64,000 nucleotides of DNA, from positions 62,001 through 126,000 of the forward strand of contig NMRA01000743.1 in NCBI GenBank assembly GCA_002633005.1. Direction: 5' to 3'. A model generated the notes under the pieces. It made no database searches. It was not told where the DNA came from and saw nothing but the letters and a program-made list of their open reading frames with translations. The stretch comes from Phoronis australis (Eukaryota > Animalia > Phoronida). This document shows positions 1 to 64,000 of the stretch, one piece after another (position 1 is the stretch's first letter; the number at the start of each line of letters is the position of its first letter). The translations under genes were made by a program, and so were the position numbers.

Positions 1-1039
1 CACAAGCATTACAGTGCTCCTAGTCGTGTCGGCATCCTGGGGCCTGAATGTCTCGATTTTGGGAGTGCCGAATATCGCTCCCATTATTGTCTGAAAATAT
101 ATTCCAATCATGCGAAATTCCCCTCATCATGTCCAAAAATCCCCCTCTGGTGATTAAAATTCCCTTCAAGGTAAAAATATACCTTTCAATTACATAGACC
201 CTTGGCTTCAGAATGTTTTACTTACTGCGAAAATTTTAACTTTATAGGCACGCCTTCCGAATGTTTACAGCCTTCATTTAATTAAATGTTTTAGGTTGTA
301 AAAGTCACATTTCTTGTCCGATTTTCAAAATTCAAAAACTTAACCTTGTTTACTTTTCACAAACAATTCAAATATATATTGGTGTGATAGAACGAAAAAA
401 AATTAAATTTTAGCGCATTTTGGAACTTATGCAACCTCTTCAACCCAGTAAACGAATTTGAAGTTTTCCAGTAAAGGAGGCGTGAGATCTATCATTGGAT
501 TTTTCAACTGAGATAGTGATGTGCATGACTGTAAGAGTGATTTCAATTTTAGTATCTGTATTTGCAGCATATTAAATTGTGAACTTAAGGCTTCAATACA
601 AATTGCAAGTGATTGAGTACTTGAATGACTGCTAGGTAGTAGTCGTGGAATTCTCGAGTAGTTTTCCCAAATTTCGTTGAGATTTTACTCAAGAATTATT
701 GATAGCCACGTTTCCTGAGAAGTTACTTTGCCTCAGTAAATCTGACGTAGTAATAAAATTATATGGTTAAAAACTGGCATCAGTACAACTTCAATCTGAG
801 TTATGGCACAATCTCACCAACATATTTAACAAATTTGAAAATCTTCTAATTTTGTTGTAAATGTCCACAATATCACAGAACAGTGTCTTAAGAATTTTGA
901 TGTTTTCAGTCGTGGTTGATGAAATAACATTGTTTTTAAGAGCAAGCTTTGTTTTCGGCTAGGGTGACTTTGCTGGTTGTTTTAATCTTATCGTATGAAA
1001 ATTGGCGCGTAACTACATTTTGCTGGATGTATGTGTTTA

Positions 1040-2230
1040 GGCAGTGGTCAAGAAAAATTGAAGTTGCAGTCAACACCAAATGAAAACCCTGAATCTTGCA
1101 ACACCATTGGCTGTTGTTTGGAAGTGACTGGAAAGAAGGAGGCCCTGTTTACTAGTCACTGAATTCATAGATCTCTGTGGCTGTTGGACAACCTTTTGGT
1201 GGTGGCTGGGTAGGAATGTGCATTTCTTGGCTCTGAGTTTTTGGGCAATATCGGCATTTGACTGTTGTACTACACAACAACTCTTGCATGGCCTAAATAT
1301 AAACTGTTTTCGTTGACAGGTTTGGTCTCTGCAGAAAATGGCAATAATGGATATTCTGAAACAAAATCCCAATTTATTGCAATTGGTTGCGGGAGGTTTT
1401 CGCTTCATTTTTGTCAAGACTGTATGACTGGAGTTCTGAGACTTTAGGGAACAGTCTGTCACAGCATTGCCTGTGCATGTTACAGGAGTACCTAGTTTTG
1501 ACCTGTCATTCAACAGGTGCTGCAATAGTGATTTCAGTTTTTGTCAGGCACCATTGGTATCCATTAACATATGAATGAAGTCGTTCCACTGGTGTTTCGT
1601 AATTTTCTAGGCCGGTCATCTTCTCTGACTTCCATCATTGTGTGCAGTTCAACATGCACAACAGATTCCCTTTTCGTTGCAGTATGTTCTTTTCAGTTGT
1701 GGACTGTGAGTGTTGTTGATATGGACCTCGGGAAGAATGCGTCACTATAGATTCAAAGGTAGTCATTTTTTGTCATCCAATTTTCCACTGATACATTACT
1801 AGAAGTTGCATCTAGTTTGGAGCTGTTCTAAGTTGATTCAACAGAAAAGGAATTGGGACACAAAATGACCAATCCCACTAGGGCAAATTCTGTGTTGCCC
1901 ACTCGCCGTTGTCAGCAGACTCGCTCGCTTTGGGAGGTAGTGTTGACAGCAACTTGATACGAACAGCACCCTGTGTGGCGATATCAAGTGTCATCTGGTT
2001 GCTGACTCTCCTCATTAGTGGTTACTGCCTGCATGAACCTGTTGTCTGTTTTCACTCCATACCAACTGTTGCAGTGTGTGACTGATTCCCTTTTGCCGTC
2101 TGTACAGTGAATAATCTAACCAGTTTACTTGCAACACAATTTGGTGCCAAGTGAGTTCATTGTCTCATCATTTCAACCGATTATTAGCACCAAAGTAATA
2201 CTTGTGCCACAGCTACCATCAAACAAACTA
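1040..2230. repeat. Dispersed ~1.1 kb repeat, copy 1 (degenerate, unclassified)
   Basis: Colinear with 7420-8545; shared blocks such as ctcttgcatggcctaaatataaactgtttt and ctatagattcaaaggtagtcattttttgtcat. Confidence 0.85.
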
Positions 2231-2599
2231 ATCTCAAGATTTTGAGTACGTCTGCTGATACGGTAGTCTCCGAAACATGAGAAATTACTTGGCCACAGTA
2301 AATTCTGAGTAGTAAAAGAGTGTGATTAATGACTGGCATTATTACGACGTCAGGGGATTTATGGCTCAATCTCACCAACAGAAATAGTTAACTTGATAAT
2401 TTTTCATTTTTCAAAATCTTTTAATTTTGTTAAACAGTTGTGAATGTCCACAGTTGCTCAGATCATTTTCCAATAGTAGCATTGTTGCAGAATTTAAACT
2501 GATAAATTTAGCAGTCAGTGTTACGTATCTTTTATGAAAAAAATGAAGAAAACGAGAGCGCTTGGGGAAGCGACACTTGGCGAAATTAATCGAAAAGAC

Positions 2600-3640
2600 G
2601 ACGATGGGTAGGACGATGACGATCATAACGATGAAGGCGGCAATTATGAATAACACGATAACATTCATGTGACTAGTGAAGAAATAAGTCAGAAATAGGA
2701 TGCAGTCTTGTTCAGTAGCTGGTAATTCAGTGACAACAGTACGAGAGCGCTCGGAGTAAACCAACCACTGTGCAGCAAATCGGTCAACAACAGCGTTATC
2801 AGAAAATCTCGAAGAATTCAAAAAGTTAAGATGTCCTAGCGATTAATGAAAGCCCGTTTAAAACTCTATCGAACTGTACAGATTTCTGATCGGTTGATAT
2901 ACATGGCAAGAAAATCCCGGCATAGAAAACTGCACAAAATGCCAAATTTGACAATTTTCTCCCCGAAATAACCACTTCCCTGCAAGTGCTTTAAAAAGTC
3001 TGACTACAGATTCAGAATGCTCATCCTCTCTAGATTCTAACTATTTGGTCATAATAAGCCCCTTACCAGCTACTTTTGTGGCAAATTTGATCTGTCTGAC
3101 AGCCACCTGAAATCGCACCCGGTTTCTTGGACAGCAGATGACAGGGGTTGATAGCAAATGACAGCCACCAGTTTGCATCAAAAGTAGGTAAAAACTTGAC
3201 TTTTCTCATTCAAAAACACAAGTAAATAAGTTTCCAGGCAATTGTTGTCAACAATTTCCTCAAACCAAACGCCAAACCTGACACGCCCTCAACATAAATT
3301 CTAGGGACTTGAAAATGCTCCGTGGCCGCGGCCTGACTGTTCAGTACTACCTACAGTCTTGAGCGACAATAGGCAACATTAACGACGATGATGATTGTGA
3401 TGATGAAGGCGGCGATGATGAACAACATCATAACATTCATACGATGAACTTAGATGTCATAAATTAGTAAGAAATAAGCTACAGTCTTGTTCAAATAAAC
3501 TAAACCAACATCAATGCAGTAAGAGCGTTCAACAAAGGAACAGCGCTATCAGAAAATCTCAAATAATTCGAAAAGTAGACGTCCTTGCGAAAAATGGAAA
3601 ACATCTGAAAGCCCGTTCCAAACTCTATCTAAATTGATAG
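2600..3640. repeat. Two diverged direct copies of a ~270 bp unit (about 2600-2875 and 3380-3635)
   Basis: Shared gatgaaggcggc...ataacattcat...cagtcttgttca...tatcagaaaatctc...aaactctatc. Confidence 0.75.
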
Positions 3641-4442
3641 TTTCGCAACATTCCATAATTTTTTGAAAAAATTGAAATTTTGCAGGTTTTTTTGAAATTC
3701 AAAGTCAAATAACTCGAAAACGGTAAGTCTGAGAAAAACGTTATCGCAAAACTTTTGAAAGAGCATACTTCAAGGAATCCACATGCAAAAATTCACGTCA
3801 TTTACTCTTCCCATTAAAAATGCGACAACAGAACGATTGAAAACGGGTGAAAATGCGCCAGAGCCGCTATCTTGAAAGTGACTTCCGGTTAAACAAAATT
3901 TTATAAAAGCCAATCAATAGCAACAAACACATTACCAGTTTGAAAATGATTGGTTCGCCAGTGCGCCTTCTACAGGAGAAATTACGTTTTCGGCCAGATA
4001 TTGAGGTGCGCATGCGCCATTCCCAATATTTCCGCCATCTTTGACCGGAAGTCAATGATTCACTTCGCAGTTGTAGTACCTGTGCGGTACAATAATCATA
4101 CCAACTTTCAGCCATGTGCGTCAAAAAATGCGGCTTCCATGAGCATTTGAATATGAAACCGGAAACAAAAATGCCGTCACGTCCGCCATTTTGAATCCGA
4201 TCATGACCATAAACGATAGGCTTCCAGGACTTTCTGATCTACTTTCCGTATGCAAATTTCATGAGAATCGGACGAAAATTGCGACCTGTAGAGAGCGAAC
4301 AAACAAACAAAAAAAACAATGTCAGACCAACATACTTGGCGGAATTCCCAGAATTCCGTCAAGTAACAATACCACTCATTCTGCCGTTTTGCATCCTAAA
4401 TTGTTTAGACTTTGTCTTAAGAATTTTAATACTTTCACTCAC

Positions 4443-6857
4443 CAGGTCTCAACGCTATTGAAATCGCCAGGTCGCATGTTGCGACCTAGCCAAAATCCCA
4501 GGTCGCATTTTCAAAATCCAGGTCGCATTCATAAATGCCTGGTTGCAAAATTTTCCAGCCATTTTACGCGCCAAATTTGATTTTTTGGATCATCAAGAAA
4601 ATGTTTAGATTATACTCTTACCTACTCACAAATTTCAGATCGCAAAATTGACTTCGTTCATGCAGGTACGGAATTACTGTTCTTCACGACCACCATTGAA
4701 AGGCTATAGAGCGCAAAGCAAGTTGCCGACGTGAAAGTTGAATCAGTGCTCTATAACTGACACGTACATTCGACTAGCTAAGTTTGCGATGTGAAACGCG
4801 AGAAAATGCCCATTGAAAAAGTATCTGGGATTTTGCTGGGTCTGACCTGCTACTGGCTGTCATCAAAGTTGTTAAAGATTCAAACTAACTTGGAGTGCAA
4901 ATACCCTCCACTTTTGTTCGCAGCCCAAATTTTGCAACTAAACTCGACGTTTGAAAAACATCTGTCAAAAAAAAATCTGTGAAATGATGCCCTAACCAAA
5001 TGACCTATTTGGATGCGCGGGAACAGTTCAGTGCAAATTTCACAACAAAAATGTGGTATTTATGCTGTTTACGTATTCCGCAATTAGTTTTCCGTGAAAT
5101 GAATATAACTTCGCAATAATTCCGACTGCCTCCGTGCGGGTTTCCATCAGGTAATGGCGAGTTTGCTCCTCAAAACCTCCACAGTACGAGAAAAATAGGT
5201 CAGTCACAAAATGACACGCATGACACTTGTGTTAACAACAAAGCCGGAATTTAGTTTTTACATATTGAGAAAAGACGTTTTTTGAAAACTAAATTTTTTC
5301 TCACCATATAGGCTGCGTGTCAATTTTAAGACATGCGTGGTCGTTTGTAGTGCACCATGATGGGTGCTAGCCTGAACTATGGGAGCTTAAGTGGAAATTC
5401 TCAAAAGTTGAGGGGGAACGCTTAGTAGATCGATCAGTGAGCGCTTATTATGAAACTCTTCAAAGGAAGGGAGTAGGCTTGTACGTGACCATAGTCGTTA
5501 ACCTGAGTGTTTGCCGTAATAAGATATTAAAAGACTGCAATGGTAAGAAACATTTTGCAAGGCAAACTCCATCTAGTAGGGGTGACTTTCTCTATAATCC
5601 TTACCACCTACACTGTACCCTTTTTAATAGCCATCCGGAATAATTTTGTTTTTAATTGCCCGCTTCAGCCGGAACAAGATTCTATTGGAGTCTGAACATT
5701 TTACGGCAACAGTGGTCCGGGGAGCGAAAAGTTGTGGGGGGGTGTATGAAGAGAAGAATAAAAAGTTCGCTAACCACAATTTTTCATCTATAGTATCCGT
5801 TTAGTTGCAATAGCTGGCTACGGGCATAGAATATAGGGTTTAGGGAACCTCGACCTTGGGAAACATGGGGACAGGAAAATATCAGTTCTGGGTTATATTG
5901 GTCCCGTGGAATATCGTAAGGCATCGGGTCTTTTTTAACTGCCTGGAATCTATGAGTTCATTTCCAAATAAACCACTGGCACCCGGGTGTTTAACAGAGC
6001 CAAGACTCTTTCATTTAGGACTGTTGCTGTTCCGTTTTGATGTGCAGCTTTGAAGTGGTGCGAACGCGTGAGTTCATGCACTTGAATCGCTGGAGTAGGC
6101 CTGCACTTTACGTTGGCAATAACATGTGAAAGACTCATATTTCCCGCACGTATAGCCCCAGAAACAAGTAAAGGGTTTGAGAATTTCTTGGCAACTGAAA
6201 GTAAAGACGTGGTCGTTGTTTTGGCGATTAATAGGGTTGTTATTTTCACTTTGGCTGTCTTATGCGATAAAAACGAGACGCACATCTCTAAGTCACGATT
6301 GTCTGCCGGGACCGCTTGCGTGCTAACAACGGGACCGACCAGTGCCGCAGTGCGATATCAGGGATATTGTCATGGATATTTGGTGCATGAAATAAGGACA
6401 TCTTATGCAAAAAATAAACATATTTGTCCGCCACAAAGTTTGGTAAATTGATCACTTAAGAATTAGTAGAAACACCGCTGTTTTGTTACGTTTTATCACG
6501 TGTTATGCAGTTGCCCGAAACTTTCTTCGGCGAATCCGGAAATATGCAAAAGTGGCCGAAAATGTTAGCCAATGAAACGTGACAAAGATTCGCGACCTGC
6601 TCAGAAGTCATCGAGAGGGCTGTTCTCGTTTAGTGTCCTTTTGAACTTGGATTTGGCAACAACCAAATAACGGTTGGATTAAGAAGAGTTGCTTTATATT
6701 TCCCAGGTATCTGCCGAGAAGTGTAAAAACTCAGCTCGCATTCGTTGGAAATTCGAGGTCGCTTTTTGCGACTTGATACGAGCTGACACAAATCTCACCT
6801 CGCATTTGCAAATTTCAGGTCGCAAATGCGACCTGCAGCTCATTATGTCGAGCCCTG
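4443..6857. mobile_element. Non-autonomous hAT-like element with apparent 5-bp TSD
   Basis: Ends caggtctcaac / gtcgagccctg; subterminal caggtcgcat motifs at both ends; ctcac on both flanks (4438-4442, 6858-6862). Confidence 0.65.
5800..6700 (-). mobile_element. Internal fragment of the Tc2/pogo-like family seen at 25240-27850
   Basis: Shares blocks with 47620-48230 (ttaggactgttgctgtt, gggaccgaccagtgccgcagtgcgata) and, inverted, with 26070-26850. Confidence 0.7.
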
Positions 6858-7419
6858 CTCACCAAAAATCCTTTTTAGTGATATTTGTACGGTTGATGAA
6901 AATATTATTTCTCATAGCAAGCTTAATGTGGAACTCGCATGCTAATTCTTTATCTCTTTGATTTCTTGGCCAAATTGGTTAGAAACACAACATATAGCGA
7001 CGATGTGAATATCAAGTAGGTTGAAAATTACCAATTTGTAGTGAAAATGATCTGCTGCAAATCACTGAATCGTGTCCAGTAAGTATCGTGACATGGTGTT
7101 GGGGAATACACTGCATGGTGGGAGCTATGTGAACCCGCGAGGACATCATTAGTGCAAAGGTCACCTATTTGCACAATTTTTTATTTCCACATTCACCAGT
7201 TGTCAATAAATACAACTATAGTGCACTTTGCTTAGCATAGATTATGTCAAAATAGCATCGTCGTTTAGTTTCTACTATGCATCAGCATAAGTTAGGAGCA
7301 TGCAAATACAATCATATTTAAAACTAGAGTGACTTTGTGCTGTTCAAATCTTGTTTGAAAGTTGCAAATTATTTTTCTTCTCATTTCCACGGATCTGTTT
7401 AGACAGTAATGAAAAAAAT

Positions 7420-8545
7420 ATGCGAGCAAAACCAGATGAAAATCCTGAATCTTGTCAGACCATTGACTGTTGGTTGGAAGTGACCACTGAGGAGAAGCAG
7501 GCCTTGTTCATTCACCGAATTCACATCTCTCTGTGGCTGTGGGACAACCTGTTGGTGGTGGCTGGGTAGGATTGGCTCTGGTTTATTGTCCAGTGTAGGC
7601 ATGTGACTGTTGTATGTACACAACAGCAACTCTTGCATGGCCTAAATATAAACTGTTTTTGTTGGCAGGTTTGTTCCTTGTAGAAAGTGGCATTGATGGA
7701 GATTCTGAAAGAAAGCATCCTAATTTGTTGCACTTAGTTGCTGAGCATTTTCGCTTCATTACCAACAGTCTACTGTGGATGTCTGAGACTTTGGGGTATG
7801 GTTTGAATCTGTGTCACAGCGTTGTCATGAGCACAAATCCTGTGCATGTCACACAAGCACCTGGTTTTGACCTCCTTTATGCAAGAAAGACCCTAATGAA
7901 ATCATTCCAGTAGTATTCCATAATTTTCCAGGCCGGTCATCTTTGAATACAGTGATTGTGTGCAGTTCAACAGGCACGATAGATTCCCTTTTCGCCGAGT
8001 ATGTTCTTTTCAGTAGAGGACAATGAATGCTGTTGATATGGACCTCGGGAAGAATGCAAAACTATAGATTCAAAGGTAGTCATTTTTTGTCATTCAATTT
8101 TCCACTGATATATTACTAGGATTTGTGTCTACCGTGGAGCCGTTCACAAATGACGTACCAGAAAAGGAATTGGGACCCAAAATGACCAATCCCACTAGGG
8201 CGAATTCTGTGCTGCCAACTCTCCGTTTTCAGCAGACTTGCTGGCTTTGGGAGGTGCTGTCGACAGCAACTTGGTACGAACACGACTGTGTGTGATAATG
8301 TCAAGTGTCATCGGGTTGCTATTGGTCCTCATTAACCGTTACTGTCTGCATGAAACTGTTGTCTGTTTTTGCTCCATGGCGACTGTTATCCAGTGTGTCT
8401 GATTCCCTTTTTCCATCAGTACAGTGAAATCTAACCAGTTTACATGCGACACAGTATGGTGCCATTATTGATTTCATTGTCTCGTCTTTTCATAAACAAT
8501 TAGTATTACCAATAGTTGTACCACAGCTACCATAGACAAATTAAT
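7420..8545. repeat. Dispersed ~1.1 kb repeat, copy 2
   Basis: Diverged direct copy of 1040-2230. Confidence 0.85.
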
Positions 8546-9044
8546 TGTTTTGATAAATTGTGCATATTTACAACACTAGAAGACTGGAAATGGACAGTTC
8601 TGCCAATTTTCTTTACCGAAATATGTGACATTTTAATGATATGATGATGGTTGTGGAATTAATTGTAGTTTGATCAGATATAACTGGATACCAAACTAAT
8701 GGAATTGTTACAGTTCCTATATGCTTCATTTCTTCTTTTGTCTTCTCATGGCATTCAACAGACTTATCAGCTATCACAAACAGTGCAAATCACTCATGAA
8801 TTTCCATGACGACATGTCAGTGATCTCACCCAAGCATTCAGCTATGGTTATGTGTCCTAGGTTCATGGACGTGCTTTCAAAAATTTCTGGGAAGTAATGT
8901 GATGTCTAATTTGTAGGATTTCATGGAGATGTCTCACTGTTTACAGTGAACAAAAGGATCATTGCTGAACCAGTGATTTAGTGATCATACAGCACTGTAA
9001 ATGCACGGTTCAGTGAACTACTCTATATGTTTAGGGATTTCAGT

Positions 9045-10555
9045 CACACGGGTGAGAAACAGCATGACCGGCTCCAAATCTGACTGACTCACCACAAAAC
9101 AGAACTTACGGGGATCAAATGGGACCGCCGCACTAGAAAATGAAACTGACGCACCTAAAAACATGACCATCCCAGCAAAAAACAGGACTGCCGGGGACTG
9201 AACATGATCGCCGGGGATTGAAACCGCAATGACAAACAGGCTAAGTTTTATTGCCTGTCAATTGATTGTAGGTGTACACAGATCATACAATGGGGCTATT
9301 TATGCAGGACTTATGCTGATTAATCCACCGAAATCTTTTGTGCGGTACAGGACAGTTCGCTTTGTAAAACGCGGTGCTTTTGAATTTTACTTCAGCAGGC
9401 TCTGTGACTTTTAAACAATTGAAAGAAGGTGACAACATTTAAAATTAATAAATCTAACCACAAACCTACCACCTTGCACGCTTTTGAGCTAAATAATTAT
9501 AATTTTATCCACTTCGTAAGTTTTAAAATAAAATGAATTCATTTTCTCCAGTTTGACGTTTTAGTCATCCAAGTAAAAAAACGGGCGTTCTGACTCTTGG
9601 GTGAAGCATCATCATAACTAGCCTTTGTGTGGCAAAGCTGTATACTAAAATACAGCTTTGCGCCGATGTGGGTAAAAAACTGAACAAGTAGAATCTTCAC
9701 AGAATTAGTTTTATTAGCAACATTCCTCCTTGAGTAACTAAATTATTTATCGGCGCTCGGAAAAATTATTGTTCTGCCGTTATTCTGCTGCTAAAATTGT
9801 GATGCGTTCTTTTAGGTCAGCTTCGAACATCGGCCAGTTTCTTTTTTTCCGTGATTCTTCAATGAGCTGTTCTTCTTTTCTACATGGTTGCATACATGGC
9901 TTAACAGATTATCAAAACAGTGGTTTCATTTTGTTATAAGTTTTTAGTATTTAAATACCAGCAAACCGAATTTCAGAACATTAATCATGCTGCGGCAAAG
10001 TTGTCATCATCTTACGAAAGATGTCGCAAAATTTTAGGAAATGCCACGTGCATGTGTCACGAGCGTGACGGACTTCTTTGTCACAATAGGCAAAAAATTA
10101 TGCAAGGAAATGACGTTCATTTTATTGTTTTTCACTCAAGCGGTAACCTGCAAGGTGAGTGTTGATTGACTCCTAGATTTTGCAATTGCGCCTGCACTGT
10201 TCGCTAGCTCTACATGTCATTATAAGTTTCACGACGATGCAACGAGCAGAACTATACGGGCTGTGGGAAATTTCGGGGTCTAACGGAGTTCAACAAGGAG
10301 TACTACCAAGCTGTATTTTGACGATAGTCTTTACACAGCTAACTGACGGGTTACGTCATAAACCCGCAGTATCACACAAAGGTGCTGATAACTACATTTT
10401 GTCCGGCGATAATGTTCAGTCTCCGGCAATCCTGTTTTGAGGTGCGTCAGTCCCATTTTCTGGTGTGGTGGTCCCATTTGATCCCCATAGGTCCTGTTTT
10501 GGGCGAGTCATCCGATTTGGAGGACCGGTGGTCATGTTGTTTCAGGGCATCACCT
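9045..10555. mobile_element. ~1.5 kb element with long (~150 bp) imperfect terminal inverted repeats
   Basis: ggggatcaaatgggaccgccgcactagaaaatgaaactgacgcacct (~9110) is the imperfect reverse complement of aggtgcgtcagtcccattttctggtgtggtggtcccatttgatcccc (~10440). Confidence 0.7.
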
Positions 10556-11079
10556 AGCAATCGTTAGACCAATTATTAGTTCTGCAGTTGAGATGGAAGA
10601 ATTTCTCTTTAATGGTAATACTTTCAGATGTGGTAGCTAAAAATACAACGGACGGAGGTAATGATCGGTTTAGTTTGGGAGGTGGGCATGCACAAATCAT
10701 CAAAGAAGTAGATGATGATCCGACTATCTATCTGCGTCTATTCCGCTCAGAAGTCTGGCTATGGCTGCAGAAGATTGATACCGGGTAGGCGTGACCCCCT
10801 CCCCCATTGGAGATCCATCAGTGTCCCACTCTCCACCCCAAAGAACAGTTTGTCCAGAGCTCGCCTGCGGACTAGATTGCATGTTTTCCTGTTTTTTCAG
10901 GAGTTTTTGTTTATTAAGGTAAATGAAGAATTAAGCAAGAATGCATCGTTTTCAGCCTATTTCTGTGCAGCTGTTTCCCCTACCCGAACACCTGTAATAT
11001 ATGCCCTTTCTGGAAAACTTCGTGTTCTTTGTGAAGAAAAACATCCTTTGCATTATGTGCACTTTTTAATGTTTGGGAT

Positions 11080-12190
11080 CCTGTGTTATACTACTGCTAA
11101 TCCTGAAAGCCGCAGTCTACTATATTTCGATTGATGGTAAGTGTATTCATCTGAAGTTTACAGCAGGCGACAACTTTTGGACCGATCCGACAACAGCTGT
11201 GACTGGTTTTTATGAAATTTGACCAGGTTTCTATTAAAGAGGCGATAACATCTCGTTTTTTGATTGATTTGGCTAGTGGCCGTTTTTTTAAATTAATTTT
11301 GAGTTTTTGGCTTCTGCCTCTCGGCCAAACCACTCTAAGGACAATTATGATAATTGGCATCATATGCTCCTACTCAGGGAAGATGATGGATTGCAAGGAT
11401 TTTTGGATGCCCTGTCTACTGTGGCACTTATTGGCAGTTTTTTGTGTCTGTGGCTTTACCATCTGTTAGTCCTCTGGTGGATCTTTGTTAAATTTGCTAC
11501 TGAAGTGTATTTTTGTAGGCAGGTAAAACGTATGATGACAGTTTAAGGTTTCTATTAATGGTGGTGTGATGACACCTTCCCATTTTCAGATGTATTTCAC
11601 ATAGTGTATGCCTCCTAGTGGCCATTTTTGTTATTTTTTAGGCTGTTTTTTTTGGCTTCCATCTCTCCATTGGCCTTAAAGTTCATGAAAAGTGGTATTT
11701 TATTCTTACTGGGAAGACCTCGTCTAGCAACAATACCTTTCTATTTTCGGACAGATTAGATATATTCTACCCGGCCTGGTGACTCTTGACAACAGTGCTA
11801 CTGTTGTACTCTCTAATGACAATTTTTTGCATCCACAGCAGCTGCTGTATCAGCACTGAAAGCCTTGTGAAATATGATGACTGAATGTATTTCTATGAAG
11901 GTGGCAACAGGTATTAACAATTTCTTTTGGATATATCCAAATAATGCTGTGCCTCCTACTGGCAATTCTATTTTTTTCACAATGCCTCCGTATCTTGGGA
12001 GCTCCTAGTCAGGATTTCATGAAATTTGGCTAATAGGTTGTTATTAAACAAAGCAACAAGGTCTTTTCATTTTCGGACTGATTCAGTTTCTTCTGTGCTA
12101 CCTAGTGGCCATTTTTTTAGACTAATAACCATTACATAGAAGCATACCATTTGCTATGGGGTGGTTGGCATTTTCGATGCTTTTGTTATT
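11080..12190. repeat. HINE-like repeat with internal ~130-160 bp units (cctagtggcc motif)
   Basis: Recurrent cctagtggc, ttttcagat and aaccactctaagga motifs shared with 14930-17520 and 58070-60165. Confidence 0.7.
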
Positions 12191-13050
12191 TATCGTTTGT
12201 CCACGCCCCAGTTAGCCGATATTCATGTCGCTGAATGAACTCTGGGTTATAAATCAAATGCTCGGTTGACAACAATGTCCAGGATGGATTGTCACTCGCA
12301 AATTCCTTGTCAGGGCAGACGTTTGTTAGTGCGTTTGACTGCTGAGTTCTTCTAAATGGTGTGCTGTTTCTTCTGGCTCTTGCCAGTTGACCTTCGACCT
12401 CTACTGTACTTGCACAGTCACAGCCAATTTTTCTGAGAGTTCCCTGCTGATCACGACTGCAGTACTTAATGTCAGTTTAAGCCTATGTTGCGAGAGGGAC
12501 AATTTGGTTGTCCTGTATATAAGTATACCAAACTTGTTTACTTGAGATCTTAATTTGCAAACTAAAATTTGCATGATCGTAAGTCTCAAAATAACACTAT
12601 GATTGCACCGAGACATTTCACAAGCTTTGTATGGTTTGCAATTCCCAAGATAGATTAAATGAACAAAAGTCTCATAATGTTTTGTAATTAGTGTATTTTC
12701 CATATTTTTTGACAAGTCGGATTTACATTTGATAGAAAATAAGCGTTTTTAAAAAAGTTTATAATTACGTATTCCATTTGAAAAAGTCCCAGATGCCTGA
12801 CAAGGGGATCGTCAGAGACTTTACGTGAATTGCAGGGCTGTGACTATGTTGACTGGTAGCTAGTTGCAGAATGTGATTTAACTGATTAGGGACCTGAGTG
12901 GCAATTATAGCATGAATTATGTATTGGCAAGTGGAACTAATTCTAGTCAGCTATATTTTTATTTTCAGGTCTGTATTTTAAATAATCTATTTCAGCGTGT
13001 TTTTCTTTTCTTCATTCTGATCTCATCACGACTTAATGGTCTTTCTTTAG

Positions 13051-13201
13051 TTGGTCCATGGCCGGAAGTAGTGTTCATGAATAATGCTGATCGAGCGAAT
13101 GTCAAAACTTTGGGAAAATCCAACACTGCTGGTAACAGTGTCCAGGAGGGGTACACTCGCAAGTTCTTCCCTGAAGCCTGGCTATGGGCAGACATCGATG
13201 G
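13051..13201 (+). CDS. Alternative bait/variable exon A ([51 protein letters not shown])
   Basis: Acceptor ctttctttag|TT, donor GG|gtaatg; 151 nt, phase 1 to 2; FPEAWLW motif. Confidence 0.9.
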
Positions 13202-16200
13202 GTAATGACTTGAGTTCTTCTCATTGGCTTGCCTGCTGTGCCTGCTTTGGTGGTGGGCTTCTAGTCAGCTGTGAGAGATTACTTACCCTAACAAGGTCAC
13301 CACAAACATTTCATAAAGAGTTCTATTCTGCCAGCTGGTCTTGACTCTTGACAGGGAAAACATAATATCAGTAGTGCTACAATTATACCAAGACCTTTCA
13401 CAAACTGATTACAAGTTTCAATTCATTTAATTCTCCAATTACACAAACAAAAGTCACATAATGTTTTGTAAATAGTTGGTGTTTTGTTTCAGTGACGGAT
13501 TTAGAGGGGGGCCATGGCCCCCCTAAAATTCTCCCAGATTCCATTTGTCAGTTCAGGAGTGTGAATGTCTTGCGGGCAAAATCCTGGCTAATACTCTGCC
13601 CTGCCCCCCCCCCCCAACTCAAAATCTTGGATCCGTCCCTGTGTATGCTCATCAGGAAGTTACGCCAGTTCATTACAGACAATCTTGAGAAGTGACTGAG
13701 TGCTAGCAGCGGGAGAAGTCTTTATGAGGGAAGACCTTCGATGGCGATTGTGGAAGACAGTGTTTGCAGACAAACTGTCTTAGTGATACCGATGATAGAG
13801 ATTGTGGAAGGTGTTAGGAGGCCTCTGATATTTGCTTGTGGTATAACGTTTTTGAACTATAAAGTAATTTTATTGTATTTCATAATTTTCAGACCTTTGA
13901 AAACTGGTTTATGCCTGGAATACACCCAGCTAGTAGTCAACGGTTTATGGTCTTCTATTAAACGTAATTGAAGGCATTGTATGTTGTTTTTCCCTTAGTA
14001 TTTCGTCCCGATTGGCGCATTCCTGTCATGGAAGCTGTAAATATAGACAAGATGGCCGCATCAAAAACTTCTGGTGGACAAACAGAATCGCCAGCACAAT
14101 ATGTTCGGCGTCTTTTTCCTGAGTCCTGGATATTTACCGGAAGTGTCTCAGGGTAAAGCCTTTCACGGATCATACCACTGAAATTTGCGACTTCACTCTT
14201 GCTCGATTCTGTTCTCACTAACACATGGCTTCATTTTCTGTCGATTATAGCTTGCTTATAGTGCTTTTATTTTAAAAGGCAGTTGTTGATCAGTTCCTGA
14301 TAATGCTTGATTGCCTTTACTCAACCTTTAATGACACCATCTACACTTGGAGTAACTCTAGAACAAGTTCATCCAGCAGTGAATGTTACTAAATTTAGTT
14401 GTTCTGTGGATGCTGGTGCAACTTATGACTCACCTGCGACTACTTAACTCACCTCATCTCATCGAGGTAAGATAACTAAATGTTGTAGGGTAACTTGCCA
14501 TGGTGGATTGACACAGTGTGGTCACAAACTTGCTGACAAGAAGAAAATTGTTACCTACGAGGCACTTAAACTGTTCAAGTGTTTTCAAATTTTCGCTGAA
14601 AACTGTTTCTTTTTACTGATCTGAAGATAACGTTTAATCTTAATTTATATGCCATCTTCATCTTGAAATCATCTTTTAGAAACTAGCAACTGTAGAAAAC
14701 TGCATGTTTTTAAAAGGAGGCTTCTGAGTGAATCACATCACTCCCATTCTCATGGTCACATGACCATTGGTTTTTGTTTTGGTAAAAATGTTTTTGAAAC
14801 TACATTACGGAAAAGCCATTTGACCATCATACATCTAACTTTTCGCATCAAAGCTTTGATAAAAAATTTCAGAAAGCCTGTCTGGGATTTTCTATTACTT
14901 GAGCTCGACGCAATTTTGACAGAGATGACGGCAATATATACCCATGTGTAAAAAGTGGGTGCATATTGCCGTCATCTTTGTTTAGGTGTCCGGCGTCCGC
15001 AGCTGTATCTCCTAATTAAAACCACTCATAGGATCTTGATGAGGTGTGTCATATGTGTTCCTATGAAGTTAAGGATAGCTGACAGTGAATTTCGGTCCTG
15101 TCCAAATACTGATGTGTCCCCTAGTTTCAATTTTAGTTTGTTACGTTTACCTCTGCATCTTTGGAGGTCCTCAATGGATTTTCATAAAATTTGTTAGATA
15201 GGCATCCATAAATGAGATGATGCTATCCTTCCATTTTCAAATGGATTCGAGGTATTTTGCACCATCTAGTGGCAGGGCTTCATCCAGGATTTCGAAAATA
15301 GGGTGTCCAAAATGGGGTTCCCAATATTACAGGGCGTCCATGATTCCAGTGGCGCGTAATACCCCCACCCCCCACCACATTTCACCAGTAAATCCCCCCA
15401 CGCACACAGTGAAGTTTTTCAAAAAAATGCGAAGACCAAGGCTTTTTCATCTAAGTTTACAAAAATAGCTCCCCTGTTGTGAGCTTTTTTACTAAAACAG
15501 TGCGTGGACTAAAACTTTTACATCTAAATTTACGAAAACAACCAAGTAGCTTACCAAACAAATATTACAGATATTGGTTGAACCACGAGTGCACTATGTT
15601 TTTGGTGATCTCAAGTCAAATTGCTGTTCTAAAGCTTATCATATCATCTTAACTAGCTTTTATACTCTGTTTGTACAATGAGTCATCAGAGCTGCAGTTA
15701 CCAACACAAGAAAAATGCACAGATGATGTGTGGTGAAATTGTGGCAACAGGTGTCGCTGCTCCTCCATGTCATTAAAACGCACATTGAAAAGCGTGAAAC
15801 GGGTGCAAACTCGAAAACATTAAATAGGCATTTTATTGTAGCACAATATAGTATCAAACTAATGACATTTATTTCGCATGTGGTGTTTTTAAAAAGAAGA
15901 CGAAAAACATGAAACTACAGCTCTGTAACACCAGTTTACAGTCTACAAATGTCTGTGCGGTTATATTAAAGAGATGTGAAAAGGGGAATGAAAAGTAGAC
16001 TACTCTGGTAGACACTGAACAGGTGCTAATGATTGACATGTCTTCTCAGTAGTTGGAGTAATGCAACATAGGTTTTGTGTTTGTTTCTGACTTGAAGTGC
16101 CAACATTTCTTTCTTAAACTTTCATGAGCTTCCAGTCTTGCAATGTGGGTGTCCTAACGGGAGAAATTCTGATTGACTTCTGGCGTGCGTTCAGTAGACG

Positions 16201-19200
16201 CTAGGACCTACGCTAGGACCTAACTAAAACCTAGTCAAAGTCACGTGTTCTTATTTAAAATGCACGGTAATATCTCACGTAATCTCGTGAAGTCTTGCGT
16301 TTTAGCGAGGTCCTAGCATTACTGAACGGGAGGCTGGTGTCCATATGATACATTGGGCGCCAGGGCATCCAGATTAGTATTAGGGGCGTCCAAATGGACG
16401 CCCAGGATGTACGCTGGATGAAGACCTGTCTGGTGGCCATTTTTATTGTTTTTAAGTCTGTTTTTGGCATCCGCCCCTATAATGAACCAAACCACTCTAA
16501 GGAGGTGGGAAAATTGGCATATTTTATGTCCTTACTGTAAAGAGGGCAGCTGGCGATGATTTTCTGACCACTTCGACTTCTGTGGTGCATCCTAATGGCA
16601 GTTTTGTTTGTTTTTTGCACCCATGGCTGTATCTCCTAAATACTCTACTGGATCTTTATTAAATTTAGCAAGTTTACTTATATGAAGTTGACAACGGATG
16701 ATGACGACTTTTGGACTGATCGGACTATTGGTGTGATCTGAGTGGCAATTTTAGTTTTTACTTTTACCTCTGTCTGTATCTTCAAAGGCCCTCAACAGAT
16801 TTTCATAAAATTTGGCAGGTAGGTATCCGTTAGTGCAATGACGCTATCCTTCCATTTTCAGATGGATTTGAGGTATTTTGCGCCACCTAGTGACAATTTA
16901 ATGTTTTTGAGTCTGTTTTTTGCCGTACGCCCATCTATGAACCAAACCACTATAAAAGAATGATTTGTGAAAATTGGCATATATGTTCTCAGTGTGAAGA
17001 GGATGACTGATGATGATTTTCCGACGACTTTGACTACTGTGGTGCCTCCTAGTGACAGTTTTGTTTTTACCCCTATAGCTGTATCTCCAAAACTCTGCAG
17101 GATCTTTATTAGATTTAGCATGTGTATGAAGATGACTTTCAGATGGATCCAACGAACGCTGTGCCCCCTAGTGGCAATTTGATTTTTTTCTGTTTTCCTC
17201 TGTTTCTCAGAAGTACTGAAGGCTTTTTATGAAATATGGTAAATAGCTTTCTATTGTTAAATAAACGATTATATGTTCCTGGTTTTGTATAGATTTGATG
17301 TATGTTGCGCCATCTAGTGGCCATATTTACTGTTTTCTAGTCTGTTTTTATCGTCCACCCCTCTATCAACCAAACACTCAGGATGATTTTGAAAAATTTA
17401 GCGGGCTGATGAGGATTTTTGCGCAACATGGACTTCTGTCGAGCCACTTAGTGGCAGTGTTTTTTGTGTCTATGGCTATATTTCCCAAACCCTCTGCAGT
17501 TTTTTTTTGAATTTATGGTTCAAATAATCCCCCTAGATACAAATATCTGCGTTGCTCTTATTTAAAATTTAAAGCATATTCAATGTTTTGACTTTTCTCT
17601 AATGTGCAAAACAACTAAATCAATGAAGACTCCTTATGAAACAGATGAGAAACAGTTTTGACATTGAAAGATTATACTGTTAGAAAATTCATACAATGAG
17701 CTAATGTTTAATATCTAGATTTAATTTTCTCTAGTTGTCTTGGTCAACATCTTCACTCAGAGTACTATCTGCAGTCTTTGCAAGATTCTGTCTCGGACAG
17801 TGTTAAACCAGGTTCAGCTCTGTTCAAATCAACTCTCAGACAGTACACAATGCGTGGCATTAGCATGCCTCCTATGATAGGTTGCATGCGACAGTCCCAC
17901 AAAGGGACTCAATTATGTTCCCTAAGTTTTCAGTGTATTTGAAGACCTTTTGCAAATACTGGTTGTCATTTTTCCAATTTATCTTCATTACTACTTCAGG
18001 TTTTAGCTTTGAAACATGCTGAGACAAACTACATACATGTTGAATTCTGAGTATTATTGAAAATTAGTAGAGGAGTATGTCCTTAAATTAGAGGCTTTGC
18101 ATGAAAATGCTCCTATTTATTTCATGGCGATAAGGAATCGCTTTTCATATATATTTTTGAGGAGTATGTCCTTAAATTAGAGGCGTTGCATAAAAATGCT
18201 ATTCATTTCATGGCGATAAGGAATCACTTTTCATATATATTTTTGATGTAGTAGTCACAGGCCTAACCATAGAAGCTTATAAGAGCAAAATCTGGGGTAT
18301 GACTTATGTTTCCATAATTACCAGAATTTGTAATCTACTCTGAACACAATTGATCCTGTTGTCTCGGACTAATCACCCATACATTCATTGCGCCACCAAC
18401 AAAATAATTATCAGTTAAAGTCAGGTGTTTGTAAAATGCAATTACAGACTTGTCACCACAACAAAATTACTTATTGTGGATGGACTTTTGTTTAAAGAGT
18501 TCTAGGCTTGTAACTTAAGTCTAGCAATATCTTTCAACACTAAGGGGTTGTAACACTGTTAACCAGCAAGCTCCTGTGCAGGTCTCATCAATCTAATTTG
18601 GGCTGTTGAAGGTGTTTGAACCCAAGGTTGCACTAATGTGTATTTGAAACAGATGCCAGTTGTGTGAGCATATTTTAAATTCAAAATTTAAAAATTTCAT
18701 ATGAATTGTGAATATAATCAAAAGCTTAGCACAAGAAAAAAGGAATCGTGGTATATTTTTGGTCTATTCAATGATTCATGTTTTACTAGTCATTAAAGAC
18801 TGAATGTAAATATGTGTATGTGATGAAGACTTGTAAGACAAGCTCTAATTTTGCTGTCATCCCCGTCCACCTGCGATTGATCCCCTGTTGTATCTTTGAT
18901 GTCCAACCATGCTGGCTTTCATTTGCACCATGAAGGTACCGTGTATCAAGCTCTTGCCAACCTGACTGATTAGAGAATCAAATCCTGCTTTTATCAATAT
19001 TTTTGTCCACATTGCTCGATCCTCAATGCTTAAAACTGACTGGATTCCTTTGGGGTATAATTCAAATATTAAGTTCTTTTTGTGCAGTTATGTCTAAAGT
19101 CAACCTGTTTTGGCCTTAAAGAACCACAGTGTTGTCGTTGGAAACTATTGTTTTGGTTTATGTTTTGGGTGGAACCCTTTTGTTTATTTAATATGATGAG

Positions 19201-22200
19201 TTAGCGTTCTGGAGCCCGTTCCAAGAGACCAGCTTAAGTTTGATTTGTTTGAATCTCCAAACTTGAAACTTCCACATCTGGTAAGTTACGTCAAATTTAA
19301 GACAGCATTTAAGTCAAAAACTTAAATCAAACTTAAGATTATTTTCTTGGAATGGCCTTTAGAATACAAATTTAAGTTTTATTTGAAAACTGACTTAAGT
19401 TTAAGATACAGTTGTCCTAGTTAACGGGAATGGGCCCCTGAATTAAACATGGTTCAACAGACCTGATTTGAGTTCATTGACTGGTTCAACAGGAAGACTA
19501 GCCACTAACTTTCATTTATTCCTGTTGAAAAGTTTGCAATTTTGCCTTCACCTATTTAACACTGCGTGGGTCTTCAACAGTGCTGGCTGGGTTTGTTGAA
19601 CAAAGGAGTAAAACGCATGTTTTTTTGTTCAAAGTTAAAAATTTCTATTTTTAAAGACAAATTTCATTTTAATAGACAGTAATGTCAAAAACGGCTTGAG
19701 GTGTATGTAAAAATTTCAGGTTTACAAGCACGCAGTGTGTATTGCTGGTTTCTGCCTCTGTTTGCATCCCCTAACAAAAGGAGTCAGTCTGTAATGAAAT
19801 TTTACTTGCCATGTCTATTCAAATCCCGACCTCTAAGAAGCATTCAAAGTTAGCTTTTAGGATGTACATTATAGTGCCTCATTAAGAAATGCCTTATTGT
19901 GTTCAATTTCTTGTTTGTGGATTTTCACAGATCGTGCACTTTTTAAATTTCCTACTATGCTCATGCCTCAACCTTACATACGCCAGGCGTTCCCTGTATC
20001 ATGGGTCTGGACAACTAGCAGTGGTTATACATGGTAACAAATGGACAAAATGTTTTTTGTAACGTTTCTGTTGTCAATATTCTGCCAGTTTTAACATATG
20101 ATTGCTTTCAATACTGTGACTGGCTTGGAGTAATCGCATGCTGCAGTGAGGTTGATAACTCTTCAATTGGAACAAAACTTAACGCTTTAAAGGGGTGTTA
20201 ATGACGGACCTAGTACAGGTGAAAAGTTAAATTTGTGAACTGAAGTGCAACTTTCATTTACCCCTTTCCCTGTCAATACAATAGAGAGCCATCTGGCTAG
20301 GCTGCCAACAGGTACATGCATTTAGGCCTTTTCATACTAATGTCAACGCCTCGATGTTTTGGGGATTTGTGGTCAGTATGAATGGTAAACTTTGGTCCTG
20401 GACGAAGTTAACTGTGGCAGTTAACTTTTCAGTAAACGGGTGGATTTAACAGTGGAGCGTCAACGCTGCGGTGCCATATGAACGGTCAACTTCGGCCCCA
20501 TCGAAGTTATCGTCAGAGGCCACTGTCATCGTCAACAATTAAAGGGCAGTGTCACCGCTTATAATTGCTTAAATTTTGCTCAAATAATCACCAATTAAAT
20601 TAGAAATATTTTTTGTCAATTTTTGTGTAAATGTTCCCAATTTAATTGTCATATGAAAAATCTTAGCGTTACTCAATTTAATTGTCATATGAAAAAATCT
20701 TAGCGTGCACGCAATGCATCAGCACTACCTTGCGATTACTTTGATGACAACTGTAAGCGTGACCTACTCTTTTCTTCCATGTCTGATAACTACCGAAGCT
20801 GGTATGAACAGTTCAGTTAACTTTGCAGTTTACCTCGATGCTCCACAGACTGGAGTTAAGTCAGTATGAAAAGGCCTATAGTTTTATGACATCATGAAGC
20901 GTCCTTAATTATTACCTAACAGCCCAAGCAGCAGGACTGAAATCAATGGGCTTATTGTGTTCGTGTTAGCAAACTCCAGCTGTGGGATGATCATCACCCA
21001 ACAGTCAATTTTTACCTGGACTGGGTTCCTCATGTTTCATACTTTTCAAAGCCTTACAACGTTGTTGAAAGTACCCAAAATGAGCAGATGATTTAGAAAA
21101 ACTGACTTTGCTGTTTATTTTTGTTGAGAAATTACTGAAAAATTGTAAATTGAAGTTTTTAAGATATTTTGCAAAGCTACAAACAGGTGTTCAGAAATTA
21201 TGCATATTTTCTTAAAACGTGACTCAGTGTTGCAAAAGATCTCCTAGACTCTGTCCTTGATTTCACTGTGAGCTCTTGTAGCTGGTAGCCTCAGCTATTA
21301 TGGCCTCTCAGCATTTCATAAATCTTTAATCAGAATTTAATCTTTATTCTTAATGTTTGTTCAATGTTTTGTTAATTACATCCTTCACTCATGGTAGTTT
21401 GGTTATGAGTATTAAAGCCAACTTTATATTTGCTTTGTCTAGAACATTGTATTAATTTCAGTGCTGTTGTTTCATTATCTAAAATCTCTAGCTCTGTTTC
21501 AAAAAATCATTCACGTGAACTTGCAGCAGCTACTTACACCCCGCTTCATCCTCGATAGGAACAACTTCCTCATAAACCTGATTTGCGCACTTTCATAGTG
21601 CCATTTAGAGGAGTTAGTACACTGTATGACAGTCAACATGTGGTGCGGCTGGCTTGACCACGAGCCGGCTCGCCAAGAACTGTCACTCAAAAAGTTGATA
21701 GTTGGGAAAAGTACCACGAGATTGAAAGGTTTTGAGACTTAGCAGATATCGAAAGTCAGCAGTGAATGTGCCATTAACACTGGTTTTGTGTAAACATCAC
21801 CTGAGTGGACTGAACAAAGGAAATTACAATTATAATAATTCATTACTACATGTATATTTTAAGAGTCTAATGGAAATTTGTTTTTGATAAGAATTGTCTC
21901 CCTAAAGCATTTGTGCAGTTGTGTAAATCAGATTACAAATCGACAGAAATACTCGAATAACCTTTTCTTGAATGCAGAATCTTTTTGTGTTTTGTATTGC
22001 AATTGCAACTTTTTTGGTTCGTTCGCATGACCATTATTACAAGAAACTTGTTGGCACTTAACTATTTACAACGACTGCATTAAAGACAAGTCACATGCAG
22101 TATACATGATCTAGCCCAGTTGCTGGTCGTTTGGTGACAACGATTCTTTGATGCATTTAGGAACCAGCAGAAATGTAGTTAAGGTACCACTTGTCGGCAT

Positions 22201-25200
22201 TACAAACATGGTTAAACTGTGTACTATTCACATCGTGCTATGTTTCAGTGCCCCCTTTTGGCGGTGGGGTTAGACCTGAAATGATGGAAGATTTTGATGA
22301 CTTAAAAGTTTTCGATTTACCTCCACCATTGAACAAACAATCCACACAGAGTTCTACTAAATCGCAGTTTGTTCGAAAGTTCTTCCCCGAGGCATGGCTC
22401 TGGGCTTCTATAATCAACATTAATGGGTATGCCGCGTTATCCACTAAATACACTATTCAGGTGGTTGGTTTTCTTTTCCCTCACTCCAAATGCATTTCTT
22501 CATGTGTGTGTGTGTGCTTTACATTGTTCTGTTTCACTAACAGACCTGAAAGCCTCATTAATTCAATGGAGCCTACTTTATAATTATTCATACTCATATA
22601 ATTTACAAAACAAAAGTCAATCACTTTGGACTCAATATGGGTGTAACATCATTGTGTTTACCCATCGTCAGCTGATGGATTTGTCAATGATGCCTCTGAC
22701 CTTAGCCTTTTATTCTGAGTCAAGTCGCTTTGAAAAGCCACTAATGACAACCGCGGTAAACCCACTTTGTGACTGTCTTTAAAGTTTGCACACCAAAATT
22801 CAAGCTGAAATTGAATTTTCTTAGTTTTGAAGATTGGGACATAGGTGATTTTTGAATTGGTTGTCAAAGATCAACATGTTTTCCTTTTGCACTTGTGGCC
22901 AAGGTTTTTTAGGGATTTTTGTTGTTGCGGTATCTTTCTCAAGATCGCAAATGGTCTACAGTGTTTGAACTGGCACACAAACATTTTAACTGAAGGGAAA
23001 CTGTTGTACAAAATGTACAGAAAGGGCATTCGTTCTAGCAGTCTCCTTAAAAACCCAATGGCATTTACGGAAATTGAGAAATATTACCATCTGGCTGCAT
23101 TGAAAACTCATGGAAATTTCTTAGGGCAGAGATTCATGTAAAAATCATGGAGAATGCCCCAAGAAATAAAAAAAATACCTGTGATACTGGATTTGTTTTT
23201 TACTTATCGGTTGGCAAATCCTGACATTTCAAACTTTATTTACCCTTGCATTACATGGTGAGCGAAGGTCTCAAAATGAATCCAGTCAAGTCCAGAACCA
23301 ACTTATGCTTCTTTGGTCTTATCAGTGTTTAGTTCCTTACTACACCACCAAATTTCATGCGTGGCGTTCCGATCATTTTACTAATCTGAGACGTTATTGA
23401 GTAGAACTATGATGTAGTCAATCTTACATGGTGAAGTGAATTTAGGGTTTGTTGGGGCATTATTGACTAGTGAGTCTGTGTACTTATTGCCATATATCTA
23501 CAAAACAATATATTCACTCCATAAAAGTATATATTTTCTGAAAGAAGAAAACCTGAAAAATTTGATCCTGACTTTTTTCTTTTTTGGTTACGTGACTTTG
23601 TTTTTTTGTAAAATTTAGCAAAATAGTATGGTATACCGATACAAAAACCACAGTATCAGTAACATGATCAAGTCTTGTTTAATTAAAATGTCTTACATCT
23701 AAATCTTAAAAATGATGTTACAGTTTCCTAAGTTATTTCATTTCATGCAACTTTTTATTTTTTTTCACGGAAATCATAAAACCCTTGTTGATAGCTCCTC
23801 ATTCAAAAGTGGAACAATTTAAAAGCAATTCACGTGACGCTGCTTTGGAGACCAGTACATGAAACATGATATCTGAAAGCTTCGTATGAATCCCCCATCA
23901 GATCAGCCGTGAACGTTCCTAACTTAGCCTAGTTTGGACTTTTTTCTAGGTTCCTGCGAAGTCTCTAACCTTTCTGTAGGTGATATCTATCATTCAATCA
24001 AAACAGATACAACAAACTAAGCTAAAGTTTACCAACTGAAGGTATATTTATGTGAAAGAAATTAAAGGGTACAAATGGGGTGTGGCAGGATATACCTAGC
24101 GTATTTCTAATGGCAGTGAAATTTCTTTAATGGTAATATGTTTTCATCATGCCTTACTGTTGATTAATATCAGCGAGACTCTCGGTTAGAGTTAAGATCT
24201 ATCATAATGTTAAATCCTAGGTTAGATTAACTGGGCGCTCTTAGTACTTAAGTTTTCACACCTTTTCCTCTGCTGTGTGTACCTCATTTAACTGCCTCCA
24301 TTTCAGATGAGCAATGTCTTACTGGCTGAATTTTTAGTTTTAATTGCTTCTTGAAAATGCTTCTGCTAGCCTGTAATGCCACGCATATTCATCCAGGACA
24401 GCCTTGGTCAGGTTACGGTAATTCTCTACTTATTTCGCACATCCTTGTAAGTTTGCACAACAAAAATTATTTGGAAGCTATTGGATTGTTCATGACTAAT
24501 TTCGCACATGACTACTTGGTGGTAATTTCTAGCCAACTGCATCTTGGAAAATATCAACTGTAAGACTTATCGTTAATACATGGAATTCGTGTTTTGGTCT
24601 CTGTGGATGTTACATGTCATGTCTGTTCACACCAAGGGATTAAGGAATCTGGAGGATTGACAGATTGCGTGGTATTGCAACTTGTTCCTTGATACTCAAT
24701 CCTCATTTCAGCTTACTACAGTGTACATGTGATTTTCACTAACCAATGTTTTCTTGCGTCTTGTTTATCATTGTCTTATTTTCTACTGGTTTACTACCAA
24801 CACGTATTCATTTAATATTTATTTGTTTAACCCTTGTTTTTTGTTTCACTCTTTTTCATCCAGTGTTTTATTGAGTTGCCATTGTTACAAGGAGGCAAGA
24901 TTGTAATGTTTATTAATATGTGTATTTTTAATTTACAGCATCGCTTTTTTAAAATTTACTGATCTGCTACTTGGAAGTTTTTACTGTGGTTTATCGAATT
25001 AGTTTTGCTGTCGTTGTTGTGGCTTGAAATATAGAATGAACTAAGTTTGTGAAAGTAAACATTTGTTAGAGCCTTGTGAATGGTGCATGCAAAGTGCCTG
25101 TGTTTGATTTTTGCCCTCAAAACTCATTTTTAATTTGATTTGTACAGTGTAATGCGCTGACTTAAGCCCATGCAGCTATTCTTGAAGCCGTGCCTGTTTA

Positions 25201-28200
25201 CAGGCACTTTTCCTTGTAATTATGTGAACCAAAAGGATATACCGTAAACGTTCGGTTTAACGCCCTGGGCGGTTAAATTGGCAAATTAAAAAATTCGGAG
25301 GTGGGCTGTTAACTAGACATGGGCGCTTAAGCGTGAAGTTTCAAGATATTGGGGGTGGGTGGTTAACCGAATATGGGTGCTAATTACGATAGACAACCGT
25401 CCTGGCGGTTAATCTCATGATCTGAGTCCCACACGACACACGTACTCGGAACATGTAGCACATTTCAAAGAACTTTATCGTCACGTCACCGTATGTTGAT
25501 AAAAATGTCATAGCAGCGGACGATCCCAACAAATGTTCTGTTGCCCTCAGATTAGTCATTCACAATTTAATTTACAAATTGGTGAGTTATTAGCCCCCGT
25601 GCTATCCTGCGATTTTACCAGATATGAGCCAGTTGTCAATCAAAAGTTACCGCAAAGGCATCACTCAAAAACAAGAATTTGTTTAAGATTTCATTTACAA
25701 AAAATACTAACACTATTACTGGGGATAAGTCTAGTGAGGGCATACAGTAGAGTTTGAGGAAAACAATTAATAGTTCGTACACGTATCTGCATCTGTAAAA
25801 AAATAATTCGTAGATGAAGGGGTAACCGACACCCGTGGTTTGCACAGGTATAGGACTTAAATTAGTGAAGTGCTCCAACCTGCAAGTCACTTCCTTACCG
25901 AGTCGGTGTTGTTGCAACCGGGACTCCGCGCTTGGCATAACGAATGGCAGGTCTCAGCGGTGACCTGAAATTATGATCGTCTTGTATCTAGTCACACCTC
26001 GAAATTCCAATGTCCGTGAGCTGATTTTTGGCGGAAAGTAGAAACCTGGCAAACATAAAGCAACTTTTGCGAATCTGGCCTTTATTTGGTTGTTGCCAAA
26101 TTAAGCTGAACAGTGACTTATAGAGAACAAACAGAACCCTCATTGACATGTAAACGTGTCGTCGCGCAAACATCGGATGTAATTCACAACCTATCTTCTA
26201 TGGCGCGTTTCATTGGCGGTTACTTTTGCAATTTGTTGGATACGCCGAGGAAAATTTCAAACCACGGCATAAATATGAGGTATTAACGTCACAAAACAGC
26301 GATGTTCATTATTTCATTCTTAAACGACCAACTTACAAAACTTTGTGGTGGAAAAAACATTTATTTTACACGCAGTATGTCCAGATTATCCTATTATAAT
26401 ATTACCTACAACATCGCAGAACGGCACTGGTCGGTCCTGCTGTTTGCGCACAATGCTGGCAGACAATTGTGACTTCGAAATGCCGTCAGACAAGTAATAT
26501 AACGGTTTCTTTCAATATGCGTCTCGTTTTTTGTGGCAAAAGACAGGGGCGGGACTCAGCACATGCATATGTATGAGTCACCTGTCACTCACAGGTTAAA
26601 CATGCACTCCAGTGTGTGGGAACTTACGCGCGTGCACCACTCCAAAGTCGCACAAGATCAAAAGACAACAGCGACAGTCCTAAGTAAAGGAGTATACCGG
26701 CGTGATTCTGTACTTTTAAGCCGTCATTATAAAAGACCCAGTGTTTTACGATATTCCTTCGTTCAAGTGTCAACCAACTGCGATGTCGAGAATGTTCCAA
26801 TGTTTGTTTCCCGGCTTGATGTTTCCTTAGCCCGACGTTCCATGCCTATTGCTAGCTGCGTGCATGTCATAACCACTGCCGCCAATTTTCAGTCAGTCCA
26901 CGTCATAGATATTTCAGATTCGAATGGTAAGAATTTTGTTCAGGCTGAAACTGGCCAATGTAGAAACAAAAATATTCGAAGACGGTAGGTGGATACGATA
27001 ATTCACAGTCATGCCTGGGTGGGGGTTGTCGCAAGAAATCATAAGAACTGTCAGCTACATTGGCGACATCTGGTAACGCCAGTTTGACTGAGATGCAATA
27101 AGCGAAAAAGAAAATTTGACTTGCAGTTTTTTATCATTTCAAGATGATACACAAACATCCAGTATCGTATTGCCAATCTTTGAATTCAGAAATCGAGAGA
27201 CAGCAAAATGGTGAGGCACATTGTCCGTTTGATCGCCACACAAACTCAATAAACTGGCAATAACATTCATCAAAATAGGGAGAATTTGACATCTTTCCTT
27301 GAGTCATGGGAAATCGTCAAAATATGAGAGCTTCCAACCCAAAACGAATTGGAAGAATTGTCAAAATCACTGTCACATTTCTCTGGCCTGATTTTTTTGA
27401 ATATATGTTTTATCTAGTGTACTGCAGATGGAAACTCAGCCCGACAAGTGGAGGTATCGAAGCCGGCGTGGTTCGTAAACTTAATTGCGGACATCGGAAG
27501 AAAAAAACGTTCAAGTATTATATATTGAAGTAAATCCATGATCCGGGACGTTACATTTCGTTACTTGTATTATAATTCACATTGTCAAAACCGGAGGCTG
27601 TTGTTACACTCATTGTAATCGTGGATCTAAAAGTCGGGGAATCGTGCGTTTCCTTAGCACTGGGCGCTAAATCTTCAGTCTTTAAAAGTGGGGATGGGCG
27701 CTTAACCGAGAGGTGGGTGCTTAACTGGAAATCTTCATTAATTGCAGAGGGGCGCTTAACTGAGCAGTGGGTGCTTAAATCGGAAATCCACCTAAAGTTG
27801 GAGATAGGCGGTTAAGTGAACATGGGCGTTGAATCCGAAAGTTTATGGCAGTCTAAGAGCAAACTGAGTGAAATCTGAAATATTCCTTGTTATAGATTAT
27901 ATGATTTCACATAAAAGGGCTATATACCCGATTTTTGTCCATCAAAGAAACAAACTTACGACTTACCACTATGAAATTGTTTCGTCTTATTAAGAAGAGG
28001 AATGATTTCTGGGCAGGGGAAGAAATGTGGCTGTGACTTAAAGCTAAGTTATTGAGCCTATAATCTCATGCTATAAGGAACTCTCAGTTCTTCCATTAAG
28101 CTCAGGTATCACCTCTTAATCTGAGTATGGTAAAATCTCACCAGTTATGGAAGAAAATAATTGTCAAATTTGCCCTTTTCTCATTCCAAGATCTTCTTAT

Positions 28201-31200
28201 CTTGTAAGTGCCGACATGAAAAGAATCCTTTGTTGGCACCCTGGCAAGTTTGAGCAACTCTACCTTCAATAACGTTAAAATGCACCACTATCTTCAGAAA
28301 AGCCACTCAGCTTCAGCTGTTGTTGGGATGAACTTGGATAATTAGAGGCGAAATTGCCTATCATATACATGGTTGTAAACACTTGGGGCAACAGTAGTAT
28401 ATTTTAAATTCAAGTTTTCAGTTTGATTTTTTTAGTAGTTTTTGAATAGTTATTGAAAAGTACTGGTGGTAAACCACTGAATTTTGAAAATCAGACGAGA
28501 AATATGACTTATGACCTTGCAGACGTTTTCACAATGTTTTGTGATCATCGTAGATGTCATACAAGACCAGGTGAGGTGATGGTAAAACATTAATGTGGTG
28601 CTTTTTATTTTATATGAAAAAATGAGAAAATATAATTTCAGCTGTCAGGCATATTGTGTCCTGGTGAAATTTTACTTTTACAGAATTAAGTGCCCTAAAT
28701 CAAAATCTTGGGTTTTTTTACAAACGACAGCTTTGTAGCCACTTCAAAGATAATTATAAAACATGCTAAGATTAGGCAAAAAATTGTGAAAAATTTCTTA
28801 AGAACGACCAGGGGCGATTTTCGTAAATGAAAAACACTCACAGAACACTTGCAATGACGAAATATAAATGGCAAATCCTATCCCATAATTCAACATTGCA
28901 GCTTCGCTGACCAAGTGAATCTCTCCAATGGCCACCATTTTTCTTCCCCTCATTTGATTTTTGTGATCTCTTACTTTTTCACACGTGTGTTGCATCACGC
29001 GAACCCATTTCTGTACGTCAAAAGCAATACCTAGTGCATACCCTTATAGGCAAGCATATGCCTATTATACAAAACAATTGAAAACAACACATTTTTTCAA
29101 GCATAGGTGCATGTGGCTGAGGACGCTCATATTTTGTTTGTATCGGGTTATTGATGTAATTTGCCTGTGTTTGCCTTGCTGTTGTGCTATTATGTTCGCA
29201 TGCTATGAGCACAGCTTTAAGCACTTAATGCCTGTGAATCGGTTGTTGGAATTGCTTTTTATTAATAGTCTTTTTAATAAAATAATGCAATTGCTTTAAT
29301 TGTTAATACTTATCAAAATGGTGCTTTTAAAGGAGGATATTACGTGTTTTGAAGATGTTCTTGGTCATTTTGGCATATTGTAGTTAGAGCTGTGGGAGAT
29401 ATCTTGAATCTTTTTAGACAATTTTAAAAAGTGTTTAGAAAACTACAATTTAGATTCAGAAGTGCGGTCCTGAGCTAGTCGTGTAATGGAAACATTGTGT
29501 ATCTGGTGGGTCGAATCATGTTTACCAGCGTCTGGCATCATGCAACTCGTGTCAAATAGCAATTATGTACCCAGGCTGTGAGTGGACAGGCGTATTGTCA
29601 ATTGAGCCCTGTAATTGGAACAGCTGGCATTTCTGGAACTCGCTCACTTAGTCACACTTTGGGTTTCTATGAATTTTGTATAGAAATGCACCAAAAGGTT
29701 CAAATTGAATAAAATTGTCAAGTTGAGCAGACACCTTCAAAATTGTGCAGTATCCTCTTTAATATGTCAGTTGAAGTTATTATAATTGGCCTATTTTATA
29801 TGGTTATTGTTTTCTGTAATTCTGGGAATTTTTTAAAGTACTGTACGCTTGTAATCTTTTCAGGATATGGTAGGTTGTCAGTAGTTCGTACTTTCCAAAA
29901 GTCACTGTAGTTGTACTTGCAAAGAAGTGGGAGCATTTGAATAAAAAACATTAAGTTTTTGTTATTTGTTTGAGAAAATGTCTTTGTACTTAATGGCCCC
30001 TAAATTTAGAACTTATAGCATCTGTTATTCAAATTTTACAAAACGCAAAAGACACGGGATCTAGCATGGCAAAGATTCTAGTACCACATGGATTACTGCA
30101 TTCATTTTGAGTTATTGCCCACGACAGTACTTATTTACTCAAAAATCTTGGGGTTTAATAACACTTTTGAAAGTTTGTGAATTGACATGTATCAAACTTT
30201 TGTCGGTTGAGGTTAACTGTGTTTCTTTCTGTCGCTTCAACTGCCAGAGTTATGCAAAAGACTTGTCCTGCAGCATATAGATAATGTATTGTTTGTTAGT
30301 CACAAGTAAGTGAATTGCTTTTGATTTGAGAACTGACTGAATGTATACAGACAAACGAAAATTTGAAAAATTTTACCAAACGTGGGCGTTAATTTGGATG
30401 TGTCCAGTAATTGTGAGTACCTGGAGTTATGATTTTGCTTTAAAATATTTCATTTCTGTGTCATAATCTTTTATTTATTTTTTGGAATTATATAATGTCA
30501 ACAATATAATACAAAGGATAGAAATTAACACCACTAGTGATTAGGAAACGAGCATTCCCACTCGCCAGCTTGACTTGACTTTCTCCAAAATACTGATTTT
30601 AGTTTAGCTGCTTCTGTGTTATCATTTGTTGGTATGTTTTGAAGGTCAACTGGAGAGTACTGCTTTCCTGCTAAGGTTCCAGATACCATCACTTCGTGGA
30701 TTACGACCGCCTTCGCCATGAGTGAAAGCGACGGACTCGGTGTCATGGCCAAGCCAACAAAGGTGATCTGTGCAGTAAAATAATACCAATTTCGGGCAAA
30801 TTATTGCCAAAAGCTCTTGTTTTTGTTTTCCGAATCGAGTGATTTTAGTGTTTTATCTTCTAAATGTATGATGGTGCCTGTAGTAGACAACTTATTATTC
30901 TGAACTACTCAGTTTGCCACGATTATCTCGCACGACAAAGATTTGTCATGTAGTGTTCACTTATATGTGCAATTCAGTTGCATTGTGTAATTAACCTTTG
31001 CAAGATCTGTGACGGTATTCTGTTTCATGACTCGAATTGGGTGTTGAACTTTTATTATAATTTTTAGCATAATGGTAGTTGATGAATTTCATCAAAATTT
31101 AATTGCATGGCTTTGTTGAAGTTGTGGGGAAAGCCCCTAAAAAAACGAAATGAAAAATATCTGAAAATGTTGCATTGAAATTTCAACTAGAGGAAGTTTT

Positions 31201-34200
31201 GTCAATTTGTTATTAATAATGCTGCATTAAAGCTGTGTTTTTATTTGTTACACTGGCTCTTTCACTGTGCTCTTTCCAGCTGGTAGTTTACCGACCGTTC
31301 TTTGTCTCACTCACCCTGTTGCCATTCATAAAGCGAGGAGAAGAGTTCGTGCTAAAAGTCATCGTATTCAACTACAAACCGCTGGCAGTGAAAGTGAGTG
31401 TTGCTGTGGCAGTTGTTTGAACTTCTCTATTGAAATGTAGCCCATTATGAACACTGATGTGCCGTGGCTCTTGCAGTTGTATCTTTTGGTTGCGTAGTCA
31501 TGTTACCAGTTGTGCAGTCATGCTGCAAAGGGTGCACTGTTGTGCTTTTATTGTTGTGGCTGTGCTGTTAATGGGCAGCCTCAGTTTTAATTACCACATC
31601 CTCTTTTGCTGAGGTAAAAAACACTTTGCATAAATGACTTTGAAAGGTTAAAGTATGATTTTTCATGGGTCATTAAGCTTTTTAATGTTTCGATACCTGT
31701 CTTGCACCTCGCTAGGTAAGCACAGAAAACTTTATTGGCATCAGTATGACAATTGCAAAGTATTAATCATGGTTTAAAAACAAATAGATGTGTCGCATGA
31801 TCATGAAAAAATGTCACACAAGCTGTCCAGCATGGTCTTGTTTTAAATTGGATCTGTGCTCAAAGTATCGACTTTTTGAAGTGAGATGTAAGAAGATGAT
31901 TAGTAGGCCATTTGCAATTGTGGGCCAATTGCCCTACACATGCGCTGCATTGTGGGTAAATACCACAGATTCAGAGAGGGCGCTGCAGTATTGTGGCAAG
32001 CTGTAATCGATTATACAGTCTTTGTCTGTTAAAGTAATATGTTGGACCTTATCGACAACTCTGTGTTTTTAGCCAAATATCTACAAAACCAGATTTTTGT
32101 CTCGGTTAAAGTGTATTTTCTGAAATTAGAAAGCCATTATAATTGGTACTTGGTGTTATACCAATCTTTCTTTAACTGGGTCACATGACCGACCATCTGC
32201 CAAGAATTATTGCATTTGGCTTACCTCAAAATTCAACTGCTGCCTCAGTGGTTTGGTAACTGGCCCAATTATGCGGCACGAACAGCAGAATTACTGAGGC
32301 AACATTTTAAAAAAGTTTTATGTTGTAGAAGTCCAATTTTCAAAATTCAAAAACCTAATCACGTGTACTTTTTACGAACGAATTACTCAACTATGCTAAA
32401 ATCTTTCGAAACAAAAATTTTAAAATCCTATTGTTGCCCCCAGTTTGTTTATGATGTGGCAAATGATTATTTGAAAGAGAAAGCAGCCTGAGGCAATGTA
32501 ATTATAACAGCATGGTATCTATTCAGCAGATTTCCAGGTGCACAAACCGGTGGAGTTGACCAATCTCGAGCTGTGAAAGTGTTCACATAGTATTCTTTTC
32601 ATGATCTCGTTTTTGTAAATTTTGGCAAAAAAGAAAAATACATTTGTTGTAGAACACAGGTCTTTAACATGACCAAATTTTGTTTTATATAAATGTTCAA
32701 GATGAAATCTCAAAAAGCTGAGTTTTTCTAAATATCATGTTGTTTTAAGTATTAAATTGTTTTTTCCTTAAAATCATGAAAATCCTGTTTTTGATTCCTG
32801 CTTGTACAAAAGTGGAACATTTTTACAATAGTATTTTGGAGAACAGTGCACAAAGCATAACATCTGAAAGTTTCATATGAACGTGAATAGCCATTTCTAA
32901 TATTCAAGTTGGCTGAATTTGTTAATTTCTATAGGATACTACATAACCTGAGATATATTGTTACTTTATGCAGTCATAGTCTTTATGTTTGTGTTTTCAG
33001 GTTGTACTGTGCTAGAGCAATATTAGTCTAATTATGTGATAGTGATGTCGGGTCAAAATTGGGTCGCCAATAATGATTGGGGGTTATTTTCTCTCTTAGA
33101 CTGAGGTCACTCTTCACCAGTCCGAGGATTTCTTTGTGCGTCACCAGGAGGGTAACAAGGATATAGAAGATGTCGCGCCGGTATCCAAGGATGTGCTGAC
33201 TGTTGTCAATGCAGCACCCAGCCAGGGAACATTGGCTCAGTTCCTTATTGTGCCTCAGAAAATCGGTACCATCAAAATTAAAGTATCCGCTAGGGCAGCG
33301 GATGGATCGACTGACGCTGTGCTGAGAGAGCTTCTTGTTAAGGTTTGATCTATGTTACTGTGTGTTGACGAATAATAATTAAATCTTCAATTGACACCCC
33401 CCCCCGTTAACTATTGTTTAGATTTTAGTTTTTGTATCAGATGTGAACTCTGGTCTTGGCTAGAGCTGACAATTTTGTTAGTACCTGAAATTTGGGTATT
33501 TGCTGACTTTCATGACCAGTTTCCCTGTCTGAAAGAGAGCCTTTGTTGACTGACAAAATTCACTGCAAAAATGTGCCTTGCAGACAAAATTCAGTACAGA
33601 GATGGTTTGATTTTTGCAGCTACACAAATCATAAGATTTTTAATGGTATTATCTACAATTTTGTTGGAAAAGATGTATTTCGTTTTTGACAAGATGGCAT
33701 CTCTTCTTGTTCTCTTCCAGGCTTAATAGGTTGAAAATTCAGCTGTACTAGAATCTTTTAAAACGTTATTTTCTTGGAACAAAACTACAAAAGGGTGGCA
33801 GCTCCATAGAGGTCCCTTTTTTAGCCCACTCCCGAATTTGCATCTTGGGGATAGTGTGTTAGCATGTCATTTCCTGAAGTGTCTGATGGTATACTGATAT
33901 TCATAGTAGCAGTAATTCTCCACTTGTTTCGCACAAAAAATTGCCAAAGTTTTCATTAAAAATTTACATTTTTCAAACGCTGACTTACCTTGCTGCAAAT
34001 AATGTAAAAGTTACCAAAAGTTGTTTTGTGACATCTGATCACTGCAAACAATTTTTTCTTAATCTGTATTTTTGTTTGGAAATTCGACAAAATAGAATTT
34101 CACTTGTTGGACATGTTGTATGCTGAATAATGATTTTTTTAAACATTTATTGCAATAATAATAACACTGACAGTACAAAGACAGAAATCCCCAATGACAC

Positions 34201-37200
34201 ATCACACAAACACACACACACACACATTTCACCAAATGTACTTTTCTCATCTGCAGTTTCTTTTTAAAGAGGAAAAACCAGACAATCTTTGGAGAAATAT
34301 GTCTCCTAATCCATTTTTACAATAAATATATTTTTCGAATTTGAAATAAGTTTCTAATTCTTTTTTGAAAAGTGTTATAGATGAAGGCTCTACTTTCAAA
34401 ATTCTACAGTATTTATGCTTTTTGGCCAAAAGAATGATAAGATTCAAAAGTTCCTCCGCTTTTCCAGTTTTATCAAATATAACAGTCTGAAATTAATCTA
34501 CCGATATATCGACGTTCTTTTGCAAAATAATGAAAAATTACTGCCATTATATGATCATTCAGAAAGTGTGATTTGGTGTACTTAAGAGTTGTCAGTCATG
34601 AGTGTAGACATTTTACTAACTGATTCAATTGTTGACAGCACAATATGAGCTTTAGAAAATGTCAATAATGCAGCTAAGGCTTAATATCTGTTGAATGACT
34701 CTGCAGTGTTTGTCATTTTATCTGTTTTAAACTTTTGTGTCATTAACAAATCTCCTGGGTATTTTTGACGCACAGACCTTCCTCACAGGTACTTCGATAT
34801 ACTTCTAGACATATGTCAAACATAAATACACTGTAGTGTCAGTAATTTTAATAGTCAGCTCATTTCATTTCGATGAAAATTTACTGTCTTCTCTGTTCAA
34901 GCCTGAAGGTGAGGAGAGATGTAGTACGCAATCCTTCCTGGCTGATCTCACGACCCCACAACAGAACTCGGAGACACAGACGTTTGACACTGACTTTCCC
35001 ATGGAGGCGGTATCTGGATCTCAGAGTATCATGATCAAGACTACTGGTAGGTCTATTTCATATATGCACATGTGTAATGGTACATATGGGTGTGTTATAT
35101 CTTTTGTGCAAAGGTGAAATACACAAGAGCTACTTAAGGTTTCACAATACAGTAGGGAAATAGGAGATAAATAATCTCAACATTATTTGTGCTTTGATTT
35201 CATTTAAAATTGATGTAAGGTAGGATGTTAACTTGTTAGAAATACTCCGTATTGGTTTCGGATCTTTATGAAATTGGGCAAATATGTGCTCCTATTAAGC
35301 AAGCAGCACAGGTGTTAATTTTTTGTTGGATCTGACTTATGTGATGCCCCTAGTGACAAACTGGAAATGCGTCTGTCTTTAACTATCTACCAAGTTATTC
35401 ATCGATCTTTATGCATTCCAAATGAGGAGAGTACAACTGTGTTGAGTTTCAAATGGATCCAACAACGCTGGAAATACTTGAAGAATGAGCACTGATGACA
35501 GAATTGTCAATCGAAATGGTTGGCTGAGTTATTAAATCAATGACTGTATTTAAACTTAATGTTTTGGCAATCATACCACACACATTACTGGTAAATTTCA
35601 GGCGGAGATCTGTCACACCTGTTGAGCCGTGGTTCTTTACATTCACGCTGTCCTGATGCCATAGACTACTGTTAGGCTGTGCTCAGCTTAGTGGTCACAG
35701 TAATTCGTTTCTACCGGAATGAATAGTTTCTTTATGCACAGTTTTATGGTGGGGTCCAGTCACCAGAAAAAACACACTCAAGTACAGAGCTAGTTAACTA
35801 TTTGGGTGTTGCCTTTATGAACAAATCTTGACCCTTCTCATTGTAAAGTGCGACGCTTTTGAGTTTTTCCGCTAGGATTGCCAGCAATACGAATTTGTAG
35901 AGGCCTTACAATATGGAGAGTGGAAAGATTATCTGAGCAAATTTGTGCTGCCCTTTATGATATAGTTCAAACATAATAGCCATTTTCTGATATAACAACG
36001 GCAAAGCATTGAACACCATCTACAATTCATGGGTGACACAGGACCATGTGAAATTTCACATTTAAACATTTTGTTCTTATAAATTCTTCTAGTATTCCGT
36101 CAAATTACGACTATTGTAGGAATGGGTTTTCAGTCTCAGTGACTCGGTCAAAGAACCCAGTCTATAATTGCGAAATATCCAATGAAGGGAACCACACCCC
36201 GTCCTATAAATATCTCTGCATTTTGGGCTTGGAGGGGGTAACTAGTGTGTATAGTGGCTGAGAACATGACGGCATTCTCCTGTTCAGTGACTTTACCAGA
36301 TGGGAGGATTGTGAGCTTGTAATAACATCTAGCTCCCTTGTTAACTGCTAAGCACAGTATTTTGTCTGGTATGACAACAGGCAGGCATAGTATAGAGGCT
36401 TATTACAGACCACATGTGAACACAGTCAAACCCAGAGCGTTTGGAAAGAATAGATTGTCGTAACTTCGGTTGCAGTTGGGCGATTTTGGCGATTCAAAAA
36501 CTAAACATGATCAGCATTTGATGAGGAATTCAGAAATGCTATTGGTTTATGTTCAAATATGTTATAACTTAACTTTTATTTTTAACAGCACAGCCTAGTC
36601 AGGCAGATATGATCTTATTGAAGATTAGAGCAATTATAGAACAAAAGAGAGCTGGCCCTTCAAACTTAAATGCCAGAATGGAGTTAATCAGTCGTGTGAG
36701 ATATACTGGCTGCAGGGGTCATCTTCGCAACTTGGTGTTGGGCTACAGAATCGAACAAGTTGGGAGCAATGGGAAGGCGCCGTAATGATTTTGCGGGGAT
36801 GGTTATAAATCATGGGTGTCATTCGCACACAATTAAACCTTTTGAAATTCATATGCAAGGTCAGTGAAAGCAGTACTTTGTGAACCCTGTTCTTAGTCAT
36901 ACAACTGTCCCATTTGGACTGTGTAACTAAAAGTTTAACAGAAGTTTTATGGTCCTGGCTGAGAAGATAATTATTTTATTACTCCCATGCATTTGGAATA
37001 GCGGAGCCTGGAATGTGCCCGTCTTGCACACCACAGTTTGACATCCCTGCTATGCTCCCAAAGTGCCAAAAAGCTGTATGTCAAATGTTTGCTATGAGCC
37101 ACACTCAGTTCTTTGTGGTGTGTACAGGTGACCTGATGGGCCCCACAATACAGGGACTGGACCAACTGCTGACCATCCCTGTGGGCTGTGGAGAGCAGAA

Positions 37201-40200
37201 CATGCTGACCATGGTTCCCAACATCTTTGTGCTGGACTACCTTAATGCCATCAACAACCTCGACTCTAGCATCCGTGCACGCGGTCTGACCAATATGGAG
37301 ACAGGTGAGCCAGTTCATACTTTGTGAGGACCACCACTATCGCATGTATTGACGGCAGTGTCTAATCCGTGACTCATGCTGAAGGTCCTGCCTTTATGAT
37401 TGCTTAAGTGTGTTGTGTTCCCCATTCACATTGCACTGCATTTTTGGCAATATTTTGATGACTCCAATAAGCCATAGTGTGCACCAGTCAAGTCACTCCA
37501 TCATTGCTCAGGCAGGTTACACAATAGAGATTTGGACATATTAACAAAGAAACAGCACTTGCAGTGAACTTCACTACTGCATGAGGGACTTTGTACATGT
37601 GAAAATATACAATTCCAAAACCCAATTGAATTTGTGAACTGAGGCGCAAGTTTCAATTTCCCAACTCCCTGCCAACTGGCTGAGCTGTTGAGAGTCAAAA
37701 GACCCTTTCCCATAAAGTTAACTTCGCTACTGCTGAAGTTTCGTTGTTAACTGTGGTTAACCGCGAAGTTAAGTTTTAGTGTTCCCATCAGCTCCGGAGT
37801 TATAGTTCAGCGAAGTTATACCAAGGTGGCGCTAATATTATCTTTGGTCATGATATTGCCTTGCTGTTTTTGTCAGTGCTTGCCATCAAAAATAGCAAGG
37901 ACCTCTCCCTTAATGGAAACTAGAGTGTCAACTTCACAAGGCAAGCAACAGTTACCATGTTGGGACGATGACGATGTACTTGAAATATATAAAGTTGACT
38001 CTTGAGCAGGCTAATAGCTGATCCAAACAAAGGTGGTATTGAGTGGAGGGAACTTCTTTTGCGTACACTTTGCATTCAGTCATTTTTTGAATGTAAAGAA
38101 TGCAGAAAGGTGCATGGATGAATTGAAACAGAATGGTTATACTGTCAAAATTATAATTATTAGAAGAATTTATTAACAAATTGTAACCAGTCACTGCCTG
38201 CTGTTGGCTAACACGAGCACTGTCCCCTGCTGATAACTCCGATGTCATCGAAGTTAAGTGTTCCCATTGTAGCGAAGTGTCAACACTTGCTTTTAAATTC
38301 ACCTCTTTACTTCGGAGTTAATTCATGCTACTAACTTCGATTCAAGACCATTGACAGAAGCTTCAGTGTTGGAGCCAGTGGGAAAATCTTTTCAGGCACA
38401 TAATTTTATGAAATGTTGAGGCGTCATAAAGGATTAGGTGACCAAGCAGACCAAGCAGCTGGACTGAATAATGGGATATTGTGTTCACATTAGCGAACCA
38501 TTTAATACCATGGTACTCATGGCAACATTTTATAACCAACATTATATGAATTTCTCATATTAGACTCAATGACTTCTACCTTAACCAACATTCAGACGAG
38601 GCCCAAATATCGTGGCCACTATTACGAGCAACGCAAAGCTAGAGGCGTCTGGACTTAATTTCGGTTGCCGATATTCATTGAAAATGTATTTCTATGCATG
38701 AACACAGTTAATCGAGCATTGTGATCTGGCTCATAAAATGTAATAAACAGCCCTATCAAAGTAAAACTGCATTTTGAAATAATACACATTTTCAAGAATT
38801 GATGATTCCACAAACATGCCTAACACAAAAAAGTAGCCTAAATCGGTGAACGAATCGTAAAAACTTGTTCACTTATAACAGTTACGTCAAAATTAGATTG
38901 ACTTCTGCTGCTTGACAGATACGGAAAGCAGTCTGTGCTCAATTATCTTCACCTAAATGGCATTTCACTCTTGAAATATATTTATGTGAGCATATGGACC
39001 CGCATTACTCCTTTTCCCCTCATCTTGGTCTATTCCATTATTCCCTCGTGCAGGACTACACGACGTTTTTCCAGCCTTCGCATTGGTCTGTTGTTATCAC
39101 GTGCCTCGAGTTCGGTCAGCTCTTGGCTCTTATAGGCTGATGATTGTCACGTGTCTTTAGGGGCGTTTTTCTTTGTTATTGTAACCTCGCTTTCAGTTCA
39201 CTTTGTTCTGGCCATTTGTTGTACATCAAAAACTCATTCACTTTTCCCACCCTCTTCCTCCCAGTTTTCGTCATTCTCTCGTACTTCCACGTGGCCGGCG
39301 CTTTTTTTTTTTCATCTTACCAGAGATTACCTATTATACGTTATTTACCTGTTTTCATTTTATTGTAATTGTACTAGTCATAATAAATGACCTTATATCG
39401 CCTACATCAGTCTCCTTTTCATCTCTGGTAACGAGCTTGAGACGCACGTATCATTTATTTATTATTCGGGACATATGTCGATCATAAATAGACTTGGGCT
39501 ATAAGGAACATAAAGTATGGAAATGTGCTGTCTGGACTGGCTGCATGAATAATGAGTTGATCCAGGCCTGTATTCCATGTAAATGACAATGTCATGTCAT
39601 GAAAGTTATAACTTTGCAACATTGGTTGAATAAATGTAAGTAGTTGTGACCTATTGTTTTGTAGTAAATGATCCAATGGTGTTTATTTTCTTGTCGAATT
39701 TGGATATCTAAATCTGTAACCCCCGACCTTCCTGTTTCAGGTTATCAGCGCGAATTGCTGTACAGGCATGAGGACGGGTCGTTTAGTGCCTTTGGTACCA
39801 GTGATCCTAGCGGAAGTACCTGGTTAGTTGCTGTCATAGCTAGTCTTGGCTGCTAAAATCTTATGTTTTGCTTTAAAGAAAGTTGAGGAAGTGTGGCCTA
39901 GTGGGATAGGTGTTCGCTTCTTTTATTCAAGCTTGTGGGTTCAAGTCCCACTGGGGCACACTGCTAGACCAGTGAGTCAGGCCTCTAGCACCTCAGTTTG
40001 GTTTTATCTGTATATTAAAAAAAGCATAAAAATGGTTCCAGGTGATTAGTGCAATGGGGTTACCTGTGCGGCCTGCGCACATCTGGTACGTTTACCAGAC
40101 CATTTGCAATTTTTTATAAAGTCTGTAATAACGTATTAGAAGCAAGGTCTCCTCAAAATCAAGTCATGATTCGTAATTTTGTGTAACAACTCCCAAGCTT

Positions 40201-43200
40201 TTATTTTCAACTGACAGTTGAAAGCTCTCATCTTTACTTATGACTTAATGTAAAAAATCTTCAGTTTGGGATACAATAAAGTAGTAAAGGGAATTATTTG
40301 ATTTTGTCAAGTTTCTCAAAAATAACTTTTGATCCAAGTTAACTCTTCTTTATGCTAGTGTGTGACAGGTGTCACTCAGAACATTTGGTAGAATTTTGAA
40401 CACTTGCAGCCACAAGCTGAGCCTCTCAGAACTAGGAAAGTGTCAATTTTTGCCACTGTTTTTGTCTCAGAATGAAGAATATTCACCGTAGTTCCCAATA
40501 GCCTTGCAAAACCTGACAAGTGTTTGGCTTAACTAGTGGTGGGAATCAGAATTTTTTCAGATTGAATAGGTTAATCGGTAAACCTTTCAGATTCGAGGCT
40601 CTATCCTGAATTTGTTTTGAATGACATTGCCACTGAGTATTGGCAAGGCTGTTTATTGTAATCGGTAGTATGAGACTTGATCAAATACATAGAGCTTCTT
40701 TTCCTCTGGTGATCAGCAGATGGTGCTGCCCTGTGCTACCGGATAAATTGGCGTGCGGCGAAGGTGACTTTATGCGTATTTTTAAAAATTGTTAGCAATA
40801 TCAGATGAACATTTACGTGCAGCACTGTCTTTGAATAAATTTCAATTTGATATTTTTTTAGCCGTGATGTCGGCAACAAGTTGTGAAATCGTTACACTAG
40901 ACTTAATAACCTCCACAGAATTTTCAAAAATTTCACTTTGAACGCCTTGTACATTAAGCGGTTTTATGACGGCTTGAGGCTAACGCTGCATTGTTTGTGT
41001 TGCTCAGTTTGACAATCTAATCATTGACCCTGACCAGATAACAGTATAGTTTATAGGACATAGCACAAAAAGGCAAATTAAGCCCATGCTTAATATAAAC
41101 TTGACCTCAACTGAATTTAGTCAAAGTTATTTACATAATGTTGGTGAAACTAGTTTTTGAGTGAGTTGACTCTAAGCCTTAATACAAAATAAGAATTTCT
41201 AAAATCACAAAATGTTCATAATGTTGGTAACATTTTCCATGAATGTACTAGTAAACAAAGGAAGCCAGATCCTCTTAAAAGTAGGCAAAAAGAAATAAGC
41301 ACAGATTATATCTTAAAGTGCCATTTGATTGTTGCATCATTTGTCAAGAATAATACTTCTGAATTAATGTTATGTAGACTAATTGTGATACCAATCTTAT
41401 GTTACCAACTTGAAATAGTTACACTAAGTGCTCAGTGTTAACAAACTGATCAAGCTTATTTAATGATGATTCAGGCCTTGTACATAATGTGTGCCAGTAA
41501 TATGGAAAAATAAAAATATTTGCCGAAATTGATCATGGTTCCTAACATTGCTGTGAATGCCTGCAAGTCTTCAACCTTTTATCTGATGTTAACTGTGGTA
41601 TAGAACCAACATGTTGTAGGAAAAAATCATGAAATATAATTTCACTTGCCTATCATATTATTCCCTGAATTGATGAGGTTTTACACTACTCAGTTGTTTG
41701 CTATTCGTCTAGGCTGACTGCGTTTGTCGTCAAATCATTCAGTCGGGCTCACATGTTCATCTATATCGACGACAAGATTTTATCTAAGGCAGTGAAGTGG
41801 CTGCTAACTCAGCAGACAAGTGATGGTTCATTCATGGAGCCCGGACGTGTCATTCACTCGGAGATGCAGGTCAGGAGACACTATCAACACTGTTACTGCC
41901 GTCCACTTTACGCATGCTTTAATCGGATATAAGCCCACGTTCCATCCAATGAGCGAACTTAAATTGACCACCTACGGCTCAGAAATTGGTTTCAACTGGT
42001 TCCTTGGATTTATGGGCTTGCAATGGATTGTCAGTTTGCTTTTCCTTTAGACCATGCTTGCCTTGTAAAATTACACACGATGAGGAGTCAACTTGTGCAG
42101 CCCATTCTCTAGTAATAACGAACTATCGGTTCTTTTGAAGTGCTATAATCACTTCTAATTTGACTAGGAAACAGTTTGTGATTGATTTCATACCTTAGTT
42201 ACAGAAATGGTTTCAATCAAAACTTGTTTTCTGGTGATGTAGGGTGTGTTTATATCTGCTATAACTGGGATATCAGGACAATCTTTTCCTGAAGCCCACC
42301 GAGCTGGACTAAAGTTTCCTTGCCTCAATAGCCTCCAGTACAACATTCAGTTGGTAACTTTAGGTCAGGTTGCATTCAGATGCTATGCTTTATGCACTAT
42401 TCTCCATAACGCCAATATAATTTGTCTTTTAAATATTCCATTTTTGCATGAGGGCCATCTCGAATAGGACTTTAATGATTTTTCTGAAAAATCTCAAAGG
42501 TTACATAAAAGAATTTCAGAAAATATAAATTATAATTCACAGTAATTTCTATAGTGTTGTAGATACTTGGCTAAATGCATAGACATGTTGATAAGGGTTC
42601 CACGTAGCTTTAAGCTGTACATAGAATGAACAGTAGGCCACATGTCTCAAAATATTGCTTACCAAGACAGGGGCCCATTTCTGTTGCTACTACAAACAGT
42701 CATAGCATCGAGTAAAAGTGCTTCAGAAAATCAGAAAAAGAAGTTAGTCTGATCAGCTATTTCTGAGATACGGTGGCGAAGTTGGCCAAATTTTGGCATT
42801 TTCCTAAGGTCCTACATATTTTAATCTTATGTTTAAGGTTCCGTCTCTAATTTTTTCTAGGTCCAGCCCAATACGAGTTTCACACTGCTATATCACAAGA
42901 CTTGTTCTACTTTTCCAGGGAGGCTCAGCATCTAATAACCTGTCTCTTACTGCCTTTGTGTTGATTGGATTGGTCGAGTCCAAGGCTGCCAATGTCACGG
43001 TAATGTTTGTGCGCTGTTGTGAAGTGTGCAGATTTCTTGATGGTTCTCTATCACAGAAACCTTAGTGAACCACTGTTGGAACAAGTTTATGACTCTTTGA
43101 TGTTTTTCAATCTGATGTTGTAGTATGCCGTGATGCACTGAGCTTCTCTAAAGAAACCGCAGTCCTGCCGTTGATTCAACTTTTTAAATTCTGGGGACTC

Positions 43201-46200
43201 AGGGAACTTAATTCAAGACATTTCTATCAGATGTATTTTGCAGAAAAAATCTGTCCAAAATTACAAAGCTGACCTCATAAACTGGACGGACATTCAAGCT
43301 GGTTTCATCTAGTCTCCGAATTTGCCGCACAAGGCGAAAATGGTTTCTGTGCACAACCTGATTTTGTTTGAGATATTCTTTGCCCATTTAGGACACCAAT
43401 GACATTTTAAGTTGAAGTTAAATTTTTCAATAAAAATAGTGATTAAACATTTAATTTACCGCTAGCTTGGTTTGTACTGCGTTGATGTCAGTCAAGGTTT
43501 ATGGTTGAGTTTCCATTATCTGTAGCAAAGTAACCAGAATGTAGAAATGGCAACTTGGTGGTTGTGTGCAAAGCAAGTAAAGAATGGCCATGAACTGTAA
43601 TAAAAGTTAAAAAAGTTTGCATGTGATAGTACCCTTTTAAAAAGTCTGTTATGAAAGTGGCACTGACTTAACTGTTATAGAGTGATTTAGTTGCTATCAA
43701 AAAATTCAATTACTGTATCAGTGCAAAACATGAACCCACAGTAATCAGAGCAGTGAAATGAAAACAAAGCTATGTTTATCCTAAATCAAGTAAATTTCGT
43801 CCACAGGTTGACATGGACCTGGCTGTTCAAAAGGCCGTTAGTTATCTGCAAAGTAAAATCGACATGCTGAGTGACGTGTATGCCGTTTCCTTGGTAACCT
43901 ACGCTCTTCACCTAGCCAATGTTGCTGGTGGCCAAGACCAGAGGAACCAAGCGTTCACTAAGCTTAGCAACATGGCAACTAGAGAGGGTAAGATTATTGT
44001 CGGAGTAACTTGCTTACTTTCTTAACGCAATTCCTCAGCCCTAATTCTACGCTCTTCTTCTGTAGAGGTAGAAAAACGCACTGTATGAGTGACATAGATT
44101 CAACACTTCGGCCATGAGCCAAGTGAAGAATGATTTTGTATATCTGTGTTGCTACTCAGTGAGCAACACTGAAGCGTTAATGGCATGGGAATACAGTGAT
44201 TACCTTAAGTTTAAATTACCTCAGCAGCAGAGTACAACTGTAGGACAAGTGACCTATGGATCAGCATTGTGAGTAAATACCTAAGAATCAGAGAGGTCAC
44301 TCTGGTATTCTGGGAGGTGGCTTTGAAGTTGTGTTACCCTGATTTTTATGTGCACAGCCAGACATTTATATGTGGGTGCAAAGGCGTCCGGTGTCCGGGC
44401 GTGTGGCGTCCGCTGCTGTATCTCCTAAATCACTTGCAGGGTCTTATTGAAATTTGGCAATTGTGTTTTTATTAGGCTGATGGCAGACGGCGTTTAGTTT
44501 CGGTTATGGTCTGGCCTTTCAGAGTGTACTTGTCAACGCGACTGTGGTATCACAGTATCTTTCCCGCACAGATCTTCTCCCTCAACAGGAATCCAAATTT
44601 TCTGTATATTATGTGAAAACCGCGAATCGAAAAACTTGACCTTAGTTAGAAGCACGTGGCCAAGAAGCGTTCGCTACATACAAGTACCTGTCATCCATTC
44701 ATGAAAGGGGTAGCATAGCATCGGCGAGAAATCAATACTGGCACTTATTTCCGAAAGTTTCTACTAATCATAAAAACGTTTGCGTTACTTTTATGAGGAA
44801 TTACTAAATTAATCGTAATTGGAGTTTTTAAAGTCAAAATGACAAACTGATAGTGAAAACTTCCGCTCCCTTAAACCCCTGAATCTCCCGATCGTTACAT
44901 CGCGTTCACTCTGGCAAATGAACTCTGATGACACGCACGCACTCATTCACTCACATACGCAGAGGAACTTCAAATAAACATCACGTGACAACAACATGTG
45001 TGTTTGTCGAGAGATTTTCTCGACTTGCAGAGTACGATCTAGCACAGATATGGACTTAATATGGAATAAATTCCGACTCCACGGGAACTTAAAAATGTTA
45101 GGGACGCTATTTTGAAAACTTAAGGAGGAGTTCAGGTATTTAGTTGAGTCGAAACTATATTTTTACTCATGAATTCATGTTAACCTATTGGCGATCGCNG
45201 CGTCACTTTTATGAGGAATTACTAAATTAATCGTAATTGGAGTTTTTAAAGTCAAAATGCCAAACTGATAGTGAAAACTTCCGCTCCCTTAAACCCCTGA
45301 ATCTCCCGATCGTTACATCGCATTCACTCTGGCAAATGAACTCTGATGACACGCACGCACTCATTCACTCACATACGCAGAGGAACTTCAAATAAACATC
45401 ACGTGACAACAACATGTGTGTTTGTCGAGAGATTTTCTCGACTTGCAGAGTACGATCTAGCACAGATATGGACTTAATATGGAATAAATTCCGACTCCAC
45501 GGGAACTTAAAAATGTTAGGGACGCTATTTTGAAAACTTAAGGAGGAGTTCAGGTATTTAGTTGAGTCGAAACTATATTTTTACTCATGAATTCATGTTA
45601 ACCTATTGGCGATCGCGAGGCAGCGACTCATCAGTCGGCGGGTTTTCGCACTGGGATTTTCTGAAAAATGCTCGTGATTTAACAACAAATTTTGTTAGCA
45701 ATGCACTGCAATTTTGTAGAAACTCTGTCATAGGTTACAGAAGCGTAAATTTTATAAATTCTACCTTACGATTTCACCTGTTTCGGAGACCGGGTTTCAA
45801 CCACTTTGGGCTATAATAAGCGCCTCCTCCCTCTTCCAGAAGCAAATTTTTCTAAGTGCCGTGGGCACTTATTTGGGTGAATAGGGCAGTTGCTTGACAA
45901 AATAAATGTTTGAAAAACTAATTCAGGTGTGTTTTTTGTGTTTGGGAATGTTTATTTTCGATACTCCGTGACTCAATGAATTGTCAACGTACAGTAAGGT
46001 CTAGAGCGGCTGTCTTATCTCGAACGCCCGCGCTGCTAACTTGCCGTTGCATGAAACACTCTATGTAATGAAGATAAGAATTGGAGGTAAACGGACATGA
46101 GCCAGTCGTCAATCAAAAGTTACCGCAACAGCAGTACTCAAGAACAAGTATTTGGCAAGCTTAAAATTTTATGTAAAAAAAAACTAATGACTTTGACTGG

Positions 46201-49200
46201 GAGTGAGTCTAGTGAGCCCGTACAATGAGAGTCTGGGGAAAAATGGTTCGTACAGAGAGTCTAGATATGGTATCAGAGGTGAAAACTGTCTGTAAAACAT
46301 TTAAATACCGTGACTTACAGGTGTAACTCAATCTCCCATTAGGGTACTTTGCTATGGAACTCATTGCCATCGGCTATGAGACAATGTACTACCTTCAAAT
46401 GAATTTGCCACACGTGCTGATTTTTTCTCTGTGAACTGCTGTTGTGAGAACTGCTACAAATGTCTACACACCCCGTTACATGTACATGTACTTTTTTATT
46501 TAAATTTATTTTAAAGTTCTGTATATTTTCTTTACCGTACACTTAGCTTGTATTTTAAGTTTTTGTAGTTTGCGTTTGTAGATTTAAAAAAATTGTAAGA
46601 TAATAGCACTAAGTGCTTATGTTTCATTGTTAAACCTCACCGACTTTTAAATAAAGATTATTTCTACTGTAACGATTGCAAATATGAGCCGAGACTTTGG
46701 TCATCTTGTATCGTAACACTGCGACTTGGAATTTCCCACGTAAGCGAGCCTAGTTTTTGGCCTAACAAACATATCGTGCGAATGCGGCCGTTATTTGGTT
46801 GTTGCCAAATCAAGATGAACGCAAACAAAGACAGCCCTCTTCAAGGAGTTGTAAACATGTCGCGGGATAATTCAGAAACGATCTTTGACGCGTTTTGTTG
46901 ACTAGTGTTAGGCTTAGCAGCTAGGATAAGGGTTAAGGATGTTTGCATAATATTAAGTTTTTGACATCTGTCTCTCTAGCTGCCAAGTCACTCAAAGGTT
47001 CAGTTTGAAAATTGGTTGTAATGTGTTCCTGATGCGAAAACCCCGGCTGGTGTTGATTAATTTTTCAGATGTTTTAGATTATTCTGGCGCTCTCTTGGGT
47101 CAATTTTGCATTTTTCACATCTATGCCTGTATCTCAACCGTTTAAAAATCTTTTGGAATTTGGAGATGAGCTCCTGTAGAGAATGGCAAAGCTAGCTAGG
47201 TGACGATGAGTTTCAGACCAATCAGACAAATGCTGTGCGTGCATGATTTCAGTTGTTTTTTTAAGTTTACCGCTATATCTTAGGAGTCCTTGGCTTATTT
47301 TCATGAATTTTAGAAAATACCGTAAACTTTTGGGTTAACGCCCATGCTCAGTTAACCGCCCACCCCCTACTTTAGGTGGATTTTCAATTTAACTGCCCAC
47401 TGCTCGGTTAACCGCCCCTCTGCATTTTTCAAGATTTTCAGTTAAGTGCCCACCTCTCGGTTACAGATGATGATCACAATGAGCGCAACGGCCATCCTAA
47501 GTAATTTTGTTTGTACATTGGCCAGTTTCAGCCTGAACGAAATTCTTACCATTCGAGCCTGAAATATCTACGACCCAGACTGACAGAAAATTGGCGATAT
47601 TTGGTAACCGGGAGGTGCACGCAGCTAGCTATGGGAATGGCACACTCGGGCCTAGGGAACATGGAGCCGGAAAATATCGAAGTAGACTTGACATCGCAGT
47701 TTTGGGGGACATTGGAACGGAGGATTACCGTAAAGCACCGAGTCTTTCCTAACAAAAGCTTAAAAGTACAGCGTCACACCGGTTTCATTTACTTAGGACT
47801 GTTGCTGTTCTCTTTTGATGTGTGACTTTGTAGTGGTGCACGTGCGTAAGTTCCCACACTGAGTGCGTGTTACCTTGACACCAACATGTGATTGACAGGT
47901 TACTCATACGTAGGTCCTACGTGCGTGCTGAATCCCGTCGCTATCTTTGGCCATTAAAAACGAGACGCATATTGAAAGAAGCCGTTATATTACTCGACAG
48001 CCTTTCCAAATAAAGATTGCCTGCCAGGACATTGCGTGTAAACTGCGGGACCGACCAGTGCCGCAGTGCGATAGTGTAGGTGATATTGTAATAGGACATA
48101 ATCTGGACATCTTGCATGTAAAATAAGTGTGTTTTCCACCACAAAGTTGGGTAAGGTGGTCGTTTAAGATGAATTGAAACATCGCTGTTTTGTGACGTTT
48201 TGTCACATATTTATGACGTGGTTCGAAATTTTCTTTTTATTTGAGTACTGGATCGTGTCCACTTACCCCTCCCCCCCGATTCTTGTCGTAGTTGTTTGCG
48301 CAATGGGAAGTGAAAATGCTATTGAGTCACGAAGTGTTGACTATAAACATCCCAAACACAAACTGAATTAGTTTTTCAATCTTTATTACAACTAATTTTA
48401 ATAATGCTCTCTGACTCAGAACTTGACAGCTACCACCGGACTATAACCTCAGCTGTGACCTCTGCAACACGTGAAGCTTGCACGTGCGCACTTCTGCGGT
48501 GTTACCGCTTGCAATCCAAGTGGAGCGCTGCATGGTCACTGGTCATCCGCGCACTACAGTTCTAACAAACTAACAATACCGCAGGATGGCACGGGTGTAT
48601 TACTCAGCAATTTTGTAATTTTATTGTGAATAACTAATCTGAGGGCAACAGAACCTTTGTTGGGATCATCCGCTGTAAGGTAAGATTAACCGCCCAGGGC
48701 AGATGTTTGTCATAATAAGCGCCCATGTTCGGTTAACCGCCCACCTTGGATTTCTTTCAGCGGCAAATTGAAACTGTGCCATACCTCCTTAAGATGGCTT
48801 GCAGACAAATAATAATGCAAAATGTTCGTGACCCATGTCCTAATTGTAATTCCTAAACAATTTTAAAGGTGGTGTAATCTACTGGGATATTGCTGATGTG
48901 ATCAAACCCAAGACTAACAGGTATCGGCATCAAGCCAAGTCAAGCTCAGTTGAGACGACAGCCTACGGTTTAATGACCTACATTCTGAGGGATGAGAGTG
49001 ATGTTGTCAGGATTGGCAAGTGGATGACAAAACAAAGCAATGGCCGTGGTGGATTCGTGTCTACTCAGGTTGGTTTATCTCTGAGGGAGCTAAGATACAT
49101 TGCTGTTCTGTTCAACTAGAAACTATTGGTCTCAGTAATCTCCACCTATTATGGACTTGTTACAAATAGTCCATGTCATGAGATATGAACCACTGTTTTT

Positions 49201-52200
49201 TGGCACTTGAAATCAATTTTTGAATTCCCTTCACCCTTCCCTGGAGTGAAATAATTTAATTTTGTGTCATATGTGACTGCGGTAACGTTTCCTCAAATTC
49301 AACCAAAAATAACGGCCAAAATTGTCTTTTTTCATTTTTCAAACACTTACAGTATTGCCAAAGGTGTTCAGAATTTTATTGTGTGTTTGCTGATGACAGC
49401 CGCTCTATATAAAGTTTACAAAATTTATAATAAAGTCACATTGTCTTCTCGTTCATTCTTGTTGAAAATTTTGAGCAAATAAAATTTCTGCATTGCACCA
49501 TATTGTGTTCTAATTTGAAGAAACTTTACAGTACTATAACTGTGTTAAATATGACTCCAAAATGTTACAATCTGGGTACAAATTTAAAGTATTAAGTTGG
49601 TGTTGAAAAATACTATAGATGCGTTTTCAGAAAACACTGATTTTCATCGTAAATAGAGGACATTTAACAAATTTAATATATCATGCACCTTCGCACATCC
49701 CAGGGAACCAGGAAAAACCCACAAGGCCAGTAGTAATGTGGGTGCTCAATAGAAATCACTATTGAGATGGTTATTTTGAAAAATGTTCAATTTCATAGTT
49801 GTGATAAATTTCCTTTCAGAAAATCTCCCAGGAGCTACACTAGTCTTTGTTTATGTCATGGAATTTAGCTTGATATAAAAGGAGTTTATAAAATGTTGGT
49901 CTCATTTAGTTTGACATCAGCACAGCTAAGCTAAGATTTTGGTATTTATCCAAGGATGGACAGAATTCCAAAATGTACAAACAAGCTTACACAATAAATA
50001 CAAATGTACAATGAATTCTATTATTAAACAAAAAAATTATTTGTACACAATATTCTGAAACCACTTGAGTAGTTTCACAAGTAAATCCATGGCGCAATGT
50101 ACACCTTTTCCACCACTCTCTGTAAGGTGCGATGTTTAAGGAGTTAGCTTTCCAGTTACTCTGTTTGTTTGACCACGTGCAAATTAAGCTGTTAAGTTTT
50201 CAATTTCAAATCAATTTTGAATTAAAATTGGAGCGAGGGTAAACTCAGTTTTTTAAGTTATTTGTCGAATTGCAATTTGAAGCCAAAAAAGAGCTGCATG
50301 TTGCACAAAAACATTTACTACGAAATTCTTTGACCATTGCAATCAGATTGAAAACAATACCCCGCATCTGTAACGACTGTGATTCCAGGGTGAAATCGTT
50401 CCAGACTGTATCTCGCTGCTTTGATGTGGTCATTTTTGTTTATAAATGTTTTGCTGTACGTTAAAAGCTCATCAGTTTCGAACAAATGTAATCATCAGAC
50501 CTTATTCATTTTTCATAGGCTACTAACATTATTGTGAATACTCATAATGCATGGTTGATAGAAGCTTTGACTTGGAACATAAAAACAGTAAAGCATTTAT
50601 TTTGTGTTTCTAATTTTCACGAAAGAATGAAAGAATAAAATACTTACTTGTCCACCATGTCATGTCCTAAATTGGTGAGATTTAAAAAAATATTTTAATT
50701 GTTTTAAGTTTGCAAAAACTGTTGGGAGTAACTGAATACTAGGAAACAAATTTCATTTTAGTTTATGCCTTGTGACCTTATCAAGGGCAACAATCCATCT
50801 GTTTATTCTAGGACACCGTCATTGGTCTGCAAGCCATCTCTGAGCTTGCGCGTCACTTGACGTCATCGGGTACCTCGCTCCAGATCACGTTTTCCTATCG
50901 CGACAAGGATGGTGGCGAAATTACCCAGCTTAAGCCGGATGTGTTTAATTTGAACGCCAACAACAAACTGCTCCTACAGTCAAAGCAGGTATGCCTTTGT
51001 TGTGATAAGTTTTGTAATCTTTGGGTGCTTCCGTTTTAAAAGAAAAACTCGATTTTGCGTGTGAGCATTATCATAAATGTTGGGCTGAAATCTCTCAATT
51101 CACTTCAGATTTTCAGTCTCAATACTTCAATAGTTCTTGTGGTTTCAGTCACGTGACATGAATTGACCTGATTGCTAATCAATGGTAAACGTTTAGTTAA
51201 CATATCTGTTGTATTAAAAACATCTTACTGGAAGCATATTTCATCAAACTATATGAACTTCACAAAACATTTCTTATGCTTTTGAAAATACAACTTTGGT
51301 TACAGCAGTCTACCTAGAACGTGAAAGCAAGCCGACTCTGAATTTTGAGCTCTGAAAATGCACTGTTTTTAATTCTTGTCCTTCATATTGGCTTCGGTAG
51401 TTCTGTAAGACAGTATGCAAAAGATATTAAGGTTAATATGTAGGTCCCTAGAAAAAATCTCATTTTGGTCAACTTTGGAACATCGTATCTCAGAAATGGC
51501 TGATCAAATTCATATGAAACTTTCCAATGCTATTCTTTATACATTGTTCACAGAAACGCGGCTAGGAATTGTGTTAAAGTGTTCCACTTTTGTATGAGGC
51601 GATATAAAAATAGGAGTTATACGATTTTTATGAAAAAGATTTAAAGTTGCTTAGAACAAAAACAATACAGTAATTAAGAAGAACATTTATATCATACGAA
51701 ATTTGGTCATGTTATTGATCTTGTTGTGCTATGAATGAACCGTTCTTTTTGCTGAATTTTCCTAAAGAATCAAGGCCATGTGGCATAATTAGTGGCACGT
51801 TGGTATAAAATCGAAAGCAAATTCTACGGTATTTCTTTTTCTGAAAATATGTACTTTCGCGGAGTTAAATTCTTTAGGTTTGTATAGATATTTGGCTTAA
51901 TGTACAGATTGGTCAGTAAAGTCCTACGTTATAACCTTTATGGGCTTCTGCTGATGGGACCGACCACAGCAATTGAGATCGAAAACACGTATGATTGAGA
52001 CCTAGTTTTTAAGCAAACTTCTGAACGGAGTCAGACATCTTCAAATTTTCTGTGGTGCATCGTGACCGATCACTGAACTGGCTAAGAATGACAACTTGCA
52101 GGATAAATTATAATGCAAAATCGTTGGGAAAGCAGCAGTGTACAACCATGCGGCATTTCTTTGTACTCGAAATTGAACTTGAAATTATTTTTGACATTCT

Positions 52201-55200
52201 ATGTTCTACTTTTGGGCGAATTTAGGATGAGTGTCTAATAGTCTGTGCTCAAGTATGTTACAATTTGTGCTAACGAGTGTCAAGACCAAGTTTGCACTTG
52301 ATGACCCGTAGGTTTGAGCTGCAGACTCAAGTAAAAACACAAGATTTTGAGTAAAACCTCAAAACTTGGAGATCATACTCGTAACTAATTGCGTTAATGC
52401 TGAGGTCATCAAGTGCGGGCTAGGATTAGACAGTCATCCACATAAATCATAATGTGCTTGAACACAGAATAGCAGACACTTATTTTAAATTAGCACAAGA
52501 CTACGGAATCGAGTATGAGTGCGAAGATTACACTCCAGGCATTTGAAAATACCATCTCTAGTCTGGATTACTTATTTGAACTTTTGTGACGTTTGTAATA
52601 TGATGGTGGTGTTCATATGGTGTGTTCCCCACAGGCACCAACACAAGCCGCTAAAGTGATGGCTACTGCTAGTGGGAATGGACTAGCTATTGTTTCGGTT
52701 ATGAAGTGTTGGAATGAGCAGACCACAGAGTCAACAGCTATAGACAGCAAAGTGATGGTGAAGGATGATAATGATAACTCATACACGCTCAATGTTTGTG
52801 TGTAAGTGGTCTTTTCAGGTCAGGTCATTTATTCAGTTGTTTAAAACCTTGACTTTTGGTTTCTGGGTGATTTGGTTCAGGTTGAGGGTTTATGATCCCA
52901 AAACAAATCAGGACATGATTGTGTTTTTAATTAATTGAAAATATTGTGTTATTGAAGCCGGAGACCACATGAGCATTACGGGCTGGGCTATTCAGAATTC
53001 ATATATAGGGGTAATAAAACAATTATCATAAACCCTTTGTTAAGCTTACACAGGACAACCTAAACAGTTGCGTGACTAAGAGCAGGGTTCACAAAGAACT
53101 GCATTCACTGATCTTGCATGTCAGTTTCGAAAGTCCTATTGTTTGTGAACGACACCCATGATGTACAATTATTGCAGCCGTAGATAACCCTCTACCTGAA
53201 CACTAGACCTTGTGAAAAAACAATGTAGCTGCCTCTGTTGTTGACAAAGCCGTTATCAGCATCAAAATTCAGTTACAATTGGTGTTTGAACTTTAAAAAT
53301 CCAGCGTCAGTTACTAAATAATATATTTGTAGAAATGCATGCTTTTTATTTTTTTGTCTCGGTACATCTCGTATTCTTTTGCGATTATAGGAAAAATGAT
53401 TTGCCTTGCTCTCACAACAACAGTTATGAAGAAATGGAATTTAGAGTACGAAAGCAAGTCACTTATTACGATCACAATCAATTTTGTTTCATAAATACAG
53501 CAAGCTTTAAACATGGAAAGATTTTGTTCATGGCATAATAACGATTGTGTGTGATTAATCCCAGGCAGTATGCCCATTGCACTTGCTGTGTGTTAAACCA
53601 CACTTCATTCAATTTAAGATAAGAGAACTCACAAAATAGTCTCTCATGAGTATTCGTGGTTAAAGTATACAGTGGCTTGGGACTTGTGGAATTGAACGGC
53701 ATCGGGAACTGAACTTTATATTACGTAGCTGGTACATTGTGGTGCATTTCAACTGTACTCCATCTAGTTTCAGTAAACATTATTATCATTATCATTATCA
53801 GACATAGACTGGCAGCCAGTAGTCCCACGTGAACCAGCTGGCAGTGATACATTGCCTTCAGCACATCATTGGGTGACCTGTTTTAGGTCAAATTATTCAA
53901 CGACATTTCAACCCAAACCTATGGTTCTAAGCATGTTCACAGTTCATTCCAAGCCTTAGAAATCACTTCTAACCTTGGTTAGGGAATCAACTGCTGTCAT
54001 AAGTGATAGTTGACATGGAAAATTGCAGTTTTGAATTATTTCAGGCCTGCATAGCTTTCTTGTGCAGTGGGTGTACCTCACTGTGCACGGGATACAAGCA
54101 TTGAAGTTGTGCATTGAATAGAAAAGTGACACCACAGTTGTTGTTCAGTCCTAGGATTTTAATTTTTTTACTTTAATAGTAAATACACTGAGTTGACTTA
54201 ATTGTTTGTTTTGTTGTTGATCCAGGAAATCCCAAATTAGTACTGGCACTGGAATGGCTATTTCTGAAATAGAGCCTGTGACTGGGTTTTCCCCTGATTC
54301 TGAGAAACTGAAGAATATGAAGAAAATAGACTTGGTCAAGCGCATTGAAGAAGACAATGGCAAGGTCGTGGTATATTATGATGAGGTAAGCAGTGGACAT
54401 ATACTTTTGTGGGAACATTTTGCTGTCATCTCTGTGTGAGCATCTGGTGTCTGCTGCTGTATCTCCTAAACCCCTTACAGGATCGCAATGAGATTTGGCA
54501 GATGTGTTCCTGCGAAGACGACGACAGATGATCTTGGCTGAAGTTGATTTTGGGAGGTGCCTGACTACTGTGGCCCCAACCTAGTGGATAAATTTGGTAA
54601 AAAGCCGATGGCGCTTTCCCATTTTTTGACGAATTTGACGTGTTCTGCACCACCTAGTGGCCGTTTCACAGCCCGCATATTTAGTGAAGGATTTCAATGA
54701 AAGTTGACACAAAGGTGTGTTAGGACAATGCGGACGGATTCAGCCACCGTAGTACCTACTAGTGGCCATTTAGTTTTTGACATGAGGCTTTTCAAATGTT
54801 GTGTGGGGGAAGAGCATTTCTGGATAATATCTAAAGAACTGATAATAGATTGAACTTGACACAGAGGAATATTATGCAATTGGTCCAGCATCATTAAATG
54901 TTTGGGTGGATTTGACGCAGCAGTACTTCCTAGTGGCCATTTTGTTTTCTTCAAGGGGGCTTTTCAAGTGTTGTTTGGGGGAAGAGTGTTTCTGGATGAT
55001 ATCAAGAGAACCGAATGATGGATTTTGATAAACCTTGACACAGAGGTATACGATATCAATGCGCTGGTACCATTTGATTTTCGGTTGGATTCGACTACTG
55101 CAGCACCTCCTAGTGGCTATTTTATAGGGAAGAGCGTTTCTGAGGATATATTTTGAATCNTTCTATGCTCTACTTTTGGGCGAATTTAGGATGAGTGTCT

Positions 55201-58200
55201 AATAGTCTGTGCTCAAGTATGTTACAATTTGTGCTGATGAGTGTCAAGACCAAGTTTGCACTTGATGACCCGTAGGTTTGAGCTGCAGACTCAAGTAAAA
55301 ACACAAGATTTTGAGTAAAACCTCAAAACTTCGAGATCATACTCGTAACTAATTGCGTTAATGCTGAGGTCATCAAGTGCGGGCTAGGATTAGACAGTCA
55401 TCCACATAAATCATAATGTGCTTGAACACAGAATAGCAGATACTTATTTTAAATTAGCACAAGACTACATAATCGAGTATGAGTGCAAAGATTACACTCC
55501 AGGCATTTGAAAATACCATCTCTAGTCTGGATTACTAATTTGAACTTTTGTGAAGTTTGTAATATGCTGGTGGTGTTCATATGGTGTGTTCCCCACAGGC
55601 ACCAACGCAAGCCGCTAAAGTGATGGCTACTGCTAGTGGGAATGGACTAGCTATTGTCTCGGTTATGAAGTGTTGGAATGAGGAGACCACAGAGTCAACA
55701 GCTATAGACAGCAAAGTGACGGTGAAGGATGATAATGATAACTCATACACGCTCAATGTTTGTGTGTAAGTGGTCGTTTTAGGTCAGGTCATTTATTCAG
55801 TTGCTTAAAACCTTGACTTTTGGTTTCTCGGTGATTTGGTTCAGGTTGAGGGTTTGTGATCCCAAAACAAATCAGGACATGATTGTGTTTTTAATTAATC
55901 GAAGCCGGAGACCACATGAGCATTGCTGGCTGGGCTATTCAGAATTCATATATACAGGTAATAAAACACTTATCATAAACCGAAACAGTTGTATGACTAA
56001 GAGCAAGGTTCACGAAGAACTGCTTTCACTGACCTTTCATGTCCATTCCAAAAGGTCTGTTATGTGTGTGTGACCTACACCCATGATGTGCAGCTGTAGA
56101 TAACCCTCTACCTGAAAACTAGACTTTGTCAAAAAACAATGTAGCTACCTCTGTTGTTGAGAAAGCCGTTACCAGCATCAAAATTCAGTTACAATTGGTC
56201 TTTGAACTTTAAAAATCCAGCGACAGTTACTAAATAATATATTTGTAGAAATGCATGCTTTTTATTTTTTGTCTCGGTCTCGTTATATTTCGTATTCTTC
56301 CGCGACCATAGGAAAAATGATTTGCCTTGCTCTCACAACAACAGTTATGAAGAAATGGAATTTAGAGTACGAAAGCAAGTCACTTATTACGATCACAATC
56401 AATTTTGTTTCATAAATACAGCAAGCTTTAAACATGGAAAGATTTTGTTCATGGCGTAATAACAATTGTGTGTGATTTTTACTTTAAATACACTAAGTTG
56501 ACTTTATTGTTTGTTTTGTTGTTGATCCAGGAAATCCCAAATTAGTACTGGCACTGGAATGGCTATTTCTGAAATCGAGCCTGTGACTGGGTTTTCCCCT
56601 GATTCTGAGAAACTGAAGAATATGAAGAAAATAGACTTGGTCAAGCGCATTGAAGAAAACAATGGCAAGGTCGTGGTATATTATGATGAGGTAAGCAGTG
56701 GCCATATACATTTGTGGGAACATTTTACTGTCATCTCTGGGTGAGCATCCGGTGTCTGCTGCTGTATCTCCTAAACCCCTTACAAGATTGCAATGAGATT
56801 TGGCAGATGTGTTCCTGCGAAGATGACAACAGATGATCATAGCTGAAGTTGATTTTGGGAGGTGCCTGACTACTGTGGCCCCAACCTAGTGGATGAATTT
56901 GGTAAAAAACTAGGTTTCTATCAAAGAGCCGATGGCACTTTGCCATTTTTGGATGGATTTGACGTGTTCTGCACCACCTAGTGGCCGTTTTCATATGCCC
57001 ACATATTGAGTGAAGGATTTCAATGAAAGTTGACACAAAGGTATGTTAGGACAATGCGGACGGATTCAACCACCGTAGTACCTGCTAGTGGCCATTTAGT
57101 TTTTGATAGGCTTTTCAAATGTTGTTTGGGGGAGCATTTCTGGATAATATCTAAAGAACTGATTGATGGATTTCATTGAACTTGACATGGAGGAATATTA
57201 TGCAATTGGTCCAGCATCATTAAATGTTTGGGTGGATTTGACGCAGCAGTACTTCCTAGTGGCCATTTTGTTTTCTTCAAGGGGGCTTTTCAAGTGTTGT
57301 TTGGGGGAAGAGTGTTTCTGGATGATATCAAGAGAACCGAATGATGGATTTTGATAAACCTTGACACAGAGGTATACGATATCAATGCGCTGGTACCATT
57401 TGATTTTCGGTTGGATTCGACTACTGCAGCACCTCCTAGTGGCTATTTTATAGGGAAGAGCGTTTCTGAGGATATATTTTGAATCGAGATTACGGCGTTT
57501 TCCCATTGCTCCCAACTTGTTCGATTCTATAGTCCAATAATAAGTTGGGAAGAACACCACCTGTAGCCAATATGTTACACGACTGATTAACCCCATTCTG
57601 GCATTTATGGCTGGAGGGCCAGCTCTCTTTTGTTCGATAATTGCTCTTATCTCCAGTAAGATCATATCTAGCCTGGCTGGGCTGTGCTGCTAAAATAAAA
57701 GCTAAGTTATAACATATTTCAACATAAACCAATAGCATTTATGAAATCCTCATCAAATGGTGATCATATGTTTAGTTTTTGAATTGCTGCAGCAGTGGCC
57801 ATTTTGTTCTCAAGGGGTCTTCGTGTTTGGGGGAAGAGCAATTCTGACTGATAATATCTATAAAAACGATAGACTGATGTCAACGAAATTTGACACAGAC
57901 AAAAGTGATGTCAATTGCGCCAGACCCTTTATTTTCAGTGTGTATCTGTCCACTGCAGAATGGTGACAAGGATCGAGTTTTCCAAGTGTTGTTAGGGGGA
58001 AGAGTGTTTCTGGGTGGATTTCAATGGAACTTTACATAGTTATATATGATAACCATTTGTACAGGCACCATTTTTATGCGCCCACATATTATGCCATCAT
58101 CTCCGTCCGGCGTCCGCTACTCTATCCCCAAAACCCTTTGACGTACGTTCATGAAATTTTGCACATAATTATGTTCCTATCATAGATGGAACAGCATGAG

Positions 58201-60875
58201 CGAACTTTCGGATGGGTCCGACCACCGGTGTGCTCCCTAGTGGCAATTTTTGTTTTTTACACTTACCTCTAAAGGTCCTAAACGTATTTTCATAAAATTT
58301 AGCATATAGGCATTTATTGGTAAGAACGGTTATCCTCCCGTTTTCAGATGGATTCGACGTAATTTGCGCCACCTAGTGGCCACTTTTGCTGTTTTCGAGC
58401 CTGTTTTTTGGCATCCACCCCTGTATCAACCAAACTGCTCTAAAGCTGATCGTGGAAATTGGCCTGACAATGATTTTCCGAAGATTTCGACAACTGTGGC
58501 GCCTCCTAATGGCAGTTTCTCTTTTTGCGCCCATGGCTGTATCTCCTAAACCGTTGGCAGGAACTTTACTAATTTCTTCAAGTGTATTTATGTGATGTTG
58601 ACAATGGAGGACGACTTTCCGACGGATCTGACTACCGGTGTGCCCCCTAGTGGCTATTTAATTTTTTTACGTTTACCTCAGTCTGTATCTTCAAAGGTCC
58701 TCAAGGTATTTTCATAAAATTTAAAATATAGGCACTTATTAGTGAGATGACGCTATCCTCCCGTTTTCGGATGGATTTGACGTAGTTTGCGCCACATAGT
58801 GGCCATTTTTACTGTTTTTAGTGCCCACCCCTCTATCAACCAAACCCCACTAAGGATGATTGTGAAAATTGTCATGTATGTTCTTACTACAAAGATGACT
58901 TTGACTACTGTGGCGCCTCCTAGTGGAAGTTTTTTTTTTTGCGCCTATGACTGTATCTCCTAACCCATTTGCAGCATCTTTGCTAAATTTAGCAAGTGTA
59001 TTTATATGATGTTAAAAACAGATGACAACAACTTTCGGACGGATCTGACTGTAACCACTGTGCCCCTAGTGGCAATTTTCATTTTTTAGGCTTACCTCTG
59101 TATCTTCAAAGGTCCTCAACGGATTATCAGAAAGTTTGGAATACAGGCATTTATTGGTGAGATGATGTTATCCTCCCGCTTTGGGATGGAATCGAGGAAC
59201 TTTTGCACCACCTAGTGGCCATTATTCCTGTTTTCGAGTCTTGTTTTTTGGCGTCCCCCCTCGATCAACCAAACCATTCTGGGGATGACTTTTGAAAATT
59301 GATATATGGTATATTTTCTCAGTGTGAAGAGGGCGGTTGACAATAACGCATTTAACTACTGTAGCGCCTCCTAGTGGTAGTTTTGTTTTGTGCCCATAGC
59401 TGCATCTCTTAAACTCACTGCATTGAATTTAGTAACTGTATTTATATGAAGCTAACTTAACAGATGAACTTCCTTGACAGATTTTTATGAAATTAGCTAA
59501 AATAGCTTTCTATTATAGAAGCGATGGCATGTATACCCATTTTCAGATGGATTGGATGTTTTTTTCGCCCTCTGGTTGCTATTTTTATGAAACAAACAAC
59601 CCTAGAAGCACTCCGTTTGCGGTGCATTTGTGGGTGCACATAACGCTAAATTGTCGTGAGAGACCGTCCGCAGTTGGTATATGGTGCAACTCCGGACGGT
59701 CTGGGGTCAACAGAAAAATACAGTTCAACTGTGAGTCTACGCCAAAGTGATAAACGAGAGTAGTTCTACTTGCTGCGTCAGCTGCAGGTATATCTTTTAT
59801 GACACACAATGTGTGACCGGGCAAAGCATTTTCAAAATAACGTGGATAAATCAGTGGAGTGCGAGACCCCTGAGGTCCCTGTCAAGCCCTCACTACAATT
59901 CTACGTTATGTTTCAACGCTCTGCGTTGCTCTTGTATTATCAACAAGGTGCTTTTCAAGTTCAGGCACATTTCCATATTATATCTAGAAAGCTGATCGAC
60001 AGATTTCAATTAAACTTGACCCAGCAGTATATGATGACAATGTGCCAGCCCCATCTAATTCTCGGACTCATTCCACTACTGCAGCATCTCCTCAGTATTG
60101 GCCCTTAGAAACATATCGTATGCGATTCACTGTGGGCGCATGCCAACGCCCAACGTTGCTTAAAATGTTCGAGGATCATGAAGTGATGTGTTCCTGATAA
60201 GACCTTGGCTGACATTGATTTTTGCATGGATCTGAACAGTGAAATTTCTTACACAGAAACCGGCCACTATATGCGGGCATTTGATTTTGTTGAACATTTT
60301 AAATTTTAAAAAAATGTTAAAATGACTATGAACTGTCATCACGTTATGAATTACATTTTTTGCATAAACATACATCCATTGCACTACAAAATGTGTATAC
60401 AACTGTTAAAAGGTTGTTAAGTAAAATTCAAGGATTTCCAATGTCCATTGTTGACCTCAGCAAATTGTGTCGAATTTGGAATCACATGCAGTAAGTGGGC
60501 TGTGTGACTGCTCATTCTTGTACTTTGATAGATGGTGTAACAATTTCAACATAGACCCGTCCTATTTCATTTCAGATTTCCAACACCACTCAGACTTGCC
60601 TGGACGCTCCCTTCATCCGCACTAGTATTGTCAGCAAGCCCGTGGCAGCCAGCGTGACGGTCAAGGTCTACTACAACCCCAATCTGGCTGCGACTGGTTT
60701 CTACCTACCAGGCAAAGCCAAAGATGCCCGCTTGTGTCAGCTGTGTCCAGACTGTCCCAACTGTGATGGCGTCGTTGTTCCAACTAAGCAGACTTCAGCC
60801 ACCGCAGCCACGTCTTTCAGTCTGGTTGCCATGGTTACAGTGCTCATAGTGTCCTTGGTTGCATTGATTGTGTAG
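13051..60875 (+). CDS. CD109: Thioester-containing protein, CD109/iTEP-like (alpha-2-macroglobulin family); 5'-partial multi-exon gene: one alternative bait exon plus 14 constitutive exons
   Basis: Spliced reading gives family motifs in the expected order: [125 protein letters not shown], then a Cys cluster and hydrophobic C-terminus. All junctions are GT-AG with compatible phases. The symbol is the nearest recognisable subfamily, not a tested orthology. Confidence 0.93.
13490..13641. mobile_element. Small MITE
   Basis: Termini cagtgacggat / atccgtccctg with internal G/C runs. Confidence 0.6.
13999..14152 (+). CDS. Alternative bait/variable exon B ([52 protein letters not shown])
   Basis: Acceptor ttttcccttag|TA, donor GG|gtaaag; 154 nt, phase 1 to 2; FPESWIF motif. 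Confidence 0.9.
14930..17520 (+). repeat. HINE-like repeat with internal tandem units, interrupted by a hAT-like insertion
   Basis: Head tatacccat...gtgtccggcgtccgcagctgtatctcctaa; repeated gcgccacctagtggc-type motifs. Confidence 0.7.
15273..16428. mobile_element. Non-autonomous hAT-like element
   Basis: TIRs cagggcttcatccag / ctggatgaagacctg; 8-bp TSD tctagtgg / tctggtgg (7 of 8). Confidence 0.8.
18070..18246. repeat. Tandem duplication of a ~89 bp unit
   Basis: gaggagtatgtccttaaattagaggc...ttttcatatatatttttga occurs twice in tandem. Confidence 0.9.
19209..19440. mobile_element. Small MITE
   Basis: ctggagcccgttcc / ggaatgggcccctg imperfect inverted ends; internal cttaag palindromes. Confidence 0.5.
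19931..20033 (+). CDS. Alternative bait/variable exon C, short ([35 protein letters not shown])
   Basis: Not in the ORF track. Acceptor attttcacag|AT, donor TG|gtaaca; 103 nt, phase 1 to 2, open frame; [12 protein letters not shown] matches the motif of the other exons. Confidence 0.78.
20325..20876. mobile_element. PIF/Harbinger-like MITE
   Basis: Perfect inverted match taggccttttcatact (20323-20338) / agtatgaaaaggccta (20863-20878); GGCC ends in T/A context. Confidence 0.75.
22249..22426 (+). CDS. Alternative bait/variable exon D ([60 protein letters not shown])
   Basis: Acceptor tgtttcag|TG, donor GG|gtatgc; 178 nt, phase 1 to 2; FPEAWLW motif. Confidence 0.9.
25240..27850 (+). mobile_element. 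~2.6 kb non-autonomous Tc1/mariner (Tc2/pogo-like) element
   Basis: Ends taccgtaaacgttcggtttaacgccc / gggcgttgaatccgaaagtttatggca; subterminal gggcgcttaa repeats at both ends; no transposase ORF seen. Confidence 0.75.
30645..30762 (+). CDS. TEP constitutive exon 1 after the bait cluster ([39 protein letters not shown])
   Basis: ttttgaag|G start in phase 2, matching all bait exons; AAG|gtgatc end; PDTITSW motif. Confidence 0.93.
31280..31393 (+). CDS. TEP exon ([38 protein letters not shown])
   Basis: tctttccag|CTG ... AAA|gtgagt; 114 nt, phase 0-0. Confidence 0.93.
33100..33342 (+). CDS. TEP exon ([11 protein letters not shown]...[10 protein letters not shown])
   Basis: ctctcttag|ACT ... 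AAG|gtttga; 243 nt, phase 0-0. Confidence 0.9.
34902..35046 (+). CDS. TEP exon ([16 protein letters not shown]...SQSIMIKTT)
   Basis: ctgttcaag|CCT GAA GGT ... G|gtaggt; 145 nt, phase 0-1; completes the K-PEG motif. Confidence 0.9.
36500..36790. repeat. Dispersed repeat, inverted copy of 57490-57785
   Basis: agagcaattatagaacaaaagagagctggccc is the near reverse complement of gggccagctctcttttgttcgataattgctct. Confidence 0.8.
37128..37304 (+). CDS. TEP thioester exon ([39 protein letters not shown]...)
   Basis: tgtacag|GT ... G|gtgagc; 177 nt, phase 1-1; GCGEQ encoded at 37184-37198. Confidence 0.97.
39741..39822 (+). CDS. TEP exon ([28 protein letters not shown])
   Basis: tgtttcag|GT ... TG|gttagt; 82 nt, phase 1-2; conserved thioester-domain motif. 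Confidence 0.96.
39885..40100 (+). mobile_element. tRNA-derived SINE
   Basis: Pol III A box tggcctagtgg (39894-39904) and B box ggttcaagtcc (39938-39948), followed by a CORE-like cctcagttt...atctgt...aaaatgg segment. Confidence 0.65.
41713..41869 (+). CDS. TEP exon with catalytic His ([52 protein letters not shown])
   Basis: tcgtctag|G ... CAG|gtcagg; 157 nt, phase 2-0; His codon at 41855-41857. Confidence 0.95.
42919..42999 (+). CDS. TEP exon ([27 protein letters not shown])
   Basis: ttttccag|GGA ... ACG|gtaatg; 81 nt, phase 0-0. Confidence 0.93.
43807..43987 (+). CDS. TEP exon ([14 protein letters not shown]...[13 protein letters not shown]...MATRE)
   Basis: ccacag|GTT ... G|gtaaga; 181 nt, phase 0-1. 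Confidence 0.93.
44782..45618. repeat. ~417 bp near-identical tandem duplication across the N at 45199 (likely assembly overlap)
   Basis: 44782-45198 is repeated at 45200-45618 with only a few substitutions. Confidence 0.9.
47318..48750 (-). mobile_element. Second, deleted and inverted copy of the Tc2/pogo-like element
   Basis: Begins taccgtaaactttt...ttaacgccc; reverse complement of the 27690-27850 and 25340-25560 blocks. Confidence 0.75.
48869..49068 (+). CDS. TEP exon ([10 protein letters not shown]...[12 protein letters not shown]...[17 protein letters not shown])
   Basis: ttttaaag|GT ... CAG|gttggt; 200 nt, phase 1-0. Confidence 0.94.
50812..50988 (+). CDS. TEP exon ([14 protein letters not shown]...[10 protein letters not shown])
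   Basis: ttattctag|GAC ... CAG|gtatgc; 177 nt, phase 0-0; completes [11 protein letters not shown]. Confidence 0.94.
52635..52801 (+). CDS. TEP exon ([22 protein letters not shown]...YTLNVCV), copy 1
   Basis: ccccacag|GCA ... GT|gtaagt; 167 nt, phase 0-2. Confidence 0.9.
54226..54385 (+). CDS. TEP receptor-binding (MG8) exon ([21 protein letters not shown]...KVVVYYDE), copy 1
   Basis: gatccag|G ... GAG|gtaagc; 160 nt, phase 2-0. Confidence 0.9.
55599..55765 (+). CDS. Duplicate of exon 52635-52801 (probably the other haplotype)
   Basis: Near-identical with intact splice sites; Q>E and M>T differences; lies in a block repeated after the N at 55160. Confidence 0.6.
56531..56690 (+). CDS. Duplicate of exon 54226-54385 (probably the other haplotype)
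   Basis: Near-identical with intact splice sites; D>N difference. Confidence 0.6.
58071..60165 (+). mobile_element. HINE/DINE-1-like non-autonomous Helentron-associated element with internal tandem array
   Basis: 11-bp sub-terminal inverted repeats atgcgcccaca (58076-58086) / tgtgggcgcat (60131-60141); T-run at the 5' end; ccgtccggcgtccg microsatellite-like head; 3' hairpin caacg-cccaa-cgttg. Confidence 0.65.
60576..60875 (+). CDS. TEP terminal exon ([13 protein letters not shown]...VYYNP...[11 protein letters not shown]...[26 protein letters not shown])
   Basis: tttcatttcag|ATT, phase 0, 99 codons plus TAG; Cys cluster, then small residues and a hydrophobic terminus with no cytoplasmic tail. 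Confidence 0.93.
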   Translation: MSNTTQTCLDAPFIRTSIVSKPVAASVTVKVYYNPNLAATGFYLPGKAKDARLCQLCPDCPNCDGVVVPTKQTSATAATSFSLVAMVTVLIVSLVALIV

Positions 60876-61810
60876 AATTACACTAGTGGAGCCTGTTTGC
60901 TTGACATTACCTCGCTAATATTAAAAGACGACTAAGTTTCTAATCCAGTTATGTACTATCCAAGAAGTGCTCTGTTATGTAGACATTCCAGAGATAACTA
61001 TCCATATCATCTTTACAATGCAGGTTAAAATGAAAGAGGATCTCACTGTCCTGTTATTCTAGTAAGATTACAATCACAAATACTTGTAGTGGGGATATAT
61101 TATTCTGCAAGTGTAGGTGCTTCCGTTGTTGACATGTGAAGCACTCTTTTTAAGCATGGTCACACGGCAGTGCTATGGGAAATTTCTGAACGCAACCCGC
61201 AGGACCTCTTTTCAGAAAGTGGCTTTTTGGTCTGCCTCAAGTACCCCTGGGTGATAATTGTATGGAGAAATACGAAGCGAAAGTGTTACAAGAATTATTT
61301 TACTTTGATGCTAATCTGGTTCAAAAGGAGTGATGAAAAGAATGCAACATGACAATTTTTCAGTTTCCAACAGAGCCTGCAATTATTAATCCATTTTGGG
61401 GACTTTGGAAATTATCAAACATAATCCTGGTGTCAAAAGTACATCTATTAGACCCATTTTCACCTTTTCCTTTTACTCAAATGTAGGTGAGCCTCTTTTT
61501 CAGAAATTCTCATGTTTTTCGTGAATGGTTGATTAAAATTTAGCTAGTCAACCAGGAACATGTCTGTTTGGTGTATATATCAATTGTACTGTGAACATTT
61601 GTTGTGATCTTATGTCATATATTTGGATCCTTGCACTGCATATTTCTGCGACAATACACATGAAAACTGATATATATGGTGTACTCTTAAGATGTACTTA
61701 TTTCTGACCACCAATATGCAGAAAACAATGTCTAAGTATATACTGCATAATACATTAAAAATGCATTTTTGTTGTAAAAATCTGAAGCGACTGTAGGTCT
61801 TGTGATGCAA

Positions 61811-61816
61811 AATAAA
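61811..61816 (+). terminator. Candidate polyadenylation signal
   Basis: AATAAA about 0.9 kb after the stop, with a T/GT-rich tract near 61875-61905; the hexamer is common in AT-rich DNA. Confidence 0.3.
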
Positions 61817-64000
61817 TATCCTAATTGTATCTGGACGTCCGAAATTACACATCAGGCTCATACCTTTCTAGTTCTAGTTTTTTTATTTGTGAGTTTTTGT
61901 TTGATGATCTTTGGTGTCAGTTGTGGTACTTAATATTTGCATACTATCTATTCAAGAAACGTGTTTTGGGTTATGTTATCATAATAGAATAGTCAATTAT
62001 TTTTGTCTTTTATAACCATTGTCCAGTTATAAGCCTATGGGCTCACACTTATGACTTAAAAATGGGGATGGGCTAATGTATTGAACATGCATCAATAAGC
62101 CCGTGCTTCTACAATTGTGCATACACCCATGAGTTGTGAATCATAGGAGATGCTCTTACAAATAATGCAGTCAGATTCTATTTTCTGAGGCAGCTTTGTA
62201 CTAGCAAGTGACTGAGTGCGAAGGTGAGTTTAATTTGAAGTGGACTAACGAGCAGAAGGTGGGCATATACTCATCAGGTGGGTTTATGTGCAAGAACGAA
62301 CAAAAAGTTGGGTTGGGTAATCTTTGTTTTTACCCGAGAATTGGCTCATACCTGGCTGAATACGGTAACTTCAATTTTCCTTGATTTGTGCAAAAAACTT
62401 GATGAATCAAACAGACTTCAATGGGTGATCATGTAGATCTCTGACCACTGAGTGTGTTGTTGCTGTTTCAGTTTCACAATAAACAATTATTTGCTTGGTG
62501 TACAGTTTGTTCTGTGTCCATTGGCCAAATTGGGTCCTTTGTGCCGCGGCCAGTTTGCAATCACATTTTTGGATTCAGCTCGCCAGTTTTGTACGGTTTA
62601 GTGACCTAGTTTTCAAAAGGTAGGGTGGCTATCTCACTTTGAAGCCGAGTTGGACGTGACCTGATTTATCATGCGTCACTACCTCTAGTTTGCGACTCAC
62701 AAACCAACAGTAATCCTTCGTTTACATCAGAATGCCAAATGGAAACTAATACTGAAGTAATTAACACAGCACCAGTGCATAACTGTAGGACAGGTCCCGA
62801 CACACAAGTAGCATTGTGGGTAAATACTGCAGAACTAACGGGGGGCGCTTTGGTATTCCAGCATGAAATATAACGCACACGTGTTAGTAATAACATGGGA
62901 TATCAGCGCGGTTTGTACTGAACAGTTGTCTTGAAACATCAGTGGAAATTTGATCATCAGCAGTGAGAGCCACCACAGACAAAGAACTAGAAGCTCAGCT
63001 CACTGTCCTGTAAACTATATTTTTGTAGTATAAGTACGAATTATTAGTAAAGTAAATGTAGCACCAATGCTAGACAACTGAAATTTTATTTTGTCACATT
63101 TCTCAACAAATTAAAATAGATATTAAGAAAATTTTAGTCAGTTACTGGCTTCGTCGTAAAATAACATTCCAATATTTATGCTAGAGTAATCCATAATTAT
63201 TTTTGTTCAACATAAGTGAGGAATTACACAGTCATATGGCTACAATGAATGAGCGAGATTTGTTGTCCAGTGATTCAATAATTTTCATTGGCCACCAAGA
63301 CTAATCAACTAAACACTTGGCACACCTCGCCTGAACGCCGTGAGGATTTACGGTACTCGGGTTGAAGAAAATCAACAAGTGAGACATTCACAAAAGAAAT
63401 CTAACAAGCGAGACATTCACCTCGTCTCAGTAGAGGCAAAATCTTAATGGTAGAGCTATGAGCTGAGCTTATTTGCATTAGAACCACGTAACTCTCCGTC
63501 TGTGGATACCTTCAGTAGAAAAACTGTTTTCCCATGTAGAGCCGTATTGTATTTTTTGTCAACACTGCTATTGAAGCGAGCTCATCTCAATGGATGGTAT
63601 ACATTTAGAGTAATGAAATTAACCGGGAAAAGTGTTTCAGTGAAATTTTGTAGAATGATATCAGTTTGCAGTGGAATCTATTTTAAGCTTTTAATCACAC
63701 ATGTTAGCACTCAGCTACACATCTGATTTTGGAACCAAATGGAGTTTTATGAATGTTTCTGCAATCACACTCCACCACAGTTGTTCGATGGTGGAGGACT
63801 GACATTTTTTTATGAGGGATATGTACCATCAAGTGACAGTATTAATGTTAAACCATTTTCAAGTTCTGTAACATAACTTCCAAGTTGCAATATTTTGAAA
63901 AATTATGGGTATATTCGCAATTATGTTGGAAGAGAAATGAAAAATGACAATTTTGACAACTATTTTTGTGAGCAATTGGAGAGACTTCATGTTGCAAAAC

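Follow-up and report, generated by a model that had tools for sequence, protein, structure and literature searches.

Alternative exons at the hypervariable or bait region of thioester proteins have been reported in several invertebrates. According to the accessible parts of PMC7016707 and PMC5489563, Drosophila Tep2 has five exon-5 isoforms and Chlamys farreri CfTEP has six mutually exclusive exons and seven isoforms, both at the hypervariable region; a GPI anchor is not among the features described there for either protein. In the available text of PMC7016707, Biomphalaria glabrata BgTEP2 carries an exon-22 cassette of 12 mutually exclusive tandem exons, 11 of which have lengths of 3n+1 by the coordinates given, and alternative bait-region splicing is also described for the GPI-anchored snail protein BgCD109. 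Human CD109 is a GPI-anchored thioester protease trap in which release of MG8 requires a furin cut; no bait-exon cassette is mentioned in the accessible part of PMC12927315. Beyond arthropods and molluscs, the literature search found no such cassette, bar the splice isoforms of fish A2M in the available part of PMC6650032, a weak negative with subscription journals thinly covered.

We analyzed a 64,000-nt window of Phoronis australis DNA, the window being the whole stretch under study. An original prediction had placed a cassette of alternative bait exons of a CD109-like gene in this window, with Drosophila Tep2 and CfTEP as precedents for alternative exons at the same position. The accessible part of PMC7016707 supports these precedents, to which the locus is likened by description, and the arrangement is of a known kind, with earlier cases in flies, scallops and snails. 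The features are listed in Table 1.

Table 1. Exons of the thioester-protein gene, in positions of the window
Feature	Position	Strand	Remarks
E0, candidate bait exon, degenerate	10628..10784	+	157 nt; phase 1 to 2; R-S replaces F-P
E1, bait exon	13051..13201	+	151 nt; spliced to 30645
E2, bait exon	13999..14152	+	154 nt; probably second in usage (one-strand depth in its bin)
E3, bait exon, shortest	19931..20033	+	103 nt; 33 codons
E4, bait exon, longest	22249..22426	+	178 nt; 58 codons
Shared downstream exon	30645..30762	+	118 nt; Pfam A2M
Three constitutive exons	31280-31393, 33100-33342, 34902-35046	+	part of the open frame
Thioester exon, start of TED domain	37128..37304	+	GCGEQ intact
TED exons	39741-39822, 41713-41869, 42919-42999, 43807-43987, 48869-49068	+	41713-41869 carries His
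Exons	50812-50988, 52635-52801, 54226-54385	+	54226-54385 is Pfam A2M_recep
Last coding exon	60576..60875	+	end of receptor-binding domain, four-cysteine cluster, hydrophobic tail (GPI-signal-like), stop

The gene is a CD109/iTEP-type thioester-protein gene of the A2M/TEP superfamily. The A2M, TED and receptor-binding domains (PF00207, PF07678 and PF07677) were found in this order on 10 of the 14 downstream exons at E values up to 0.1, three of those 10 exons lying below the curated cut-off. The TED histidine, at +115 relative to the thioester motif, was aligned with that of P0111 (C3-like), P0039 and P0065. Among solved structures, the thioester exon matched human CD109 best (PDB 8S3O and 9FX2, E 1e-11). 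No Pfam match to C345C was obtained; the frame stops after the receptor-binding domain and tail. The last 110 residues contain four clustered cysteines and one farther upstream, followed by the hydrophobic tail, and the C-terminal signature of the secreted iTEP consists of six cysteines (PMC5989330). The 19-mer of highest hydrophobicity is the final one (2.9), and the last 29 residues include a single charged one; on this hydropathy, a GPI anchor is predicted.

No protein of the gene itself or of a close relative was found. The best identity was approximately 39% over the joined model, and two of three word-based protein searches, one of them under an overly strict threshold, gave no match. 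Names were available for 9 of the 10 relatives looked up, which were mollusc CD109-like or hypothetical proteins and one fish CD109. In a quick tree, the GPI-tailed CD109 of gastropods (approximately 38% identity) formed the nearest group with an SH-aLRT value of 94, against the tool's mark of 95, and with a long end branch; no starred set included the gene.

The four bait exons of the original prediction (E1–E4) were all recovered, each preceded by AG, followed by GT, 3n+1 in length and open between a phase-1 start and a phase-2 end. All are closed by R-x-x-F-P-x-x-W-x-(W/F), and strict patterns matched these four exons only in six frames of the whole window. Their leave-one-out profile scores were 45–53, whereas 300 resamplings of the 30.6-kb region under an order-2 Markov model reached at most 35.25. 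Two further claims agreed with our results: of 120 homologues, 93 had the motif once per chain and none had it twice, and the 5' parts of the cassette exons showed no detectable relatedness, the best of 10 pairs being matched by 4 of 200 shuffles. The count of at least four exons held for E1–E4 but had overlooked a fifth candidate, E0. The profile score of E0 was reached in 1 of 300 resamplings, and in none of the 300 with a matching donor. Profiles from outside homologues missed E0 (E 3.4 in one search, absent up to E 10 in another) and scored E3 weakly (E 0.012 and E 1.9, respectively), and an Atlas search with E0 gave no usable match. E0 is a probable fifth, degenerate cassette exon, which may be a pseudo-exon. 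Another motif-exon candidate, at 7507, was dropped with a score of 25, inside the null range. Metagenome contigs contained no relative of E1.

The rest of the gene also agreed with the original prediction. The downstream body is single, except that two of its exons recur next to an N of the assembly. The first 13 kb had been said to lack an upstream constitutive exon, and homologue searches found no N-terminal exon (87, 83 and 18 homologues) and no linker exon (32 segments) in the window, with a limited sensitivity for divergent exons, as three body exons were matched by only 2–4 of 87 homologues. The signal peptide and the N-terminal MG domains would lie 5' of the window. A minus-strand tblastn match at 3503–3622, which has no thioester motif, was judged to be due to chance.

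When joined to the 14-exon body, each of the five cassette exons gave an open frame of 800–825 residues. Joining cassette exons to one another led to an early stop in all combinations (10/10 pairs, 10/10 triples and 5/5 quadruples), and skipping every cassette exon had the same effect. Downstream docking-site/selector pairing did not exceed the control level, controls being as good in 171–431 of 500 sets (17 of 30 control flanks completed; an upstream docking site would fall outside the window), and the cassette flanks had no common motif above controls. Hence, nothing found here beyond frame incompatibility explains the exon choice.

The junction 13201>30645, which had been proposed as a check, was found in all four RNA runs. 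It was crossed, with GT..AG borders, by 29, 27 and 10 reads from 20, 22 and 8 starts in runs X2, X3 and X4, three raw-read runs of a single study in which read mapping was crowded by repeats, and was present in one contig in X1. It was the one cassette junction, of five possible, among the 15 of 268 joints listed. Depth was calculated from bins over 75 nt at the margin of the mapped stretch, with the intron background taken from the adjacent bin. In the three runs, E1 reached 57, 54 and 26% of the depth estimated for the shared exon; after background, the estimates were at least 21, 8 and 23 for E2, with one-strand depth in its bin, and approximately 6, 4 and 5 for E4, and E3 was near the intron background. 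E0 gave no clear RNA signal, mapping having reached only its last 65 nt. The binned depth suggests that E2 and E4 are in use, and exons 5' of the window could be the source of the shared-exon depth not supplied by E1. Thus, of the predicted single gene with at least four isoforms, the single gene, the alternative bait-region exons and one junction stood, whereas the use of E2 and E4 is an estimate from depth and E3 stayed near background; none of our results spoke against the prediction. We concluded that, very probably, one CD109/iTEP-type gene splices E1 to the exon at 30645 and that three or four same-phase neighbours likely substitute for E1 one at a time.

It is possible, if rather less probable, that the cassette is decaying: E1, with E2 and perhaps E4, would be used, and E3 and E0 would be silent duplication relics. 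For E1, E2 and E4, this is compatible with our main reading. The near-background depth of E3 and E0 in three runs, the loss of F-P in E0 and the weak or missing matches of both exons to outside profiles point in this direction. However, E3 and E0 retain AG/GT, phase and an open frame despite 5' parts that have diverged beyond recognition; the three runs come from one study, whereas CfTEP isoforms are tissue- and challenge-specific (cited in the accessible part of PMC7016707); and the proline is commonly lost in BgTEP2 exons and also in P0039 and P0065. That E1 alone is functional, with the remaining exons being pieces of truncated gene copies or duplicates made by the assembly, is very improbable. 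Only the E1 junction was among the joints listed, and both N positions of the assembly come with duplicated sequence, but no N lies inside the cassette and the exons diverge far too much for alleles. Truncated copies had been named as a refuting case; no flanking exon was found beside any cassette exon, and no second body was found in the window. In addition, the shared-exon depth exceeds that of E1, and one-strand depth is present in the bin of E2.

Under one-at-a-time substitution in a single gene, the exon array would have arisen by tandem exon duplication, with the 3' motif retained through its structural role and a 5' part free to drift. An upstream phase-1 donor would lie 5' of the window, transcripts containing two cassette exons or none would be eliminated as nonsense, and the isoforms would be distinguished by the predicted protease bait alone. 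By analogy with human CD109, whose mechanism is described in the available part of PMC12927315, and with engineered A2M, a protease would cut the chosen bait, and a conformational change would then let the thioester bind the protease. Bait sequence sets the selectivity of A2M (accessible part of PMC8267569). As bait cleavage would trigger the trap, the choice of exon would decide by which proteases the probably GPI-anchored trap is fired; such protease specificity is predicted, as is an immune role. Alternatively, the splicing may be as described and the role not antimicrobial, with the animal's own proteases controlling the shedding or signalling of a surface CD109 in a tissue-specific manner, which we consider unlikely. 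Endogenous proteases cleave human CD109 and release it, and the protein influences TGF-beta and STAT3 signalling (available part of PMC12927315), and the tail and the weakly supported tree position suggest a CD109 type. On the other hand, invertebrate isoforms have been tied to infection in scallop and shrimp (cited in the accessible part of PMC7016707), and the thioester and histidine are intact here.

The cassette resembles that of BgTEP2 in its tandem exons over approximately 30 kb, with a variable 5' part, a conserved 3' end and the same phases, including the phase-2 donor. Exons of 118 and 114 nt come after the cassette in both genes, and 7 of 14 downstream exon lengths are identical and in the same order. 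In contrast, BgTEP2 has 12 cassette exons, compared with 4–5 in the Phoronis window, its exons have F-x-E and no proline, and in the accessible part of PMC7016707 a GPI signal is mentioned for BgCD109 alone. The 118- and 114-nt exons also come after this slot in BgTEP1, 3 and 4 (lengths read off by hand), and the shared slot is therefore no proof of an inherited cassette. BgCD109 and the Haliotis rufescens CD109 antigen-like isoforms X1–X6 (XP_048253379-86) are similar to the Phoronis gene in the cysteine cluster and the hydrophobic tail and, as predicted for the Phoronis gene, have multiple bait isoforms. In H. rufescens, the swapped segment precedes a constant motif-bearing segment, whereas the Phoronis gene would swap the motif-bearing exon itself; unlike abalone CD109, it would combine a GPI-like tail with a swapped motif-bearing exon, one small difference from what is known. 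Mya isoforms X1 and X2 diverge in the bait segment alone. If the upstream alternative segment of gastropod CD109 were also kept, baits would be assembled combinatorially from two cassettes.

The locus is an apparently unannotated further case of the recurrent single-gene diversification of an innate-immune protease trap. If the host belongs to another phylum, it bears on whether such cassettes are ancestral or arose repeatedly; differing CD109/TEP genes swap differing segments, which leans towards repeated origin. We offer it as a speculative reading that, in a host outside molluscs and arthropods, this is a membrane-anchored CD109 bait-exon cassette in a phylum for which no case was found, forming a surface trap for proteases that offers at least five triggers to select from. 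The setting of protease specificity by exon choice has been proposed for invertebrates, without demonstration in the accessible literature, and the locus, with five short baits on a common scaffold, lends itself to asking this question. Such a cassette is also prone to mis-annotation: the related database proteins P0153 and P0167 appear to stitch several such exons together.

Four exons upstream of a single gene body had been proposed to form a cassette of at least four alternative bait exons, each ending in the motif R-x-x-F-P-x-x-W-x-(W/F). Splice borders, open frames and a six-frame pattern search confirmed the four (E1–E4) with their coordinates, phases and motif, and strict matches to the motif in the window were limited to these exons. 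When each exon was scored with a profile built from the other three, the scores were 45–53, whereas 300 order-2 Markov resamplings of the region gave nothing above 35.25. E1–E4 are predicted to encode the bait region because of the position directly before the motif. As had been noted for their N-terminal halves, no relatedness was detectable among the 5' parts of the cassette exons in 10 pairs (the score of the best pair was reached in 4 of 200 shuffles), nor among their intron flanks. The set was widened by a fifth candidate, E0, which shares 7 of 12 core residues with E1. Its profile score was reached in 1 of 300 resamplings, and in none of 300 when a matching donor was required; profiles from outside homologues did not single it out. 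E0 is a probable genuine cassette exon, and possibly a relic.

Bait exons of the cassette (window positions)
Exon	Position	Length (nt)	Borders	Phase	3' end
E0 (candidate)	10628–10784			1 to 2	R-S in place of F-P of the motif
E1	13051–13201	151	AG before, GT after	1 to 2	motif
E2	13999–14152	154	AG before, GT after	1 to 2	motif
E3	19931–20033	103	AG before, GT after	1 to 2	motif
E4	22249–22426	178	AG before, GT after	1 to 2	motif

The body comprises 14 downstream exons with AG/GT borders, from the shared exon at 30645 to 60875, and the frame is open with E0, E1, E2, E3 and E4 (818, 816, 817, 800 and 825 residues, respectively). The domain order in Pfam is A2M, TED and receptor-binding. The thioester motif is intact, and a histidine 115 residues further on lines up with its counterpart in a complement C3. 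At the C-terminal end, a four-cysteine cluster is followed by a hydrophobic tail in which one of 29 residues is charged, and GPI anchoring is predicted from the sequence. The best solved-structure match was human CD109, and the closest full-length relatives were mollusc iTEP/CD109 proteins (35–39% identity). Database searches yielded no protein of the window gene itself, the best matches being 59–63% on one conserved exon and at most 62% on another. In a quick tree, the gene adjoined CD109-like proteins from abalone and limpets that also bear a tail (SH-aLRT 94, long branch); kinship with these is weakly indicated. A conserved TED exon matched mostly CD109-like proteins of ~1400 residues from prokaryotic contigs (P0002–P0120), several named Chloroflexota/Dehalococcoidia; both of the two examined carry the thioester motif and the histidine.

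Homologue searches, which can miss divergent exons, found no N-terminal or linker exon anywhere in the window, bearing out the earlier remark that no upstream constitutive exon is visible. Therefore, the distance from E0 back to the upstream donor probably exceeds 10.6 kb, and additional cassette exons may lie 5' of the window.

RNA reads were placed on 10720–30719. The predicted joint 13201>30645 (GT..AG) was present in 29, 27 and 10 reads of the raw-read runs X2, X3 and X4, respectively, which belong to one study and were each searched to about a fifth. All these reads shared a single mate direction, which fits plus-strand RNA in a stranded library. The joint also occurred in a contig (depth 246) of X1, a set from a second study tentatively taken as RNA. 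It was the only cassette junction among the 15 of 268 joints listed, nearly all of which were repeat-derived. Indirect evidence on exon use comes from rough depth figures, calculated over 667-nt bins and the outermost 75 nt of the covered stretch. E1 reached 41, 32 and 13 in X2, X3 and X4, or 57, 54 and 26% of the shared-exon depth, estimated at 71, 60 and 50 after subtraction of neighbouring intron depth. Estimates were at least 21, 8 and 23 for E2, about 6, 4 and 5 for E4, and 4, −1 and 1 for E3; depth in the E0 bin was mostly due to reads on a repeat at 11342–11351. In X1, whose contigs drop rare forms, the E2 bin had zero depth, a hint of sample-dependent exon use. The proposal that one gene makes interchangeable isoforms largely stands: one body, same-phase exons and the E1 junction favour it, but a single isoform is directly shown. 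A dispersed repeat family (11567–17489 and 54400–59500), with a short conserved core and many copies, attracts many RNA reads from other loci.

Two joined cassette exons shift the frame because each is 3n+1. Assuming a phase-1 upstream donor, a stop arises by residue 92 in all 10 pairs, 10 triples and 5 quadruples of E0–E4, and at residue 24 when the cassette is skipped entirely. We infer that each mRNA would carry one cassette exon, with other combinations cleared by nonsense decay, and that the cassette may have arisen by tandem exon duplication, its 3' motif conserved and its 5' part free. In a search for an intron docking site, no 28-nt window of 22700–30600 paired with the five exon flanks better than controls (171–431 of 500 control sets were as good; 17 of 30 controls completed).

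In the accessible portions of the respective papers, human CD109 changes conformation once its bait is cut and binds the protease through the thioester (PMC12927315), and the selectivity of engineered A2M is set by bait sequence alone (PMC8267569). By analogy, a cut in the bait of the window protein would trigger conformational change and thioester capture of the protease; bait-specific protease choice and an immune role are likewise predicted.

Bait-exon cassettes are already described, and the window gene adds one case. According to the available text of PMC7016707, 12 exons of Biomphalaria glabrata BgTEP2, spread across 30 kb, are mutually exclusive, the GPI-type BgCD109 has 4–8 variants and BgA2M three; Drosophila Tep2 (five isoforms; also PMC5489563), CfTEP (seven isoforms from six exons) and shrimp A2M (six variants) are cited there. 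Papers of minor bearing are PMC9363628, PMC5989330, PMC12939704 and PMC2685406. The coordinates given in PMC7016707 make 11 of the 12 BgTEP2 alternative exons 3n+1 in length; for the remaining one they give 198, against a table value of 196. Of the window gene's 14 downstream exon lengths, 7 (118, 114, 177, 82, 157, 81 and 181) reappear in BgTEP2 in the same order. On this comparison the cassette slot is identical in the two genes; the slot is family-wide, and therefore sharing it is no proof of common cassette descent. As in the window gene, the motif-bearing segment is swapped between the database isoforms X1 and X2 of Mya arenaria. Unlike it, six isoforms of a tail-bearing CD109-like protein of Haliotis rufescens (P0142, P0271–P0275) differ nowhere but in a ~40-residue segment upstream of a constant bait-end motif, and judged from these proteins the slot differs from that of the window. 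The combination of a GPI-like tail with a swapped motif-bearing exon is the window gene's only anatomical difference among the cases compared, and less accessible literature may hold more. A bolder reading would place such a cassette in an additional phylum, carried on a CD109 anchored at the cell surface and perhaps combinatorial; this is rather doubtful. The motif occurs more than once in 4 of 48 long relatives, two resembling doubled genes and two stitched alternative exons. Bait-end motifs are stacked at the N-terminus of predicted proteins from Bulinus truncatus (P0167, three) and Batillaria attramentaria (P0153, two), probably cassettes mis-joined by gene prediction.

Around the N at 55160 (52200–58500), about 2.9 kb is repeated on both sides at 91–94% identity, yielding second copies of two exons (55599–55765 and 56531–56690) with intact splice sites. 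The likely explanation is a scaffold gap at which two haplotypes were joined; alternatively, the exon pair may be truly duplicated. The 417 bp repeated across the N at 45199 (44780–45620; 99.3% identity) is an assembly overlap. Probable transposon remnants are a direct duplication whose copies (1071–1980 and 7427–8297) are 85% identical and lie 6.3 kb apart, together with an inverted pair (5908–6853 and 25930–26757) about 0.9 kb in size.
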